From NCBI GenBank assembly GCA_964627195.1, contig CAZVJU010000002.1, positions 1-60,613 of the forward strand: 60,613 bases of DNA, in the 5' to 3' direction. The notes beneath the pieces are model-generated. The model was not told the origin of the DNA, did no database searches, and saw nothing but the letters and a program-made list of their open reading frames with translations. This DNA comes from an uncultured Gammaproteobacteria bacterium. Its GTDB lineage: Bacteria > Patescibacteriota > Microgenomatia > UBA8517. The translations under genes and the position numbers were made by a program. Of this stretch, positions 1-60,613 are shown in pieces; positions within the stretch are counted from its first letter, which is position 1; each line of letters opens with the position of its first letter.

Positions 1-10800: not shown

Positions 10801-11500
10801 CTGGTGTAAAAGTGACTCTTGTATCTCCCAGCCACTCAAAACGTCCGGCAACTTCAGGGTTAATAGCAAAATTTCTTTCGACTGAGGCTCTATGCATTTT
10901 TCTATCAAATTGCACTTCGAAATTGGAGTCTAAAGGTATCGATTCACCCTCATTTCCTGGAAATGTCACAACGATTTTCGGTGGAAGAAAAAGTTTGCCG
11001 TAGCTCAAAATAAGATAAACAACCGTAACTGCAGCTGCGGGTTTTATAGCCATTCTTAGTCGATCTTTGAATGATGACTCTTTAAAGTTCCTTAGCCAAT
11101 TTACTATTTTTTGCAAAGATCGAATGACTAACGGCTGAACTTTTGAAACAAAAAGCTTCTTCAAAAAAGCAAATACTCTCAGAAAAACCCGGGGCCGAAA
11201 GTACCCAAGCACACTTGCAATCAAAGCTAGACAGAAAGCAATAAACCTGATGAATTCTTTCTGAGCAAACAGATTTTTTAAAATGTAATCAAAACTTCCT
11301 ACTGGAACTTTTATCTTGGTATAGCTACTTCCCGCCTCAACAGCCAAAAGTAAAGCTACCAAAATTAGAAGATGCCGCAATGACTTTCCTCTTCCTGACT
11401 GAACAAGGGTCTTTAGCTTATTAAAAATAGCATTAGGAGTAACCGCACCAAAAAACTGCGAAGTTTGTTCCTGCGAAGGATCTTGCCCTGTTTCAGCCAT
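4817..11500 (-). CDS. giant membrane-anchored thioester alpha-2-macroglobulin family protein with embedded Hint domain
   Basis: Thioester motif CNEQ (YYCNEQII). Post-bait motif FLDTAYW...KLPDNLTTWRL. Repeated Ig/MG-like modules and three N-terminal hydrophobic helices. Start moved from 11650 to ATG 11500, which lies 5 nt (CCAAT) after the pbpC stop and 12 nt after AAGGGGGG; the longer ORF would overlap pbpC by 145 nt. Confidence 0.9.
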   Translation of the reverse strand: MAETGQDPSQEQTSQFFGAVTPNAIFNKLKTLVQSGRGKSLRHLLILVALLLAVEAGSSYTKIKVPVGSFDYILKNLFAQKEFIRFIAFCLALIASVLGYFRPRVFLRVFAFLKKLFVSKVQPLVIRSLQKIVNWLRNFKESSFKDRLRMAIKPAAAVTVVYLILSYGKLFLPPKIVVTFPGNEGESIPLDSNFEVQFDRKMHRASVERNFAINPEVAGRFEWLGDTRVTFTPDKPFEIARKYEVEVGSMAMSAFFIPKFFPQKIAFETLGHPKVILASPQIEAPEVGSPITVMFDRAMIPLTSADEKESQLPAFTLSPEVEGEGGWLGTTAYQFRPAKPLKLATTYTYTVPAGMKAKDNGELHEDFGFSFSTVRPRVLGTSPSDNYNYASPTASVSATLNMPIRLDSARESFHLFRLEGEVRNEVPVSIRINKLYVGMYPVKALEREVWYEARIDAGLLAIEGENGLEHPYTWKFKTAPLPKIIATNPGDGSKEVEQEHRIEVSFVSPMDEKSFKDNVIIAPQPDRKPSTYFSSYSGKHSLSIDTYLGRSSDYTITIKGNVEDQHDVPLGQDYTFSFRTAAYKPSITIIPSGTYFASFNQEIVPRIVAKVVNVNDVTYKLYKLKRNDFLAIYKIHISGPWEQRNLQSYDPSKHELVREWKEEFETDQNIPVHVITKVEKGNGEKIDPGFYFLDARIGNGNHDNLVMVVSKSSLTLKTSPSQALVWAVNSSTGEVVKDMDIEIVRLGSSLGKSGKTNTDGVFKVDGEFRSERGGYVSYENPIIAFAKGGGDEAVVIDAWQKGIQPYEFGLPSYYDYQERDDYRASENLKVYIVLDRPIYRPGQKVYYKGVVRRDKDGIYELLDQGSQVQVSVQDARGKEVFRDESPLSSFGTFSGFFDLSGEGSVGFYTINATVLGNGFSQQFQVEEYRKPDFSVEVSADKPDYTDKEVVDASVTAAFFFGSPVDHAPIKWTLTTSDSSFRWQKDLRFEFGDNDSYWYRPWWFYRSYNYYSGEKVAEGTGTTDKDGNYSLKLPLNISDKETNQTMRLEAIVTDVSNQAIANSKEFVIHQAGLHVGVKPERYSGKAGQESRVELVAVTIDGQTLKDIPVKVSFYKRTWDYVREQDPDTEEFYWTNKATDTFISAVEVVTGELGRATASFVPPEGGSFRVVAEASDSQGRMTKSAAQLWISGFGVNSPQENHDRIVIVPDKDEYAIGDTAQVIASLPYENMTGLVTIERGSVYDYKIVKLTSDNQAFDLSITERYSPNAFISASFIKAGKEVKDPPHFKMGVAEIRVDNPKTEVNLELSTPKERFSPGEEMEVNLTTKDGTGANVKTEVAVALVDEAVWSLARAELADIYQTFYNPRNLSVLTANDLTVSMDRLNENVNLGAKGGSGGGCFTGETPILMSTGTYKAIQDVAAGDSVLTREGENSQTMVSARVSEVFVHDVSEYFLLNGKLKVTGVHRLFTKKGWLAVNAITPEDELLDANGLWVKVESIKKIIEPVRVYNLKVENYHTFIAGNIWVHNQKDGGPETVREKFLDTAYWNAHVETDDNGQGHFKVKLPDNLTTWRLIGIAVSKNTSVGDSVKKILVTKDVLIQPLLPRFISVGDKPKLGMVVHNNTGSSSTVSTEISLTGLSVVGTSKKTTTIAADTSQKIYWDTEVKNIKEAEVVLRAEGGGFSDSVKIKIPVISYYTPEVVATSGEAKDVGDEKVFLPANIVPDQGSLEVSLSPTLGSGVQDAASYLLSFPYYCNEQIINRVIPAIQLLALAKESGMEKIGGYDKYVLENIVTDGIQRLTNLQRPDGGWGWWASYDANPYLTAMIIDGLLDAQENDFTVPESTIESGMTYLKREMDKQELGLENIVYLASVYSRGKTLDSGILSNLMDRRWQMDELGKAYLLRTLQRGGGSRRDVTRLMDELVAMTVKTNTTAHWEIAKRKWHAMSGNITLTSVMMEALVDNNPKHPFVPDITRWLMQARYDGHWQTTKETSSAVRAIVTMLKERREGKPKEFWKISLAGLTQKEGAFEENDLMKQVVEQFSLAEIAKERNVPVKIEKSGKGALYYNMNLKYFLPFEEVEPLDQGLVVIRDFVDRNGRVIRNSKLNAGDELWIRLIILTAATTHHVIIEDKLPAGIEAVNESLATTSLLNVEKLSIPKDRSPLYFRHHEVRDDRVVLFAETLPTGVYEYTYRVRPTTPGRYHHPPAQAYNMYIPDISGHSSGGWMEVSD
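6236..6247 (-). other. thioester motif CNEQ of the A2M
   Basis: Codons TGT AAT GAA CAG read on the minus strand within SFPYYCNEQIINR. Matches the CxEQ thioester signature of the A2M/C3 family. Confidence 0.8.
6923..7309 (-). other. Hint / bacterial intein-like domain (129 aa) inside the A2M coding sequence
   Basis: Begins GGSGGG|CFTGETPILM (block A Cys). Contains VTGVHRLF (TxxH block B) and VYNLKVENYHTFIAGNIWVHN (blocks F/G ending His-Asn). The next residue is Gln, not Cys/Ser/Thr. No endonuclease domain. The coding length is in frame (387 nt). Confidence 0.85.
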
Positions 11501-11505
11501 ATTGG

Positions 11506-13764
11506 TTAGTAACCCCCCTTGTATTCTAGCACCAAGAAATTTATTGGGGATAGTAGCACCTTTCCCTTCCCCGCGATTCCCACTTCTGCCTTCAGTGTAT
11601 GACTTCCCGCAGTGGGAGTCCAATGACACTCTTTCAAAATGCTTCCACAATCGCTTTCCATTAAGTCTTGGCCGTCAATCACCCATAAAACACTCACAAT
11701 TTTTTCCTCCGTCGACAGTTCAAAAACAATTTGTTCATCTGCCTTGGCACCAATCTCGAAAACAGAATTTGGCAGTGGATTAAGTATCTGTACTTGAGAG
11801 TTTTTGAAGTATGTTTGTTTTTCGGTAAGTGGCGAATACGCTGTTGGCTCCGTTCCGGAAATAAAAGTTTCGATATATTTCTGAGTACAAGCATCACCCG
11901 GTAAAAGACCGTCCCACGCACAAATTTCCAAATGGTCCAAACCCTCCGGCTCATTGAAACCCCCGACGTCTTCAAATTTTAGTAGCTCTTCAAAGACCTG
12001 GTTCCAAATTGGAGCTGCACCAGTCACTCCAGATATTTCCTGCATAGGATGATTATCAGCATTTCCCACCCATACACCCACCGTAAAGTTTGGAGTATAT
12101 CCAATTGTCCAATTATCATGCCAGTCTGTTGTTGTCCCTGTCTTTACAGCTGCTTCTTGTGATAAAACCAGGGGGTTTTTCTCCCCAAACGTAGGGATTC
12201 TTGCTTTTTTGTCTTTCAAAATATCAGTAACAAGCCAGGCAACTTTTTCATCAAGAACTTTATTGGGACTTATCTTTTCAAATTCATACACTAATTCCCC
12301 ATCGCTATTTTCTATTCTTTCTATCAAGTGTGTCGGCAAAAAACCACCTGCGCGGGCAAATGTCGCATACAAATTTGTCAATTCCAGTAACGTTATTTCT
12401 CCACCACCCAAGGTAAGAGCCAAGTCGTAGTCCCCCACTCTTTGCATGCCAGTTACGCCCATTCTGTGAGAAAGGTTCAAAAAATTTTCAAGCCCGACTC
12501 TCGATAGCATTTCAACTGCCGGCAGGTTGTAGGAAGAAGCAAATGCCTCGCGCACAAGGATAATCCCACGGTAATGACCATCGTAGTTATGAGGCAAAAA
12601 TCCTCCACCTTCATTAGTCTTATAAACTTTGGGCTTATCTTCAATTGCAGTTGCGGCAGTTGCAATACCCTTTTCAAAGGCGGCGGCATAAGTAACAGGC
12701 TTTATTGCAGAACCAGGCTGGCGTAACGCTGTTGCCATATTGTTCTGTCCTTGAATCGCTTCAGCAAAATAATCAACACTTCCCAAAAGTGTCCAAATGG
12801 CTCCTGTACTATTGTTAATAATCACGACCGCCGCATTAGTTAAGTCATGCTTGAGGGTAAGAGCATCAACCCGTTTCTTAGCGATATCTCTGACTAGCCT
12901 GTACCACCCCGAGTCAAGTGTTGTATGAACAGAAAGACCTTCGTTGGAAGAAATACCTATTTTTTCGATTTCCTCCAAAATCATCTGAGCAGCATGAGGT
13001 GCAACAACTTCAAGAGCGTGAATCGTGTCCGGCAGCCGTTCTTCCTTTGCTCGCTCATACCTTTCTTCGGTGATGAGCTTTTTTGCAAACATCTCGTCAA
13101 GAATCGCATTTTTTTTCTGGTTTGACCCTTGGGGATTAGTTATCGGGTCAAACTTTGTGGGATTGGCTATCATTCCTGCAAGTAAAGCGGACTGGCCCAA
13201 AGATAAATTATCTACACTCTTCCCAAAATACAGTCTTGAGGCAGCTCCAACTCCATATATACCTCTACCAAAATACATTGTATTTAGATACCTCTTAAGA
13301 ATTTCTTCCTTCGAAGAAGTATAAGACAACCGCACCGCCATTAAGATTTCCCTCACTTTCCTAATGAGACTTACTTTTGCTGGTTTTTGAGGTGAAATTA
13401 CACTGAACCGAACGACTTGTTGAGAAATAGTACTTGCACCAGAGACAATAGCTCCTTCCCGGATATTTTGACCAATCGCTCGAACTATTGCCAAAGGATC
13501 GACTCCAGAGTGATACCAAAATCTCTCATCCTCTGTTACAACAACTGCGTCTTTTAACTCTTGTGGAATCCTTTCAATTGGTACAAACTCTTGGTGGCCA
13601 ATACTAGTTGACGACTCGTAGATTAGAATTTCATTTCTGTCGAAGACTTTTATGGTTCCCTTAATATGTGGGGTCGGGTCTGTCCAAAACCAAAGAAAAA
13701 TTAACCCTGTTAAAAAAAACAATAACAGTAACTTAGTAAGGTGAGATAAAAGAAAGTGCTTCAC
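11506..13764 (-). CDS. pbpC: bifunctional penicillin-binding protein, PBP1C-like (GT51 transglycosylase + transpeptidase + C-terminal domain)
   Basis: GT51 motifs (EDERFWYHSGVD, RKVREIL). Transpeptidase motifs SAIKP (SxxK), SSYN (SxN) and KTGTT (KTG). N-terminal TM helix. Sits immediately upstream of the A2M gene, like the E. coli pbpC/yfhM pair. Confidence 0.85.
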   Translation of the reverse strand: MKHFLLSHLTKLLLLFFLTGLIFLWFWTDPTPHIKGTIKVFDRNEILIYESSTSIGHQEFVPIERIPQELKDAVVVTEDERFWYHSGVDPLAIVRAIGQNIREGAIVSGASTISQQVVRFSVISPQKPAKVSLIRKVREILMAVRLSYTSSKEEILKRYLNTMYFGRGIYGVGAASRLYFGKSVDNLSLGQSALLAGMIANPTKFDPITNPQGSNQKKNAILDEMFAKKLITEERYERAKEERLPDTIHALEVVAPHAAQMILEEIEKIGISSNEGLSVHTTLDSGWYRLVRDIAKKRVDALTLKHDLTNAAVVIINNSTGAIWTLLGSVDYFAEAIQGQNNMATALRQPGSAIKPVTYAAAFEKGIATAATAIEDKPKVYKTNEGGGFLPHNYDGHYRGIILVREAFASSYNLPAVEMLSRVGLENFLNLSHRMGVTGMQRVGDYDLALTLGGGEITLLELTNLYATFARAGGFLPTHLIERIENSDGELVYEFEKISPNKVLDEKVAWLVTDILKDKKARIPTFGEKNPLVLSQEAAVKTGTTTDWHDNWTIGYTPNFTVGVWVGNADNHPMQEISGVTGAAPIWNQVFEELLKFEDVGGFNEPEGLDHLEICAWDGLLPGDACTQKYIETFISGTEPTAYSPLTEKQTYFKNSQVQILNPLPNSVFEIGAKADEQIVFELSTEEKIVSVLWVIDGQDLMESDCGSILKECHWTPTAGSHTLKAEVGIAGKGKVLLSPINFLVLEYKGGY

Positions 13765-13821
13765 AAACAGAGTGTAACAGAACCGGTCCTTTTAATTAAA
13801 AATGGCTGTACCAATCCCCGA

Positions 13822-13974
13822 CTATTTTCTCTTTTCGATCTCCTCTAAAAGTTTTTTCGGTATAGGTCTACATGCACAATATTTAGCATGTTCTTGATGC
13901 CAGGTTATTCTCTGCTCTATCGTCGGATTTTTGGGCATCTTATTCGCCTTATGCCAAACTGCATTAATTTTCAT
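13822..13974 (-). CDS. small conserved-looking protein (50 aa) with H..H...C.C motif
   Basis: Hand-translated: MKINAVWHKANKMPKNPTIEQRITWHQEHAKYCACRPIPKKLLEEIEKRK. Its ATG overlaps the SDR stop (ATGA), suggesting translational coupling. Too short to appear in the ORF track. Confidence 0.4.
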   Translation of the reverse strand: MKINAVWHKANKMPKNPTIEQRITWHQEHAKYCACRPIPKKLLEEIEKRK

Positions 13975-14714
13975 TTAATTTCTTTCAAAGTCAGTCCAGC
14001 GTCAACGACAATATTTGTCCCGGTTATAGCCTCGTTTTCGGCAATGGTAATAACTACATGTGCGATTTCTTCCGGCATAACAAAACGTTTCAGGGGAACC
14101 TGATTTTCATATTCTTCCTTCTCCTCTTTAGTAGATAAGCTCCACATAGGCGTAAGAGTATAGCCCGGTGAAACACTAACTACACGAATTCTCGGTGCAA
14201 CCATTGCTGCCAAATTCTCAGTAAAAGTATTCAGTGCTGCTTTTGATAGTGAATATGACAGGGATTCTCCGAAGTAAGCAATTCCGGGTTTGCCGGCAAT
14301 TGATGAGATATTAATTATTACTCCCTTTTGACCTACCATCTTAAGAAACTCACGACTACACTCAACTGCCCCAAACAAATTGACAGCCAAGACTTCTTTC
14401 CACTCCGAAGTATCCAATGGATCTATATACGTTTGTTCGATTCCCGAAACATTAACTAGTACATCTAAATGCGAATACTTATCGTGGATCTTTTGGAACA
14501 TTTTGGGGATTTCTTTGACTTTTCTAAAGTCTGCAGAAACACTGATGCATCCAACCTTCTCATTACAAATTTCCTTTTCCAACTCTTTTATAGAAGCTAC
14601 GTCCTTTGCATGAAGAATAAGGTTACTCCCCTTTTTGGCAAATGCATGGGCTATTGCTCCTCCAATCCCGCCCGATGCACCGGTAACAAGAACGACTTTC
14701 TCTTTGAGCTGCAT
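13971..14714 (-). CDS. short-chain dehydrogenase/reductase (SDR)
   Basis: TGxxxGIG cofactor motif (VTGASGGIGGAI) and YxxxK catalytic motif (YSLSKAAL). Length 247 aa. Confidence 0.85.
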   Translation of the reverse strand: MQLKEKVVLVTGASGGIGGAIAHAFAKKGSNLILHAKDVASIKELEKEICNEKVGCISVSADFRKVKEIPKMFQKIHDKYSHLDVLVNVSGIEQTYIDPLDTSEWKEVLAVNLFGAVECSREFLKMVGQKGVIINISSIAGKPGIAYFGESLSYSLSKAALNTFTENLAAMVAPRIRVVSVSPGYTLTPMWSLSTKEEKEEYENQVPLKRFVMPEEIAHVVITIAENEAITGTNIVVDAGLTLKEIK

Positions 14715-14778
14715 TCTACCTTTATATTTTACACCTTATTCAATTGAAATAGTTAAAAAAGATGCTAAACTCACGATA

Positions 14779-15648
14779 ATGAAAAAGGCCATATCAGTTG
14801 TAGTACTTATAATTTCTGTTGTTCTTATTGGCCTAATCCCAGTTAAGCCCAAAGAGAAACCACCAGCCCAACCACTAGAAGCGGAAGAAAACACAAAAAT
14901 TATTTTGACCGGCTTTGCACTTTCTCCGAAAAGTTCCGAAGGAAAAGATTTATTAGACTACTTCGATAGGATAAAAAATACTTCCAAAGTTGTCTCCTGG
15001 ACAGGTAAAGTAGAAGATTTGAAAAACTCAAAATCCTCTGCATACGCAGTTACTACTCTTGCCCAAAATTACGACTACACACCAATCATTATTACAGATC
15101 GGGTGGATAAACAGTTGTTACTTGATTTCGCGGGAAAAGTTAAACCTCCATATTTAGGAGTCGGAAACGAAATAAATAGAGGCAAGGTGGCAGATATTCA
15201 AAAGTTCGCAAAAGATTTTGAGGAAATTTACCCGGAAATCAAAAACGTTTCTCCTGACACAAAGATATTTCCGGTTTTTCAACTTGAAATACTGGATTGG
15301 CAACTAATGGACCTTTTTCCTAAAGCGGATGCTATAGCTTTCACAACCTATCCGAGTTTGATTTATAAAACACTACCCGAAATCCCGGAAGATCATTATT
15401 CCGCAATAAAAACTCATACAGAAAAACCAATTTTATTTACTGAAGTAGGCTGGCCAAATGAGTCAGATGAAAAAGAACAGTCAGACTTTATAAATTTCTT
15501 TAAGGAAAATGTAAAGATATTAGAGCCGGAGGTTACGCTCTGGACTTTTATGTACGACCAAAACGTCCAGAAACCTTTCGATAGGATGGGTTTAATTGAT
15601 AAAAGTGGTAAAGAAAAAAAAGGCTGGAGGACTTGGATTGAGAAATAA
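14779..15648 (+). CDS. membrane-anchored TIM-barrel glycoside hydrolase-like protein (clan GH-A type)
   Basis: Start moved to ATG 14779 (MKKAISVVVLIISVVLIGL signal/anchor). GVGNEIN (acid/base NE) and FTEVGWP (nucleophile E) motifs. The family assignment is not resolved. Confidence 0.5.
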   Translation: MKKAISVVVLIISVVLIGLIPVKPKEKPPAQPLEAEENTKIILTGFALSPKSSEGKDLLDYFDRIKNTSKVVSWTGKVEDLKNSKSSAYAVTTLAQNYDYTPIIITDRVDKQLLLDFAGKVKPPYLGVGNEINRGKVADIQKFAKDFEEIYPEIKNVSPDTKIFPVFQLEILDWQLMDLFPKADAIAFTTYPSLIYKTLPEIPEDHYSAIKTHTEKPILFTEVGWPNESDEKEQSDFINFFKENVKILEPEVTLWTFMYDQNVQKPFDRMGLIDKSGKEKKGWRTWIEK

Positions 15649-15668
15649 CTAGACCATAGTTTTAGAAT

Positions 15669-16247
15669 CTAGTCCCCTAAAATAAATCCTTGAGAATTGC
15701 CGAATGCGATAAAACCGTTTACATCAAGAAGTGTTTTATCAATTTTTGATTCTTCAAAGTTCACTCCACTAATATTAGCGCCGGAAAAATCAGCCTGTGT
15801 TAAGTCGCACTTCTCAAAAACACACTTCTCAAGTTTGGAATTTCTAAAACTTACCTTTTCCAAATTACATAAAACAAAAATACTATCGGTCAAATCAGTA
15901 TTTTCAAAAAGCGAATCGGTTAAATTAACTTTTTTGCGTAGACCTTTGCCCGCGTTTTTCAGTTGCTGGAAGATGGAATTTTCGATTACCGCTTTCGAAA
16001 AATTACATCTTTTTATTTCACATCCTGAGAAATCCAAATTGCTTAATTTACTTTCCGGGAACGTACAATCTGTAAAACTGACTATATCAAAAACACTCCC
16101 CGAAAAGTTGGATATCTTGAATTCGCATACATCAAACGAAACAAACCTTAAATTTAAATTAATAAATTTACAGTTAACGAAGCTATCTTTATTAAAATTT
16201 TTACCTTTAATTTCTTCCTCAGAAAATATTTTATTTTTGTATATCAA
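15669..16247 (-). CDS. pentapeptide repeat protein
   Basis: Long runs of A(D/N)LxX-type pentapeptides (FSGCEIKRCNFSKAVIENSIF, LEKVSFRNSKLEKCVFEKCDLTQADFSGANISGVNF). Confidence 0.8.
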   Translation of the reverse strand: MIYKNKIFSEEEIKGKNFNKDSFVNCKFINLNLRFVSFDVCEFKISNFSGSVFDIVSFTDCTFPESKLSNLDFSGCEIKRCNFSKAVIENSIFQQLKNAGKGLRKKVNLTDSLFENTDLTDSIFVLCNLEKVSFRNSKLEKCVFEKCDLTQADFSGANISGVNFEESKIDKTLLDVNGFIAFGNSQGFILGD

Positions 16248-16268
16248 CAGAGTATATAAGATAACATT

Positions 16269-16985
16269 TTAGTTTGTTGAATGCAGAGCATAACCTCCCT
16301 TGGTTGATATAATCATCAACCCCAGTTTATCAATTTCGGTTCGAAGAGTGGAAATTGTTTTGTATATTAAAGAATATGAAGGATTTTCTCCCCTAACTTT
16401 ATACTTTGAGAGTTCGGCAATAGTTTGAATATCAACAGGCTTCCCAACGTTGCTAATAAGAATGTTTAAAACTTCCTTTTCTCGCATATTGAGGGAGGCT
16501 AGTATGTTGTTTTTTTCTATCTTTGCTTTTACAAAATCATTTTTCCGTAACTTACTACTTACATTTTGTAGATATCCTGCTACTTCGAGTAAGTTTTCCT
16601 TGACGGTTCCCGTGAACTCATAGTTGTAAATTTCTTGAGGCTTTATCCATCTATACTCAGAGTTCTTTTCACTAGCAAGACGAATATCTCCTGATATATA
16701 TCTTACTTCGTACACAAAACCCACAGCTTCCTGATTGTTATCATCTTCATAAAAGAAGTTATACGTCTGGAAAATCCTTTCTGGTTGGATAATAATACCA
16801 GCCTCCTCAAATACTCCCCTTCTGATAGCAGTTTCCGGTGTTTCTCCGCTTCTTACACTAACAGAAACAATAGACCACATATTAGGGTGGTGTGATAAAT
16901 TACCCGACCGTTTTAGTATAAGTAACTCATCCCCTTTTTTAACCACCGCTGACACAAAAACAATAAATTTGTGACGCAACTTCAT
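16269..16985 (-). CDS. Nudix domain fused to OmpR/PhoB-type winged-helix DNA-binding domain
   Basis: Degenerate Nudix box SGETPETAIRRGVFEEAGI in the N-terminal half. The C-terminal half (EKEVLNILISNVGKPV...IYKTISTLRTEIDKLGL..STKGGYAL) resembles the Trans_reg_C wHTH. No receiver domain. Confidence 0.65.
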   Translation of the reverse strand: MKLRHKFIVFVSAVVKKGDELLILKRSGNLSHHPNMWSIVSVSVRSGETPETAIRRGVFEEAGIIIQPERIFQTYNFFYEDDNNQEAVGFVYEVRYISGDIRLASEKNSEYRWIKPQEIYNYEFTGTVKENLLEVAGYLQNVSSKLRKNDFVKAKIEKNNILASLNMREKEVLNILISNVGKPVDIQTIAELSKYKVRGENPSYSLIYKTISTLRTEIDKLGLMIISTKGGYALHSTN

Positions 16986-17092
16986 TTATTTTTCAAATCC
17001 TGAAAACTAATGTGATTGTACGGCAGTATTGGGAATAATACCAGTAAATATATGAATTAAAACTTTATCTATACTAGCTCTAACAAGAAACT

Positions 17093-17671
17093 ATGGAACG
17101 TGACCATAACGATATTTCTCGCATACCGAAGTTCATCCATCATATTGAATCACTAAAGCACAATAAACGATTTACTACTAATCCCTTTGTCGAGCGAAAA
17201 GACACGGTTGCCTCCCACTCATGGCGTGCAAGCCTGCTCTTTTTATCCTTTGAAGGATTATTACCAGAGACTATTAGCAGACAGAAAGTATACGAGTTAC
17301 TTACGATGCATGACCTTACTGAGTTAGAAAAGGAAGGTACCAAAGCACTGGGATTCAGAAATGAAAAAGAGAAGATAAAAGAAGACCGGGAAGACGACTT
17401 CTCCCAATTTTCATATTTAGCTGAACCCCTCTACAAAAAACTTAGAGATCTGTGGAGCGAATATAAAGAGCAAAAGTCGGTTGAATCCAAAATCGCAAAG
17501 ACTATAGAAAGACTTGAGAGCAATTGGACTGCAATCGAAAGTGTCGATGCGGTTAAAGATAAAACTCACCGCCAAAGAACCATTGAATATGTTACAGGGC
17601 TCCTCGGAGCAGACCGTCACCTTGATATGCTCATTAATTTACAACTTGAGGAAATTAAAAGTATCAAATAA
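17093..17671 (+). CDS. HD-domain phosphohydrolase (YfbR-like nucleotidase family)
   Basis: H...HD metal-binding pattern (VASHSWRASLL ... LTMHDLTE). Size about 190 aa. Confidence 0.6.
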   Translation: MERDHNDISRIPKFIHHIESLKHNKRFTTNPFVERKDTVASHSWRASLLFLSFEGLLPETISRQKVYELLTMHDLTELEKEGTKALGFRNEKEKIKEDREDDFSQFSYLAEPLYKKLRDLWSEYKEQKSVESKIAKTIERLESNWTAIESVDAVKDKTHRQRTIEYVTGLLGADRHLDMLINLQLEEIKSIK

Positions 17672-17966
17672 TCATGGAAGAAAGAGGAGCACTACCAACT
17701 CCAAAAGAAGAACCAAAAAACAAAAGGTTGTCTTACTTGTAGATACGAAGGCTTATGAAGCAGAAATTGTCGCCACAGTTGGCCCCCTAGCCGACTCAAT
17801 CTTCCTACTGCATATAATAAAGGAAGAGACAGAGGAAACTGTATAGATCAAAGAGATTAATAGATTAGACTTTTATTAAAAACTCCTGAGGATTTGCCCA
17901 TAATCGAATTGAATCAAACGAGGTTCTCATAAAATCTAACTTAAAAAAGTAGAAGTAATAAACTTT

Positions 17967-18374
17967 CTAATTCCTATTTTGTAATCTGAAAAATCCTACT
18001 AACTTCTCCTTATGATCATAAGCAATGTCTAAATTATTTAAGTCGTTTACAGTTACAAACTTCACTTCTCCTATTTCGTCATTGAGATTAATCTCACCAC
18101 TTATAGAACCAGTAAAATAAATTACATTCCAAAATTGACCAGGGATAGACTCCTTATCTGTCTCTACATAGTAAAATTTAGGATCAAAGTCTACTCCCAA
18201 TTCTTCTTTTACTTCTCTAATAATAGTCTCGTTGGGAACTTCCCCTTCCTCGGGTCTCCCTCCAACCAAAGCCCACTTTCCAACAAAATCTCCGCTAGCT
18301 CTTTTGCCCAATAAAACTTTACCTTCTTCGTCCACGATAATTGCACGAACAACAGTTTTAATATTGTTTCTCAT
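17967..18374 (-). CDS. Nudix hydrolase
   Basis: Canonical Nudix box GGRPEEGEVPNETIIREVKEELGV. Confidence 0.85.
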   Translation of the reverse strand: MRNNIKTVVRAIIVDEEGKVLLGKRASGDFVGKWALVGGRPEEGEVPNETIIREVKEELGVDFDPKFYYVETDKESIPGQFWNVIYFTGSISGEINLNDEIGEVKFVTVNDLNNLDIAYDHKEKLVGFFRLQNRN

Positions 18375-18401
18375 GATTTGTTGCTTAAGAAAATTTTCAG
18401 A

Positions 18402-19043
18402 CTAGGCTATTTTCTCCATTTTACTCCACTTTTTTCCCTTAGCATCCACAATCATTAATGCATGGTAATTTTGGAAAAGTGTTGTGTCTTTCGTCAAAGA
18501 TCTTTCGAACATTTCTTTTAAAGAGTCGTAATTATCCGTTTCCACACTTAGTTCATATTTCTTTACAAACCGTTTCGTGTATTCGTCAATAACGAAACTT
18601 GGTTTATCGAGTGCGTACAAAAGAAGTGTGTCTGCTGTCTCCGGACCAATGCCATAAACCTTCAGAAGTTTTTCTCTCACCAATTTTGTATCTTCACTTA
18701 TCATCCGCTCTAATCCACCATAGTTATTCATAACAAAAGAAGAGAATGCGTGAAGCCTTTTCGGTTTTGTGGTGTAAAAGCCGGCCGGACGAATAAGGTC
18801 AGTTAACTTTGTTAAATCGGAAATACCAGCAATTATTTCTAAGCTCAAAAGGTCAACCTTTAACAGATTTCTAAGGGCTATATCAGCATTCCGCCAACTC
18901 GTCCGTTGGGTAAGTATTGCACCTAAGGCAATTAATTCACGGGTTTTTAAACTTTTATCTTTCGAACACCAATCCGGCCACAACTTTTCGGGATCCCCAT
19001 GTTCTTTAAGGAGAATTTTGTACAAAGAAAAAATCTTAGGCAT
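18402..19043 (-). CDS. HhH-GPD / endonuclease III-domain protein
   Basis: ILTQRTSWRNA and the helix-hairpin-helix VYGIGPETADTLLLYAL. No obvious FeS Cys cluster. Confidence 0.65.
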   Translation of the reverse strand: MPKIFSLYKILLKEHGDPEKLWPDWCSKDKSLKTRELIALGAILTQRTSWRNADIALRNLLKVDLLSLEIIAGISDLTKLTDLIRPAGFYTTKPKRLHAFSSFVMNNYGGLERMISEDTKLVREKLLKVYGIGPETADTLLLYALDKPSFVIDEYTKRFVKKYELSVETDNYDSLKEMFERSLTKDTTLFQNYHALMIVDAKGKKWSKMEKIA

Positions 19044-19623
19044 TTAACTTTTTCGCTAGGTTTTTCTTCTTCATCAACAAAGCCACATAGCCATAGTTAT
19101 CAATTTTAGTTAAATTGAGTTTCAGATTTCTCGCGAGAGATTTCAACTCTACCAAAGTTTTTTTACAACCCCTGATGTCCTTCTTTGCTTCAATTTCAAC
19201 GAAATACCCAAGGTTTTTGACATTATCTAAAGCAAACTCAAAGCTTCCTTTATATACATACGTTTCCCTTCTTTTGTTAACTGTAATGAATTTCTTAAAA
19301 TTCAAAGCTCTTAGTATTTTTATTAGCTGATAGGGGTTTTCGATTTTGGTCTCGTACTCATCAGCATAAAGACGCTCGCCCTCTCGACTATAGTGGTGGT
19401 ACTTATAGTTAAAACTCCCAGATGTTCCCCTTTTTCTAACTCTTAAATACTCTAGAGGATGTTTAAGTGTTAAAAAATCCCGATGAGGAGAATTGAAATA
19501 ACTATCTATTTCTTGAGATGAAGAAACAAATCTAGCGTTCTTCTTTAAAAATCGCCTAATTTCCTCAAAAAGTTTTTTACTTACAGGAATTTTAATTTCC
19601 ACCTCAACACCATCTTTAGCCAT
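19036..19623 (-). CDS. CYTH-domain protein (triphosphate tunnel metalloenzyme / CyaB-like)
   Basis: ExExK signature (VEVEIKIP) at the N-terminus and YFVEIE near the C-terminus. Overlaps the downstream HhH-GPD gene by 8 nt. Confidence 0.7.
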   Translation of the reverse strand: MAKDGVEVEIKIPVSKKLFEEIRRFLKKNARFVSSSQEIDSYFNSPHRDFLTLKHPLEYLRVRKRGTSGSFNYKYHHYSREGERLYADEYETKIENPYQLIKILRALNFKKFITVNKRRETYVYKGSFEFALDNVKNLGYFVEIEAKKDIRGCKKTLVELKSLARNLKLNLTKIDNYGYVALLMKKKNLAKKLNA

Positions 19624-19697
19624 AAAGAAGTTATACTTCCTAACATTTACCGAAGTCGATACTTAAAAGCCATTGGAGTGGATAGTATAATAAATTT

Positions 19698-19982
19698 ATG
19701 ACCAAGAAAAAGGACTGGTCCTCGGAAGTTACTAAAAGAAGTATTGCGCTTGATTTGGAAGAAGGAGTGTTTACTTGGAATGATCCTGAAAAAATAGCAG
19801 AGAGTCTCAAAACTTCTGCTGAAAATAGTATGCGAAGAAAAGCTCCACCTTTCCAATCCGCGATGAGCATGCTCAATTTTTACATTAATCGCGCTGGGAA
19901 AAAACTGGACCCTGAGAAAAAGGGTGTCCTCGAGCAAGCAAAGATCGAACTTAGAAAGTTATGTGGACGGGCAAACATATAA
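19698..19982 (+). CDS. small conserved protein, DUF3175-like
   Basis: The FQSAMSMLNFYINRAGKKL segment resembles the DUF3175 family as I recall it. Not verifiable without a database search. Confidence 0.45.
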   Translation: MTKKKDWSSEVTKRSIALDLEEGVFTWNDPEKIAESLKTSAENSMRRKAPPFQSAMSMLNFYINRAGKKLDPEKKGVLEQAKIELRKLCGRANI

Positions 19983-20025
19983 GGAAGTCTAATAAAAATT
20001 CTTTCAACAAGATATAATATATTTT

Positions 20026-20406
20026 ATGAAAACTATTAAGAAAGAGTGTCACATAATGGCTCCGCTAAATGCTGTTTGGGATGCACTCGTAAATCCTAAA
20101 ACAATCGACAAATGGGGTGGCGGACCTGTAAAAATGAGTGAAAGAAAAGAAAAATTTTCACTTTGGGATGGAGAAATCCACGGAACTAATCTAGAAGTAA
20201 TTCCACACAAAAAATTAGCTCAAGAGTGGTATTCAAGCGACGATCCGAATCACGCAACACAAGTTACTTTTACTCTAACTCATAAGGGTAATTGCACTAC
20301 ACTTTATTTAAAACACGAAAAGGTCTCGGACAAAAATTATGATTCGATAAACGAGGGCTGGGAATTATACTACCTTGGAGAAATTAAAAAGCTTTTAGAG
20401 GGTTAG
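20026..20406 (+). CDS. SRPBCC / AHSA1-like domain protein
   Basis: Typical N-terminus (APLNAVWDALVNPKTIDKWGGGP) and the size expected for Aha1-like SRPBCC proteins. Confidence 0.65.
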   Translation: MKTIKKECHIMAPLNAVWDALVNPKTIDKWGGGPVKMSERKEKFSLWDGEIHGTNLEVIPHKKLAQEWYSSDDPNHATQVTFTLTHKGNCTTLYLKHEKVSDKNYDSINEGWELYYLGEIKKLLEG

Positions 20407-20456
20407 AAAATATTAACGGATTATCCCAGATAATTTGAAGGTAAATTAATAACTTA

Positions 20457-20549
20457 TTAGGTAGATATCAAAACCAGTCCTCCAATTATTGCTAAAATTC
20501 CAACCGTCTTATTTCGATCAATTTTCTCTTTTAAAAATACTTTAGTCAT
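20457..20549 (-). CDS. possible 30-aa single-TM micropeptide
   Basis: Hand-translated MTKVFLKEKIDRNKTVGILAIIGGLVLIST. Its ATG at 20549 overlaps the last codons of the upstream gene, just before that gene's TAA stop (20542..20544). No other support. Confidence 0.25.
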   Translation of the reverse strand: MTKVFLKEKIDRNKTVGILAIIGGLVLIST

Positions 20550-20883
20550 TTACTAATTCCTCGGTCGGTATTATACGACTGCGAGTTTTTTTGTTTTTTG
20601 GAAAACCGGTCGGGAGTAAATAACCCTGCCAATCGCCTTCACCGATTGCAAGCTCTAAATGAAGTTGGTCTACTAACTTTGGTTCATCTTTAACGCTGTA
20701 GATTCTATATTCTCCTTTTGCCAATTTTTGATCGGTTTTGTGACCACGGTGTGTAGCAACTAGAATTTCACCAATTGATTTTGTAAATATCCAAACAAAA
20801 GTTTTCTTGTCAAGTCTCAAGACTTTTACGTCATTTCTGGTTTCAACTAACGAATATTTTCCTTTTTCCAAAAGTTTAATCAT
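20542..20883 (-). CDS. hypothetical protein
   Basis: Clean 113-aa ORF. Its first 48 nt are duplicated at 21703..21750. Confidence 0.5.
   Translation of the reverse strand: MIKLLEKGKYSLVETRNDVKVLRLDKKTFVWIFTKSIGEILVATHRGHKTDQKLAKGEYRIYSVKDEPKLVDQLHLELAIGEGDWQGYLLPTGFPKNKKTRSRIIPTEELVND
20836..20883. repeat. 48-bp perfect direct repeat, copy A (5' end of gene 20542..20883)
   Basis: TCTGGTTTCAACTAACGAATATTTTCCTTTTTCCAAAAGTTTAATCAT is identical to 21703..21750. Confidence 0.95.
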
Positions 20884-20993
20884 TTTTCCAATAAATCTTG
20901 TCGATCTATAAAAATAGTCAAAGTGCTTCCGCGAAATCTTTTTGTTCAGGTTATATTATTATCCCCATTTCGACAACAAATATGATTACAACT

Positions 20994-21686
20994 TCAGTCA
21001 AACAATTTAAAGCTTTTATAAAAAGTCTCAAATTCAATTAAGTCTTCTGCCCCATTTCCTATCTCATAAATTCTATTTCCACTCTGAATTAGAACCGCTT
21101 TCGAAATCCAATCATTATATTCATTAGTTGTAACTGTAATTAGGATTGCATTAACTCCATTAAGGGTAATTTGTTGTCTTTTCTCCTTTCTGTCTGCGAA
21201 TTGTGCACCATGTTTCTGGATTAGCTCTTCTGGGTCAACAGAATCATATACATTGATGCCCCACACAAGACCACCAGCTTTTGTACAGGATGGACCAAAA
21301 GCAACGTGGTATAACCATCCTGTTTTTTGATAGTTACCCTTTTTATCAAAAACGTACTTTTCGGAATAACTCCAAGGGTTTTTCAGGCAATTCGAATCTG
21401 TTTGTCTTAGTTTATCTGGATAACCAAGAGCGAATTTAAAATCCTCGTTAACAAATGTCTTCCACCCAGCAGGAATATCCAATTTTAATTGAAACGGCGT
21501 CAATGATGGTTCCTTAATTTTCAAACTCTCACCACATCCACCTTCCGGCTTCGGAGAACTCGGATTCCCATGTTTCACCCACTCCCCATTTTGGCAAATC
21601 CAGTTATCCTCGTTTCCACCAACCAAAAACCTAGCAAGAAAGATAGCCGATATAAGAAACAAAGAAATAAGAAGAATTTTCTTCAC
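20994..21686 (-). CDS. secreted or membrane-anchored hypothetical protein
   Basis: N-terminal signal/anchor MKKILLISLFLISAIFLARFLVGG (GTG start). No recognisable catalytic motif. Confidence 0.5.
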   Translation of the reverse strand: MKKILLISLFLISAIFLARFLVGGNEDNWICQNGEWVKHGNPSSPKPEGGCGESLKIKEPSLTPFQLKLDIPAGWKTFVNEDFKFALGYPDKLRQTDSNCLKNPWSYSEKYVFDKKGNYQKTGWLYHVAFGPSCTKAGGLVWGINVYDSVDPEELIQKHGAQFADRKEKRQQITLNGVNAILITVTTNEYNDWISKAVLIQSGNRIYEIGNGAEDLIEFETFYKSFKLFD

Positions 21687-21702
21687 ACTTCGATTATACT
21701 AC

Positions 21703-21750
21703 TCTGGTTTCAACTAACGAATATTTTCCTTTTTCCAAAAGTTTAATCAT
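21703..21750. repeat. 48-bp perfect direct repeat, copy B (orphan gene-start fragment)
   Basis: Identical to 20836..20883. On the minus strand it encodes MIKLLEKGKYSLVETR followed by VV-stop. Lies 5 nt downstream of the CYTH-like gene stop. Confidence 0.95.
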
Positions 21751-21755
21751 AATAC

Positions 21756-22310
21756 CTAGTCAAACTGGTGAGGTTTTTGGTGATAACGATCGTTAATTTT
21801 GTTAACTTCTTCTAGAGACAAATCTGCAATGAAAGGAGGATAAATACCCTTCGAATCTGTTACTTCCTTCCCAAACCAATGAGGAGTTTTAAAATTTTTG
21901 AAGGTGGATATAGAAGGAAATTCTACTTCTATAACATTCAGGCCCTCAAGATTGTCTTTATAAAAATCAACTTCAGCGATTAATTTATTTTGCAGAGGAT
22001 AAAAGTATCGAATCTTTCTTATTTTTTTATCAGCTTTCTCCCAAAGTTTTGAAAATTCACTTTCACTTAACTTTTTAGTCTCCTCACGATTATATCCTGT
22101 CTCTTGGGGATTTTTGACAAATGTTTTTATTGTATAAGTATAAACCCCTTCCTTTTCCCTGATCCTAACATCCTTCACATTAGGATCTGTACTTGCTAAA
22201 TATGCCTGGCGAATCTCGGTAGATGTATACTTAGATAAATCCTTAGGTAGTTGTTTGACTAACCATGCAAGCTCCAGTTCCAACGTCTGCTTATCCATAA
22301 AAATTTCCAT
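21756..22310 (-). CDS. CYTH-like domain protein (degenerate active site)
   Basis: LELELAWLVKQLP aligns with the EIERKFLV...LP start of CYTH proteins. Also RIREKEGVYTYTIK and VIEVEF strands. The ExExK Lys is missing. Confidence 0.5.
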   Translation of the reverse strand: MEIFMDKQTLELELAWLVKQLPKDLSKYTSTEIRQAYLASTDPNVKDVRIREKEGVYTYTIKTFVKNPQETGYNREETKKLSESEFSKLWEKADKKIRKIRYFYPLQNKLIAEVDFYKDNLEGLNVIEVEFPSISTFKNFKTPHWFGKEVTDSKGIYPPFIADLSLEEVNKINDRYHQKPHQFD

Positions 22311-22340
22311 CCAATTATACCAAATGAAAACCTTCTTTTC

Positions 22341-22778
22341 TTAAGGATTTTTCTTGGCAAATATCCAACCGGCAACAACTGCTTCGACTAATCCTGAAAA
22401 AGACCAAGTTACAATCATCGCTAATGACACCTGGAAACTCGAATATGTTATAAACATTCCTGGAATTCCTGCAATAACCCAATAAGCTAAACCAAACTTG
22501 TAGGCCCTTTCAATGGCAGTTTTTCCTTCAACAAGACTCTTTGTCTTGTCCCAAATCCAAGCCAAAACAATTCCCAAAAGAAATGGGTATAGGAAAAACA
22601 AACTCATCAAGGGATCACTCCATGGCCGAAAAATAGAGGGGTTAACATATTCGTTTGCAATAGCAGGAGATAGAAAGTTATAAACTTGTGATAAAACCAT
22701 CCTAACTACTAAATTAGCAACTCCTGCAAAAATTCCCAGGACAGCAATTTTCTTCACCACTATCACCCCCTTTCTCAT
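22341..22778 (-). CDS. small integral membrane protein
   Basis: Four hydrophobic helices. No motif recognised. Confidence 0.45.
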   Translation of the reverse strand: MRKGVIVVKKIAVLGIFAGVANLVVRMVLSQVYNFLSPAIANEYVNPSIFRPWSDPLMSLFFLYPFLLGIVLAWIWDKTKSLVEGKTAIERAYKFGLAYWVIAGIPGMFITYSSFQVSLAMIVTWSFSGLVEAVVAGWIFAKKNP

Positions 22779-22783
22779 TTATT

Positions 22784-23779
22784 TTAGCTCTTTTGTAAAA
22801 TAGTCTGTGACTCGTTTTGCTGTAAACTTTTGTAGTACTCTATTGTCCGCTTCAATTCTTTGTCCAAAGACACCCTGGGTTTCCATTCCAACATTCTTTT
22901 TGCTTTCGAAATGTCAGGACGTCGTCTTTTGGGATCATTTTTCGGAAGTTTTTTGAATACGATTTTTGATTTTGAGCCGGTCAGCTTTTTTATTTTCTCG
23001 GCAAGTTCTAAAATCGTCCACTCCTCCGAATTTCCCAGATTAACTATTTCGCCTTTCAATCTATTTTTAAACATTACCTTCTCAATTCCCCTGACTAAAT
23101 CGGAAACATAACAAAACGAACGGGTTTGGCTTCCGTCGCCGTAAATAGTTAACGTTTTTTCTTCCAAGACTTGGTTTATGAAGTTACTTACAACCCTCCC
23201 GTCATCCTTTTGCATCCGCGGTCCGTACGTATTAAAAATTCTCACTATTCGGGCATCGAGGCCATACTTTTGAATATAAACATAAGTCAGTGTTTCCCCA
23301 AAACGTTTACCCTCATCGTAACAGGAACGGGGTCCAAATGAATTTACATTTCCCCAATAAGTTTCTTTCTGGGGATGCATGAGCGGATCTCCATACACCT
23401 CAGAAGTTGAAGCAAACAAAAACCTCGCTTTATTTTTTACTGCTAGCCTTAGCATATTAATAGTACCCAGCGAATTTACCAAAGCTGTTTCTTCAGGATA
23501 GTTTTGGTAATCAACAGGTGAAGCGGGAGATGCCAAATGAAAGATAAAAGAAACATCCCCCAATTTTTTACTTGCTGAATTACTAAATGGCTGAACAATA
23601 TCCTGCTTTAGAAAAGTAAATTTTTTACTACCCAGAAGATGTGTAATATTTTTCTTAGAACCAGTTATAAGATTGTCAACACAAACAACTTCTAATCCCC
23701 TCTTAACTAATGCATCACAAAGATGGCTTCCAATGAACCCTGCGCCTCCGGTAACTAAAACTTTTTCCATCTTCAACAT
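22784..23779 (-). CDS. UDP-glucuronate decarboxylase / UDP-xylose synthase (NAD-dependent epimerase/dehydratase family)
   Basis: Start moved to ATG 23779 (MLKMEKVLVTGGAGFIGSHL). Contains CYDEGKRFGE (YxxxK) and overall UXS-like sequence. The long upstream extension has no homology features. Confidence 0.8.
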   Translation of the reverse strand: MLKMEKVLVTGGAGFIGSHLCDALVKRGLEVVCVDNLITGSKKNITHLLGSKKFTFLKQDIVQPFSNSASKKLGDVSFIFHLASPASPVDYQNYPEETALVNSLGTINMLRLAVKNKARFLFASTSEVYGDPLMHPQKETYWGNVNSFGPRSCYDEGKRFGETLTYVYIQKYGLDARIVRIFNTYGPRMQKDDGRVVSNFINQVLEEKTLTIYGDGSQTRSFCYVSDLVRGIEKVMFKNRLKGEIVNLGNSEEWTILELAEKIKKLTGSKSKIVFKKLPKNDPKRRRPDISKAKRMLEWKPRVSLDKELKRTIEYYKSLQQNESQTILQKS

Positions 23780-23957
23780 TATATCTTCTTTTAAACTTTT
23801 GAGTCGTGATAAACTTAAAGTGTACTTATGGAAACTGTTTTTAATCAAAGTATTTGGGGTGACCCACCTTATTTCCGCACTCGGCTTTTCAGTTCTATTC
23901 GAACACGCCTCGTGCCGAAATTTATCGGTGGGCAAGCGAAGGGTTTAGACAACTAGT

Positions 23958-25325
23958 ATGGAAAATGTGTTCAACCAGAGTATATGGGGCGATGAGGGTT
24001 TTAGTGCAATTTTGTCGATGAAGGCACTTCCGGATATCCTAAAAATAATATCGAGAGATACTTCCCCGCCCCTCTGGAATATTTTTGAACATTTAGTTTT
24101 TCAATATCTGGGAACCGGTGAGATGTACATTAGAGGTTTGTCCTTTACTTTCTTTCTGGGTGCAGTCTTTTTTACTTACAAAATAGGCTCGTTTTTATTT
24201 AGCAAGAAAACCGGTTTCCTAGCAGCTTTACTTACTTTCTTAAATCCATTTTTCTTTACTTACGCTTTTGAGGGCCGTATGTATTCCATCTTAGCTCTCG
24301 GGGTAACCGCCTCGATGTATTTTTACCTGAGAATATTTAATACCGAAGAAGGCATTAGGAGGCGTGACAAGGTTGGATATGTCATTGCAACTCTTTGGGC
24401 ACTATACTCACACCACTTTGCATTTTTTGCAGTCGCAATTCAGGGATTATGGTGGCTTTACGAATTAACTTTGGGTAAAAGGATTAGGGTAAAAAAAATG
24501 TTTAAGATTTTTTTAATTACCGCAGCAGGCTATCTTCCCTGGCTATACCCTCTCTATACTCAAACAAAAATGGTTTCCGGTGGCTTTTGGCTCGGAACGC
24601 CAACCATTCATGATCTCAGAAACATTATCTATGACTATTTGGCAGAAGGACTAAAAGACGAAGGTCTAAAACTCCCGATCCTGGATATGACTCTTTATCA
24701 TGCATCTTTGTACGTAGTTTTTGCGGCTTTGGTACTGCGGAAATGGTGGAAAAACATTAAAAAAACAGTACTTCTTTTGTTTTGGTTTTTGGGACCAATA
24801 GCTCTAACATGGTTCATCTCGCAAAAATTCCAGTCGATATTTTTTAACCGATATCTACTTTATACAATCCCGGCCGCGATGCTTATCCTAGTTTCTTCCA
24901 GAAGCAAACTTTCTATTATTTCCTTGGCTATTCTGGTACTTTTCTTTGGGATTATTGATTATCACTATTTCACTCACCCAACCAAACTGCCGTTCCGGCA
25001 ATACTCGGAGTATGTAAAAAGTGAGCTAACAGAAGGTGACTTTTTGATTAACTGGAATTCTTCAAGTCACCATCTTTGGGAAACAAAATACTACGGAATT
25101 CCGGCTCCCATTTATATACAACCTACCGGCGGCAATCTTCCTTTCTTCGTTGGAACAGCTCTGATGGCAGAGAATGATGTAATCCGCGAAATTCCGGAAG
25201 GAGTCGAAAGAGTCGGTGTCGTCACCAGTGGGTCAATTGAAGAAATAATTCTGCCAGGTTATACTGAAAGTGGAACTAAAACGTTTGAAGGTTTGAAGTT
25301 CATACTTTATGTCAAGCATAAATAA
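23958..25325 (+). CDS. GT-C fold membrane glycosyltransferase (ArnT/PMT, GT39/GT83-like)
   Basis: Multi-pass membrane protein with a DE motif in the first loop (WGDEGFSA). Similar in layout to the next gene. Confidence 0.6.
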   Translation: MENVFNQSIWGDEGFSAILSMKALPDILKIISRDTSPPLWNIFEHLVFQYLGTGEMYIRGLSFTFFLGAVFFTYKIGSFLFSKKTGFLAALLTFLNPFFFTYAFEGRMYSILALGVTASMYFYLRIFNTEEGIRRRDKVGYVIATLWALYSHHFAFFAVAIQGLWWLYELTLGKRIRVKKMFKIFLITAAGYLPWLYPLYTQTKMVSGGFWLGTPTIHDLRNIIYDYLAEGLKDEGLKLPILDMTLYHASLYVVFAALVLRKWWKNIKKTVLLLFWFLGPIALTWFISQKFQSIFFNRYLLYTIPAAMLILVSSRSKLSIISLAILVLFFGIIDYHYFTHPTKLPFRQYSEYVKSELTEGDFLINWNSSSHHLWETKYYGIPAPIYIQPTGGNLPFFVGTALMAENDVIREIPEGVERVGVVTSGSIEEIILPGYTESGTKTFEGLKFILYVKHK

Positions 25326-26814
25326 GCTCTTAACAAAACTCCACACCCCGACTTGGCTATTTATACTATTGATAATAGTCTTTGTCCTTCGTATTCCATC
25401 TTTCTTCGAACCTTATGCATACGGAGATGAGATGATTTATCTCACTCTGGGCGAAGCAATTCGCCGGGGCATACCTTTATATAGCGAAATCCATGACAAT
25501 AAGCCTCCCCTTCTTTATGTTATGGCAGCTATCGCAGGAAACCTTTTTTGGTTCAAGGCCTTTTTGACTTTATGGCTTCTGACTACAGTTTTTATTTTTT
25601 GGAAATTGACAGAGGTTCTCTTTCCACAAAACCGTAGAGCGCAAAAGATAGCTACAATTATCTTTGCACTTCTTACAACACTTCCACTTCTTGAAGGAAA
25701 TATCGTCAATGCGGAACTTTTCATGATCGGGCCTATAATCTTGGGATTTGTTATTCTCCTTTCACAAAAACTTACGCAGAAAAATTTGTTTCTTTCAGGA
25801 GTACTTTTTTCCTTTGCGACTCTTTTTAAACTCCCCGCTGCCTTCGATATTCCTGCGATCATTTTCTTTTGGCTTGTGACAACGAAATTCACAAGCAACA
25901 ACTTAAAACTTATAAGTAAGAGGGCTCTTACGCTTTTAGCTGGATTTGCAATACCTATTGTCATAACTTTTTTCTGGTATTTCCTGCAGGGAGCGTTCAA
26001 AGAGTACTTAGTAGCAGCATTTTTGCAAAACTTTGGCTATCTCTCAAGCTGGCGACCGGGAGATGTCCAAAAGTCCTTCTTTATCCGAAATTTACCATTA
26101 TTATCGCGTACAACAGTTCTCTTTCTGGGATTTTTAGTTCTTTATGGCACCCGAAAAAAGCTTTCTAGAGAATTTCTTTTCGCAACAATATGGTTACTCT
26201 TAACTCTTTTCGCTGTAACACTTTCTGAACGTCCGTACCCACACTATCTTGTACAATCAATTCCGCCTTTTTCACTGTTATTGAGTATGTTTTTTGCACG
26301 CAAAGACGAAGAACAAGTTCTTGTTATCTTACCCATATCCTTAGCTATTTTTGTTCCTTTCTACTTTAACTTCTGGCATTACAATACCATTCCTTACTAT
26401 GTGAGATTTGTCAGGTTTGTATCCGGAAATATATCCTATGAGCAATATCTTTCTTCTTTCGGATCTCAAGTACCTAGAAATTATAAAATTGCTGCCTACT
26501 TGGTTTCGTCTACCAGCAAAGAAGAAAAAGTTTTCGTCTGGGGAGAAGGCTCTCCTATCTATGCTCTTAGTAAAAGATTTCCTCCCGGAAAATATGTAAC
26601 TGACTATCACATAAAAGATTTCTCATCTACCGAGGAAACAGTAAGCACCCTTTCTCAAAACTTGCCCAGTTTCATAGTCATATTACCCGACTCAGAACCC
26701 CTCTTCAAATTAGAAACACTCCTGTCCAAAAACTACGGACTTACGGAAACTATTGACGAAGCCCAAATCTGGAAACTCCTTAATCCCAAAGTCAGAGCTT
26801 TTCTTTCCTCGTAA
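25309..26814 (+). CDS. GT-C fold membrane glycosyltransferase (ArnT/PMT-like), second copy
   Basis: At least 10 TM helices with a first-loop AYGDEMIY motif. Overlaps the previous gene by 17 nt. Confidence 0.6.
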   Translation: MSSINKLLTKLHTPTWLFILLIIVFVLRIPSFFEPYAYGDEMIYLTLGEAIRRGIPLYSEIHDNKPPLLYVMAAIAGNLFWFKAFLTLWLLTTVFIFWKLTEVLFPQNRRAQKIATIIFALLTTLPLLEGNIVNAELFMIGPIILGFVILLSQKLTQKNLFLSGVLFSFATLFKLPAAFDIPAIIFFWLVTTKFTSNNLKLISKRALTLLAGFAIPIVITFFWYFLQGAFKEYLVAAFLQNFGYLSSWRPGDVQKSFFIRNLPLLSRTTVLFLGFLVLYGTRKKLSREFLFATIWLLLTLFAVTLSERPYPHYLVQSIPPFSLLLSMFFARKDEEQVLVILPISLAIFVPFYFNFWHYNTIPYYVRFVRFVSGNISYEQYLSSFGSQVPRNYKIAAYLVSSTSKEEKVFVWGEGSPIYALSKRFPPGKYVTDYHIKDFSSTEETVSTLSQNLPSFIVILPDSEPLFKLETLLSKNYGLTETIDEAQIWKLLNPKVRAFLSS

Positions 26815-26874
26815 AGCAAAAGTTTCCTTTAATTGGCCCAAACTAGTTTGATTTGCTAAAATTAAGCAAATAGA

Positions 26875-27225
26875 ATGACAAAAAACAAAGAAAGTTCTGC
26901 AAAAATTCCATTAAAAAATTTTATTCTTTTTTCGATTATGCTTAGTGTTCTCGGGATTTTTTTCATTTTCCTCTTACAAGCTAACCTTCCTCCAGAAGTA
27001 CCTCTTTTTTACGGTCTGCCTGAGGGAGAGGAACAGCTAACTTCATCGGCAAGGCTTGTAATTCCATTGACTCTATCTATCTTTATCACTATTATCAACT
27101 TTATTATTATACTTTTTTTAAGAAACTCTTTTTTACAGAAAACCTTAGTACTGGTTTCTTTTGCAATAAGCATTCTTTCATTTTTAACTACTCTCAGAAT
27201 TGTTTTACTGGTGGGAAGTTTTTAG
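26875..27225 (+). CDS. small membrane protein
   Basis: Three hydrophobic helices. Located inside the glycan cluster. Confidence 0.4.
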   Translation: MTKNKESSAKIPLKNFILFSIMLSVLGIFFIFLLQANLPPEVPLFYGLPEGEEQLTSSARLVIPLTLSIFITIINFIIILFLRNSFLQKTLVLVSFAISILSFLTTLRIVLLVGSF

Positions 27226-27229
27226 TTAA

Positions 27230-28300
27230 ATGGTAAATTTAATTACTCTTTTATTGCTGCCTCTCTTAATAGCAGCTCTAGTTACTTATTTTGCCACTCC
27301 CATTATTATTCGTTTTGCGGATAGATTGAAAATTGTCGATGACCCCAAAAAACATTTACATCCAAAAGTGATCCATACTTATCCGACACCAAGAGGAGGA
27401 GGGGTTCCTTTATTTTTAGGCATTCTTATCACCTCAATCCTTTTTCTACCAATTGATAAACACCTCTTAGGCATTCTTATCGGAGCTCTTATCCTTACAG
27501 CTCTCGGACTACTTGACGACAGATACGATCTCAGTCCCTACAAAAGACTTGTAATTCAATTCACTGTGGCCGCAATACCAATTGCGGCAGGAATTGGTAT
27601 TTCCTTTATTAAAAGTCCTTTTAATGGAATAATCGATCTCTCCTTTCCCCGACTAACGTTTCAGTTATTGGGTGAAGAAAAAAGTATATGGATCCTGTCT
27701 GATCTGTTTGCTATTTTCTGGATGGTAACCCTAATGAATTTTATCAATATGGGTGCGAGCGGTCTGGACGGCCAACTCTCCGGTACAGTAGCAATCGCTG
27801 CAATAACTATCGCACTTCTGTCACTGCGCTTTAGTGCTGATATTACCCAATGGTCAGTAACTATTCTTGCAGCAATTACTACTGGTGCATACCTAGGGTT
27901 TCTTCCTTGGCATAAATTTCCTCAAAAAATTATGCCTGGTTTTGGGGGTTCCACCCTTGCTGGCTTTATGCTTGGAATTTTGTCGATTCTCTCTACCACA
28001 AAAGTCGGAACACTTATGGTTGTACTCGCGGTTCCCCTTGTAGACACCGGCTACACTCTTATAAGAAGGGTTGCGAAAGGACGCTCTCCATTCTGGGGAG
28101 ATCGAGGTCATCTTCACCACAAGTTACTTGATTCCGGTTGGAGTAAAAGAAAAGTTGCATTTTTTTATTGGGGTTTAACTGCTACCTTAGGGATTTTCGC
28201 TCTAAATTTGAACGCCTCTTTCAAGTTCTATACAATGGTAGGGGTCTCAATTTTTATCGGAGGATTATTATTGTGGTTAACGCACAAACAGAAAACATAA
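27230..28300 (+). CDS. polyprenyl-phosphate sugar-1-phosphate transferase, GT4 MraY/WecA family
   Basis: LLDDRYDLSPYKRL and NFINMGASGLDG motifs. Multi-pass topology. About 356 aa, as in WecA/TagO. Confidence 0.8.
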   Translation: MVNLITLLLLPLLIAALVTYFATPIIIRFADRLKIVDDPKKHLHPKVIHTYPTPRGGGVPLFLGILITSILFLPIDKHLLGILIGALILTALGLLDDRYDLSPYKRLVIQFTVAAIPIAAGIGISFIKSPFNGIIDLSFPRLTFQLLGEEKSIWILSDLFAIFWMVTLMNFINMGASGLDGQLSGTVAIAAITIALLSLRFSADITQWSVTILAAITTGAYLGFLPWHKFPQKIMPGFGGSTLAGFMLGILSILSTTKVGTLMVVLAVPLVDTGYTLIRRVAKGRSPFWGDRGHLHHKLLDSGWSKRKVAFFYWGLTATLGIFALNLNASFKFYTMVGVSIFIGGLLLWLTHKQKT

Positions 28301-29250
28301 CAAAAATTCAGTCTAATAATATCGTGGAGGTTTTCATTGAACTTATTCGTGTGGCCCGACCGATACATTGGGTTAAGAATTTTTCAATCTTCGCAGCACT
28401 TATATTTAGTGGAAACCTTTTTGTAGAACTCTATTGGCAAAAAGTTTTATTTGCATTTCTATCTTTCGGTTTAGCGTCTTCTGCAATTTATATCTTCAAC
28501 GATATTGCCGATGCCCCATTTGACAGACTGCATCCGATAAAAAAATTTAGACCTATCGCTGCAAAACGGCTACCTATTCTCGTTGCCATCGCTACCATGG
28601 GAGGGTTCGCCCTTTTAGCACTCCTTTTGGCAAGAGAGCTTAACAATTTATTTTTTCTTTCTGTATCAACATATCTATCTCTGCAAGCTTTATATAGCCT
28701 GGGACTCAAAAATTTACCTATTATTGACATTCTTATTATTGCTGCGGGATTTATACTTCGAGTTTATGGAGGAGCTTTTGTTATCGATGCACACCTTTCT
28801 GTATGGTTTCTTCTTTGTGTAATTTCAGTAGCGCTTTTCCTGGCATCTGGCAAACGCCGGGCCGAGCTTGGGGCAATATCGAAAGGTAGTACTCGCAAGT
28901 CACTTACAAAATACACCAAAGAGCTTCTGAATTCCTATGTGACTATGTTTGGAAGCGCTGCATGGCTATCCTGGGCGCTTTTTACTTTCTTTGAGTCTCC
29001 CACCCCACAAACACGTGTTTGGCTTTTCCTGGCAGAGATTTCAAGAACAACAACTATAAGTAAATTGCTTATGGTAACTATCCCTATCGTCATTTTTGGA
29101 ATTATGCGCTATCAAGCCCTTATCTTCGAAAATAGAAGTGAAGCACCAGAAAAACTTTTCTTAACCGATAAAGCTTTGGTAGGATCAGGACTTTTGTGGA
29201 CTGGGCTCGTTATTTGGATCCTCTATGGAGGAGTGACGAGCTTTGTGTAA
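28273..29250 (+). CDS. UbiA-family prenyltransferase, decaprenyl-phosphate phosphoribosyltransferase-like
   Basis: NDIADAPFDRLHPIKKFRPIAAKRL matches the NDxxDxxxDRxHPxKxxRPIA signature I recall for Rv3806c-type DPPR synthases. The start is uncertain: GTG 28273 is chosen because the ORF-track start at 28168 lies inside the previous gene. Confidence 0.6.
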   Translation: MVNAQTENITKIQSNNIVEVFIELIRVARPIHWVKNFSIFAALIFSGNLFVELYWQKVLFAFLSFGLASSAIYIFNDIADAPFDRLHPIKKFRPIAAKRLPILVAIATMGGFALLALLLARELNNLFFLSVSTYLSLQALYSLGLKNLPIIDILIIAAGFILRVYGGAFVIDAHLSVWFLLCVISVALFLASGKRRAELGAISKGSTRKSLTKYTKELLNSYVTMFGSAAWLSWALFTFFESPTPQTRVWLFLAEISRTTTISKLLMVTIPIVIFGIMRYQALIFENRSEAPEKLFLTDKALVGSGLLWTGLVIWILYGGVTSFV

Positions 29251-29252
29251 CC

Positions 29253-30212
29253 TTACGGCGTTGGTGTAATTATTAAAGTGGGTACAAGAGTTGCCGAAGG
29301 CGTTGAAACACTCCTTTTCTCATCTCCTAGTTCTTTCGCATATTGATTGGAAATCCAGCCAACCTTGGCCACCCCTTCGACTTTGGAAGTCGAATAGTCA
29401 ATTTTAAACCAACCGGTCTTCTCATCCGTATCAAGAAGCGGATAAGTTTCTCCTGGTTTTACTTGACCAACTTCTGTGCCCAACGTTGAAGGCTCAGCTC
29501 TGACCCGTAAGAAACCTGTGGATGTTGGCAAAATCATAACCATTCTTTTTCCTTCCATCTTCATTTCCTGAGGGGCGCTGGTTGGAGTAAGAGAGGGTTC
29601 GACATCCCTTCGGATTGATTCTGACAATTTTACAAAAGCTGTCAGCTTAAAGCCTTTATATGTCTTTACTCGAACTACTTTGTCCAAAAACCCATCCCCC
29701 GTGATAACCAATATATGCTCCCCAGCTGATATTGAAGATGTTTTGTAAGGAGAAAAAACACGATCCCGGCCATCGATAACAATCTGGGAAGAATCCGGTT
29801 CACTAATTAAGGCCAGACTAACTTCATCGTTAGCAATTTTTTCAAAAGACACTATTTCTCCAGAGGAGCTTTCCTCAGATTTCCCAAATTCTCTTCTTAT
29901 AACAGTTTCCACTCCTGGGGTTAAGGTCACTTTAGTCTCATAGGAAGGAAGGGATATGCCAAAAGATTCAGGAATTAACTTAATTGTTACCTCCCCGGGA
30001 TTATTGGTTGCCCGGTAAGGAGTTCTACCTACTTCCAAACCATCTATAAAAAGTGCGGAGCTGGGAGTTGTTTCAACAAATAGTCCGGCGACCCTTGGCT
30101 TAAACAGGTTTACCAGTAAAAAAATAAGGCCTATAAAAAGACCAATTCCTAGTAAGATTATCCCAATCACTTGTATCTTTCTCACAGAGAATGAGTGTAT
30201 CACACTTGACAA
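29253..30212 (-). CDS. membrane-anchored protein with PEGA-like and SH3b-like domains
   Basis: N-terminal TM helix. Two PEGA-like segments (LFIDGLEVGRTPY, IVIDGRDRVFSPYKT). C-terminal SH3b-like segment (GFLRVRAEPS..GQVKPGETYPLL..GWFKI). Non-ATG start, exact position uncertain. Confidence 0.5.
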   Translation of the reverse strand: MSSVIHSFSVRKIQVIGIILLGIGLFIGLIFLLVNLFKPRVAGLFVETTPSSALFIDGLEVGRTPYRATNNPGEVTIKLIPESFGISLPSYETKVTLTPGVETVIRREFGKSEESSSGEIVSFEKIANDEVSLALISEPDSSQIVIDGRDRVFSPYKTSSISAGEHILVITGDGFLDKVVRVKTYKGFKLTAFVKLSESIRRDVEPSLTPTSAPQEMKMEGKRMVMILPTSTGFLRVRAEPSTLGTEVGQVKPGETYPLLDTDEKTGWFKIDYSTSKVEGVAKVGWISNQYAKELGDEKRSVSTPSATLVPTLIITPTP

Positions 30213-30234
30213 AACTTTTTTACTTTATTATTAT
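30206..30234 (+). promoter_or_regulatory. sigma70-like promoter of hsp20 (TTGACA-17-TATTAT)
   Basis: TTGACA at 30206..30211, a 17-nt spacer, then TATTAT at 30229..30234, immediately upstream of the CIRCE-like operator. Confidence 0.55.
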
Positions 30235-30238
30235 TTCA

Positions 30239-30265
30239 TCAGCGCTCAGGGTAGTAAAGTGCTAA
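30239..30265 (+). promoter_or_regulatory. CIRCE-like HrcA operator
   Basis: TCAGCGCTC-N9-AAGTGCTAA against the consensus TTAGCACTC-N9-GAGTGCTAA (15 of 18 positions). Correct 9-nt spacer, placed just after the -10 element. Confidence 0.6.
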
Positions 30266-30338
30266 CGTGTTTTTAATTATTTTGGTAATCGTTTTCTTTG
30301 CCTAACTTTCTTTCTCCGCTGTTACTTCCCAAGGAGGT

Positions 30339-30735
30339 ATGAGAATTCACGAAGACGCCAAAAACATCTACAAACATCACATTTTGAAATCGGACTAAAA
30401 AAAGTGATGTATGCTATAGAAATCGCACACATCAATCCTATATCAATTTGAGATTTCTATATCTCGAAGCTGTCGTTGCTGGAATTCCGGCTGAAGAAGT
30501 AGAAGTTAACATTGAAAATGAAGTAGTAACCGTAAAAGTTGAGAAGAAGGTTGAAGAAAAGAAGAAAGGTGAACACAAAGCTTCATCTTACAACTACTAC
30601 TACACCTGCGCTCTTTCAGGTGGATCCTGGGACAAAGCACAAGCAGAAGTTGAGCACGGAGTCTTAAAAATCACAATTCCAAAGGCAGCTGCTGCCAAAC
30701 CTAAAAAAGTAACAGTAAAAGCTAAGACGAAGTAA
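30339..30735 (+). pseudogene. Hsp20/alpha-crystallin small heat-shock protein gene, 5' end interrupted by an 85-nt repeat element
   Basis: The alpha-crystallin-domain ORF (30448..30735, ends VEHGVLKITIPK...) has only a TTG start lying inside the repeat and lacks an N-terminus. ATG 30339 opens a 19-codon ORF that stops inside the element. Deleting 30374..30458 joins both parts in frame. It might still be expressed from the TTG. Confidence 0.55.
30374..30458. repeat. 85-nt structured repeat element, copy 1
   Basis: About 88 percent identical to 56213..56298 by hand alignment (9 substitutions, 1 indel). Contains two overlapping hairpins, ACATCAC/GTGATGT and ATGTATGC/GCACACAT. Confidence 0.85.
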
Positions 30736-30784
30736 ATTACTTGAACTAATTGACCTCTGTCGAGAGTTCCTCGACGGAAATTAT

Positions 30785-30819
30785 GCCCCATCGAGTCCAA
30801 CTCGATGGGGCTTTGTCTT
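30785..30819 (+). terminator. rho-independent terminator after hsp20
   Basis: GCCCCATCGAG-TCCAA-CTCGATGGGGC forms an 11-bp stem, followed by TTTGTCTT. Confidence 0.75.
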
Positions 30820-30851
30820 GAGGGCTGACTTGATATACAATTACCCCTGCC

Positions 30852-30923
30852 GGCCGGATGGTGAAGTAGAAACACAGGTGTCTGCAAAACATCTATGCGC
30901 GGGTGCGATTCCCGCTCCGGCCT
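30852..30923 (+). tRNA. tRNA-Cys (GCA) with non-canonical D-loop/T-loop elbow
   Basis: Hand-folded. 7-bp acceptor stem GGCCGGA/TCCGGCC, U8, and a D-stem with an A13-A22 mismatch. Anticodon loop CUGCAAA, T-stem GCGGG/CCCGC, and discriminator U73 (a Cys identity element). The T-loop is UGCGAUU (G at position 55), the D-loop lacks GG, and CCA is not encoded. Confidence 0.75.
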
Positions 30924-30960
30924 CATCATTAGAAATATAGTCTGGCACGAAACACAAAAT

Positions 30961-31470
30961 ATGTTAAAAGATAATGAAATACAAGTTGCTGTCAGTATCT
31001 TAGAAAAGCTAAGACCGGGTAAACTACCTCTCTCCGTTTTTCTTCAAACCACAAGACTTACAGTAACTCCGATAATAGAAATAGTACCCTTAAGAAAGCG
31101 AAAAGATAATAAGGTTGAAATTCTGCTTACTGAGAGAGATGATACTGACCCGAATTGGCCTGGAATGGTACATACGCCAGGTACGGTCGTCCGATCTACT
31201 GATAGTGAAGGCAGTTATGAAGACGCTTTTAAACGGATCTTGGAGGATGAACTTAAAGGGGTGCAAACGAGTAAACCTATTTTTGTCGGAAATTTGCTGC
31301 ACAAAGTTAAAAGAGGTCTGGAATCCTGTATCGTGTACTGGGTAGAGGTTAGTGGTAAGCCGCCTACTGGAAAATTTTACAGATTTGATAATCTCCCCAA
31401 GAATCTAGTCGACACCCAAATTAAGTTCATCAATCTTGCCGTTAAGCACTTCCAGGACCATAATAAATGA
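30961..31470 (+). CDS. hypothetical protein, possibly a degenerate Nudix fold
   Basis: Start moved to ATG 30961 because the ORF-track start overlaps the tRNA. The segment GTVVRSTDSEGSYEDAFKRILEDELKGV only loosely resembles a Nudix box. Confidence 0.4.
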   Translation: MLKDNEIQVAVSILEKLRPGKLPLSVFLQTTRLTVTPIIEIVPLRKRKDNKVEILLTERDDTDPNWPGMVHTPGTVVRSTDSEGSYEDAFKRILEDELKGVQTSKPIFVGNLLHKVKRGLESCIVYWVEVSGKPPTGKFYRFDNLPKNLVDTQIKFINLAVKHFQDHNK

Positions 31471-31564
31471 CTAATTTGGCCATAACAATTTGACTTTCGG
31501 CTGCACTATAGGCTATAATACCGTGTATCTCGCTTTTTGCGAGATTTTTTTTGGACTAAAAAAT

Positions 31565-32227
31565 ATGATACTTTTTTCTCTTAACTTGCCTACGCGGCTA
31601 AAACTTTCCTTAAAAGTGGAAAGAAAGCGCGGTCGGCCTGAAAAGCCCCTAATTCCTACGCCGGGCGAAGTCATGCGTACAAAGGAAGGAAATAAAGCTT
31701 CTTTCCTTTTTAGGCATATCTTTGAGCACAAAAAAATAAGAAAAATAGTTGGTGCAAATATTGTATTTCTGGTTATTATCTCTTCCTTTCTTCCGACATA
31801 CGCCTCCGGAACTACCAGTAGTGAAACAGATAACATTAGTTCCCCACTTGTTATGAGCACTGAGAAAAGTCTTCGGTTTCCGGTGGCAAACGTAAAAATT
31901 ACGCAAAAATATACGTTTTTCCACCCCGGAATAGATCTAGATGGGCTTACCGGAGATGCTATCTACCCGATAATGGCCGGAAAAGTCGATAAGGTTGAGC
32001 ACTCTCGCTTCGCTTATGGAAAATCGGTGGTTATCTCTCACGGAGGTAACACGAGCTCCCTTTATGCTCACCTATCGAAAATTGACGTAGTTGAGGGTCA
32101 AGAAGTTTCCAAGGAAACAAAGATAGGAGAAATGGGAGCAACGGGACGTGCGTCCGGGGACCATTTACACTTGGAGATTCAGGAAGACGGCAAAACAATA
32201 AACCCACTAATTATCCTTCAAAATTAA
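31565..32227 (+). CDS. M23 family metallopeptidase (LytM-like), membrane-anchored
   Basis: HPGIDLDG and GDHLHLEI zinc-ligand motifs, plus YAHLSKIDVVEGQEV. TM segment IVGANIVFLVIISSFL. Start uncertain (ATG 31565 chosen over TTG 31490). Confidence 0.8.
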   Translation: MILFSLNLPTRLKLSLKVERKRGRPEKPLIPTPGEVMRTKEGNKASFLFRHIFEHKKIRKIVGANIVFLVIISSFLPTYASGTTSSETDNISSPLVMSTEKSLRFPVANVKITQKYTFFHPGIDLDGLTGDAIYPIMAGKVDKVEHSRFAYGKSVVISHGGNTSSLYAHLSKIDVVEGQEVSKETKIGEMGATGRASGDHLHLEIQEDGKTINPLIILQN

Positions 32228-32258
32228 TAATTCTGAATATCACCTTTCCACTGTAACT

Positions 32259-32852
32259 TCAGCTAACATCCAAAGTTCTCCAAAGATACCAGCTGGCAAC
32301 GGTCCTATAAGGTTTCCACCGCTCGGCAAATTTTGCCATTCCTTCGCCTTCAAATTTCCGACCGACTACTTTTTCAAAACCTTTTTTAATTCCCAGGTCA
32401 TCATCAGGAAAAATATCGCCTCTTCCTAAAGAAAACATGAGAAACATTTTGGCAGTCCACCGACCTATACCTTTTACGGCAACCAGTTCTCTCATCACTT
32501 CATCATCCGGCAAACTATTTAACCTTGTCACTTGTAACTTGTTGCTTGTTACTTTCTCTGCCAAATCTTTAATTGAGGCTACTTTTGCCCATGCCATTCC
32601 GCAATCTCTCAATTCTTGGTCGGAAAGAGCCAAAACTTTTCTAGCGGTTAACCTCCCTTTAATCTTTCCTTTCAAACGTTCATAAATTACGTCAGCAACT
32701 CTACCTGACAATTGTTGTCCTATTATTTCTCCAACCAATCCCTGAAAATAGTCGAGGTGAATTCTCGGTTTTATCTTACACTGGCCGTACTTTTTGATAA
32801 GCGGCCCAATATGCTTATCATTCAAAAGAAATCTTTCAGCCTCTTCCCACAT
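32259..32852 (-). CDS. DNA-3-methyladenine glycosylase II (AlkA-like HhH-GPD)
   Basis: IIGQQLSGRVA, the HhH VKGIGRWTAKMFLMF, and the catalytic Asp context FPDDDLGIKKG. Confidence 0.75.
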   Translation of the reverse strand: MWEEAERFLLNDKHIGPLIKKYGQCKIKPRIHLDYFQGLVGEIIGQQLSGRVADVIYERLKGKIKGRLTARKVLALSDQELRDCGMAWAKVASIKDLAEKVTSNKLQVTRLNSLPDDEVMRELVAVKGIGRWTAKMFLMFSLGRGDIFPDDDLGIKKGFEKVVGRKFEGEGMAKFAERWKPYRTVASWYLWRTLDVS

Positions 32853-32935
32853 TGCACGATTTTAGAAGAACATTACTTTAATGACAACTGGAATAAGGAA
32901 GTGTTATAGTCAAAAAGTAGTCAACTTTAAAGTAT

Positions 32936-33676
32936 ATGAAAAGGGTGGTTCTTATTCTTCATGGCTGGCCGCGCATTGATTCAGACAGTTTAATCTTCAA
33001 GAATTTTAGGAGAAATAAATACACAATAATTTGTCCTTATCTTTTTTCAGACACTTTCCCTTTTGATCTTTCCGGGATAACAAAACAGGTAAAATTGTCT
33101 CTTCAAGGATTTAACCCAGATGCAATCGTGGGTATTTCATTAGGAGGATTAATTCTCCCTAAAATTGCCCGCAATTACCCAAAAACAAAACTTATATTTG
33201 TAGCTTCAGGAGTAACTGCTAGCCTCCAGTCAAGTGTATTTAGATTCCTATTGTAAATTTTCGCAAACTCACAACTTATCACTTTGGCTATCAAACTTCC
33301 TCACCCAATACTCTCTGTGTTCTATACACTTCTTGATCCCTTTTACGGCAACGAAAAAGAAAGGCCTAATTATCTTAAAGATAAAATGTTAAATCTTGAG
33401 GCAATAAAATCTATCTCTTTGAAGAAACACCGCGAAATTCTCCGTTTCATTATCCAAGTTGATAATTCAGCCATTCTTTCGACTTTGGTGCAAAAGACTC
33501 TGATAATATCGGGCAACCATGATCCTCTAATGCCCGTACAAGAAGGGAAAAAGTTACGCTCGCTACTAAAAAACAGTAGGCTTGTTAAAGTAAGCGGAGG
33601 ACACTTTGAAGTTGTTGGTATTTCAGAAATTAAGGAAGTAGAAAGATTTTTATCGTCACAGTCCGTATACCACTGA
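32936..33676 (+). pseudogene. alpha/beta hydrolase split by one in-frame TAA (33254..33256)
   Basis: ORFs 32936..33256 (HGWP, nucleophile elbow GISLGG) and 33284..33676 (GNHDPLMP ... GGHF) are in the same frame, separated by a single TAA and 9 sense codons. Confidence 0.5.
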
Positions 33677-33696
33677 CTCTACTATACTATTAACCT

Positions 33697-34350
33697 CTAT
33701 GTTTTTCTAAGACTTTTCTTATTTTCTGCCCAAAATGCAGCTGAAAACCAGATTGTCAATATAACCAGCAAAAAAGTTGGGCTTTCAAAACCTTGACGGA
33801 TAGGTTTAGAAAAAATCGAAAGCACGTAAGCTATGAGTAACCCATACGGGAACATAAATAAGGGTACATAAAATATTTGTTTGAAATTTCTTTTTTCCAA
33901 TCCTGCATTTAAAAAGTAAAAAGCTAAAAAATTCGGATGTAACATTGAAACGACTAATCCTCGAGAAAGCATTTCGGATTCTTTTACAAGATTTTTCTTG
34001 TCCCAAAAGTTTCGGGTTGCCAAAAATCTGCCAAGATGGTAATTAATAAAAGAGGTCGCTGTTAATGTCACAGACACAATTACACTTATAGACACAAGAG
34101 ATATCAAGGATTTATCAGAGAAAAATACTGTTAAGGCAATTATAAAAGCTCCCGGAACGTAAAGACAAACGTAGGCAATCCCCTCAAAAAAGGTAGCTAA
34201 GATAAGCCCCAATAATCCGTAGTGCTGATATAATTTTTCCAATATTTCAACAAGTTCTTTCGGAGACGGAATAATGTGTATGCTCCACAAAATAATTAGA
34301 AGTAAATAAAATCCCAAAGCAGAGAGAGGTAAAACCGGGATCTTAGTCAT
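33697..34350 (-). CDS. DedA/VTT-like integral membrane protein
   Basis: Multi-pass membrane protein. FFEGIAYVCLYVPGAFII resembles the DedA re-entrant motif. Confidence 0.45.
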   Translation of the reverse strand: MTKIPVLPLSALGFYLLLIILWSIHIIPSPKELVEILEKLYQHYGLLGLILATFFEGIAYVCLYVPGAFIIALTVFFSDKSLISLVSISVIVSVTLTATSFINYHLGRFLATRNFWDKKNLVKESEMLSRGLVVSMLHPNFLAFYFLNAGLEKRNFKQIFYVPLFMFPYGLLIAYVLSIFSKPIRQGFESPTFLLVILTIWFSAAFWAENKKSLRKT

Positions 34351-34456
34351 GCTTTAAGTATGCCACATATCTTAATTAACAAAAAACAAATAATTAAGCT
34401 GAGAAAATATCATCAAAATTGAGAAATGAAGAAGTACTTTCTCAGGTGTTAATAAT

Positions 34457-34492
34457 TTAGTAATCCATTCCCCCCATACGGCTTGCGGGCAT
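34457..34492 (-). repeat. degenerate remnant of a groEL 3' terminus (copy C)
   Basis: The minus strand reads ATG CCC GCA AGC CGT ATG GGG GGA ATG GAT TAC TAA = MPASRMGGMDY-stop. Compare the groEL end [12 protein letters not shown]-stop. The segment is intergenic. Confidence 0.7.
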
Positions 34493-34518
34493 GACTGGTT
34501 TTCTTTTCTTATTCCTAA

Positions 34519-35043
34519 TCAAAAGGGAATTTCATCGTTCACAGCCTTCTTTTCCTCCTCACTTCCATAAGCATAAACTCCATAAGCCTTAATATCTCTC
34601 ACAGACTCGATATTGAAAATATAAACCCTGTCAAAGATTGTTGTTGGAAAATCATGGCGATCGCGGGTTAATAAATAAAGGCTGCGATATCTTTTCAAGC
34701 AAGATGCGAGCAGCAAGTCAGTTAAAGACACTCCCTCCATAAATTGCCTGTATTGCTCAATTACACCAACAATATATTGTTCCGCTTGATTATCGAATGG
34801 AAGAACTACACTTACAATCTCGTTAAAGTATTTTTCTTTCTTTTTAACTACGTCGATCGTCTTAGAACGTATAAACTCATATTTGACCAAATTAATTGAG
34901 GTTAACACAATATTATTACTTTTAAACTCTGTGACTAAACCTTCAAAGTCTTCTATCCGAGAGTAGGAGTCGATGAAAAAATTCGTATCCAAAAGAAATG
35001 TGGAATTGCTAAGAGGCTTAGGAATTTGGTGTGACTGGGCCAT
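34519..35043 (-). CDS. PIN-domain protein (VapC-like toxin candidate)
   Basis: N-terminal FLLDTNFFID (first acidic residue) and C-terminal LLTRDRHDF, as in PIN nucleases. Confidence 0.6.
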   Translation of the reverse strand: MAQSHQIPKPLSNSTFLLDTNFFIDSYSRIEDFEGLVTEFKSNNIVLTSINLVKYEFIRSKTIDVVKKKEKYFNEIVSVVLPFDNQAEQYIVGVIEQYRQFMEGVSLTDLLLASCLKRYRSLYLLTRDRHDFPTTIFDRVYIFNIESVRDIKAYGVYAYGSEEEKKAVNDEIPF

Positions 35044-35182
35044 ACTTCCTCTCTTCTTCTTCTACAGCTTTTCGAAGCTCCTTTGCAAGCTTGACAAACT
35101 TTTTTACATCAAAAGGTTTCAACTTCTTAGGCCTTAAAGAAGAGGCGCTTTCCCTTTGTATTTTTATTTTTTTTCTTGCCAT
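35018..35182 (-). CDS. possible 54-aa antitoxin-like small protein
   Basis: Hand-translated MARKKIKIQRESASSLRPKKLKPFDVKKFVKLAKELRKAVEEEERKYGPVTPNS. Overlaps the PIN gene start by 26 nt, a typical TA layout. No motif support. Confidence 0.3.
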   Translation of the reverse strand: MARKKIKIQRESASSLRPKKLKPFDVKKFVKLAKELRKAVEEEERKYGPVTPNS

Positions 35183-35230
35183 AGTAAATTTAGTATAACA
35201 TATTAACCCAAAGCTAATCCGGAAGGTGTT

Positions 35231-35647
35231 CTAGATTTTTATCTTCTTAGCAAAATAGGCTTCCACTAAGTTATGAGTATTAGGAGAAAGTTGATCCCTC
35301 ATTTTTAGCAACTCGTTCCAAGAAAAATATTTCAGGTCATCAAATTTATCTTTTTCCATAACTTTAGGCTCGCCTAATCTAACTCTTGCCAGAAACCAGG
35401 TATAGGTCATCACATAGTCATCTTCTACAAAATCTTTCCATCCCAGTCTTTTAACAATATCCACGTCCACCCCAAGTTCTTCTTCGATTTCCCGCTCCGC
35501 GGCTTTCCTGTGATTCTCGCCATTCTCTAGTTTTCCTCCTGGAGTTTCCCATTGTTTTCTAATTGGAGTATTCCTGTGAAGAAGTAAAATTTTCCCTTTG
35601 TCGTTCAGAATTACACACCCCGCAAGATGGAGCTTTTTATACTTCAT
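35231..35647 (-). CDS. Nudix hydrolase (MutT-like)
   Basis: Nudix box GGKLENGENHRKAAEREIEEELGV. Confidence 0.85.
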   Translation of the reverse strand: MKYKKLHLAGCVILNDKGKILLLHRNTPIRKQWETPGGKLENGENHRKAAEREIEEELGVDVDIVKRLGWKDFVEDDYVMTYTWFLARVRLGEPKVMEKDKFDDLKYFSWNELLKMRDQLSPNTHNLVEAYFAKKIKI

Positions 35648-35685
35648 ACACAGATTTTAACAAAAAACATAAGGGTTCCTAAAAA

Positions 35686-36300
35686 TTATAAACATCCAAG
35701 TTTACGTAGCTTCACTTTTAGTTCTGAAGGCAAATCGATCAGAACATTAAATAAAATAGTTTTCATTCCCATCTTTTCTGCTGGTTCTAAATTCTTTATT
35801 TCATCATCAATAAAAACACACTCTTCGGCTTTACACCCTATTAATGAGATTGTTTTCCTATATATTTGTTGATCCGGTTTCTTCATACCCAGTCGATAAG
35901 ATAAAAACAAGTCGTCAAAGTAATCGTAAAGTCCAGTTTTACTGTTATGGTTGTTACTCATCTCAGTAGTATTAGAAAAAAGAAAGACTTTGTACTTAGT
36001 GTGTAAATCCTTAATAATCTCTAATACTTCTTTATTTGGTTTAGCTAATTCGGAATAATATTTCATCCAAAGGCCTTTGACTTCCTTAACCGTTTTATTA
36101 ATCCCCAAAGTTGAAGATAGTGAATTTATTAATTATTCTGTTGATAATCTTCCAGTAAAATAATCGTCTATATATTTTCCATATTCTTTTATGGTTATTT
36201 CAACAGGTTGCCTGTAAATCCGAGATAATACTTCCGGGATTACTTCTTTGGGGTGTTGATAAATCACTCCACCAAAATCAAAAAGTATTGATTTAATCAT
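35686..36300 (-). pseudogene. HAD-superfamily hydrolase interrupted by an in-frame TAA (36133..36135)
   Basis: ATG 36300 gives MIKSILFDFGGVIY (HAD motif I), then TAA at codon 56. The same frame continues into ORF 35686..36108, which carries motif II (LFSNT) and motif IV (VFIDDE). Confidence 0.6.
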
Positions 36301-36348
36301 AGTTTATTATATCGCTAAAAAGAGATTGAGGGTCGTCCGAAGATTAGC

Positions 36349-36392
36349 TAGTAGTCCATTCCTCCGCCCATTCCACCACCCGGCATGGCCGG
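36349..36392 (-). repeat. remnant of the groEL 3' terminus (copy B)
   Basis: TAGTAGTCCATTCCTCCGCCCATTCCACCACC (32 nt) is identical to 38042..38073, with similarity continuing about 12 nt further. The minus strand reads [14 protein letters not shown]-stop. Confidence 0.9.
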
Positions 36393-36417
36393 CTCTCTCT
36401 ATTTTTCATTTACAAAC

Positions 36418-36708
36418 TTAACGAATAGAACGAAATTCCTCTTTTACTTTCTCATCCAAATACATTTTAACCAAGGACTGATAAGGCACATCCTTTTTAT
36501 TGGCAATCATCTTTAAGGAATCCAAAAGGGATTCAGTAACTCTTAGTGTTATAGTCTTTGTAGACATCTTTAAGTTTGGAAAGCTTGGATTTACTATCGC
36601 TTTACTCCAATCTACATAGTCGGTACTATCGTGTGTTGCCCAAAAATCTGCTTCCTCGTCTTCGTTTTTGAATTTAGGTATTGGTTTAAGTTTTTTCATA
36701 AATTTCAC
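36418..36708 (-). CDS. BrnA-type antitoxin (CopG/RHH-like)
   Basis: DEEADFWATHDSTDY and the C-terminal VPYQSLVKMYLDEKV resemble BrnA. Overlaps the upstream BrnT gene by 23 nt. Confidence 0.7.
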   Translation of the reverse strand: MKFMKKLKPIPKFKNEDEEADFWATHDSTDYVDWSKAIVNPSFPNLKMSTKTITLRVTESLLDSLKMIANKKDVPYQSLVKMYLDEKVKEEFRSIR

Positions 36709-37000
36709 CTCCTGGTTGGCTAAATTGTTTTCTCTCTTTTTTACTTTGATCCCTAGCCGTTACAACTCGAATTGTCTTGCCTCTAAATGTAAATACTACA
36801 AAAAGCAGTCTTTCATTCCTCGTCCGACCTAGTACCTCAAATCTTTCCTCTATTTGAGAATGAGCATTATCTTCATTTACCAAAAACGGCTTATTAAAAA
36901 ATACCTGCTCGCATTCTTTATAGTTCACGCCATGTCTTCTAACATGCTCTAAATTACCCTTATCCCAATCAAAACCTTCTAGCTTCTTAAAATCAAACAT
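36686..37000 (-). CDS. BrnT-type toxin (DUF497 ribonuclease)
   Basis: FDWDKGNLEHVRRHGVNYKECEQVF and IRVVTARDQSKKERKQF match the BrnT/DUF497 pattern. Confidence 0.8.
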   Translation of the reverse strand: MFDFKKLEGFDWDKGNLEHVRRHGVNYKECEQVFFNKPFLVNEDNAHSQIEERFEVLGRTRNERLLFVVFTFRGKTIRVVTARDQSKKERKQFSQPGGEIYEKT

Positions 37001-37082
37001 GTCATTATGTATTTAATCATACAATACATAAATATCTCTTGTCAACTTATTAAGTCAAATAAATAATGTTATACTCGGAGAA

Positions 37083-38044
37083 ATGTCCGGCTTTAAAGAA
37101 TTAACAACAACTATTGCCGAAAAATATCAAAATATTCATTCCTGCCTAATAGGAAATTCCGACCAAATATTTTTTGAGAAATACTTTCCTGGTGAAGACG
37201 GAAGAAATGGCTTTATCAAAACTAACCGTAATTATCTCCATGATTTAAGATCTGCAACTAAAAGTGTAACTTCCATCCTTGTTGGTATAGCTTATGATAA
37301 AAAATTAATTTCTTTGGACGACCCTATTACAAAGTATTTATCAGGGTGGGTTCCTAACAATAGACACTCTTTGGAAAATATTAAGATTATAATCTTCTCA
37401 CTATGACTTCGGGGATTGACTGGAATCAAAGTGGATCAAGAAAGAGAAACGAAGTTGACTCGGAAGTTGAAATGGAGAAAAATAACAACCCAATTGAATA
37501 TATCTTATCTAAGAAGTTGACTTCTAAACCTGGAGAGATGTTTAATTACTGCTCGGGAAACACAGTTCTCCTCGGTAAAATTGTTGAAATCGCATCTGGA
37601 ATACATCTGGATAGGTTTATGCAGAGACATTTATTCGGTCCACTAGATATTAAGGAATATAAATGGTGGAATATTGCAAAGGAAGTTTACTGGACTCATG
37701 CAGGTTTACAAATGAAACCGGTGGACATGCTTAAAATTGGTCAGGTACTACTGAATAATGGAATATTTAAAGGTGAAAGAATTTTATCAAAGGAGTGGTT
37801 AGAAAAACTTAAAACACCTAGTAAAATTAATAAAGAATATGCTCTCCATTGGTGGTTAGCAAATCACAATATTGGTAATAGAAAAATAAATAGTTACTTT
37901 GCGGCCGGTAACGGTGGACAAAGAATCTTTGTTATACCTGGCTTAAATTTGACGGTCGTTTTTACAGCAGGTAACTACCACTCACCACTACAAACCCAAC
38001 CGAACGAAATATTAGAAAAAGAGATACTTCCGAAGTCGATTTAG
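37083..38044 (+). pseudogene. beta-lactamase-family serine hydrolase, frameshifted near 37385..37406
   Basis: The first ORF carries SxxK (SATKSV). The conserved LLTMTSG segment continues in another frame (ORF 37403..38044). The two ORFs overlap by 4 nt in different frames. Confidence 0.6.
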
Positions 38045-39690
38045 TAGTCCATTCCTCCGCCCATTCCACCACCTGGCATAGCAGGCATCTCTTTCTTTTC
38101 CTCAGGAAGATCGGTGATTAACGCTTCTGTAGTTAATACCATGGAGGCAACACTTGCCGCATTCTGGAGAGCGCTTCGTGTTACCTTAAGCGGATCAAGA
38201 ATGCCAAACTTTGTCATCGAGCCAAACTCGTTTGTAAGAGCGTTAAATCCATAATCCACATCTTTCTTTTTCTCAATTTCCTTTAAGATTATCCAGCCGT
38301 CGCCCTCTCCTGCATTTATTGCCAACCACCGCAGTGGTTCACCTAAGACATCGTAGACTATATCAATACCGACTTGCTCATCTTTATTTTCTCCTTTAAT
38401 TTTAGCATTCTCTCCTCTTAGAATTTCTCTTGCCCTCAAAAATGCCACTCCTCCGCCCGGCAAAATGCCTTCCTCAATTGCAGCTTTAGTTGCACCTACC
38501 GCATCTTTCACTCGCTCTTTTTTATCGTTTAATTCGATTTCAGTTGCTGCTCCGACATTTATTTGAGCAACCCCACCCGAAAGTTTAGCGAGGCGCTCTT
38601 CAAATTTTTCACGATCAAAGTCTGAGTCTGTTTCCGCAATCTGGCGTTTAATAAGAGCAATTCGCCCCTTTATTTTGGCCTTGTCCCCCTTACCTCCAAT
38701 AATTCTGGCGTTATCCTTGTCTGCCCAAATTTTGTCAGCCTGACCTAAATCAGTTATTTCGATTGATTCATAAGTTCGCCCTGTGTCTTCCGAAATTACA
38801 GTTCCCCCCGTTAAAATCGCAATATCTTCAAGTAGTTCTTTTCTTCTATCACCAAATCCAGGAGCTTTAATCGCAAGTACATTAAAAGTTCCTTTGAGCT
38901 TATTAACTACGAGTGTTGCCAGAGCTTCTCCTTCCACTTCATCGGCAATGATAACCAAATTCTTAGAGACTTTGACAAATTTTTCAAGAAATGGAAGCAT
39001 TTCCTGAATTGAAGTTACTTTCTTGTCTGTTAAAAGAATATAAGCATTTTCAATTTCTGCTTCCATTCTCTCAGGATTTGTTACGAAATAAGCAGAAACA
39101 TATCCCCTATCAAATTCCATTCCTTCCTTATATTCAATATCTATAGTTAAACCTTTGCCTTCTTCAACTGTTACAACCCCATCCCGTCCTACTTTGTCCA
39201 AAGCTTCAGCAATTTTTGCACCAATTGCCTCATCTCCGGCTGATATTGTAGCCACCTGTTCGATTTCTTCTTTATTTTTAATTGGCTTGGAGATTTTCTT
39301 AAGTTCAGTTACTACCGCCTCAACTGCCTTGTCAATTCCCTTCTTAACAACCATCGGATTAGCGCCGGCTGTAACATTTCTCATCCCCTGCGCAGTCATC
39401 TTTTGCGCAAGAAGGGTTGCGGTTGTGGTACCATCACCTGCAACATCGTTTGTTTTGTCGGCAGCTTCCTTTACCAACTGGGCCCCCATATTTTCAAATG
39501 GATCTTTCAGTTCGATGTCTTTGGCAACCGTAACTCCGTCATGGACGATATTCGGAGCCCCCCATTTTTTATCGAGTGCAACGTTTCGACCTTTAGGGCC
39601 AAGCGTAGTTACAACTGCTTTTGCAACAACATCAATCCCTTTCATAAGAGATTGTCGCGCTTCGTCCGAAAATTTTAATTGTTTAGCCAT
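38041..39690 (-). CDS. groL: chaperonin GroEL (Cpn60)
   Basis: [26 protein letters not shown] and the C-terminal GGM repeat [12 protein letters not shown]. Confidence 0.97.
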
Positions 39691-39745
39691 TTTTTAAGGT
39701 AAAAGGTAAAGGGTGAAAGGTAAATTAAATTAAGTCTTTTAATTT

Positions 39746-40099
39746 TTACTCCACGATTGCGAGTATATCATCAAACTTTGCGAATAGATATTCTTTGCCT
39801 TGCAGTTTTACTTCATTTCCACCCCATTTTTTATAAATTACAACATCTCCTACTTTGGCCGGCGATTTTCTCTTAGTGCCGGAGTCTGTAATTTCATCTT
39901 CCCCCATAGCTAAAATTTTGCCTTGTTGTGGTTTTTCTGAAACACTATCGGGTAGGTATATGCCAGAAGCTGTCTTTTCCTCAGCCTCCAAAGGTTCTAT
40001 AACAACATAGCCTGGAGCGGGTTTAAGCCCACCTGCCCGCTTCGCAGCGAGGCGAGCCGGCGAGGCAGAGTTCAATTTAGAAGTTTTCGTTTTCGCCAT
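39746..40099 (-). CDS. groS: co-chaperonin GroES with a basic N-terminal extension of about 22 aa
   Basis: GYVVIEPLEAEEKTASGIYLP, GKILAMG and VIYKKWGGNEVK are GroES-like. No internal start codon would remove the extension. Confidence 0.9.
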   Translation of the reverse strand: MAKTKTSKLNSASPARLAAKRAGGLKPAPGYVVIEPLEAEEKTASGIYLPDSVSEKPQQGKILAMGEDEITDSGTKRKSPAKVGDVVIYKKWGGNEVKLQGKEYLFAKFDDILAIVE

Positions 40100-40120
40100 A
40101 TTATCTTAACAAAAGAACTG

Positions 40121-40147
40121 TTAGCAGAAACTAACAGTGACTGCTAT
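40121..40147 (-). promoter_or_regulatory. degenerate CIRCE-like inverted repeat upstream of groES
   Basis: The minus strand reads ATAGCAGTC-N9-TTCTGCTAA (13 of 18 matches to CIRCE, correct spacing). Preceded on that strand by TTGACA (40170..40175) and TACAAT. Confidence 0.4.
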
Positions 40148-40195
40148 TGTAATAAAGAAGTTATGCATTTGTCAAGACCTGTAGTTATTTTCCAT

Positions 40196-41851
40196 CTACC
40201 TAAGAGGAATTGAGTATTTTAATAGAATTTCTTGTACGGCTTGGGAAAGAGTCTTAAGTTGAGCTATACCCCCTCCCCAGGTTTTTAAAGTTTCTTCGTA
40301 AGCTGATTTAAGCTGTGAATTAATACCCGTGGGGCCATCAAAAGTGTTATCAGCCAAGTACCAGCTCTTTGCATCTAAAGCCAGAGCCACGACCGACCCC
40401 ACCACTAAATCGTCTCTAAATTGAATGTTCATTTCAGGCCGAGGAAAGGCTCTGGGATATCCTTCAGTTTCCCTAAGACTATCATTCAACTTTTCCAAAG
40501 AATCCCTCTCAGTTAAATATTTCAAAAATTCCCAAGCAGTTTCCTTGTTTTGACTTCTTTCCCAAACACCCTGTGCCCAATAGGTAGCATAAGAATAATC
40601 CGGATCTGTGGGTTTATCTTTGGGAAGTTGGGGAAGCTTTACGGTACGAAATTTGAGGTTTGAGTTCTCCGCGGCTATATCTCTTGCCCGACTTGTCGGA
40701 CCAAAATACATTGCTACATTCCCCCGCGAAAATGCTATTGTTGAAGCAGGAAGTGTATTATTCCAAACTCCCATCCTCTTAAACTGATTGTAAAAAGATA
40801 AAACCTGAGATTCCGATTCTGTTGACAAACGTGCGGGATTAGCTCTGTTTTGAAACATCATAAGGCCTATAATCTCCGGCCAGTGATCTATGTTTACAGT
40901 ATCACCCAAAGCTACTCCGGACTGAATTATTTTCCCACCCTGACGAATCGTTAAACTCCCCTTTTTACTTCCATCTACCAGGTCTTTCAATTCATTCCAT
41001 GTTTCCGGAGGTTTTTGAATAGCTGTTGCGAAAATATCTTCATTTATAAAAAGGGTTAGGGCGTCGTATTCCAAGGGTATAGCGACAATACCTTGTTGAA
41101 GACTAAGATTGGAAACAATAACGGGATAAAACGACTGGGTATATTCTTCCTGACTCATGACAGATGCCGGTAAGGAAGCTAAGTCGTTTTTAAACATATA
41201 TGGCCAGGTGCTATGAATTTCAAAAATATCAGGTCCGCGGCCCGCAGCCAAAGCATTAGTGAGCCGTTCCCGATAATCCTTAGTGGACTGTTTTTGATAA
41301 ACCACTTTTACATTAGGGTGTTGCCTTTCAAACTCTTCTATCAAGGGTTTATATACACTCTCATCATGTTGAATACCCCACCAGAGAATTTCACCTTTTT
41401 TTCCTAACAGGATAGGTCCGGAGGAGCGTAACCTAAAAGCTACGAATAGAAGAAGTCCCAATAAAGCTACAATTATCAAAATAATAAGAGGTTTTATTCT
41501 TTTTTTGTGAGGAATAAAAGGCATAGTACCTGGGGGTAGATTTGAAGAGTCGGTTTTAATAGATTGACTAGGTTCTGGACTCATTGCCGCCATCGGCGAG
41601 TTGGACTGAGAGATGTTTACTTGTAAGCCAACATCTCCTTGCTGAGAATCCGCCACTCCGCTTGAATCGCTCAGGGGTTCTTTTACCTCCTCTACCTGAT
41701 AGTGCTTCCTTGGGTTAACTTCAGCCGGAGAATTATCTCGTACCTTTTCCGAAATGTTAGGGACTCCGACTTTGGCATCAGTAGGATGAGGAGGAGGTTC
41801 TGTGTGTGGAATAACAGGGTTTTTATCTTGCATAACAGCGGTATTATTCAT
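40196..41851 (-). CDS. extracellular solute-binding protein (ABC family 1-like) with a long disordered N-terminus and TM anchor
   Basis: After the TM helix (LIILIIVALLGLLLFVAF), the WWGIQHDESVYKPLIEEFERQHPNVKVVYQ start is typical of sugar-type SBPs. No permease or ATPase genes adjacent. Start is either ATG 41851 or TTG 41893. Confidence 0.65.
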   Translation of the reverse strand: MNNTAVMQDKNPVIPHTEPPPHPTDAKVGVPNISEKVRDNSPAEVNPRKHYQVEEVKEPLSDSSGVADSQQGDVGLQVNISQSNSPMAAMSPEPSQSIKTDSSNLPPGTMPFIPHKKRIKPLIILIIVALLGLLLFVAFRLRSSGPILLGKKGEILWWGIQHDESVYKPLIEEFERQHPNVKVVYQKQSTKDYRERLTNALAAGRGPDIFEIHSTWPYMFKNDLASLPASVMSQEEYTQSFYPVIVSNLSLQQGIVAIPLEYDALTLFINEDIFATAIQKPPETWNELKDLVDGSKKGSLTIRQGGKIIQSGVALGDTVNIDHWPEIIGLMMFQNRANPARLSTESESQVLSFYNQFKRMGVWNNTLPASTIAFSRGNVAMYFGPTSRARDIAAENSNLKFRTVKLPQLPKDKPTDPDYSYATYWAQGVWERSQNKETAWEFLKYLTERDSLEKLNDSLRETEGYPRAFPRPEMNIQFRDDLVVGSVVALALDAKSWYLADNTFDGPTGINSQLKSAYEETLKTWGGGIAQLKTLSQAVQEILLKYSIPLR

Positions 41852-41872
41852 GATATCATACAAGCTAGTTAT

Positions 41873-43663
41873 ATGCTTAAACTTTTTAGACAAAATGTGA
41901 TTAAGTTAGTAATAAAGCCGTTGGTAAAGTACAAGTGGATTTTAATCATTTTTATTACACCTGTTTTCCTATGTTTACTTACCATTTTAGGGTTTAGCTC
42001 CTATTATAGAAATAGAATTTTCCCTGGAATTAAAGTAGCTGGAATTGACGTTTCCGGAATGACACAAGACGGGGTGGAAAAAAAACTTGCAAAAGAGGTT
42101 ATTGCCCCGGAAAAAATAGTTCTTCTTGCCAAAAACCAATCCTTTGATCTTTTGCTGAGAGAAATAGGTTTTGGATATGATTATAGCAAGACAGCCGCGT
42201 TTGCCTTCTCTTTTTATAGATCCGATAATTTTCCGGAGAATATATTTCTTGGTCTCTCATCTGTCGGCAAAACACAGAAAATTAATCTAGATATATCTTT
42301 TGACGACCAAAAACTGACTGAGTATCTGCAAGTAGTTTCAGCTGGGACAGCCGTAGAACCTAAGTATCCGAGAATTAGCTATATAGAAGGAAATATAGTT
42401 ATTGATAAAGGAACGCGGGGAGAAAATGTTGATACTTTCGCCTTCAGAAAAAAACTTGACCAAAATCTTTCTTTCCGGGATTTTACACCAATTGCCATTC
42501 CTTTCAAAAGTATCGACCCAACCATCACCGAAGAGGAAGCAAATAATCTCAAGGTAAGAGCAGAAAAAATTCTAGGAAAAACTTTATCACTGTCCTACGA
42601 CTACACCACCATCACTCTAAAAGAAGACAAGCTTTTAAATTTACTAAGCCCTAATAATTCTTACGACGAAAAAAGTATTCTTGAATTCATAGACAAAGAG
42701 GTTGCACCAAAAGTGAATCACGAACCTCAAGACGCAGTATTTAAATTTGAAAGTGGCAAAGCTGTCGAATTTTTACCGGCGAAGGACGGCGTGACGGTTG
42801 ATGATTTTCTTTTGAAAAATCAGCTTAGTCAAAAAATTGCACTTCTTGAAACTGGCGAACAAAAGTCGGTTAATTTGGAGGTGCCTGTTAAGAAAGCTCC
42901 TCCAAATATAACAACTGACCAGGTAAACGATTTGGGCATTAAAGAACTTCTTGGAAAGGGAATTTCCAAATTTAAAGGCTCTATTCCAGGAAGAATCCAC
43001 AACATCGGACTTGCTTCGTCAAAATTCAAAGGCGTACTTATTGCTCCCGGCAAAACACTCTCATTTAACGACATTGTCGGCGACGTCTCGACGCTAACAG
43101 GCTATAAACAGGCTTACATCATTAAAGATGGAAGGACGGTCCTCGGTGATGGCGGCGGCGTCTGCCAGGTTTCAACAACTCTTTTCAGAGCTGCGCTAAA
43201 CTCAGGACTTCCAATTGAAGAGAGACGAGCACATTCTTACCGGGTAGGTTACTATGAACAGGGATCTCCTCCCGGAATAGATGCTACTGTTTTTGCTCCA
43301 ACAACGGATTTGAAAATTAAAAATGACACGTCGGGTCATATTTTAATTCAAACCATTTTCAACCCAACCGAAGTAACGTTAATTTTTGAAATTTACGGGA
43401 CAAGTGACGGGAGAGTTGCAACACTTACAAAGCCCGTTGTCACAAGTGTTACCGCCCCACCGGAAGATTTATACGTCGATGATCCAACTCTTCCAATGGG
43501 CCAAATAAAACAAATTGACCACAAGGCTTGGGGTGCAAAAGTTGTGTTTAATTACGAAGTAGTAAGAGACGGCACCACACTTTATCAAAAAAGTTTCGTG
43601 TCGAATTACCGCCCCTGGCAATCGGTTTTCTTACGCGGCACCGGATCTGCACCTATAAACTAA
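41873..43663 (+). CDS. VanW-family protein with N-terminal TM anchor
   Basis: VanW core GGGVCQVSTTLFRAALNSGLPIEERRAHS. Start moved to ATG 41873 (MLKLFRQNVIKL... then a TM helix). Confidence 0.75.
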   Translation: MLKLFRQNVIKLVIKPLVKYKWILIIFITPVFLCLLTILGFSSYYRNRIFPGIKVAGIDVSGMTQDGVEKKLAKEVIAPEKIVLLAKNQSFDLLLREIGFGYDYSKTAAFAFSFYRSDNFPENIFLGLSSVGKTQKINLDISFDDQKLTEYLQVVSAGTAVEPKYPRISYIEGNIVIDKGTRGENVDTFAFRKKLDQNLSFRDFTPIAIPFKSIDPTITEEEANNLKVRAEKILGKTLSLSYDYTTITLKEDKLLNLLSPNNSYDEKSILEFIDKEVAPKVNHEPQDAVFKFESGKAVEFLPAKDGVTVDDFLLKNQLSQKIALLETGEQKSVNLEVPVKKAPPNITTDQVNDLGIKELLGKGISKFKGSIPGRIHNIGLASSKFKGVLIAPGKTLSFNDIVGDVSTLTGYKQAYIIKDGRTVLGDGGGVCQVSTTLFRAALNSGLPIEERRAHSYRVGYYEQGSPPGIDATVFAPTTDLKIKNDTSGHILIQTIFNPTEVTLIFEIYGTSDGRVATLTKPVVTSVTAPPEDLYVDDPTLPMGQIKQIDHKAWGAKVVFNYEVVRDGTTLYQKSFVSNYRPWQSVFLRGTGSAPIN

Positions 43664-44199
43664 GAAGCAAATTTTAGAGCTAACGATATATCTGCCAATT
43701 CGTCGATGGATTCACTGAGCCCAAGGTTACTATCACCCAACCGTTCTCCTTCTTTTGTTGAGCGTTGAAAATCCCGAAGACATTTACCACCTTCAAGACG
43801 ATATAAAACCCTTTGGTTTTCACAATTACCTTGCAAAATCACTTCAAGATCCGAGCCTTCACTATTTTCAGGATGAGTAATAGAAACTTTTACTGTTGAG
43901 TTTATGAATCCCATATCTACACCTAAATAGGAAAGTGTTTCCCTAGAAATTCTCATTGCCGAAGTTACTCTAAGAGGTAAAGTAAAACCATCATTACTCC
44001 CATTATAATTCTTCTTTCTTTCTAACAATTCAATTCTTTCTAATATTTTATCTGCTGGACTTCCATGAGAACCCGGTGCCAATTCTATGCCCGCAAATTC
44101 AGGAATATCAGCCGCGTCTATAACTTCAACCACCTCTGGTGGTCCTAAAAAATTATCTTTTATAAATTTTTTTAGAAACTCATCACCTTCTATAGTCAT
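43660..44199 (-). CDS. hypothetical protein
   Basis: 179-aa ORF with no recognisable motif. Confidence 0.4.
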   Translation of the reverse strand: MTIEGDEFLKKFIKDNFLGPPEVVEVIDAADIPEFAGIELAPGSHGSPADKILERIELLERKKNYNGSNDGFTLPLRVTSAMRISRETLSYLGVDMGFINSTVKVSITHPENSEGSDLEVILQGNCENQRVLYRLEGGKCLRDFQRSTKEGERLGDSNLGLSESIDELADISLALKFAS

Positions 44200-44419
44200 T
44201 TTTAATACTCCTTGGATACTCTACCAATTCAATTTAATAACTGTAAATGAGCAATTCGGATGTATAATTTGCTAATCAGATTTTTGAAAAGAATTCTTTA
44301 TCGAACAAAGTCCGAAAATACTACAGGACATTGCACGTGTTACAGTAGCGGTACGTTTCTTAAAATGCATGCCTAATTTTTGAAAAATCTGTACTCAAAC
44401 TAAATACTATTTACCTAAA

Positions 44420-45517
44420 ATGGAAAGTATAAAAGACAACAAAAATGCAATAATAAGGGCGGTTAACACTCTACAAAAAGGCGGACTTGTAATTATGCCA
44501 ACCGAGACTCTTTACGGAGCAATGGTAGATGCAACTAATCCTTTAGCAGTAAAAAAACTTACAGCGTATAAAAATCGGCCATTAGGCAAACCTTTCTCGA
44601 TCGCCGTTACCAATCAGAAGATGGCTGAGAACTATGTCTTTTTAAACCAAACAGCAAAATCACTTTATAAAAAATATTTACCAGGTCCTTTAACTATTGT
44701 TTCCAATGGCAAACATAAAGTCGCAAAAGGAGTTGAAAGTGAAAGAGGAAATTTGGGAATTAGAATTCCGAAACATGACTTAGTTCTGAAGGTTATCGAA
44801 AAACTCGGCCGGCCGGTAACTGCTACTTCCGCCAACGCGAGTTATAAAAAAAGGCCGTATACCATTTCTGACATTTTGGACAACTTATCTAGTAAACAAA
44901 AACGGCTAATCGACCTTATTATCGATGCGGGTGAACTTCCCCACAACGAACCCTCGACAGTAATTGATACCACCTATGATGATCCGGTTGTCTTAAGACA
45001 GGGTGAAATTAAATTAAAAGATAGGGTTGAAGTACTTAGTAGAAGCGAAGAAGACACTAAAAATACTGCCAAAGAACTCTGGCAAAAATATGAAAAATAT
45101 AAGGGAAAAAGAGCAATTATCTTTGCTCTCGAGGGCGAAATGGGTGTAGGCAAAACTCAATTTACTAAAGGTCTGGCTTTAACTTTGGGAATTAAAGATG
45201 AGGTAATTTCTCCTACTTTTATTCTAGAAAGTGAGTATGACAGCTCACAAGAAAAGGCAGCACTAATTCATATCGACACCTGGCGGATGCAGAATCCTGA
45301 AGAGTTACTTGAACTAGGATTCACTAAAAGAGTTCTGGAGAAAAAAGTTTTAGCAATCGAGTGGGCTGAAAGGGTTTCTAGCATTATCAGAGAATTTGAC
45401 GAAGAAGCAATTATTATTTGGGTGAAAATAAAATATGGTAAAAGACCTGCCCGCAATGCTTCGTATAGCGATGCGGGCCGGGAAAACGACAGATTAATTA
45501 GCTGGGGAGTATTATAG
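44420..45517 (+). CDS. fused TsaC/Sua5 (YrdC domain) and TsaE (P-loop) t6A biosynthesis protein
   Basis: The N-terminal half is YrdC-like (GGLVIMPTETLYG, LGIRIP, TATSAN, PSTVID). The C-terminal half is TsaE-like with Walker A (GEMGVGKTQFTKG) and HIDTWR. Confidence 0.8.
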   Translation: MESIKDNKNAIIRAVNTLQKGGLVIMPTETLYGAMVDATNPLAVKKLTAYKNRPLGKPFSIAVTNQKMAENYVFLNQTAKSLYKKYLPGPLTIVSNGKHKVAKGVESERGNLGIRIPKHDLVLKVIEKLGRPVTATSANASYKKRPYTISDILDNLSSKQKRLIDLIIDAGELPHNEPSTVIDTTYDDPVVLRQGEIKLKDRVEVLSRSEEDTKNTAKELWQKYEKYKGKRAIIFALEGEMGVGKTQFTKGLALTLGIKDEVISPTFILESEYDSSQEKAALIHIDTWRMQNPEELLELGFTKRVLEKKVLAIEWAERVSSIIREFDEEAIIIWVKIKYGKRPARNASYSDAGRENDRLISWGVL

Positions 45518-45530
45518 AAAATTAAATTAC

Positions 45531-46460
45531 TTAATTATTTAATTGAAGATTCCTTCTTTTACGAGCTTCGTGTTGGTCTCCTGTTAAATCAGTTAAACGT
45601 GCCAGAATTTGATGTATCTCTTCAAAATTATTACCCATACCTTCATGTATTGCTTTTGCAACTAACATTCCATACATATTTTTACTTATTAAATCACCTT
45701 CAAAGTTTTTTCCCTCATCCTTTACAAACCTTTTCCATGAAGTTGAAAGGGAAGTCCAGCAATCAAAACTAAATGGACCAGTTTCCAGACCTTCTTGAAT
45801 TCTATATCTAAGTCCTAATCCTTCTGTGAGATATGCTTCAACTTCACCATAATATCTTCTTAATATATTCCCTCTGTCTGTTAGAGAAAACTTATGCGTT
45901 TCCTTAACTCTTTTGTCGACATCAAATTGTTCTATAAAATCAACATACTTTTTCGCTAGCTCTGTAGACGGAAATGCATCATATTCAAGTGAGAGTGGTC
46001 CATTAGGCCAAGGAAGATTCGTCCAAACATGTGTAAGCTCATGTAATTCACCTATTGCCAAATCATTTGGAAGACTTCGTCTTCCAAATTGTCCGGGTTG
46101 TAATTGATATAAACGATAGACGATACTAGGTAAAATAGATGTCGTAAGTTCGTCCGTCGAAGATGCAGTAATTCTATTACCCGTCGAAAATCTTTTTATA
46201 TAATCATCAGGTAGAAGTTTAAATAACTCACCACCGCAATAAAAATCTTCAAACCATGCCGTGCCACCTACTCCCGCGTCAATACCTTTTCGATATAAGC
46301 TATCAGTATATACAGACATAAATCTTCTATTGTTAACTGTCCCATGATTATCGTAAACATCCAAGGGAGCACAAAATATATCAAAATTAGGCGATTGGTG
46401 TGTTTTTATAAGAGGTCCGTTTAGCCCACCTTGTAACGACTCATCTTTTGGTACCAACAT
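45531..46460 (-). CDS. hypothetical protein with HExxH motif (putative metallopeptidase)
   Basis: The single HELTH motif (IGELHELTHVW) is the only recognisable feature. Confidence 0.4.
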   Translation of the reverse strand: MLVPKDESLQGGLNGPLIKTHQSPNFDIFCAPLDVYDNHGTVNNRRFMSVYTDSLYRKGIDAGVGGTAWFEDFYCGGELFKLLPDDYIKRFSTGNRITASSTDELTTSILPSIVYRLYQLQPGQFGRRSLPNDLAIGELHELTHVWTNLPWPNGPLSLEYDAFPSTELAKKYVDFIEQFDVDKRVKETHKFSLTDRGNILRRYYGEVEAYLTEGLGLRYRIQEGLETGPFSFDCWTSLSTSWKRFVKDEGKNFEGDLISKNMYGMLVAKAIHEGMGNNFEEIHQILARLTDLTGDQHEARKRRNLQLNN

Positions 46461-46518
46461 ATATATGTAACTCGCTTAAAAATACTATTGGTGTAAGAAA
46501 TTGCTTCAATCTTGGGTT

Positions 46519-46710
46519 CTACTCACGTTTATAACACCATTCAAAATCAGTCATTATAGAATCGATAACCTCATCAGGCAAACAACCTGTCTCTGCTGTC
46601 GGACCATACAACATTAAATGTTCGTACCAAGAATCCCCTCCGGGAGTAATTCCAAATTCAGTCATAGGTCTATAAAGGTCAGGTCTTTTTATTTCAAATT
46701 CGATAGCCAT
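46519..46710 (-). CDS. small hypothetical protein
   Basis: 63-aa ORF upstream of, and co-oriented with, the HExxH gene. Confidence 0.3.
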   Translation of the reverse strand: MAIEFEIKRPDLYRPMTEFGITPGGDSWYEHLMLYGPTAETGCLPDEVIDSIMTDFEWCYKRE

Positions 46711-46763
46711 ACTAATTTAAAGGTCAATTATAACAATCAATAAGTAAATGATAAAATTTGAGT

Positions 46764-47882
46764 ATGAAAATATTAGCTATAGACACGTCCTGCGATGAAA
46801 CGGCAGTAGCTGTTACGGAAGGCACAAAAATACTTTCTAATATTGTCTGGTCGCAAGCATCTCTCCATGCAAAATGGGGCGGTGTTGTTCCGTCTATTGC
46901 CAAAAGAGAGCACGAAGAAAGGATTAATTGGGTTATCGAGAAAGCACTAAAGAAAGCCTTTCCTAAATCCCATTTTATTGGCCACCAGCTATTAGTTACT
47001 AATATTGATGCCGTAGCTGTTACAGTTGGACCTGGACTTGCAATAGCTCTGGAGGTAGGAATAAAGAAGGCAAAAGAACTTTCAATTAAATTTAATAAAC
47101 CCTTTATCCCCGTAAATCACGTTGAAGGCCACTTACTCAGTCCGCTGGCGCGTCCTGGAATTTCTAAACAAATTAATAATTCAGGATTAAATATTAAAAA
47201 TTTAGACTTCCCGGTCCTGGGAGTTGTAACATCAGGAGGTCACACAGAGGTTGTTTGGATAAAGACGCTTGGCGACTACAAAATTATTGCTCAGACTTCT
47301 GATGATGCGTTAGGTGAATCCTTAGATAAAGCGGCAAGACTTTTAGATTTTGGTTATCCGGGAGGAGAAATTTTAGAAATAAATGCCAGACAAGGAAACC
47401 CTTATGCTTTTGATTTACCAATTCCAATGCTCGGCCGCGAAAAAGAAATGTACTTTAGTTATTCTGGCTTGAAAGCTGCTTTCGTCAGACTAGTTAAAGA
47501 AGTAAGTAGTAAAAAGGACTTAACCCCAAAGGATATCTCAAACTTAGCAGCCTCATATCAACATGTAGCCTTTACTCACTTCATCCGAGTTTTAGATTAT
47601 CTTTTAAAAAGCAATAAATATTCTACAAAAAATATTTTGGCGGGCGGCGGAGTAATGGCAAACGGAACTTTACGAAAAATGCTAAGGCAAGTAGCCAAAA
47701 AAAATAATTTGAAGGTCTTAGTCCCCTACTCGAAAAGACTTAACACCGATAACGCTGCAATGATTGGAGTTGCTGCTTATTTTAGGTTTAAAAGAAAAGA
47801 AATTCTAAAACCTAAAGAGTTGGCTAAGGTGGATAGAATTCCAAGAGCAAAAGTTGACGAGCCTTTTGCGTGGGAAAGATAA
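46764..47882 (+). CDS. tsaD: tRNA N6-adenosine threonylcarbamoyltransferase TsaD
   Basis: MKILAIDTSCDETAVAV, VNHVEGHL, SGGHTE and GGGVMAN motifs of the Kae1/TsaD family. ATG 46764 preferred over TTG 46758. Confidence 0.92.
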   Translation: MKILAIDTSCDETAVAVTEGTKILSNIVWSQASLHAKWGGVVPSIAKREHEERINWVIEKALKKAFPKSHFIGHQLLVTNIDAVAVTVGPGLAIALEVGIKKAKELSIKFNKPFIPVNHVEGHLLSPLARPGISKQINNSGLNIKNLDFPVLGVVTSGGHTEVVWIKTLGDYKIIAQTSDDALGESLDKAARLLDFGYPGGEILEINARQGNPYAFDLPIPMLGREKEMYFSYSGLKAAFVRLVKEVSSKKDLTPKDISNLAASYQHVAFTHFIRVLDYLLKSNKYSTKNILAGGGVMANGTLRKMLRQVAKKNNLKVLVPYSKRLNTDNAAMIGVAAYFRFKRKEILKPKELAKVDRIPRAKVDEPFAWER

Positions 47883-47901
47883 AAATAGTATAATAGCCTC
47901 T

Positions 47902-48140
47902 AAGCGCTATCAGTTTGGCCCGTCCCCAAACGATGAAACGTCAAACGTTTCGCGCTATCCGCCGAATAGAAATTTAAGCGGAACGGGTAAGCCTGTAATA
48001 GCTGTAATGAGTTATTAAAGAGGGTGGTACCACGATTTCATCAGAGTCGTCCTTCAATCTTCTGAATCCTGCTATACTTTTAATATGGATAAAGTTTACG
48101 ATCACCCCACTTCGCTCTTTGAATAGAGCTTCGAGGGGCA
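47902..48140 (+). promoter_or_regulatory. T-box leader upstream of valS
   Basis: Conserved T-box sequence AAAGAGGGTGGTACCACG at 48017..48034 (consensus AANNNGGGUGGUACCGCG). Short Stem-I-like helix AGCGC (47902..47906) / GCGCT (47952..47956) with a GAUGA element. TATAAT at 47888..47893 upstream. Confidence 0.7.
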
Positions 48141-48153
48141 AGGCAAAAAATAA

Positions 48154-50355
48154 ATGGAAAAGATTTATAACCACAAGTTATACGAAAAAAAGATTTATTC
48201 GATGTGGGAAAAATCTGGTGCTTTTAAAGGTTCTGCTGAAGGAAAACCTTATACCATATTGATGCCACCTCCAAACGCTAATGCGTCGCTTCATGCAGGC
48301 CACGCAATGTATACAGTAGACGATGTAATCGCGAGATTTAAGAGGATGCAAGGATATTCTGTTGAATGGATACCGGGTACCGACCACGCAGGTTTTGAAA
48401 CACAATATGTTTACGAAAAACAACTCTCCAAGGAAGGAAAGTCCAGAATGGATTTTGACAGAGAAACTTTGTATAAAAATATTTATGATTTTGTAAGGAA
48501 TAATTCCGGCGTAATTTTCGAGCAATTTAAAAGACTTGGCTTTTCAGCTGATTGGGAACGAAGTGTTTTTACACTTGATAAGCAAGTTCTAGAACAAGTA
48601 TACGAAACGTTCAAGAAAATGGAATCTGAGGGTTTAGTTTATAGAGATGGATATATCGTAAACTATTGTACACACTGCGGAACTTCCTTGGCAGAGTTGG
48701 AAGTTATTCACGAAACAAAAATTGAACCTCTTTACTACATTAAATACGGACCTTTCGTTTTGGCAACTGTAAGACCTGAAACAAAATTCGGAGATACTGC
48801 CCTGGCAGTTCACCCCAAAGACAAAAGATATACAAAATGGGTGGGGCAAGAAGTTGAAGCTGAGGGTTTATTGGGAAAATTCAAAATTAAAGTAATTGCT
48901 GATGACTATGTTGATCCCAAGTTCGGCACGGGTGTGGTAAAAATAACTCCCGCACACGATCCGAATGACTTTGCTGTTTGGCAAAGGCACAAAAATGAAA
49001 TCCCAGCTCCTAAGCAAACAATTAATATGCTTGGGCGTTTAACGGGATTGGCTGGTAAATATGAAGGGTTAAAAGTAAATCAAGCTAGAGAGATTGTAGT
49101 AAGAGACCTCCAAGAAAAAGGGTTATTAGATAAGACTGATCAGAACTACGAGCATTCTGTTGTCGAATGCTATAAATGTAAACATACCCTTGAACCATTA
49201 ATTGTCCCAAACTGGTTTATAAAAGTTGAGAACTTAAAGAAAAAAGTTACTAAGGTTGTAAAAGAGGAAAAGGTTAAATTCTTTCCCAAAAGATTTAAGC
49301 GCCACATGCTCCAGTGGTTAGAAATAATGCATGATTGGCCAATAAGCCGCCAGATTGTTTGGGGCATCAGAATTCCTATTTGGTACGACATTGATAAAAA
49401 TAAGGACATAACTATTTCATTTATAGACAAAGGGGGAGTAAAAAAGTTTGGAAACGTACATCAAATCTTGGAAACAAATTCAGGAAAAGATTATTCGTTC
49501 GAAGAAATTGAAAACGGCCTTCAATCTGTAACGGCTTCGGCCAATTCTGAATATATCGTACGTGTTGATAAACCTAAAGGTAGAGTTTTACCTGAGACCG
49601 ACACTTTCGACACTTGGTTTTCATCCGGGCAATGGCCAATTGTGACACTGAAAGAAGAGGAGTTTGAAACACGATTCCCTACTGACCTAATGGGAACGCT
49701 TTCGGATATTTTGAAGTTTTGGGTATCAAGAATGATTATGTTTTCTCTTTATCTTAAAAATGAAATTCCATTTAAAGACGTATATCTTTGGAGTATGGTG
49801 GCAGACGCAAGGGGGGTAAAAATGAGTAAAAGCAAAGGCAATGTAATTAATCCTTTAGACTTAGTTGATAAGTATGGCGCTGATGCTCTTCGTATGTCAC
49901 TTCTTTATGGGATTCCTTCAGGAAGCAAGGTTGTCCTGTCTGATGAAAAAGTCAGAGGGATGAGAAATTTTGCAAATAAAATTTGGAATTCAGCAAGATT
50001 TATTTTAAGCGACCCGCCTAAAAAAATAAGCGACCAAATCGAAGACAAAAACTTGTCTGAAAAAATGACTAAAATATTCAAAAATGCCAGCGCTTCGCTT
50101 GAGAAATATCAATTGAATCACGCATCTGAACTAATTTATGAAGAATTCTGGCATTGGTTTTGCGACGAGTGTATCGAAAAAAGTAAAGAAGGAAAAATCA
50201 GTAAATCTGATTTGGTACATTTATTAATAAATTTCCTGAAGCTTCTCCACCCTTTTATGCCCTTCGTAACTGAAGCTGTTTGGTCGGAAATTAGAAATTT
50301 ACGAAAATACCCTGATCAACTATTAATAACCTCCTCTTGGCCGGTGGCAAGTTAA
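48154..50355 (+). CDS. valS: valyl-tRNA synthetase (short form, no C-terminal coiled coil)
   Basis: PPPNANASLHAGHA (HIGH region typical of ValRS), PGTDHAGFETQ and KMSKSKGNVI. Confidence 0.92.
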   Translation: MEKIYNHKLYEKKIYSMWEKSGAFKGSAEGKPYTILMPPPNANASLHAGHAMYTVDDVIARFKRMQGYSVEWIPGTDHAGFETQYVYEKQLSKEGKSRMDFDRETLYKNIYDFVRNNSGVIFEQFKRLGFSADWERSVFTLDKQVLEQVYETFKKMESEGLVYRDGYIVNYCTHCGTSLAELEVIHETKIEPLYYIKYGPFVLATVRPETKFGDTALAVHPKDKRYTKWVGQEVEAEGLLGKFKIKVIADDYVDPKFGTGVVKITPAHDPNDFAVWQRHKNEIPAPKQTINMLGRLTGLAGKYEGLKVNQAREIVVRDLQEKGLLDKTDQNYEHSVVECYKCKHTLEPLIVPNWFIKVENLKKKVTKVVKEEKVKFFPKRFKRHMLQWLEIMHDWPISRQIVWGIRIPIWYDIDKNKDITISFIDKGGVKKFGNVHQILETNSGKDYSFEEIENGLQSVTASANSEYIVRVDKPKGRVLPETDTFDTWFSSGQWPIVTLKEEEFETRFPTDLMGTLSDILKFWVSRMIMFSLYLKNEIPFKDVYLWSMVADARGVKMSKSKGNVINPLDLVDKYGADALRMSLLYGIPSGSKVVLSDEKVRGMRNFANKIWNSARFILSDPPKKISDQIEDKNLSEKMTKIFKNASASLEKYQLNHASELIYEEFWHWFCDECIEKSKEGKISKSDLVHLLINFLKLLHPFMPFVTEAVWSEIRNLRKYPDQLLITSSWPVAS

Positions 50356-50367
50356 TTGGCTAATTAA

Positions 50368-50832
50368 TTACTTTTGTAAATTCAAAGCCTTCTTTATCTG
50401 TCCAAATGTACCCAATGAATGATTCTTGCCAATAAGCATGTCTTTTTTTTCCATCTCTTTTAATTCTTCGAAGGAAAACCACTTAAACCCTTCGAGCTCG
50501 TCATTTATTTTGACTTTGTAACGGAGGGGTTTTCCCTTAAGACTAATTAAAAAAATGAGGCCCAATCTAAAAGCAGCATTAGCATCTTTCTTCCAGTTAT
50601 AACTTGCAATAAAACTTGGCTTGTCAAAAATTGTGAGTCCAACTTCCTCTCTTACTTCTCTTTCGATTGCCTTTTCAACTGTCTCTCCTAATTCAATTTT
50701 TCCTCCCAAACTTTGCCATTTGCCTGGAAATATGTCGTCGTCTAGCTTTCTTCGTACCAATAATAATTTATCTCTACATTTTAGAATTACTATCACTGAA
50801 ACAATTTGAAGTGGATCTTTTTTCAGAACCAT
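50368..50832 (-). CDS. Nudix hydrolase
   Basis: Nudix box GGKIELGETVEKAIEREVREEVGL. Confidence 0.85.
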   Translation of the reverse strand: MVLKKDPLQIVSVIVILKCRDKLLLVRRKLDDDIFPGKWQSLGGKIELGETVEKAIEREVREEVGLTIFDKPSFIASYNWKKDANAAFRLGLIFLISLKGKPLRYKVKINDELEGFKWFSFEELKEMEKKDMLIGKNHSLGTFGQIKKALNLQK

Positions 50833-51422
50833 TAAAGAAATTTAAAACTTTGAATTACTTTCTCTATCTGTTCCGGAACTGTACTTATCGAATATGAATA
50901 CTTTTCTTTTGAAAAGATAACAGCCGAGCGTTTTTCTCCTTCGCCTTCGGGCTCAAAATCAAGACGTATTCCTTCTTGATCTCCAACATTTATCTTTTCT
51001 TCCTTAACCAACTTTGCATCTTGTTTTGAAAAACTAGTCTTGGTATTTTCAACTTCTTCTTTAAATGTCCTCTCGCTCACCCCGAGTCCCAAACCTTTCT
51101 CGGATGAAAATTTTGTTTCTTCAAATAGAAGAAATACTTTAAATCCGCCTTGGTCCCTAAACTCACGGCGATAGAGAAATTTGGGGTACATCATTTGAAA
51201 ACCAAACTCGTCGTTTTTGTATTCTACCCAGGCGAGAACGGGTGTCGGCGTCGTAATTAAATCATCTTTACCAATAGCAGTGATTTCCGGCTCACCTGTA
51301 CTTTTATGAAAAATGTCCGGCCTTGTAAAGAAGAAGTAGACTACCAAAACAGCCAGGCTCAAAAACATTAAAAATACACCAATCTTTAAGGCATCTGAGT
51401 TTTTTTGTCGCTTTCCATCCAT
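50832..51422 (-). CDS. membrane-anchored hypothetical protein
   Basis: N-terminal TM helix (IGVFLMFLSLAVLVVYFFF). No motif recognised. Confidence 0.45.
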   Translation of the reverse strand: MDGKRQKNSDALKIGVFLMFLSLAVLVVYFFFTRPDIFHKSTGEPEITAIGKDDLITTPTPVLAWVEYKNDEFGFQMMYPKFLYRREFRDQGGFKVFLLFEETKFSSEKGLGLGVSERTFKEEVENTKTSFSKQDAKLVKEEKINVGDQEGIRLDFEPEGEGEKRSAVIFSKEKYSYSISTVPEQIEKVIQSFKFL

Positions 51423-51457
51423 GTAAAACTATTATATATAATGAGTAAGTAAAAAGA

Positions 51458-51817
51458 ATGGGTAAAGCCGAAAACAAAAACACCAAGCGACAGAGATCAA
51501 CAGGCCTTTATTTAGCTTGTGGAATACTGATTTTAACCGCACTTTCTATTTTCAACCTCTCCTTATACTATCTAGGTGGGAGGTCGCAAAAAAAGGAAAG
51601 GGTTCTTGGTTTGACAAGTCCTGTAGATCAAGAGGTTTCTTACTGGCAAGGACTTTTGGATTTTAACCCCGAATATCTGGAGGGGTGGTTGGAACTAGCT
51701 AAAATTGAAGTTTCCAAAGGAAATTATTCTGAGGCCAAAGAATTTATATTAAAAGCAGAAAATATTGATCCTAATTCTGGGAAAGTAAAAAAAGTAAGAG
51801 AATCTCTAGGTTTGTAG
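51458..51817 (+). CDS. membrane-anchored TPR-repeat protein
   Basis: TM helix followed by a TPR-like segment (NPEYLEGWLELAKIEVSKGNYSEAKEFILKAENIDPN). Confidence 0.5.
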   Translation: MGKAENKNTKRQRSTGLYLACGILILTALSIFNLSLYYLGGRSQKKERVLGLTSPVDQEVSYWQGLLDFNPEYLEGWLELAKIEVSKGNYSEAKEFILKAENIDPNSGKVKKVRESLGL

Positions 51818-52501
51818 TTAGTTCTTTGTCTTTCCTTCTTCTTCCGGAGCTTCTTCTTTCTTGGGTTCACCCTCCCCTTCTGTCGGTGCCTTTGCTTCCC
51901 CTTCCATCTGTTCCTCTACAGGGGGAGTTACAACTTCCTCTTCTTTCTTAGGAGGCTCTACTTTAAGCACAATCTCCTTGGGATCTGCCTTAACTTCAAT
52001 TTTTTGAGGGTCAATGGGAAGGTTCTCTACAAGTATGCTTTGATCAACTTCAGTTAATGCTGTTGCATCTATTTCAAACTTATCCGGCAAATCTCCCGGC
52101 AATGCAAGAACCTCAACCTCGGTGATATACTGGACTACCGTTCCTAAACCTTGTTTCTCTGCCGGAGACTCCCCAACCAGTTCAACCGGAACTTCGGCGG
52201 AAACCTTTTCTTTGAGATCTACTTGGAGTAAATCGATGTGAAGTGGCTTATCTGTTACCGGATCGAGTTGAACATTATGGATAAGGACATTTCGCTTTTT
52301 GCTATCAATAGTTAATTCGACCAAACCGGTCTCCCCCGCCTCCTGATAAACTTTCATAAACTCACCAGCATCTATCTGTACTGCTTCTGACTCTATTTTC
52401 TTACCATATATATTTCCAGGTAAGATCCCCTCTCGGCGCAGTTTCTTAACTTTTCTTCCTGTGGCTTTTCGTTTATCTGCTTTTAGCGTTAATTTAGTCA
52501 T
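51818..52501 (-). CDS. rplY: 50S ribosomal protein L25/Ctc with acidic C-terminal tail
   Basis: LKADKRKATGRKVKKLRREGILPGNIYG is the L25 N-terminal signature. Start moved to ATG 52501, overlapping the upstream stop by 8 nt. Confidence 0.85.
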   Translation of the reverse strand: MTKLTLKADKRKATGRKVKKLRREGILPGNIYGKKIESEAVQIDAGEFMKVYQEAGETGLVELTIDSKKRNVLIHNVQLDPVTDKPLHIDLLQVDLKEKVSAEVPVELVGESPAEKQGLGTVVQYITEVEVLALPGDLPDKFEIDATALTEVDQSILVENLPIDPQKIEVKADPKEIVLKVEPPKKEEEVVTPPVEEQMEGEAKAPTEGEGEPKKEEAPEEEGKTKN

Positions 52502-55094
52502 TTTTGCTCCAACGCACTGTTGCACTAAAATCGTCGGACAATTTCGTATTATATATAAGTCCTCCCCTACTGGTCAAGGTGAAAGGTTGCGTCGATAAAA
52601 AAGAAAGGCTGTGCGGAAACTTTATATTTACTCCTAAGGGGTAGTTTTCCATTCCTGCTTGTTTCCGGATCATTAATTTATATTCTCCGTCTTTTTTGAA
52701 CGAAACTTTAGAATCGCCTTCCCAGGAAAAGAGTAATGACTTGCTTTTGTGGGGATAGATCTCATCAAATACGCCGGCTTCTTTCAAACCCCTTAAACCA
52801 CGGGTTTCTGGAAACTTGCTTTCTTCAGACTCGTTAGAAATTATTTCAATCGGAGAAAATCCGCTGTCGCCGTTCACAAATACTCTCATATAGTAAGAAT
52901 ATTTTTCATCGGAAACATTTTCCAGAAAAATAAAGAGGTTTCTTTTAATTAACCCTTCTTCCGGAAGGATTGTATATTTATACTCCCTTTTTATCAGGGT
53001 GCTATCGCCCTCATGTGTTGATTCACTAACCGAAACAAAATCTGAGTAACAGCTTTCTAAACAGCTCTCGTAAATCAAGGACCCATCCCAATCCAAATCA
53101 TTTAACTGTCTAGCCAGATCAGTATTTGTTAAGTATATCTGAATGTTTCTATTTTCCAGTCCGGAAAATAACACTTTGCCAAGTTTGAATTTCTGTCGAT
53201 CAGTCAAAACCTTTGGTTCATGGACAAAGGTTTCTAAGAAGCCACTAACAGTACTTTCTGTCTCCTCAGGGTAGTTACTCTTTTTCTTGTCGGCTCTAAG
53301 TACCTGATTAAAAGTATCTTTAGAGGTTCTACCCAGAAGAGTTAATATGTCCGAAAAGACGTTGGAGTCAAATGCAATAATGCCATCAACCTTTTCGTTT
53401 AGTTCTTTATCCAGAAACCACATAATCTGATTTGCGGTCGTAGGAAAGTCTGGATCCCAATTTGCGTCTTTTAAATACCATATATTCCTGTCAAAATACT
53501 TTTGCAGAGGCAGTGGCGCATCAACGGCTCCTTCAAGATTCTTATCTGCATCAGCCGCAGAAGTAACCTCCAAATCTGTAATCTTACCGTTTGACAATGT
53601 AACAAAAACCAAGGACTCTATTAAACCTCCAGTCGCTCTAGCAAAAACGGTATTTTCCAAAACTAAAACATAACGACTGGGCTTCCCTTTTCCTAAAAGT
53701 CCACCTAAACTGTAAATAACTTTACTGACTAAGAGTGTTTTTTCTCTCAACTCTTTTAGGTTTTTGTCGCCGACAATTAGAGTAGCTAGTCTCCTAGTAT
53801 ACGGATCCGAATCATGGATTTCGCTTTCTAAAAATGCCAGCTCTTTGTAGATAAGATCAAGCTCCAATGAAACATTTCTGCCATATAAAGATACGTCATA
53901 GGTTTCATCATTTGTCACTTTTTCAACTAAAGCAATAGTGTCTTGACTTACATTGATAAACTTTTCGCCTATCGCAGTCTCTTTTTGAATAAGATGTGCG
54001 CTTTTTTGTACTACTGAATAGACATTTTTAAGAATTGGTAGTTCCATAAAGCCCAAAGAGTAATTGCTTGCCGACCTTGAAAAAAAAGATGCAGCAGATA
54101 ACGCCTTATTGGTCACACCAAAGTATCCCTTTGGGAACGACTTATAAGCAACAAAAAGAAGTGATGTGCTGACTGTTAAAAAGATGAATGGGATTAAAAC
54201 GATGGTAGATAAGATAAAAAGTAATTTTAATTTCCATCTGTAAAAAAGGCTTTTTTTTATTTTCCCGCCAAGACTATCATACTTTGTATTGGTGTCTAAA
54301 GAGATAGTATTCTCCTCACGGTTTTTACTCGCATAACTTACTATATCGGAACGAAATTTTGATTTAAGATCAGCAAGATCCAGAACATGATTTAATAGCC
54401 GTCTTTTACTTTCCCTTACGTAAATTCTTTCGTCTACCTCACTATTTACTAAGTCTTCCTCTTTAAAAATCATGTCTTTTCTAAGGTTTTTTGTTTTTAG
54501 CAGTTTTAGTAATTCGTTTATATTAATGGGTTCGCCAAGAATTGCAGTTTTTTTAGAGTAAGCTTTTAAAGAAAAAAGGCTGCGCAATATTCTCTCTGAA
54601 GCATACTGAATGGATAATGGATAAAATATGTGTGTTCGAGAAAATGGAAAAACATTTACTTTGTTACTAAAATAGCATCGAAGTAATTCACAGAGATTTT
54701 TTTCCATTTCCCCGCCGGACTCATCAAGAATATCTCCCAAATATATCGCTCCTGCAATCAGCTTGTTATCGGAAAGTATCTCGTTAGTTAGTGGCAGGTT
54801 TGTAAAATAAGTTTTACTTTGTTGCGCGTAAGGAAATATAAATAGAATTTTTGTAGTGTTTCCAAAAGTAACTCTCCGAATACTTTCTAGGTCTTTTTCG
54901 AAATCAAAATTTAAAACTGAAAGGTAAATTAGGTAGTCGATTTTCTTACCATTAATTGTCTGGCCTTTTTTAATATCTTCGTCACTAAAACTAACAACAC
55001 ATCCCTTCTCGGTTAAAAGCTCTGCAATCTTGTTTGTTAAATTATTTTTCTCTGAAAATAAAAGGGTTCTTGGGGAAAGCATGGTTGTTAGCAC
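52494..55094 (-). CDS. large single-pass membrane protein of unknown function (possibly DUF4012-like)
   Basis: 866 aa, with a TM helix near residue 290 (LLFILSTIVLIPFIFLTVSTSLLFVAY). The family assignment is from memory only. Confidence 0.45.
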   Translation of the reverse strand: MLTTMLSPRTLLFSEKNNLTNKIAELLTEKGCVVSFSDEDIKKGQTINGKKIDYLIYLSVLNFDFEKDLESIRRVTFGNTTKILFIFPYAQQSKTYFTNLPLTNEILSDNKLIAGAIYLGDILDESGGEMEKNLCELLRCYFSNKVNVFPFSRTHIFYPLSIQYASERILRSLFSLKAYSKKTAILGEPININELLKLLKTKNLRKDMIFKEEDLVNSEVDERIYVRESKRRLLNHVLDLADLKSKFRSDIVSYASKNREENTISLDTNTKYDSLGGKIKKSLFYRWKLKLLFILSTIVLIPFIFLTVSTSLLFVAYKSFPKGYFGVTNKALSAASFFSRSASNYSLGFMELPILKNVYSVVQKSAHLIQKETAIGEKFINVSQDTIALVEKVTNDETYDVSLYGRNVSLELDLIYKELAFLESEIHDSDPYTRRLATLIVGDKNLKELREKTLLVSKVIYSLGGLLGKGKPSRYVLVLENTVFARATGGLIESLVFVTLSNGKITDLEVTSAADADKNLEGAVDAPLPLQKYFDRNIWYLKDANWDPDFPTTANQIMWFLDKELNEKVDGIIAFDSNVFSDILTLLGRTSKDTFNQVLRADKKKSNYPEETESTVSGFLETFVHEPKVLTDRQKFKLGKVLFSGLENRNIQIYLTNTDLARQLNDLDWDGSLIYESCLESCYSDFVSVSESTHEGDSTLIKREYKYTILPEEGLIKRNLFIFLENVSDEKYSYYMRVFVNGDSGFSPIEIISNESEESKFPETRGLRGLKEAGVFDEIYPHKSKSLLFSWEGDSKVSFKKDGEYKLMIRKQAGMENYPLGVNIKFPHSLSFLSTQPFTLTSRGGLIYNTKLSDDFSATVRWSKND

Positions 55095-55232
55095 ATATAA
55101 TGCTTCAATAATTGTATACTAAAAGAAAAGCATTAAAATCCCCTCAAATGCTACTTTGATTGATAAAAGAAGTTATCCTTATTATCTTTTCAAGTGGTCG
55201 CTCTGGAAAGAAGACTCCAAAACGTGAAACTC

Positions 55233-55655
55233 CTACAAATTTTCATCCAGTTTTAAATTTACCAGTTTGTCGGCAAGTTTATTTTCTTCACGTCTAATGG
55301 AAAAATAATTTATTTCCACTCCCCGTAAATCTAGCGTCAGGTTTTTTATTTTAGTAAATAAAGATTTTAAATTATCGCTCTTAATTTTATAAAAACCATT
55401 GAGCTGTTGGACAACCAACTGAGAGTCTAAAAAAAATCCGACTTCCCCACCCAAATACTTTGTTATATTTTTTCTAAGCCACTCTAGTGCAATAATAACC
55501 CCTGTATATTCCGCCTCGTTATTTGTTACAGTTCCTAGGAATTTAGAACCTTTGTAGATTACCTCTCCGTCTTCAAGAACAACAAAAGCGGCGGCCCCAA
55601 ATCCGGGGTTACCCCTCGCCCCGCCATCGGTATATATTTTGGTTGAATTAACCAT
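55233..55655 (-). CDS. rnhA: ribonuclease HI
   Basis: IYTDGGARGNPG and TNNEAEY motifs of type 1 RNase H. Confidence 0.85.
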   Translation of the reverse strand: MVNSTKIYTDGGARGNPGFGAAAFVVLEDGEVIYKGSKFLGTVTNNEAEYTGVIIALEWLRKNITKYLGGEVGFFLDSQLVVQQLNGFYKIKSDNLKSLFTKIKNLTLDLRGVEINYFSIRREENKLADKLVNLKLDENL

Positions 55656-55691
55656 ACACGAAAACTTACTTTATCTACTGAAAAAGGGGAA

Positions 55692-56192
55692 TTATTTGTT
55701 GGAGCTGATAACAAGACACCTATCTATTCCTTCCCCAACAGACTCGGTTTTTACTTCAGAATCGCCAGATAATGTAAGATGGATAATCCTTCTTTGGGAG
55801 GATGTTAAATTGTAAAGTTGTTGTGGTTCTCCTGTTTCCTTTGCTCTTTGTGCCACTTGCAGAGCAAGTTTATTTAATCTCTCTTCTTCTTTTTCCCGCC
55901 AATCTGAAACATTGACAATAACTCTAGTCCACACTTGTGTCCTTCTCTTTAAAATTATTCCCAGTAAAGACTGAATTGCTTGTAAAGTTTTCCCTCTATT
56001 GCCGATAATTAGCCCTGCTTCCCCCCCTGCATCAATATCTATTCTGATGGCCTCATTTTCTTTATCCTCATAAACGCTTACAGTACTTTTTAAGGACATT
56101 AAAGACAGTAACTCTTCGGCAAGATCTTTAACCAGGGTTGCTTTGTCGCTCACCACATCTTTTTCTTTTTTGACTTTACTTTTAGTAGCCAT
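55692..56192 (-). CDS. jag: Jag/KhpB-like RNA-binding protein (KH + R3H)
   Basis: KH GxxG (IGNRGKTLQAIQ) and R3H (SSQRRIIHLTL). Start moved to ATG 56192 because the GTG 56219 start lies inside the repeat element. Confidence 0.8.
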   Translation of the reverse strand: MATKSKVKKEKDVVSDKATLVKDLAEELLSLMSLKSTVSVYEDKENEAIRIDIDAGGEAGLIIGNRGKTLQAIQSLLGIILKRRTQVWTRVIVNVSDWREKEEERLNKLALQVAQRAKETGEPQQLYNLTSSQRRIIHLTLSGDSEVKTESVGEGIDRCLVISSNK

Positions 56193-56212
56193 AATTTTTG
56201 TGTTAGCTATAG

Positions 56213-56298
56213 ACATCACATTTTGAAACCGGACTAAAAAAAAGTAATGTATGCTACAGAAATCGCATACATTAGTCTTATATCAATTTGTGATTTCT
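56213..56298. repeat. 86-nt structured repeat element, copy 2 (yidC-jag intergenic)
   Basis: Aligned by hand to 30374..30458. On the minus strand it begins directly after the yidC stop codon and contains the hairpin ATGTATGC-N10-GCATACAT followed by TAC and T8. Confidence 0.85.

Positions 56299-60613: not shown

Follow-up and report, generated by a model that had tools for sequence, protein, structure and literature searches.

Copies of the groEL 3' end downstream of groEL in an uncultured Woesebacterium suggest serial displacement of the gene end by insertions

In rhs, CDI and T6SS effector-immunity loci, serial displacement of gene 3' ends, and with them of C-termini, has been described, and its proposed basis is homology-facilitated illegitimate recombination (Kirchberger et al., 2017, PMC5361080; also Jackson et al., 2009, as cited in that article). 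The groEL locus described here appears to follow a similar scheme, in which a conserved upstream gene part would act as homology anchor, DNA of a relative would bring a new 3' end together with adjacent genes, and old 3' ends and their neighbours would be moved downstream in unchanged orientation, repeated events building, without any integrase, an array whose oldest unit is the most distant one. It differs from those loci in that the anchor is a chaperonin gene with a housekeeping role, the tail of which keeps its function, instead of a polymorphic toxin gene, in the small size of the displaced pieces (only 36-60 nt), and in the cargo, which consists of hydrolases, Nudix and toxin-antitoxin pairs instead of cognate immunity genes; the mechanism is deduced in both settings. 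The same end of the same gene is targeted in staphylococci, where phage-inducible chromosomal islands (SaPI/PICI family) integrate at the groEL 3' end through an att site over its last 18 bp (PMC8125051). Since this site overlaps the last codons, groEL stays intact and, as in the present case, direct repeats flank the insert and empty sites exist. PICIs are roughly 15 kb long and possess integrase, excisionase and phage-interference genes as well as helper-phage packaging, whereas the units found here measure 1.6-1.9 kb, lack recombinase and phage genes, are bounded by repeats with allelic arms on both sides of a core, and reside in a CPR bacterium.

Campbell-type integration, the single crossover of a circular DNA with a short chromosomal homology, is the basis of insertion-duplication mutagenesis in naturally transformable bacteria. 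It predicts exactly the topology observed for the islet next to groEL (islet 1), with the whole homologous segment of ~90 nt duplicated on both flanks of the insert and each copy being a hybrid, identical at the crossover and showing donor/recipient differences on either side. Nevertheless, its main known use is in the laboratory, and a natural source of circles in this case, such as a self-ligated fragment or a looped-out donor islet, is hypothetical. In T-even phages, free-standing homing endonuclease genes lie beside conserved genes, a disposition resembled by that of genome L058, in which an HTH-LAGLIDADG gene separates a variant new groEL tail from the old one; by contrast, no endonuclease gene or relic was detected by tblastn in the groEL islets studied here.

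The locus belongs to an uncultured Woesebacterium, a CPR bacterium, and was analysed within a stretch of 60.6 kb (the window). The groEL gene (38041-39690, minus strand; ORF and translation, 549 aa) is preceded by groES (39746-40099) and carries directly at its 3' side ~4.4 kb of accessory genes; its assignment was based on Pfam Cpn60_TCP1 on an identical protein and on 64-92% identity to GroEL of Woesebacteria/Microgenomates. Two further copies of the groEL stop region (38041-38099, minus strand) were found in the same orientation, one at 36317-36405 and a more decayed one at 34457-34492. The degenerate motif GGNATGGAYTAYTAR has exactly three occurrences in the 60.6 kb, exclusively on the minus strand, where 0 would be expected. 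This substantiates the three co-oriented groEL ends reported in the initial annotation and, together with the 32-mer counts given below, shows that the remnants are no generic GGM-coding repeat unrelated to groEL. As also reported there, both remnants are intergenic, the nearer one (remnant 2) being flanked by the stop of BrnA (36418) and the start of HAD (36300), and the farther one (remnant 3) by the stop of the PIN gene (34519) and the start of the DedA-like gene (34350). The arrangement was reproduced at 99.9-100% identity in independent assemblies from several samples, so that an assembly artefact was rejected, and all population contigs carry it in full.

Comparison with relatives located the boundaries of the extra DNA. 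In genomes with an empty site, groEL is directly followed by a gene for an HhH-GPD DNA glycosylase, present in the window at 32259-32852 (minus strand; Pfam on an identical protein). In the four closest relatives, whose GroEL is 87-92% identical, either this gene or a single antisense hydrolase gene comes directly after groEL, and compared with them the window holds 4.4-5.2 kb extra at the groEL/HhH-GPD junction, bounded by nucleotide synteny at 38040-33653. HhH-GPD starts 25-68 nt after groEL in L311, L312 and L317, an antisense alpha/beta-hydrolase gene (abh) alone intervenes in L307-L310, and in the more distant L006, L009 and L026 the groEL stop overlaps the HhH-GPD start codon. The abh gene of L307, intact (240 aa) and directly 3' of groEL, shares 62% identity over 239 aa, in one frame, with a pseudogene of the window (32936-33676, plus strand, in-frame TAA at 33254), which is clade-level backbone outside the islets. 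Thus, the expected empty sites do exist, as groEL/HhH-GPD or groEL/abh junctions instead of the groEL/HAD or groEL/DedA junctions that had been guessed, and relatives L307-L312 and L317 do not share the arrangement of the window. The lineage-specific nature of this DNA and the position of the more decayed remnant further from groEL agree with the successive insertions previously claimed, and support a serial insertion beside the groEL stop that took two steps or more. On balance, we lean towards the view that the groEL/HhH-GPD junction is a variable spot in Woesebacteria that was filled stepwise in this lineage. A donor, a circular junction or a strain without an islet was not found, and the 32-mer was absent from the JGI metagenome collection.

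Two junctions flank the first islet. The live copy, junction A (38016-38099, minus strand), comprises the last ~19 groEL codons, the stop and ~28 nt beyond, which constitute the natural 3' end (KEILPKSI-stop) of a convergent beta-lactamase-like (bla-like) gene; the stop codons of both genes overlap (TTTAGTAG), and at its C-terminus the bla-like protein can be aligned right up to where its homologues end. Junction B, that is, remnant 2 (36317-36405, minus strand), contains the displaced groEL end plus a relic of ~30 nt whose translation on the plus strand (KEIEGRPKIS-stop, 36319-36351) resembles the bla-like 3' end. An identical stretch of 32 nt is present at 36349-36380 and at 38042-38073; with up to 3 mismatches allowed, the window contains no match other than these two, and 100 shuffles gave 0 matches. 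The initial annotation was right about these 32 identical nt, but the TAG stop of the copy occupies 36348-36350, one base left of where the copy was said to start, and the repeat is longer than claimed, spanning ~90 nt (38016-38099 vs 36317-36405) and continuing for ~30 nt beyond the stop, where it enters the bla-like 3' end. Local alignment of both junctions scored 89, as compared with a mean of 16.9 and a maximum of 26 for shuffled sequences. Over the 16 stop-proximal codons, remnant 2 and the live tail show 4 differences, all of them at silent third positions according to the codon table: 10 codons (32 nt) are identical, and the next three codons all differ. Past the stop, homology drops to ~60%, with indels, over ~30 nt. 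Remnant 2 is a different allele, rather than an in-place duplicate gone to decay, and the identical core with diverged homologous arms on both sides points to a crossover between two alleles of the ~90-nt junction.

The cargo of islet 1, next to groEL, was as initially described. Its first gene is a pseudogene for a beta-lactamase-family serine hydrolase (37083-38044, plus strand, convergent with groEL), with Pfam PF00144 on both halves and a frameshift near 37392-37400 in the three-frame translation; intact homologues have 319 aa, show at most 55% identity and occur in unrelated contexts. It is followed by a BrnT/BrnA toxin-antitoxin cassette (36418-37085, minus strand; BrnT 36686-37000, BrnA 36418-36708) with Pfam scores above threshold (BrnT_toxin, 73 bits; CopG_antitoxin, for the CopG/BrnA-antitoxin, 107 bits) and a promoter-like site of its own (TTGACA-18-TATGAT, 37045-37016). 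The cassette, promoter included, shows 82% nucleotide identity to positions 1960-2611 of L520, where it lies between abh and HhH-GPD. The gene order in L520 is groEL, antisense hydrolase, BrnTA, and its BrnTA is closer to the window (82%) than its groEL (76%), which makes L520 a plausible example of a donor-type arrangement. No near-identical copy of the cargo was found elsewhere, with best matches of 55% (bla-like protein) and 78% (BrnT).

Islet 2 begins with a pseudogene for a HAD-family hydrolase (35686-36300, minus strand; Pfam HAD_2/Hydrolase, NCBIfam HAD-IA) with an in-frame TAA at 36133-36135, followed by a Nudix hydrolase gene (35231-35647, minus strand, 138 aa; Pfam NUDIX, 81 bits, above threshold); Nudix genes are also found behind groEL in L011, L049 and L014. 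Its last genes (34519-35182, minus strand) are two overlapping ORFs, a small one of 54 aa (35018-35182) and a PIN-like one of 174 aa (34519-35043), which together form a probable toxin-antitoxin pair. Whereas the Nudix gene and the premature stop in the HAD gene stood up to analysis, the PIN assignment was weak (Pfam 20.1 bits, cut-off 23.6), and an NCBIfam search of the pair gave no match; the region shares 45% identity with an ORF located 221 nt behind groEL in L049. Further downstream lies a gene for a DedA/VTT-like membrane protein (33697-34350, minus strand, 217 aa; Pfam VTT_dom, a weak 16.9 bits), which is missing at the equivalent position in L307, L311, L312 and L317 and would be the oldest part of the extra DNA; beyond it, no further groEL remnant was found. 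Islets 1 and 2 have only the junction sequence in common and are not copies of one unit; their G+C content (0.33-0.34, as compared with 0.41-0.42 in groEL and HhH-GPD) makes them look foreign or relaxed. With three pseudogenes, the cargo is decaying.

Remnant 3, the older displaced groEL end (minus strand), translates as MPASRMGGMDY-stop at 34457-34492; in the three-way alignment, the sequence GAAAAGAAA, which may be what is left of the EEKK codons in another frame, stretches it to ~34512. It matches the groEL of its own genome weakly (18/20 nt, score 30, shuffle maximum 26) and the groEL tail of Woesebacterium L014 better (25/26 nt). Translation, the L014 match and the motif count all speak for a genuine third copy, and its greater decay is as the initial annotation had stated. 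Just after it, a hairpin followed by a T-rich stretch (34399-34445, minus strand) has a predicted RNA folding energy of -13.8 kcal/mol (z = -3.55; 0/200 shuffles equally stable) and possibly represents the terminator that once followed this groEL end.

The explanation we favour, with modest confidence, is a displacement of the groEL 3' end through insertion-duplication of fragments from related Woesebacteria, which were kept by their toxin-antitoxin cargo. In each step, a short DNA from a related Woesebacterium, starting inside the donor groEL end and running into the donor downstream genes, would recombine via the short homology around the groEL stop (~60 nt of tail and ~30 nt beyond), either as a circularised fragment by a single crossover of Campbell type or by homology-facilitated illegitimate recombination. 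The outcome would be a fresh functional groEL end beside new cargo, while the former end, now dead, would come to lie further downstream, and no element-encoded integrase would be needed. The DedA-like gene would have come first; the HAD, Nudix, small ORF and PIN genes would have arrived later, leaving remnant 3, and the bla-like gene and BrnTA most recently, leaving remnant 2. The toxin-antitoxin pair at the end of each islet would guard against its loop-out when the flanking repeats recombine. That homology continues beyond the stop implies, as an extra assumption, that the resident locus already had a bla-like 3'-end relic before islet 1 arrived. A length of ~60-90 nt, with imperfect homology, is close to the minimum for RecA-dependent recombination.

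The initial annotation had instead proposed two site-specific integrative elements with an attB overlapping the groEL 3' end and carrying replacement tails, whose integrases would later have been deleted or which would have been mobilised in trans by a recombinase encoded elsewhere. Such elements would account for direct repeats with an exact 32-nt core overlapping the gene end, for the empty sites and for the newer insertion lying closer to groEL, and have the staphylococcal islands as precedent. Remnants 2 and 3 also resemble each other in their left ends, both of which lie near the EEKK codons ~57-60 nt from the stop, as predicted by a defined recombination site and not by random illegitimate joints, although this coincidence may be overread, the sequence there being A-rich and of low complexity. 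However, a dedicated groEL attB was not borne out. In agreement with the earlier statement that no integrase remains, no integrase, excisionase or transposase domain was found in the islets, in the part of the window at 28-50 kb (annotated by way of identical contigs) or in 20 further ORFs. Moreover, the signature of displaced groEL tails appeared in six lineages among roughly 400 groEL loci, and no recombinase was found in cis in the inserts of the other five genomes (L011, L058, L175, L259 and L511), although one encoded elsewhere in the genome might have acted in trans. Remnant length is not fixed, ranging from ~20 nt in L011, ~36 nt in L058 and ~60 nt in the window to ~75 nt in L259, ~100 nt in L511 and, in L175, at least 730 nt; the duplication of at least 243 codons in this last genome far exceeds any att site. 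L511 contains tail-plus-terminator units in tandem without any cargo, and downstream 3'-end remnants were also found in 6 non-groEL cases (dnaJ and others) among 1460 genes tested, one of which, L034, was rejected as an insertion and corresponds to a DGR repeat. With the small size of the islets and nothing shared between them beyond the junction, we consider integrative elements unlikely.

Even less probable is a replacement driven by a free-standing LAGLIDADG endonuclease, which would have cut the groEL end; repair from a donor allele with the endonuclease would have copied in a resistant tail and its neighbouring DNA, and the endonuclease gene would later have been lost from the locus. In L058, the new (GMGEY-stop) and old (GGGMDY-stop) tails are separated by the antisense HTH and LAGLIDADG ORF alone, whose stop overlaps the groEL stop; the window has a homologue of this endonuclease (430-1419, 35% identity) next to metG, and members of the family occur widely among CPR bacteria and DPANN archaea. 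Nevertheless, besides the lack of an endonuclease relic in the islets, the other groEL cases have no endonuclease gene, flanking repeats are not general at 78 loci of the family, and a displaced tail is unexpected from clean homing. As for events purely in place, namely tandem duplication or slippage with neutral decay and unrelated inserts, or copies kept as terminators or regulatory sites, the tandem co-oriented copies, the stable hairpin after remnant 3 and the cargo-free units of L511 would fit, but the stretches that follow the groEL stop and remnant 2 fold no better than shuffles, the two repeat units have no other sequence in common, and remnants (remnant 3 towards L014, and that of L011, with 23/24 matches to the tail of this window, better than to its own) are closer to foreign tails than to the resident one. 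Divergence is also uneven, 0/32 nt in the core vs ~40% just past the stop. This last explanation is very improbable and largely refuted by the codon pattern of remnant 2, since 4 silent differences in 16 codons with nothing else changed are impossible for a dead copy that has drifted equally long.

The contig belongs to a Candidatus Woesebacteria (Microgenomates, CPR) bacterium, in which the groEL gene (38041-39690, minus strand) is followed by displaced copies of its own 3' end. A stretch of 32 nt within the gene (38042-38073) was found as an exact copy at 36349-36380, in remnant 2 (stop TAG at 36348-36350); these are the sole two matches in the window with up to three mismatches allowed, and none was obtained in 100 shuffles. 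Remnant 3 (34457-34492), which reads MPASRMGGMDY-stop, shows a weak match to the resident groEL tail (18/20 nt; score 30 vs a shuffle maximum of 26), and the groEL tail of another Woesebacterium (L014) agrees with it at 25/26 nt. In addition, the motif GGNATGGAYTAYTAR was counted three times in the 60.6 kb, each time on the minus strand, against an expectation of 0. The exact core and this motif count confirm the proposal of the initial annotation that groEL 3' ends are repeated on the same strand in intergenic DNA. Remnants 2 and 3 lie 1693 and 3584 nt downstream of groEL, and neither lies within a gene. The displaced ends are co-oriented downstream of the intact groEL, the newest adjoining the gene and the older one being further off and more decayed. 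The live groEL, which retains the full tail, and remnant 2, the displaced copy, form flanking direct repeats with a 32-nt identical core. No fourth remnant was found between the DedA-like gene and the HhH-GPD glycosylase gene. Several independent assemblies carry the whole arrangement at 99.9-100% identity, and therefore it is not an assembly artefact.

Reading in the direction of groEL, the first islet begins with a convergent gene of the beta-lactamase family (bla-like), whose stop overlaps that of groEL and whose frame is shifted near 37392-37400, followed by BrnT and BrnA, which have their own promoter-like site, and by remnant 2. The second islet comprises a HAD hydrolase gene interrupted by an in-frame TAA (36133-36135), a Nudix hydrolase gene, and a 54-aa ORF overlapping a PIN-like ORF, and it ends at remnant 3, after which there is a stable hairpin. 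The DedA-like membrane protein gene, an antisense alpha/beta-hydrolase gene that likewise contains an in-frame TAA, and the HhH-GPD gene come next. The G+C content of the islets is 0.33-0.34, vs 0.41-0.42 for groEL and HhH-GPD. With genes overlapping by 23 nt and matches to both family models (BrnT_toxin, 73.1 bits, cut-off 34.5; CopG_antitoxin, 107 bits, cut-off 28), BrnT/BrnA qualifies as a predicted type II toxin-antitoxin system, the NCBIfam BrnA model remaining below its cut-off (48 vs 60 bits). The PIN-like ORF reaches 20.1 bits, under the Pfam cut-off of 23.6, and the 54-aa ORF upstream of it has no family match. A toxin-antitoxin pair, predicted in islet 1 and candidate in islet 2, ends each islet, directly before the remnant. 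The stretches that follow the groEL stop and remnant 2 were considered as terminators, an idea that was discarded since they fold no better than shuffled sequences.

The conserved gene order in the group is VanW, solute-binding protein, groES, groEL, HhH-GPD, and M23 peptidase. In three relatives (L006, L009, L026) the HhH-GPD start codon overlaps the groEL stop. Among the closest relatives (GroEL 87-92% identical), the gap between these genes is 25-68 nt in L311, L312, and L317, and in L307-L310 the sole gene in it is an intact antisense alpha/beta-hydrolase. By nucleotide synteny, the window contains 4.39 kb of extra DNA (38040-33653) compared with L307 and 5.19 kb compared with L311. The existence of relatives with empty sites, together with this extra DNA, supports the serial insertion put forward in the initial annotation, and the relatives do not all have the arrangement of the window, as its refutation would have demanded. 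Its expected empty site, groEL followed by the HAD or the DedA-like gene, was nevertheless wrong, the true one being groEL followed by HhH-GPD or by the alpha/beta-hydrolase gene. Among 60 relatives, the groEL-HhH-GPD gap ranges from 0 to 5.6 kb and holds Nudix, BrnTA, PIN/RHH, AbiEii, DUF218, SDR, and other small genes; no integrase was found in any of these gaps. The possibility that the DedA-like gene is a moved copy of the VTT gene upstream in L307 was ruled out (only 30% identity over 77 aa).

Searches for a donor, a circle, or an islet-free strain gave none, and all assembled contigs of the population show the integrated state. The exact 32-mer had 0 matches in the JGI metagenome collection, which thereby provided neither a donor nor an empty-site strain, and look-ups with the exact GroEL, GroES, and HhH-GPD proteins returned only the same arrangement and one mosaic contig (L089; JGI 3300025030, Ga0209518_1028307). 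Compared with window positions 40272-38041, this contig is 100% identical through groES and approximately the first 980 nt of groEL, to ~38712, after which identity falls abruptly to 60-80% over the remainder of groEL, ending in a different tail (AAPNPAMGGMDY before the stop) and unrelated DNA downstream. The contig may be a genuine recombinant whose breakpoint falls within groEL, or else a chimera produced by metagenome assembly.

The repeat unit is not confined to the coding sequence, but spans ~90 nt, with ~60 nt of tail, the stop, and ~30 nt beyond (38016-38099 vs 36317-36405). Past the stop, the live copy encodes the natural C-terminus of the bla-like protein (KEILPKSI-stop), which aligns with the end of its homologues, and the plus strand beside remnant 2 reads KEIEGRPKIS-stop at the corresponding stretch, so that remnant 2 represents a piece of an earlier junction between groEL and a bla-like gene. 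Beside remnant 3, a candidate relic of a bla-like 3' end (EVLSQVLII-stop vs EILPKSI-stop) was too dissimilar to be claimed. Divergence between the live junction and remnant 2 is uneven along the repeat. The 16 codons nearest the stop show four differences (CCA/CCG, GCT/GCC, CCT/CCG, and TAA/TAG), all at silent third positions; 10 codons (32 nt) are identical, the next three all differ, and one ATG codon is missing. Had the dead copy drifted for the time in which a live gene accumulates four silent changes in 16 codons, it should show many further changes, which is not the case. These few sites, a small sample, thus lend moderate support to the view that the live tail and remnant 2 were probably already different alleles when they were brought together. 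A crossover between two diverged junction copies would leave just this pattern, in which diverged homologous arms flank an identical core on both sides. Both remnant 3 and the remnant in L011, another genome discussed below, are closer to foreign groEL tails than to the resident ones. Islets 1 and 2 share no sequence beyond the junction, which excludes tandem duplication of a single unit, and the left ends of remnants 2 and 3 can be aligned as similar.

The closest non-self relative of the bla-like protein is 55% identical, and its relatives sit in unrelated contexts. For BrnT, the best non-self relative (78% identical) is on L520, a contig with the order groEL, antisense alpha/beta-hydrolase, BrnTA, and HhH-GPD. 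The BrnTA cassette with its promoter (L520 1960-2629 vs window 37085-36418) is 82% identical at the nucleotide level, whereas groEL and the hydrolase gene reach 76% and 68%. The joint also differs, since the cassette occupies the interval between the alpha/beta-hydrolase and HhH-GPD genes in L520, whereas in the window it is flanked by the bla-like gene and remnant 2. These sequence comparisons suggest that the BrnTA cassette may have moved among Woesebacteria within one hotspot, and L520 shows that an arrangement like that of the supposed donor (groEL, antisense hydrolase, BrnTA) exists.

A survey of ~400 groEL loci (80 Microgenomates genomes, 120 genome blocks with a GGGMDY-stop tail, 80 diverse genomes, and 121 metagenome stretches) revealed five further lineages with a same-strand remnant of the groEL tail downstream. 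In L011 the remnant is ~20 nt long and follows an antisense 403-aa membrane ORF; in L058 it is ~36 nt and follows an antisense HTH-LAGLIDADG ORF. In an acidobacterial contig (L175; Ca. Sulfopaludibacter, CAMDKT010000179.1), positions 1-1798 contain the groEL tail, an antisense small ORF with a PIN-domain ORF, and a second same-strand copy of at least the last 243 codons of groEL (at least 730 nt), a duplication far larger than any att site. The remnant of L259 (11080-11150; ~75 nt, frameshifted) lies 4.4 kb downstream, with a sodium:dicarboxylate symporter gene and ORFs of unknown function in between. The metagenome contig L511 (groEL on the plus strand; ~3870-4250) has a ~100-nt remnant 190-290 nt downstream and no cargo; each tail copy is followed by its own GC-rich terminator-like hairpin, and an IS3-like ORF is found beyond. 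Remnant length is therefore not constant, ranging from ~20 nt (L011) to at least 730 nt (L175), and no integrase is encoded by any of the inserts.

A control search with the final 54 nt of each of 1460 ORFs (161 loci) recovered eight downstream remnants. Only two of these belonged to groEL, the others including dnaJ, a gene with a Fic-domain insert, a cytidylyltransferase gene accompanied by an antisense toxin-antitoxin pair, and one diversity-generating retroelement (DGR); the footprint is thus general, although perhaps somewhat enriched at groEL. Outside groEL, the last 23-42 nt of a gene are repeated on the same strand downstream in L022 (16620-17117), L031 (1135-1774), L083 (4011-4693), L247 (10868-12311), and at a second locus of L058 (1864-3405), and the inserts comprise an antisense 64-aa ORF, an antisense pair of DUF433-like and PIN-like ORFs, small membrane ORFs, a Fic-domain gene, and 1.5 kb behind dnaJ. 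In the DGR (L034, 3417-6271), a reverse transcriptase with a YMDD motif and an Avd-like ORF accompany a 420-aa gene, at whose 3' end there is a 41-nt template/variable repeat pair; the recovery of this locus shows that the remnant scan is able to pick DGRs up. ORFs annotated as '23S rRNA IVP' (Avd-like) are also present behind groEL in L011 and L058. A convergent first insert gene, whose stop overlaps that of the host gene by 2-4 nt, recurs in four cases (window 38041-38044, L058 9638-9641, L022 16617-16620, and L031 1771-1774), which may reflect compaction or a joint at TAA/TTA microhomology.

The best-supported reading of the locus is insertion-duplication with displacement of the 3' end. 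A fragment from a related genome, spanning the groEL end and the genes downstream of it, would have recombined through short homology at the junction, and the old groEL end would have been pushed downstream. The route would have been a single crossover if the fragment was circular, or else homology-facilitated illegitimate recombination. At least two such events would have occurred, after an older gain of the DedA-like gene. The toxin-antitoxin pairs would oppose loss of the inserts via recombination between the flanking repeats, and the same effect would account for such pairs in the surviving examples L175 and L031. The initial annotation had instead invoked integrative elements with an attB at the groEL end. 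The best argument for that model is that remnants 2 and 3 have similar left ends, and it might hold with a recombinase acting in trans; however, no integrase gene was found in the islets, remnants vary from ~20 to at least 730 nt, and the cargo homologues are only 55% (bla-like) and 78% (BrnT) identical, so that this part of the proposal was not upheld. Recombinase families were absent from the Pfam matches of all islet ORFs, from the precomputed matches across ~28-50 kb of the window, and from those of 20 further ORFs; a few ORFs had no match of any kind.

Insertion by a homing endonuclease, a route shown only for L058, might be considered because the window itself encodes an HTH-LAGLIDADG homologue (430-1419), but tblastn with both HTH-LAGLIDADG proteins found nothing in 33.6-38.1 kb and no relic in the islets, and an endonuclease gene inside the insert was seen solely in L058. 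Moreover, the flanks of 78 HTH-LAGLIDADG loci displayed no general pattern of repeats. A DGR would call for a reverse transcriptase, and none was found among the islet ORFs. A bolder and rather unlikely proposal treats the ~90-nt junction as a portable recombination module, through which small cassettes stabilised by toxin-antitoxin pairs would be released as circles and inserted anew after the same conserved gene in related genomes, catalysed by host recombination or by a trans-acting enzyme. The similar left ends, the homology past the stop, the 82% identity of the shared BrnTA, and the four convergent stop overlaps are hints in this direction, none of them decisive. If true, it would represent an integron-like stacking of accessory genes in CPR and other bacteria without an element-encoded integrase.

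Two known systems offer a comparison. Staphylococcal phage-inducible chromosomal islands (PICIs) integrate at the groEL 3' end and carry integrases and phage genes (PMC8125051). The window likewise has identical-core repeats and relatives with empty sites, but it lacks an integrase and the att-like length varies between cases. In T6SS effector-immunity arrays and rhs loci, serial 3'-end displacement has been described without an integrase, and the same mechanism has been proposed (PMC5361080). As in rhs, CDI, and T6SS arrays, the displaced ends in the window are co-oriented, age-ordered, and probably of horizontal origin; whereas those arrays involve polymorphic toxin and cognate immunity genes, here groEL is accompanied by hydrolases, Nudix, and toxin-antitoxin pairs. 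The locus works like rhs/T6SS displacement and only superficially resembles PICI integration and, on present evidence, it is not a new class of element.

CPR/Patescibacteria have small genomes and few classical mobile elements are present in this window, so that accessory-gene gain in such bacteria is poorly documented. The finding is moderately interesting for CPR genome dynamics: behind a gene that is essential and highly conserved, the locus preserves a legible history of accessory genes acquired step by step, dated and ordered by the displaced ends. The survey suggests that the footprint is present at ~1-2% of groEL loci across several phyla, as well as at other genes, and given this recurrence, same-strand 3'-end remnants could serve as annotation-free marks of recent insertions and of allelic replacement of gene ends. 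A repeated gene end alone is, as a caution, no evidence for an integrase-type att site.

Other features were observed in the window. The HTH-LAGLIDADG homologue is a free-standing HTH + LAGLIDADG_3 ORF of 329 aa on the plus strand that immediately precedes metG (1449-2849) and reaches 22.7 bits in Pfam (cut-off 22.5). It is 35% identical (E = 3e-53) to the ORF that separates the new groEL tail from the old one in L058; 78 genome loci with members of this family were found, in CPR bacteria, DPANN archaea, and Chloroflexi. At 16269-19623, ~15 kb away, a second Nudix gene (16269-16985) and a second HhH-GPD gene (18402-19043) cluster with genes for HD-domain and CYTH-domain proteins, which echoes the pairing of Nudix and HhH-GPD behind groEL. 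A 2277-aa ORF occupies 4817-11650 on the minus strand. Finally, yidC (56299-57108) and dnaA (58018-59406) are located near the right end of the window, which places the groEL hotspot roughly 20 kb from the likely replication origin.
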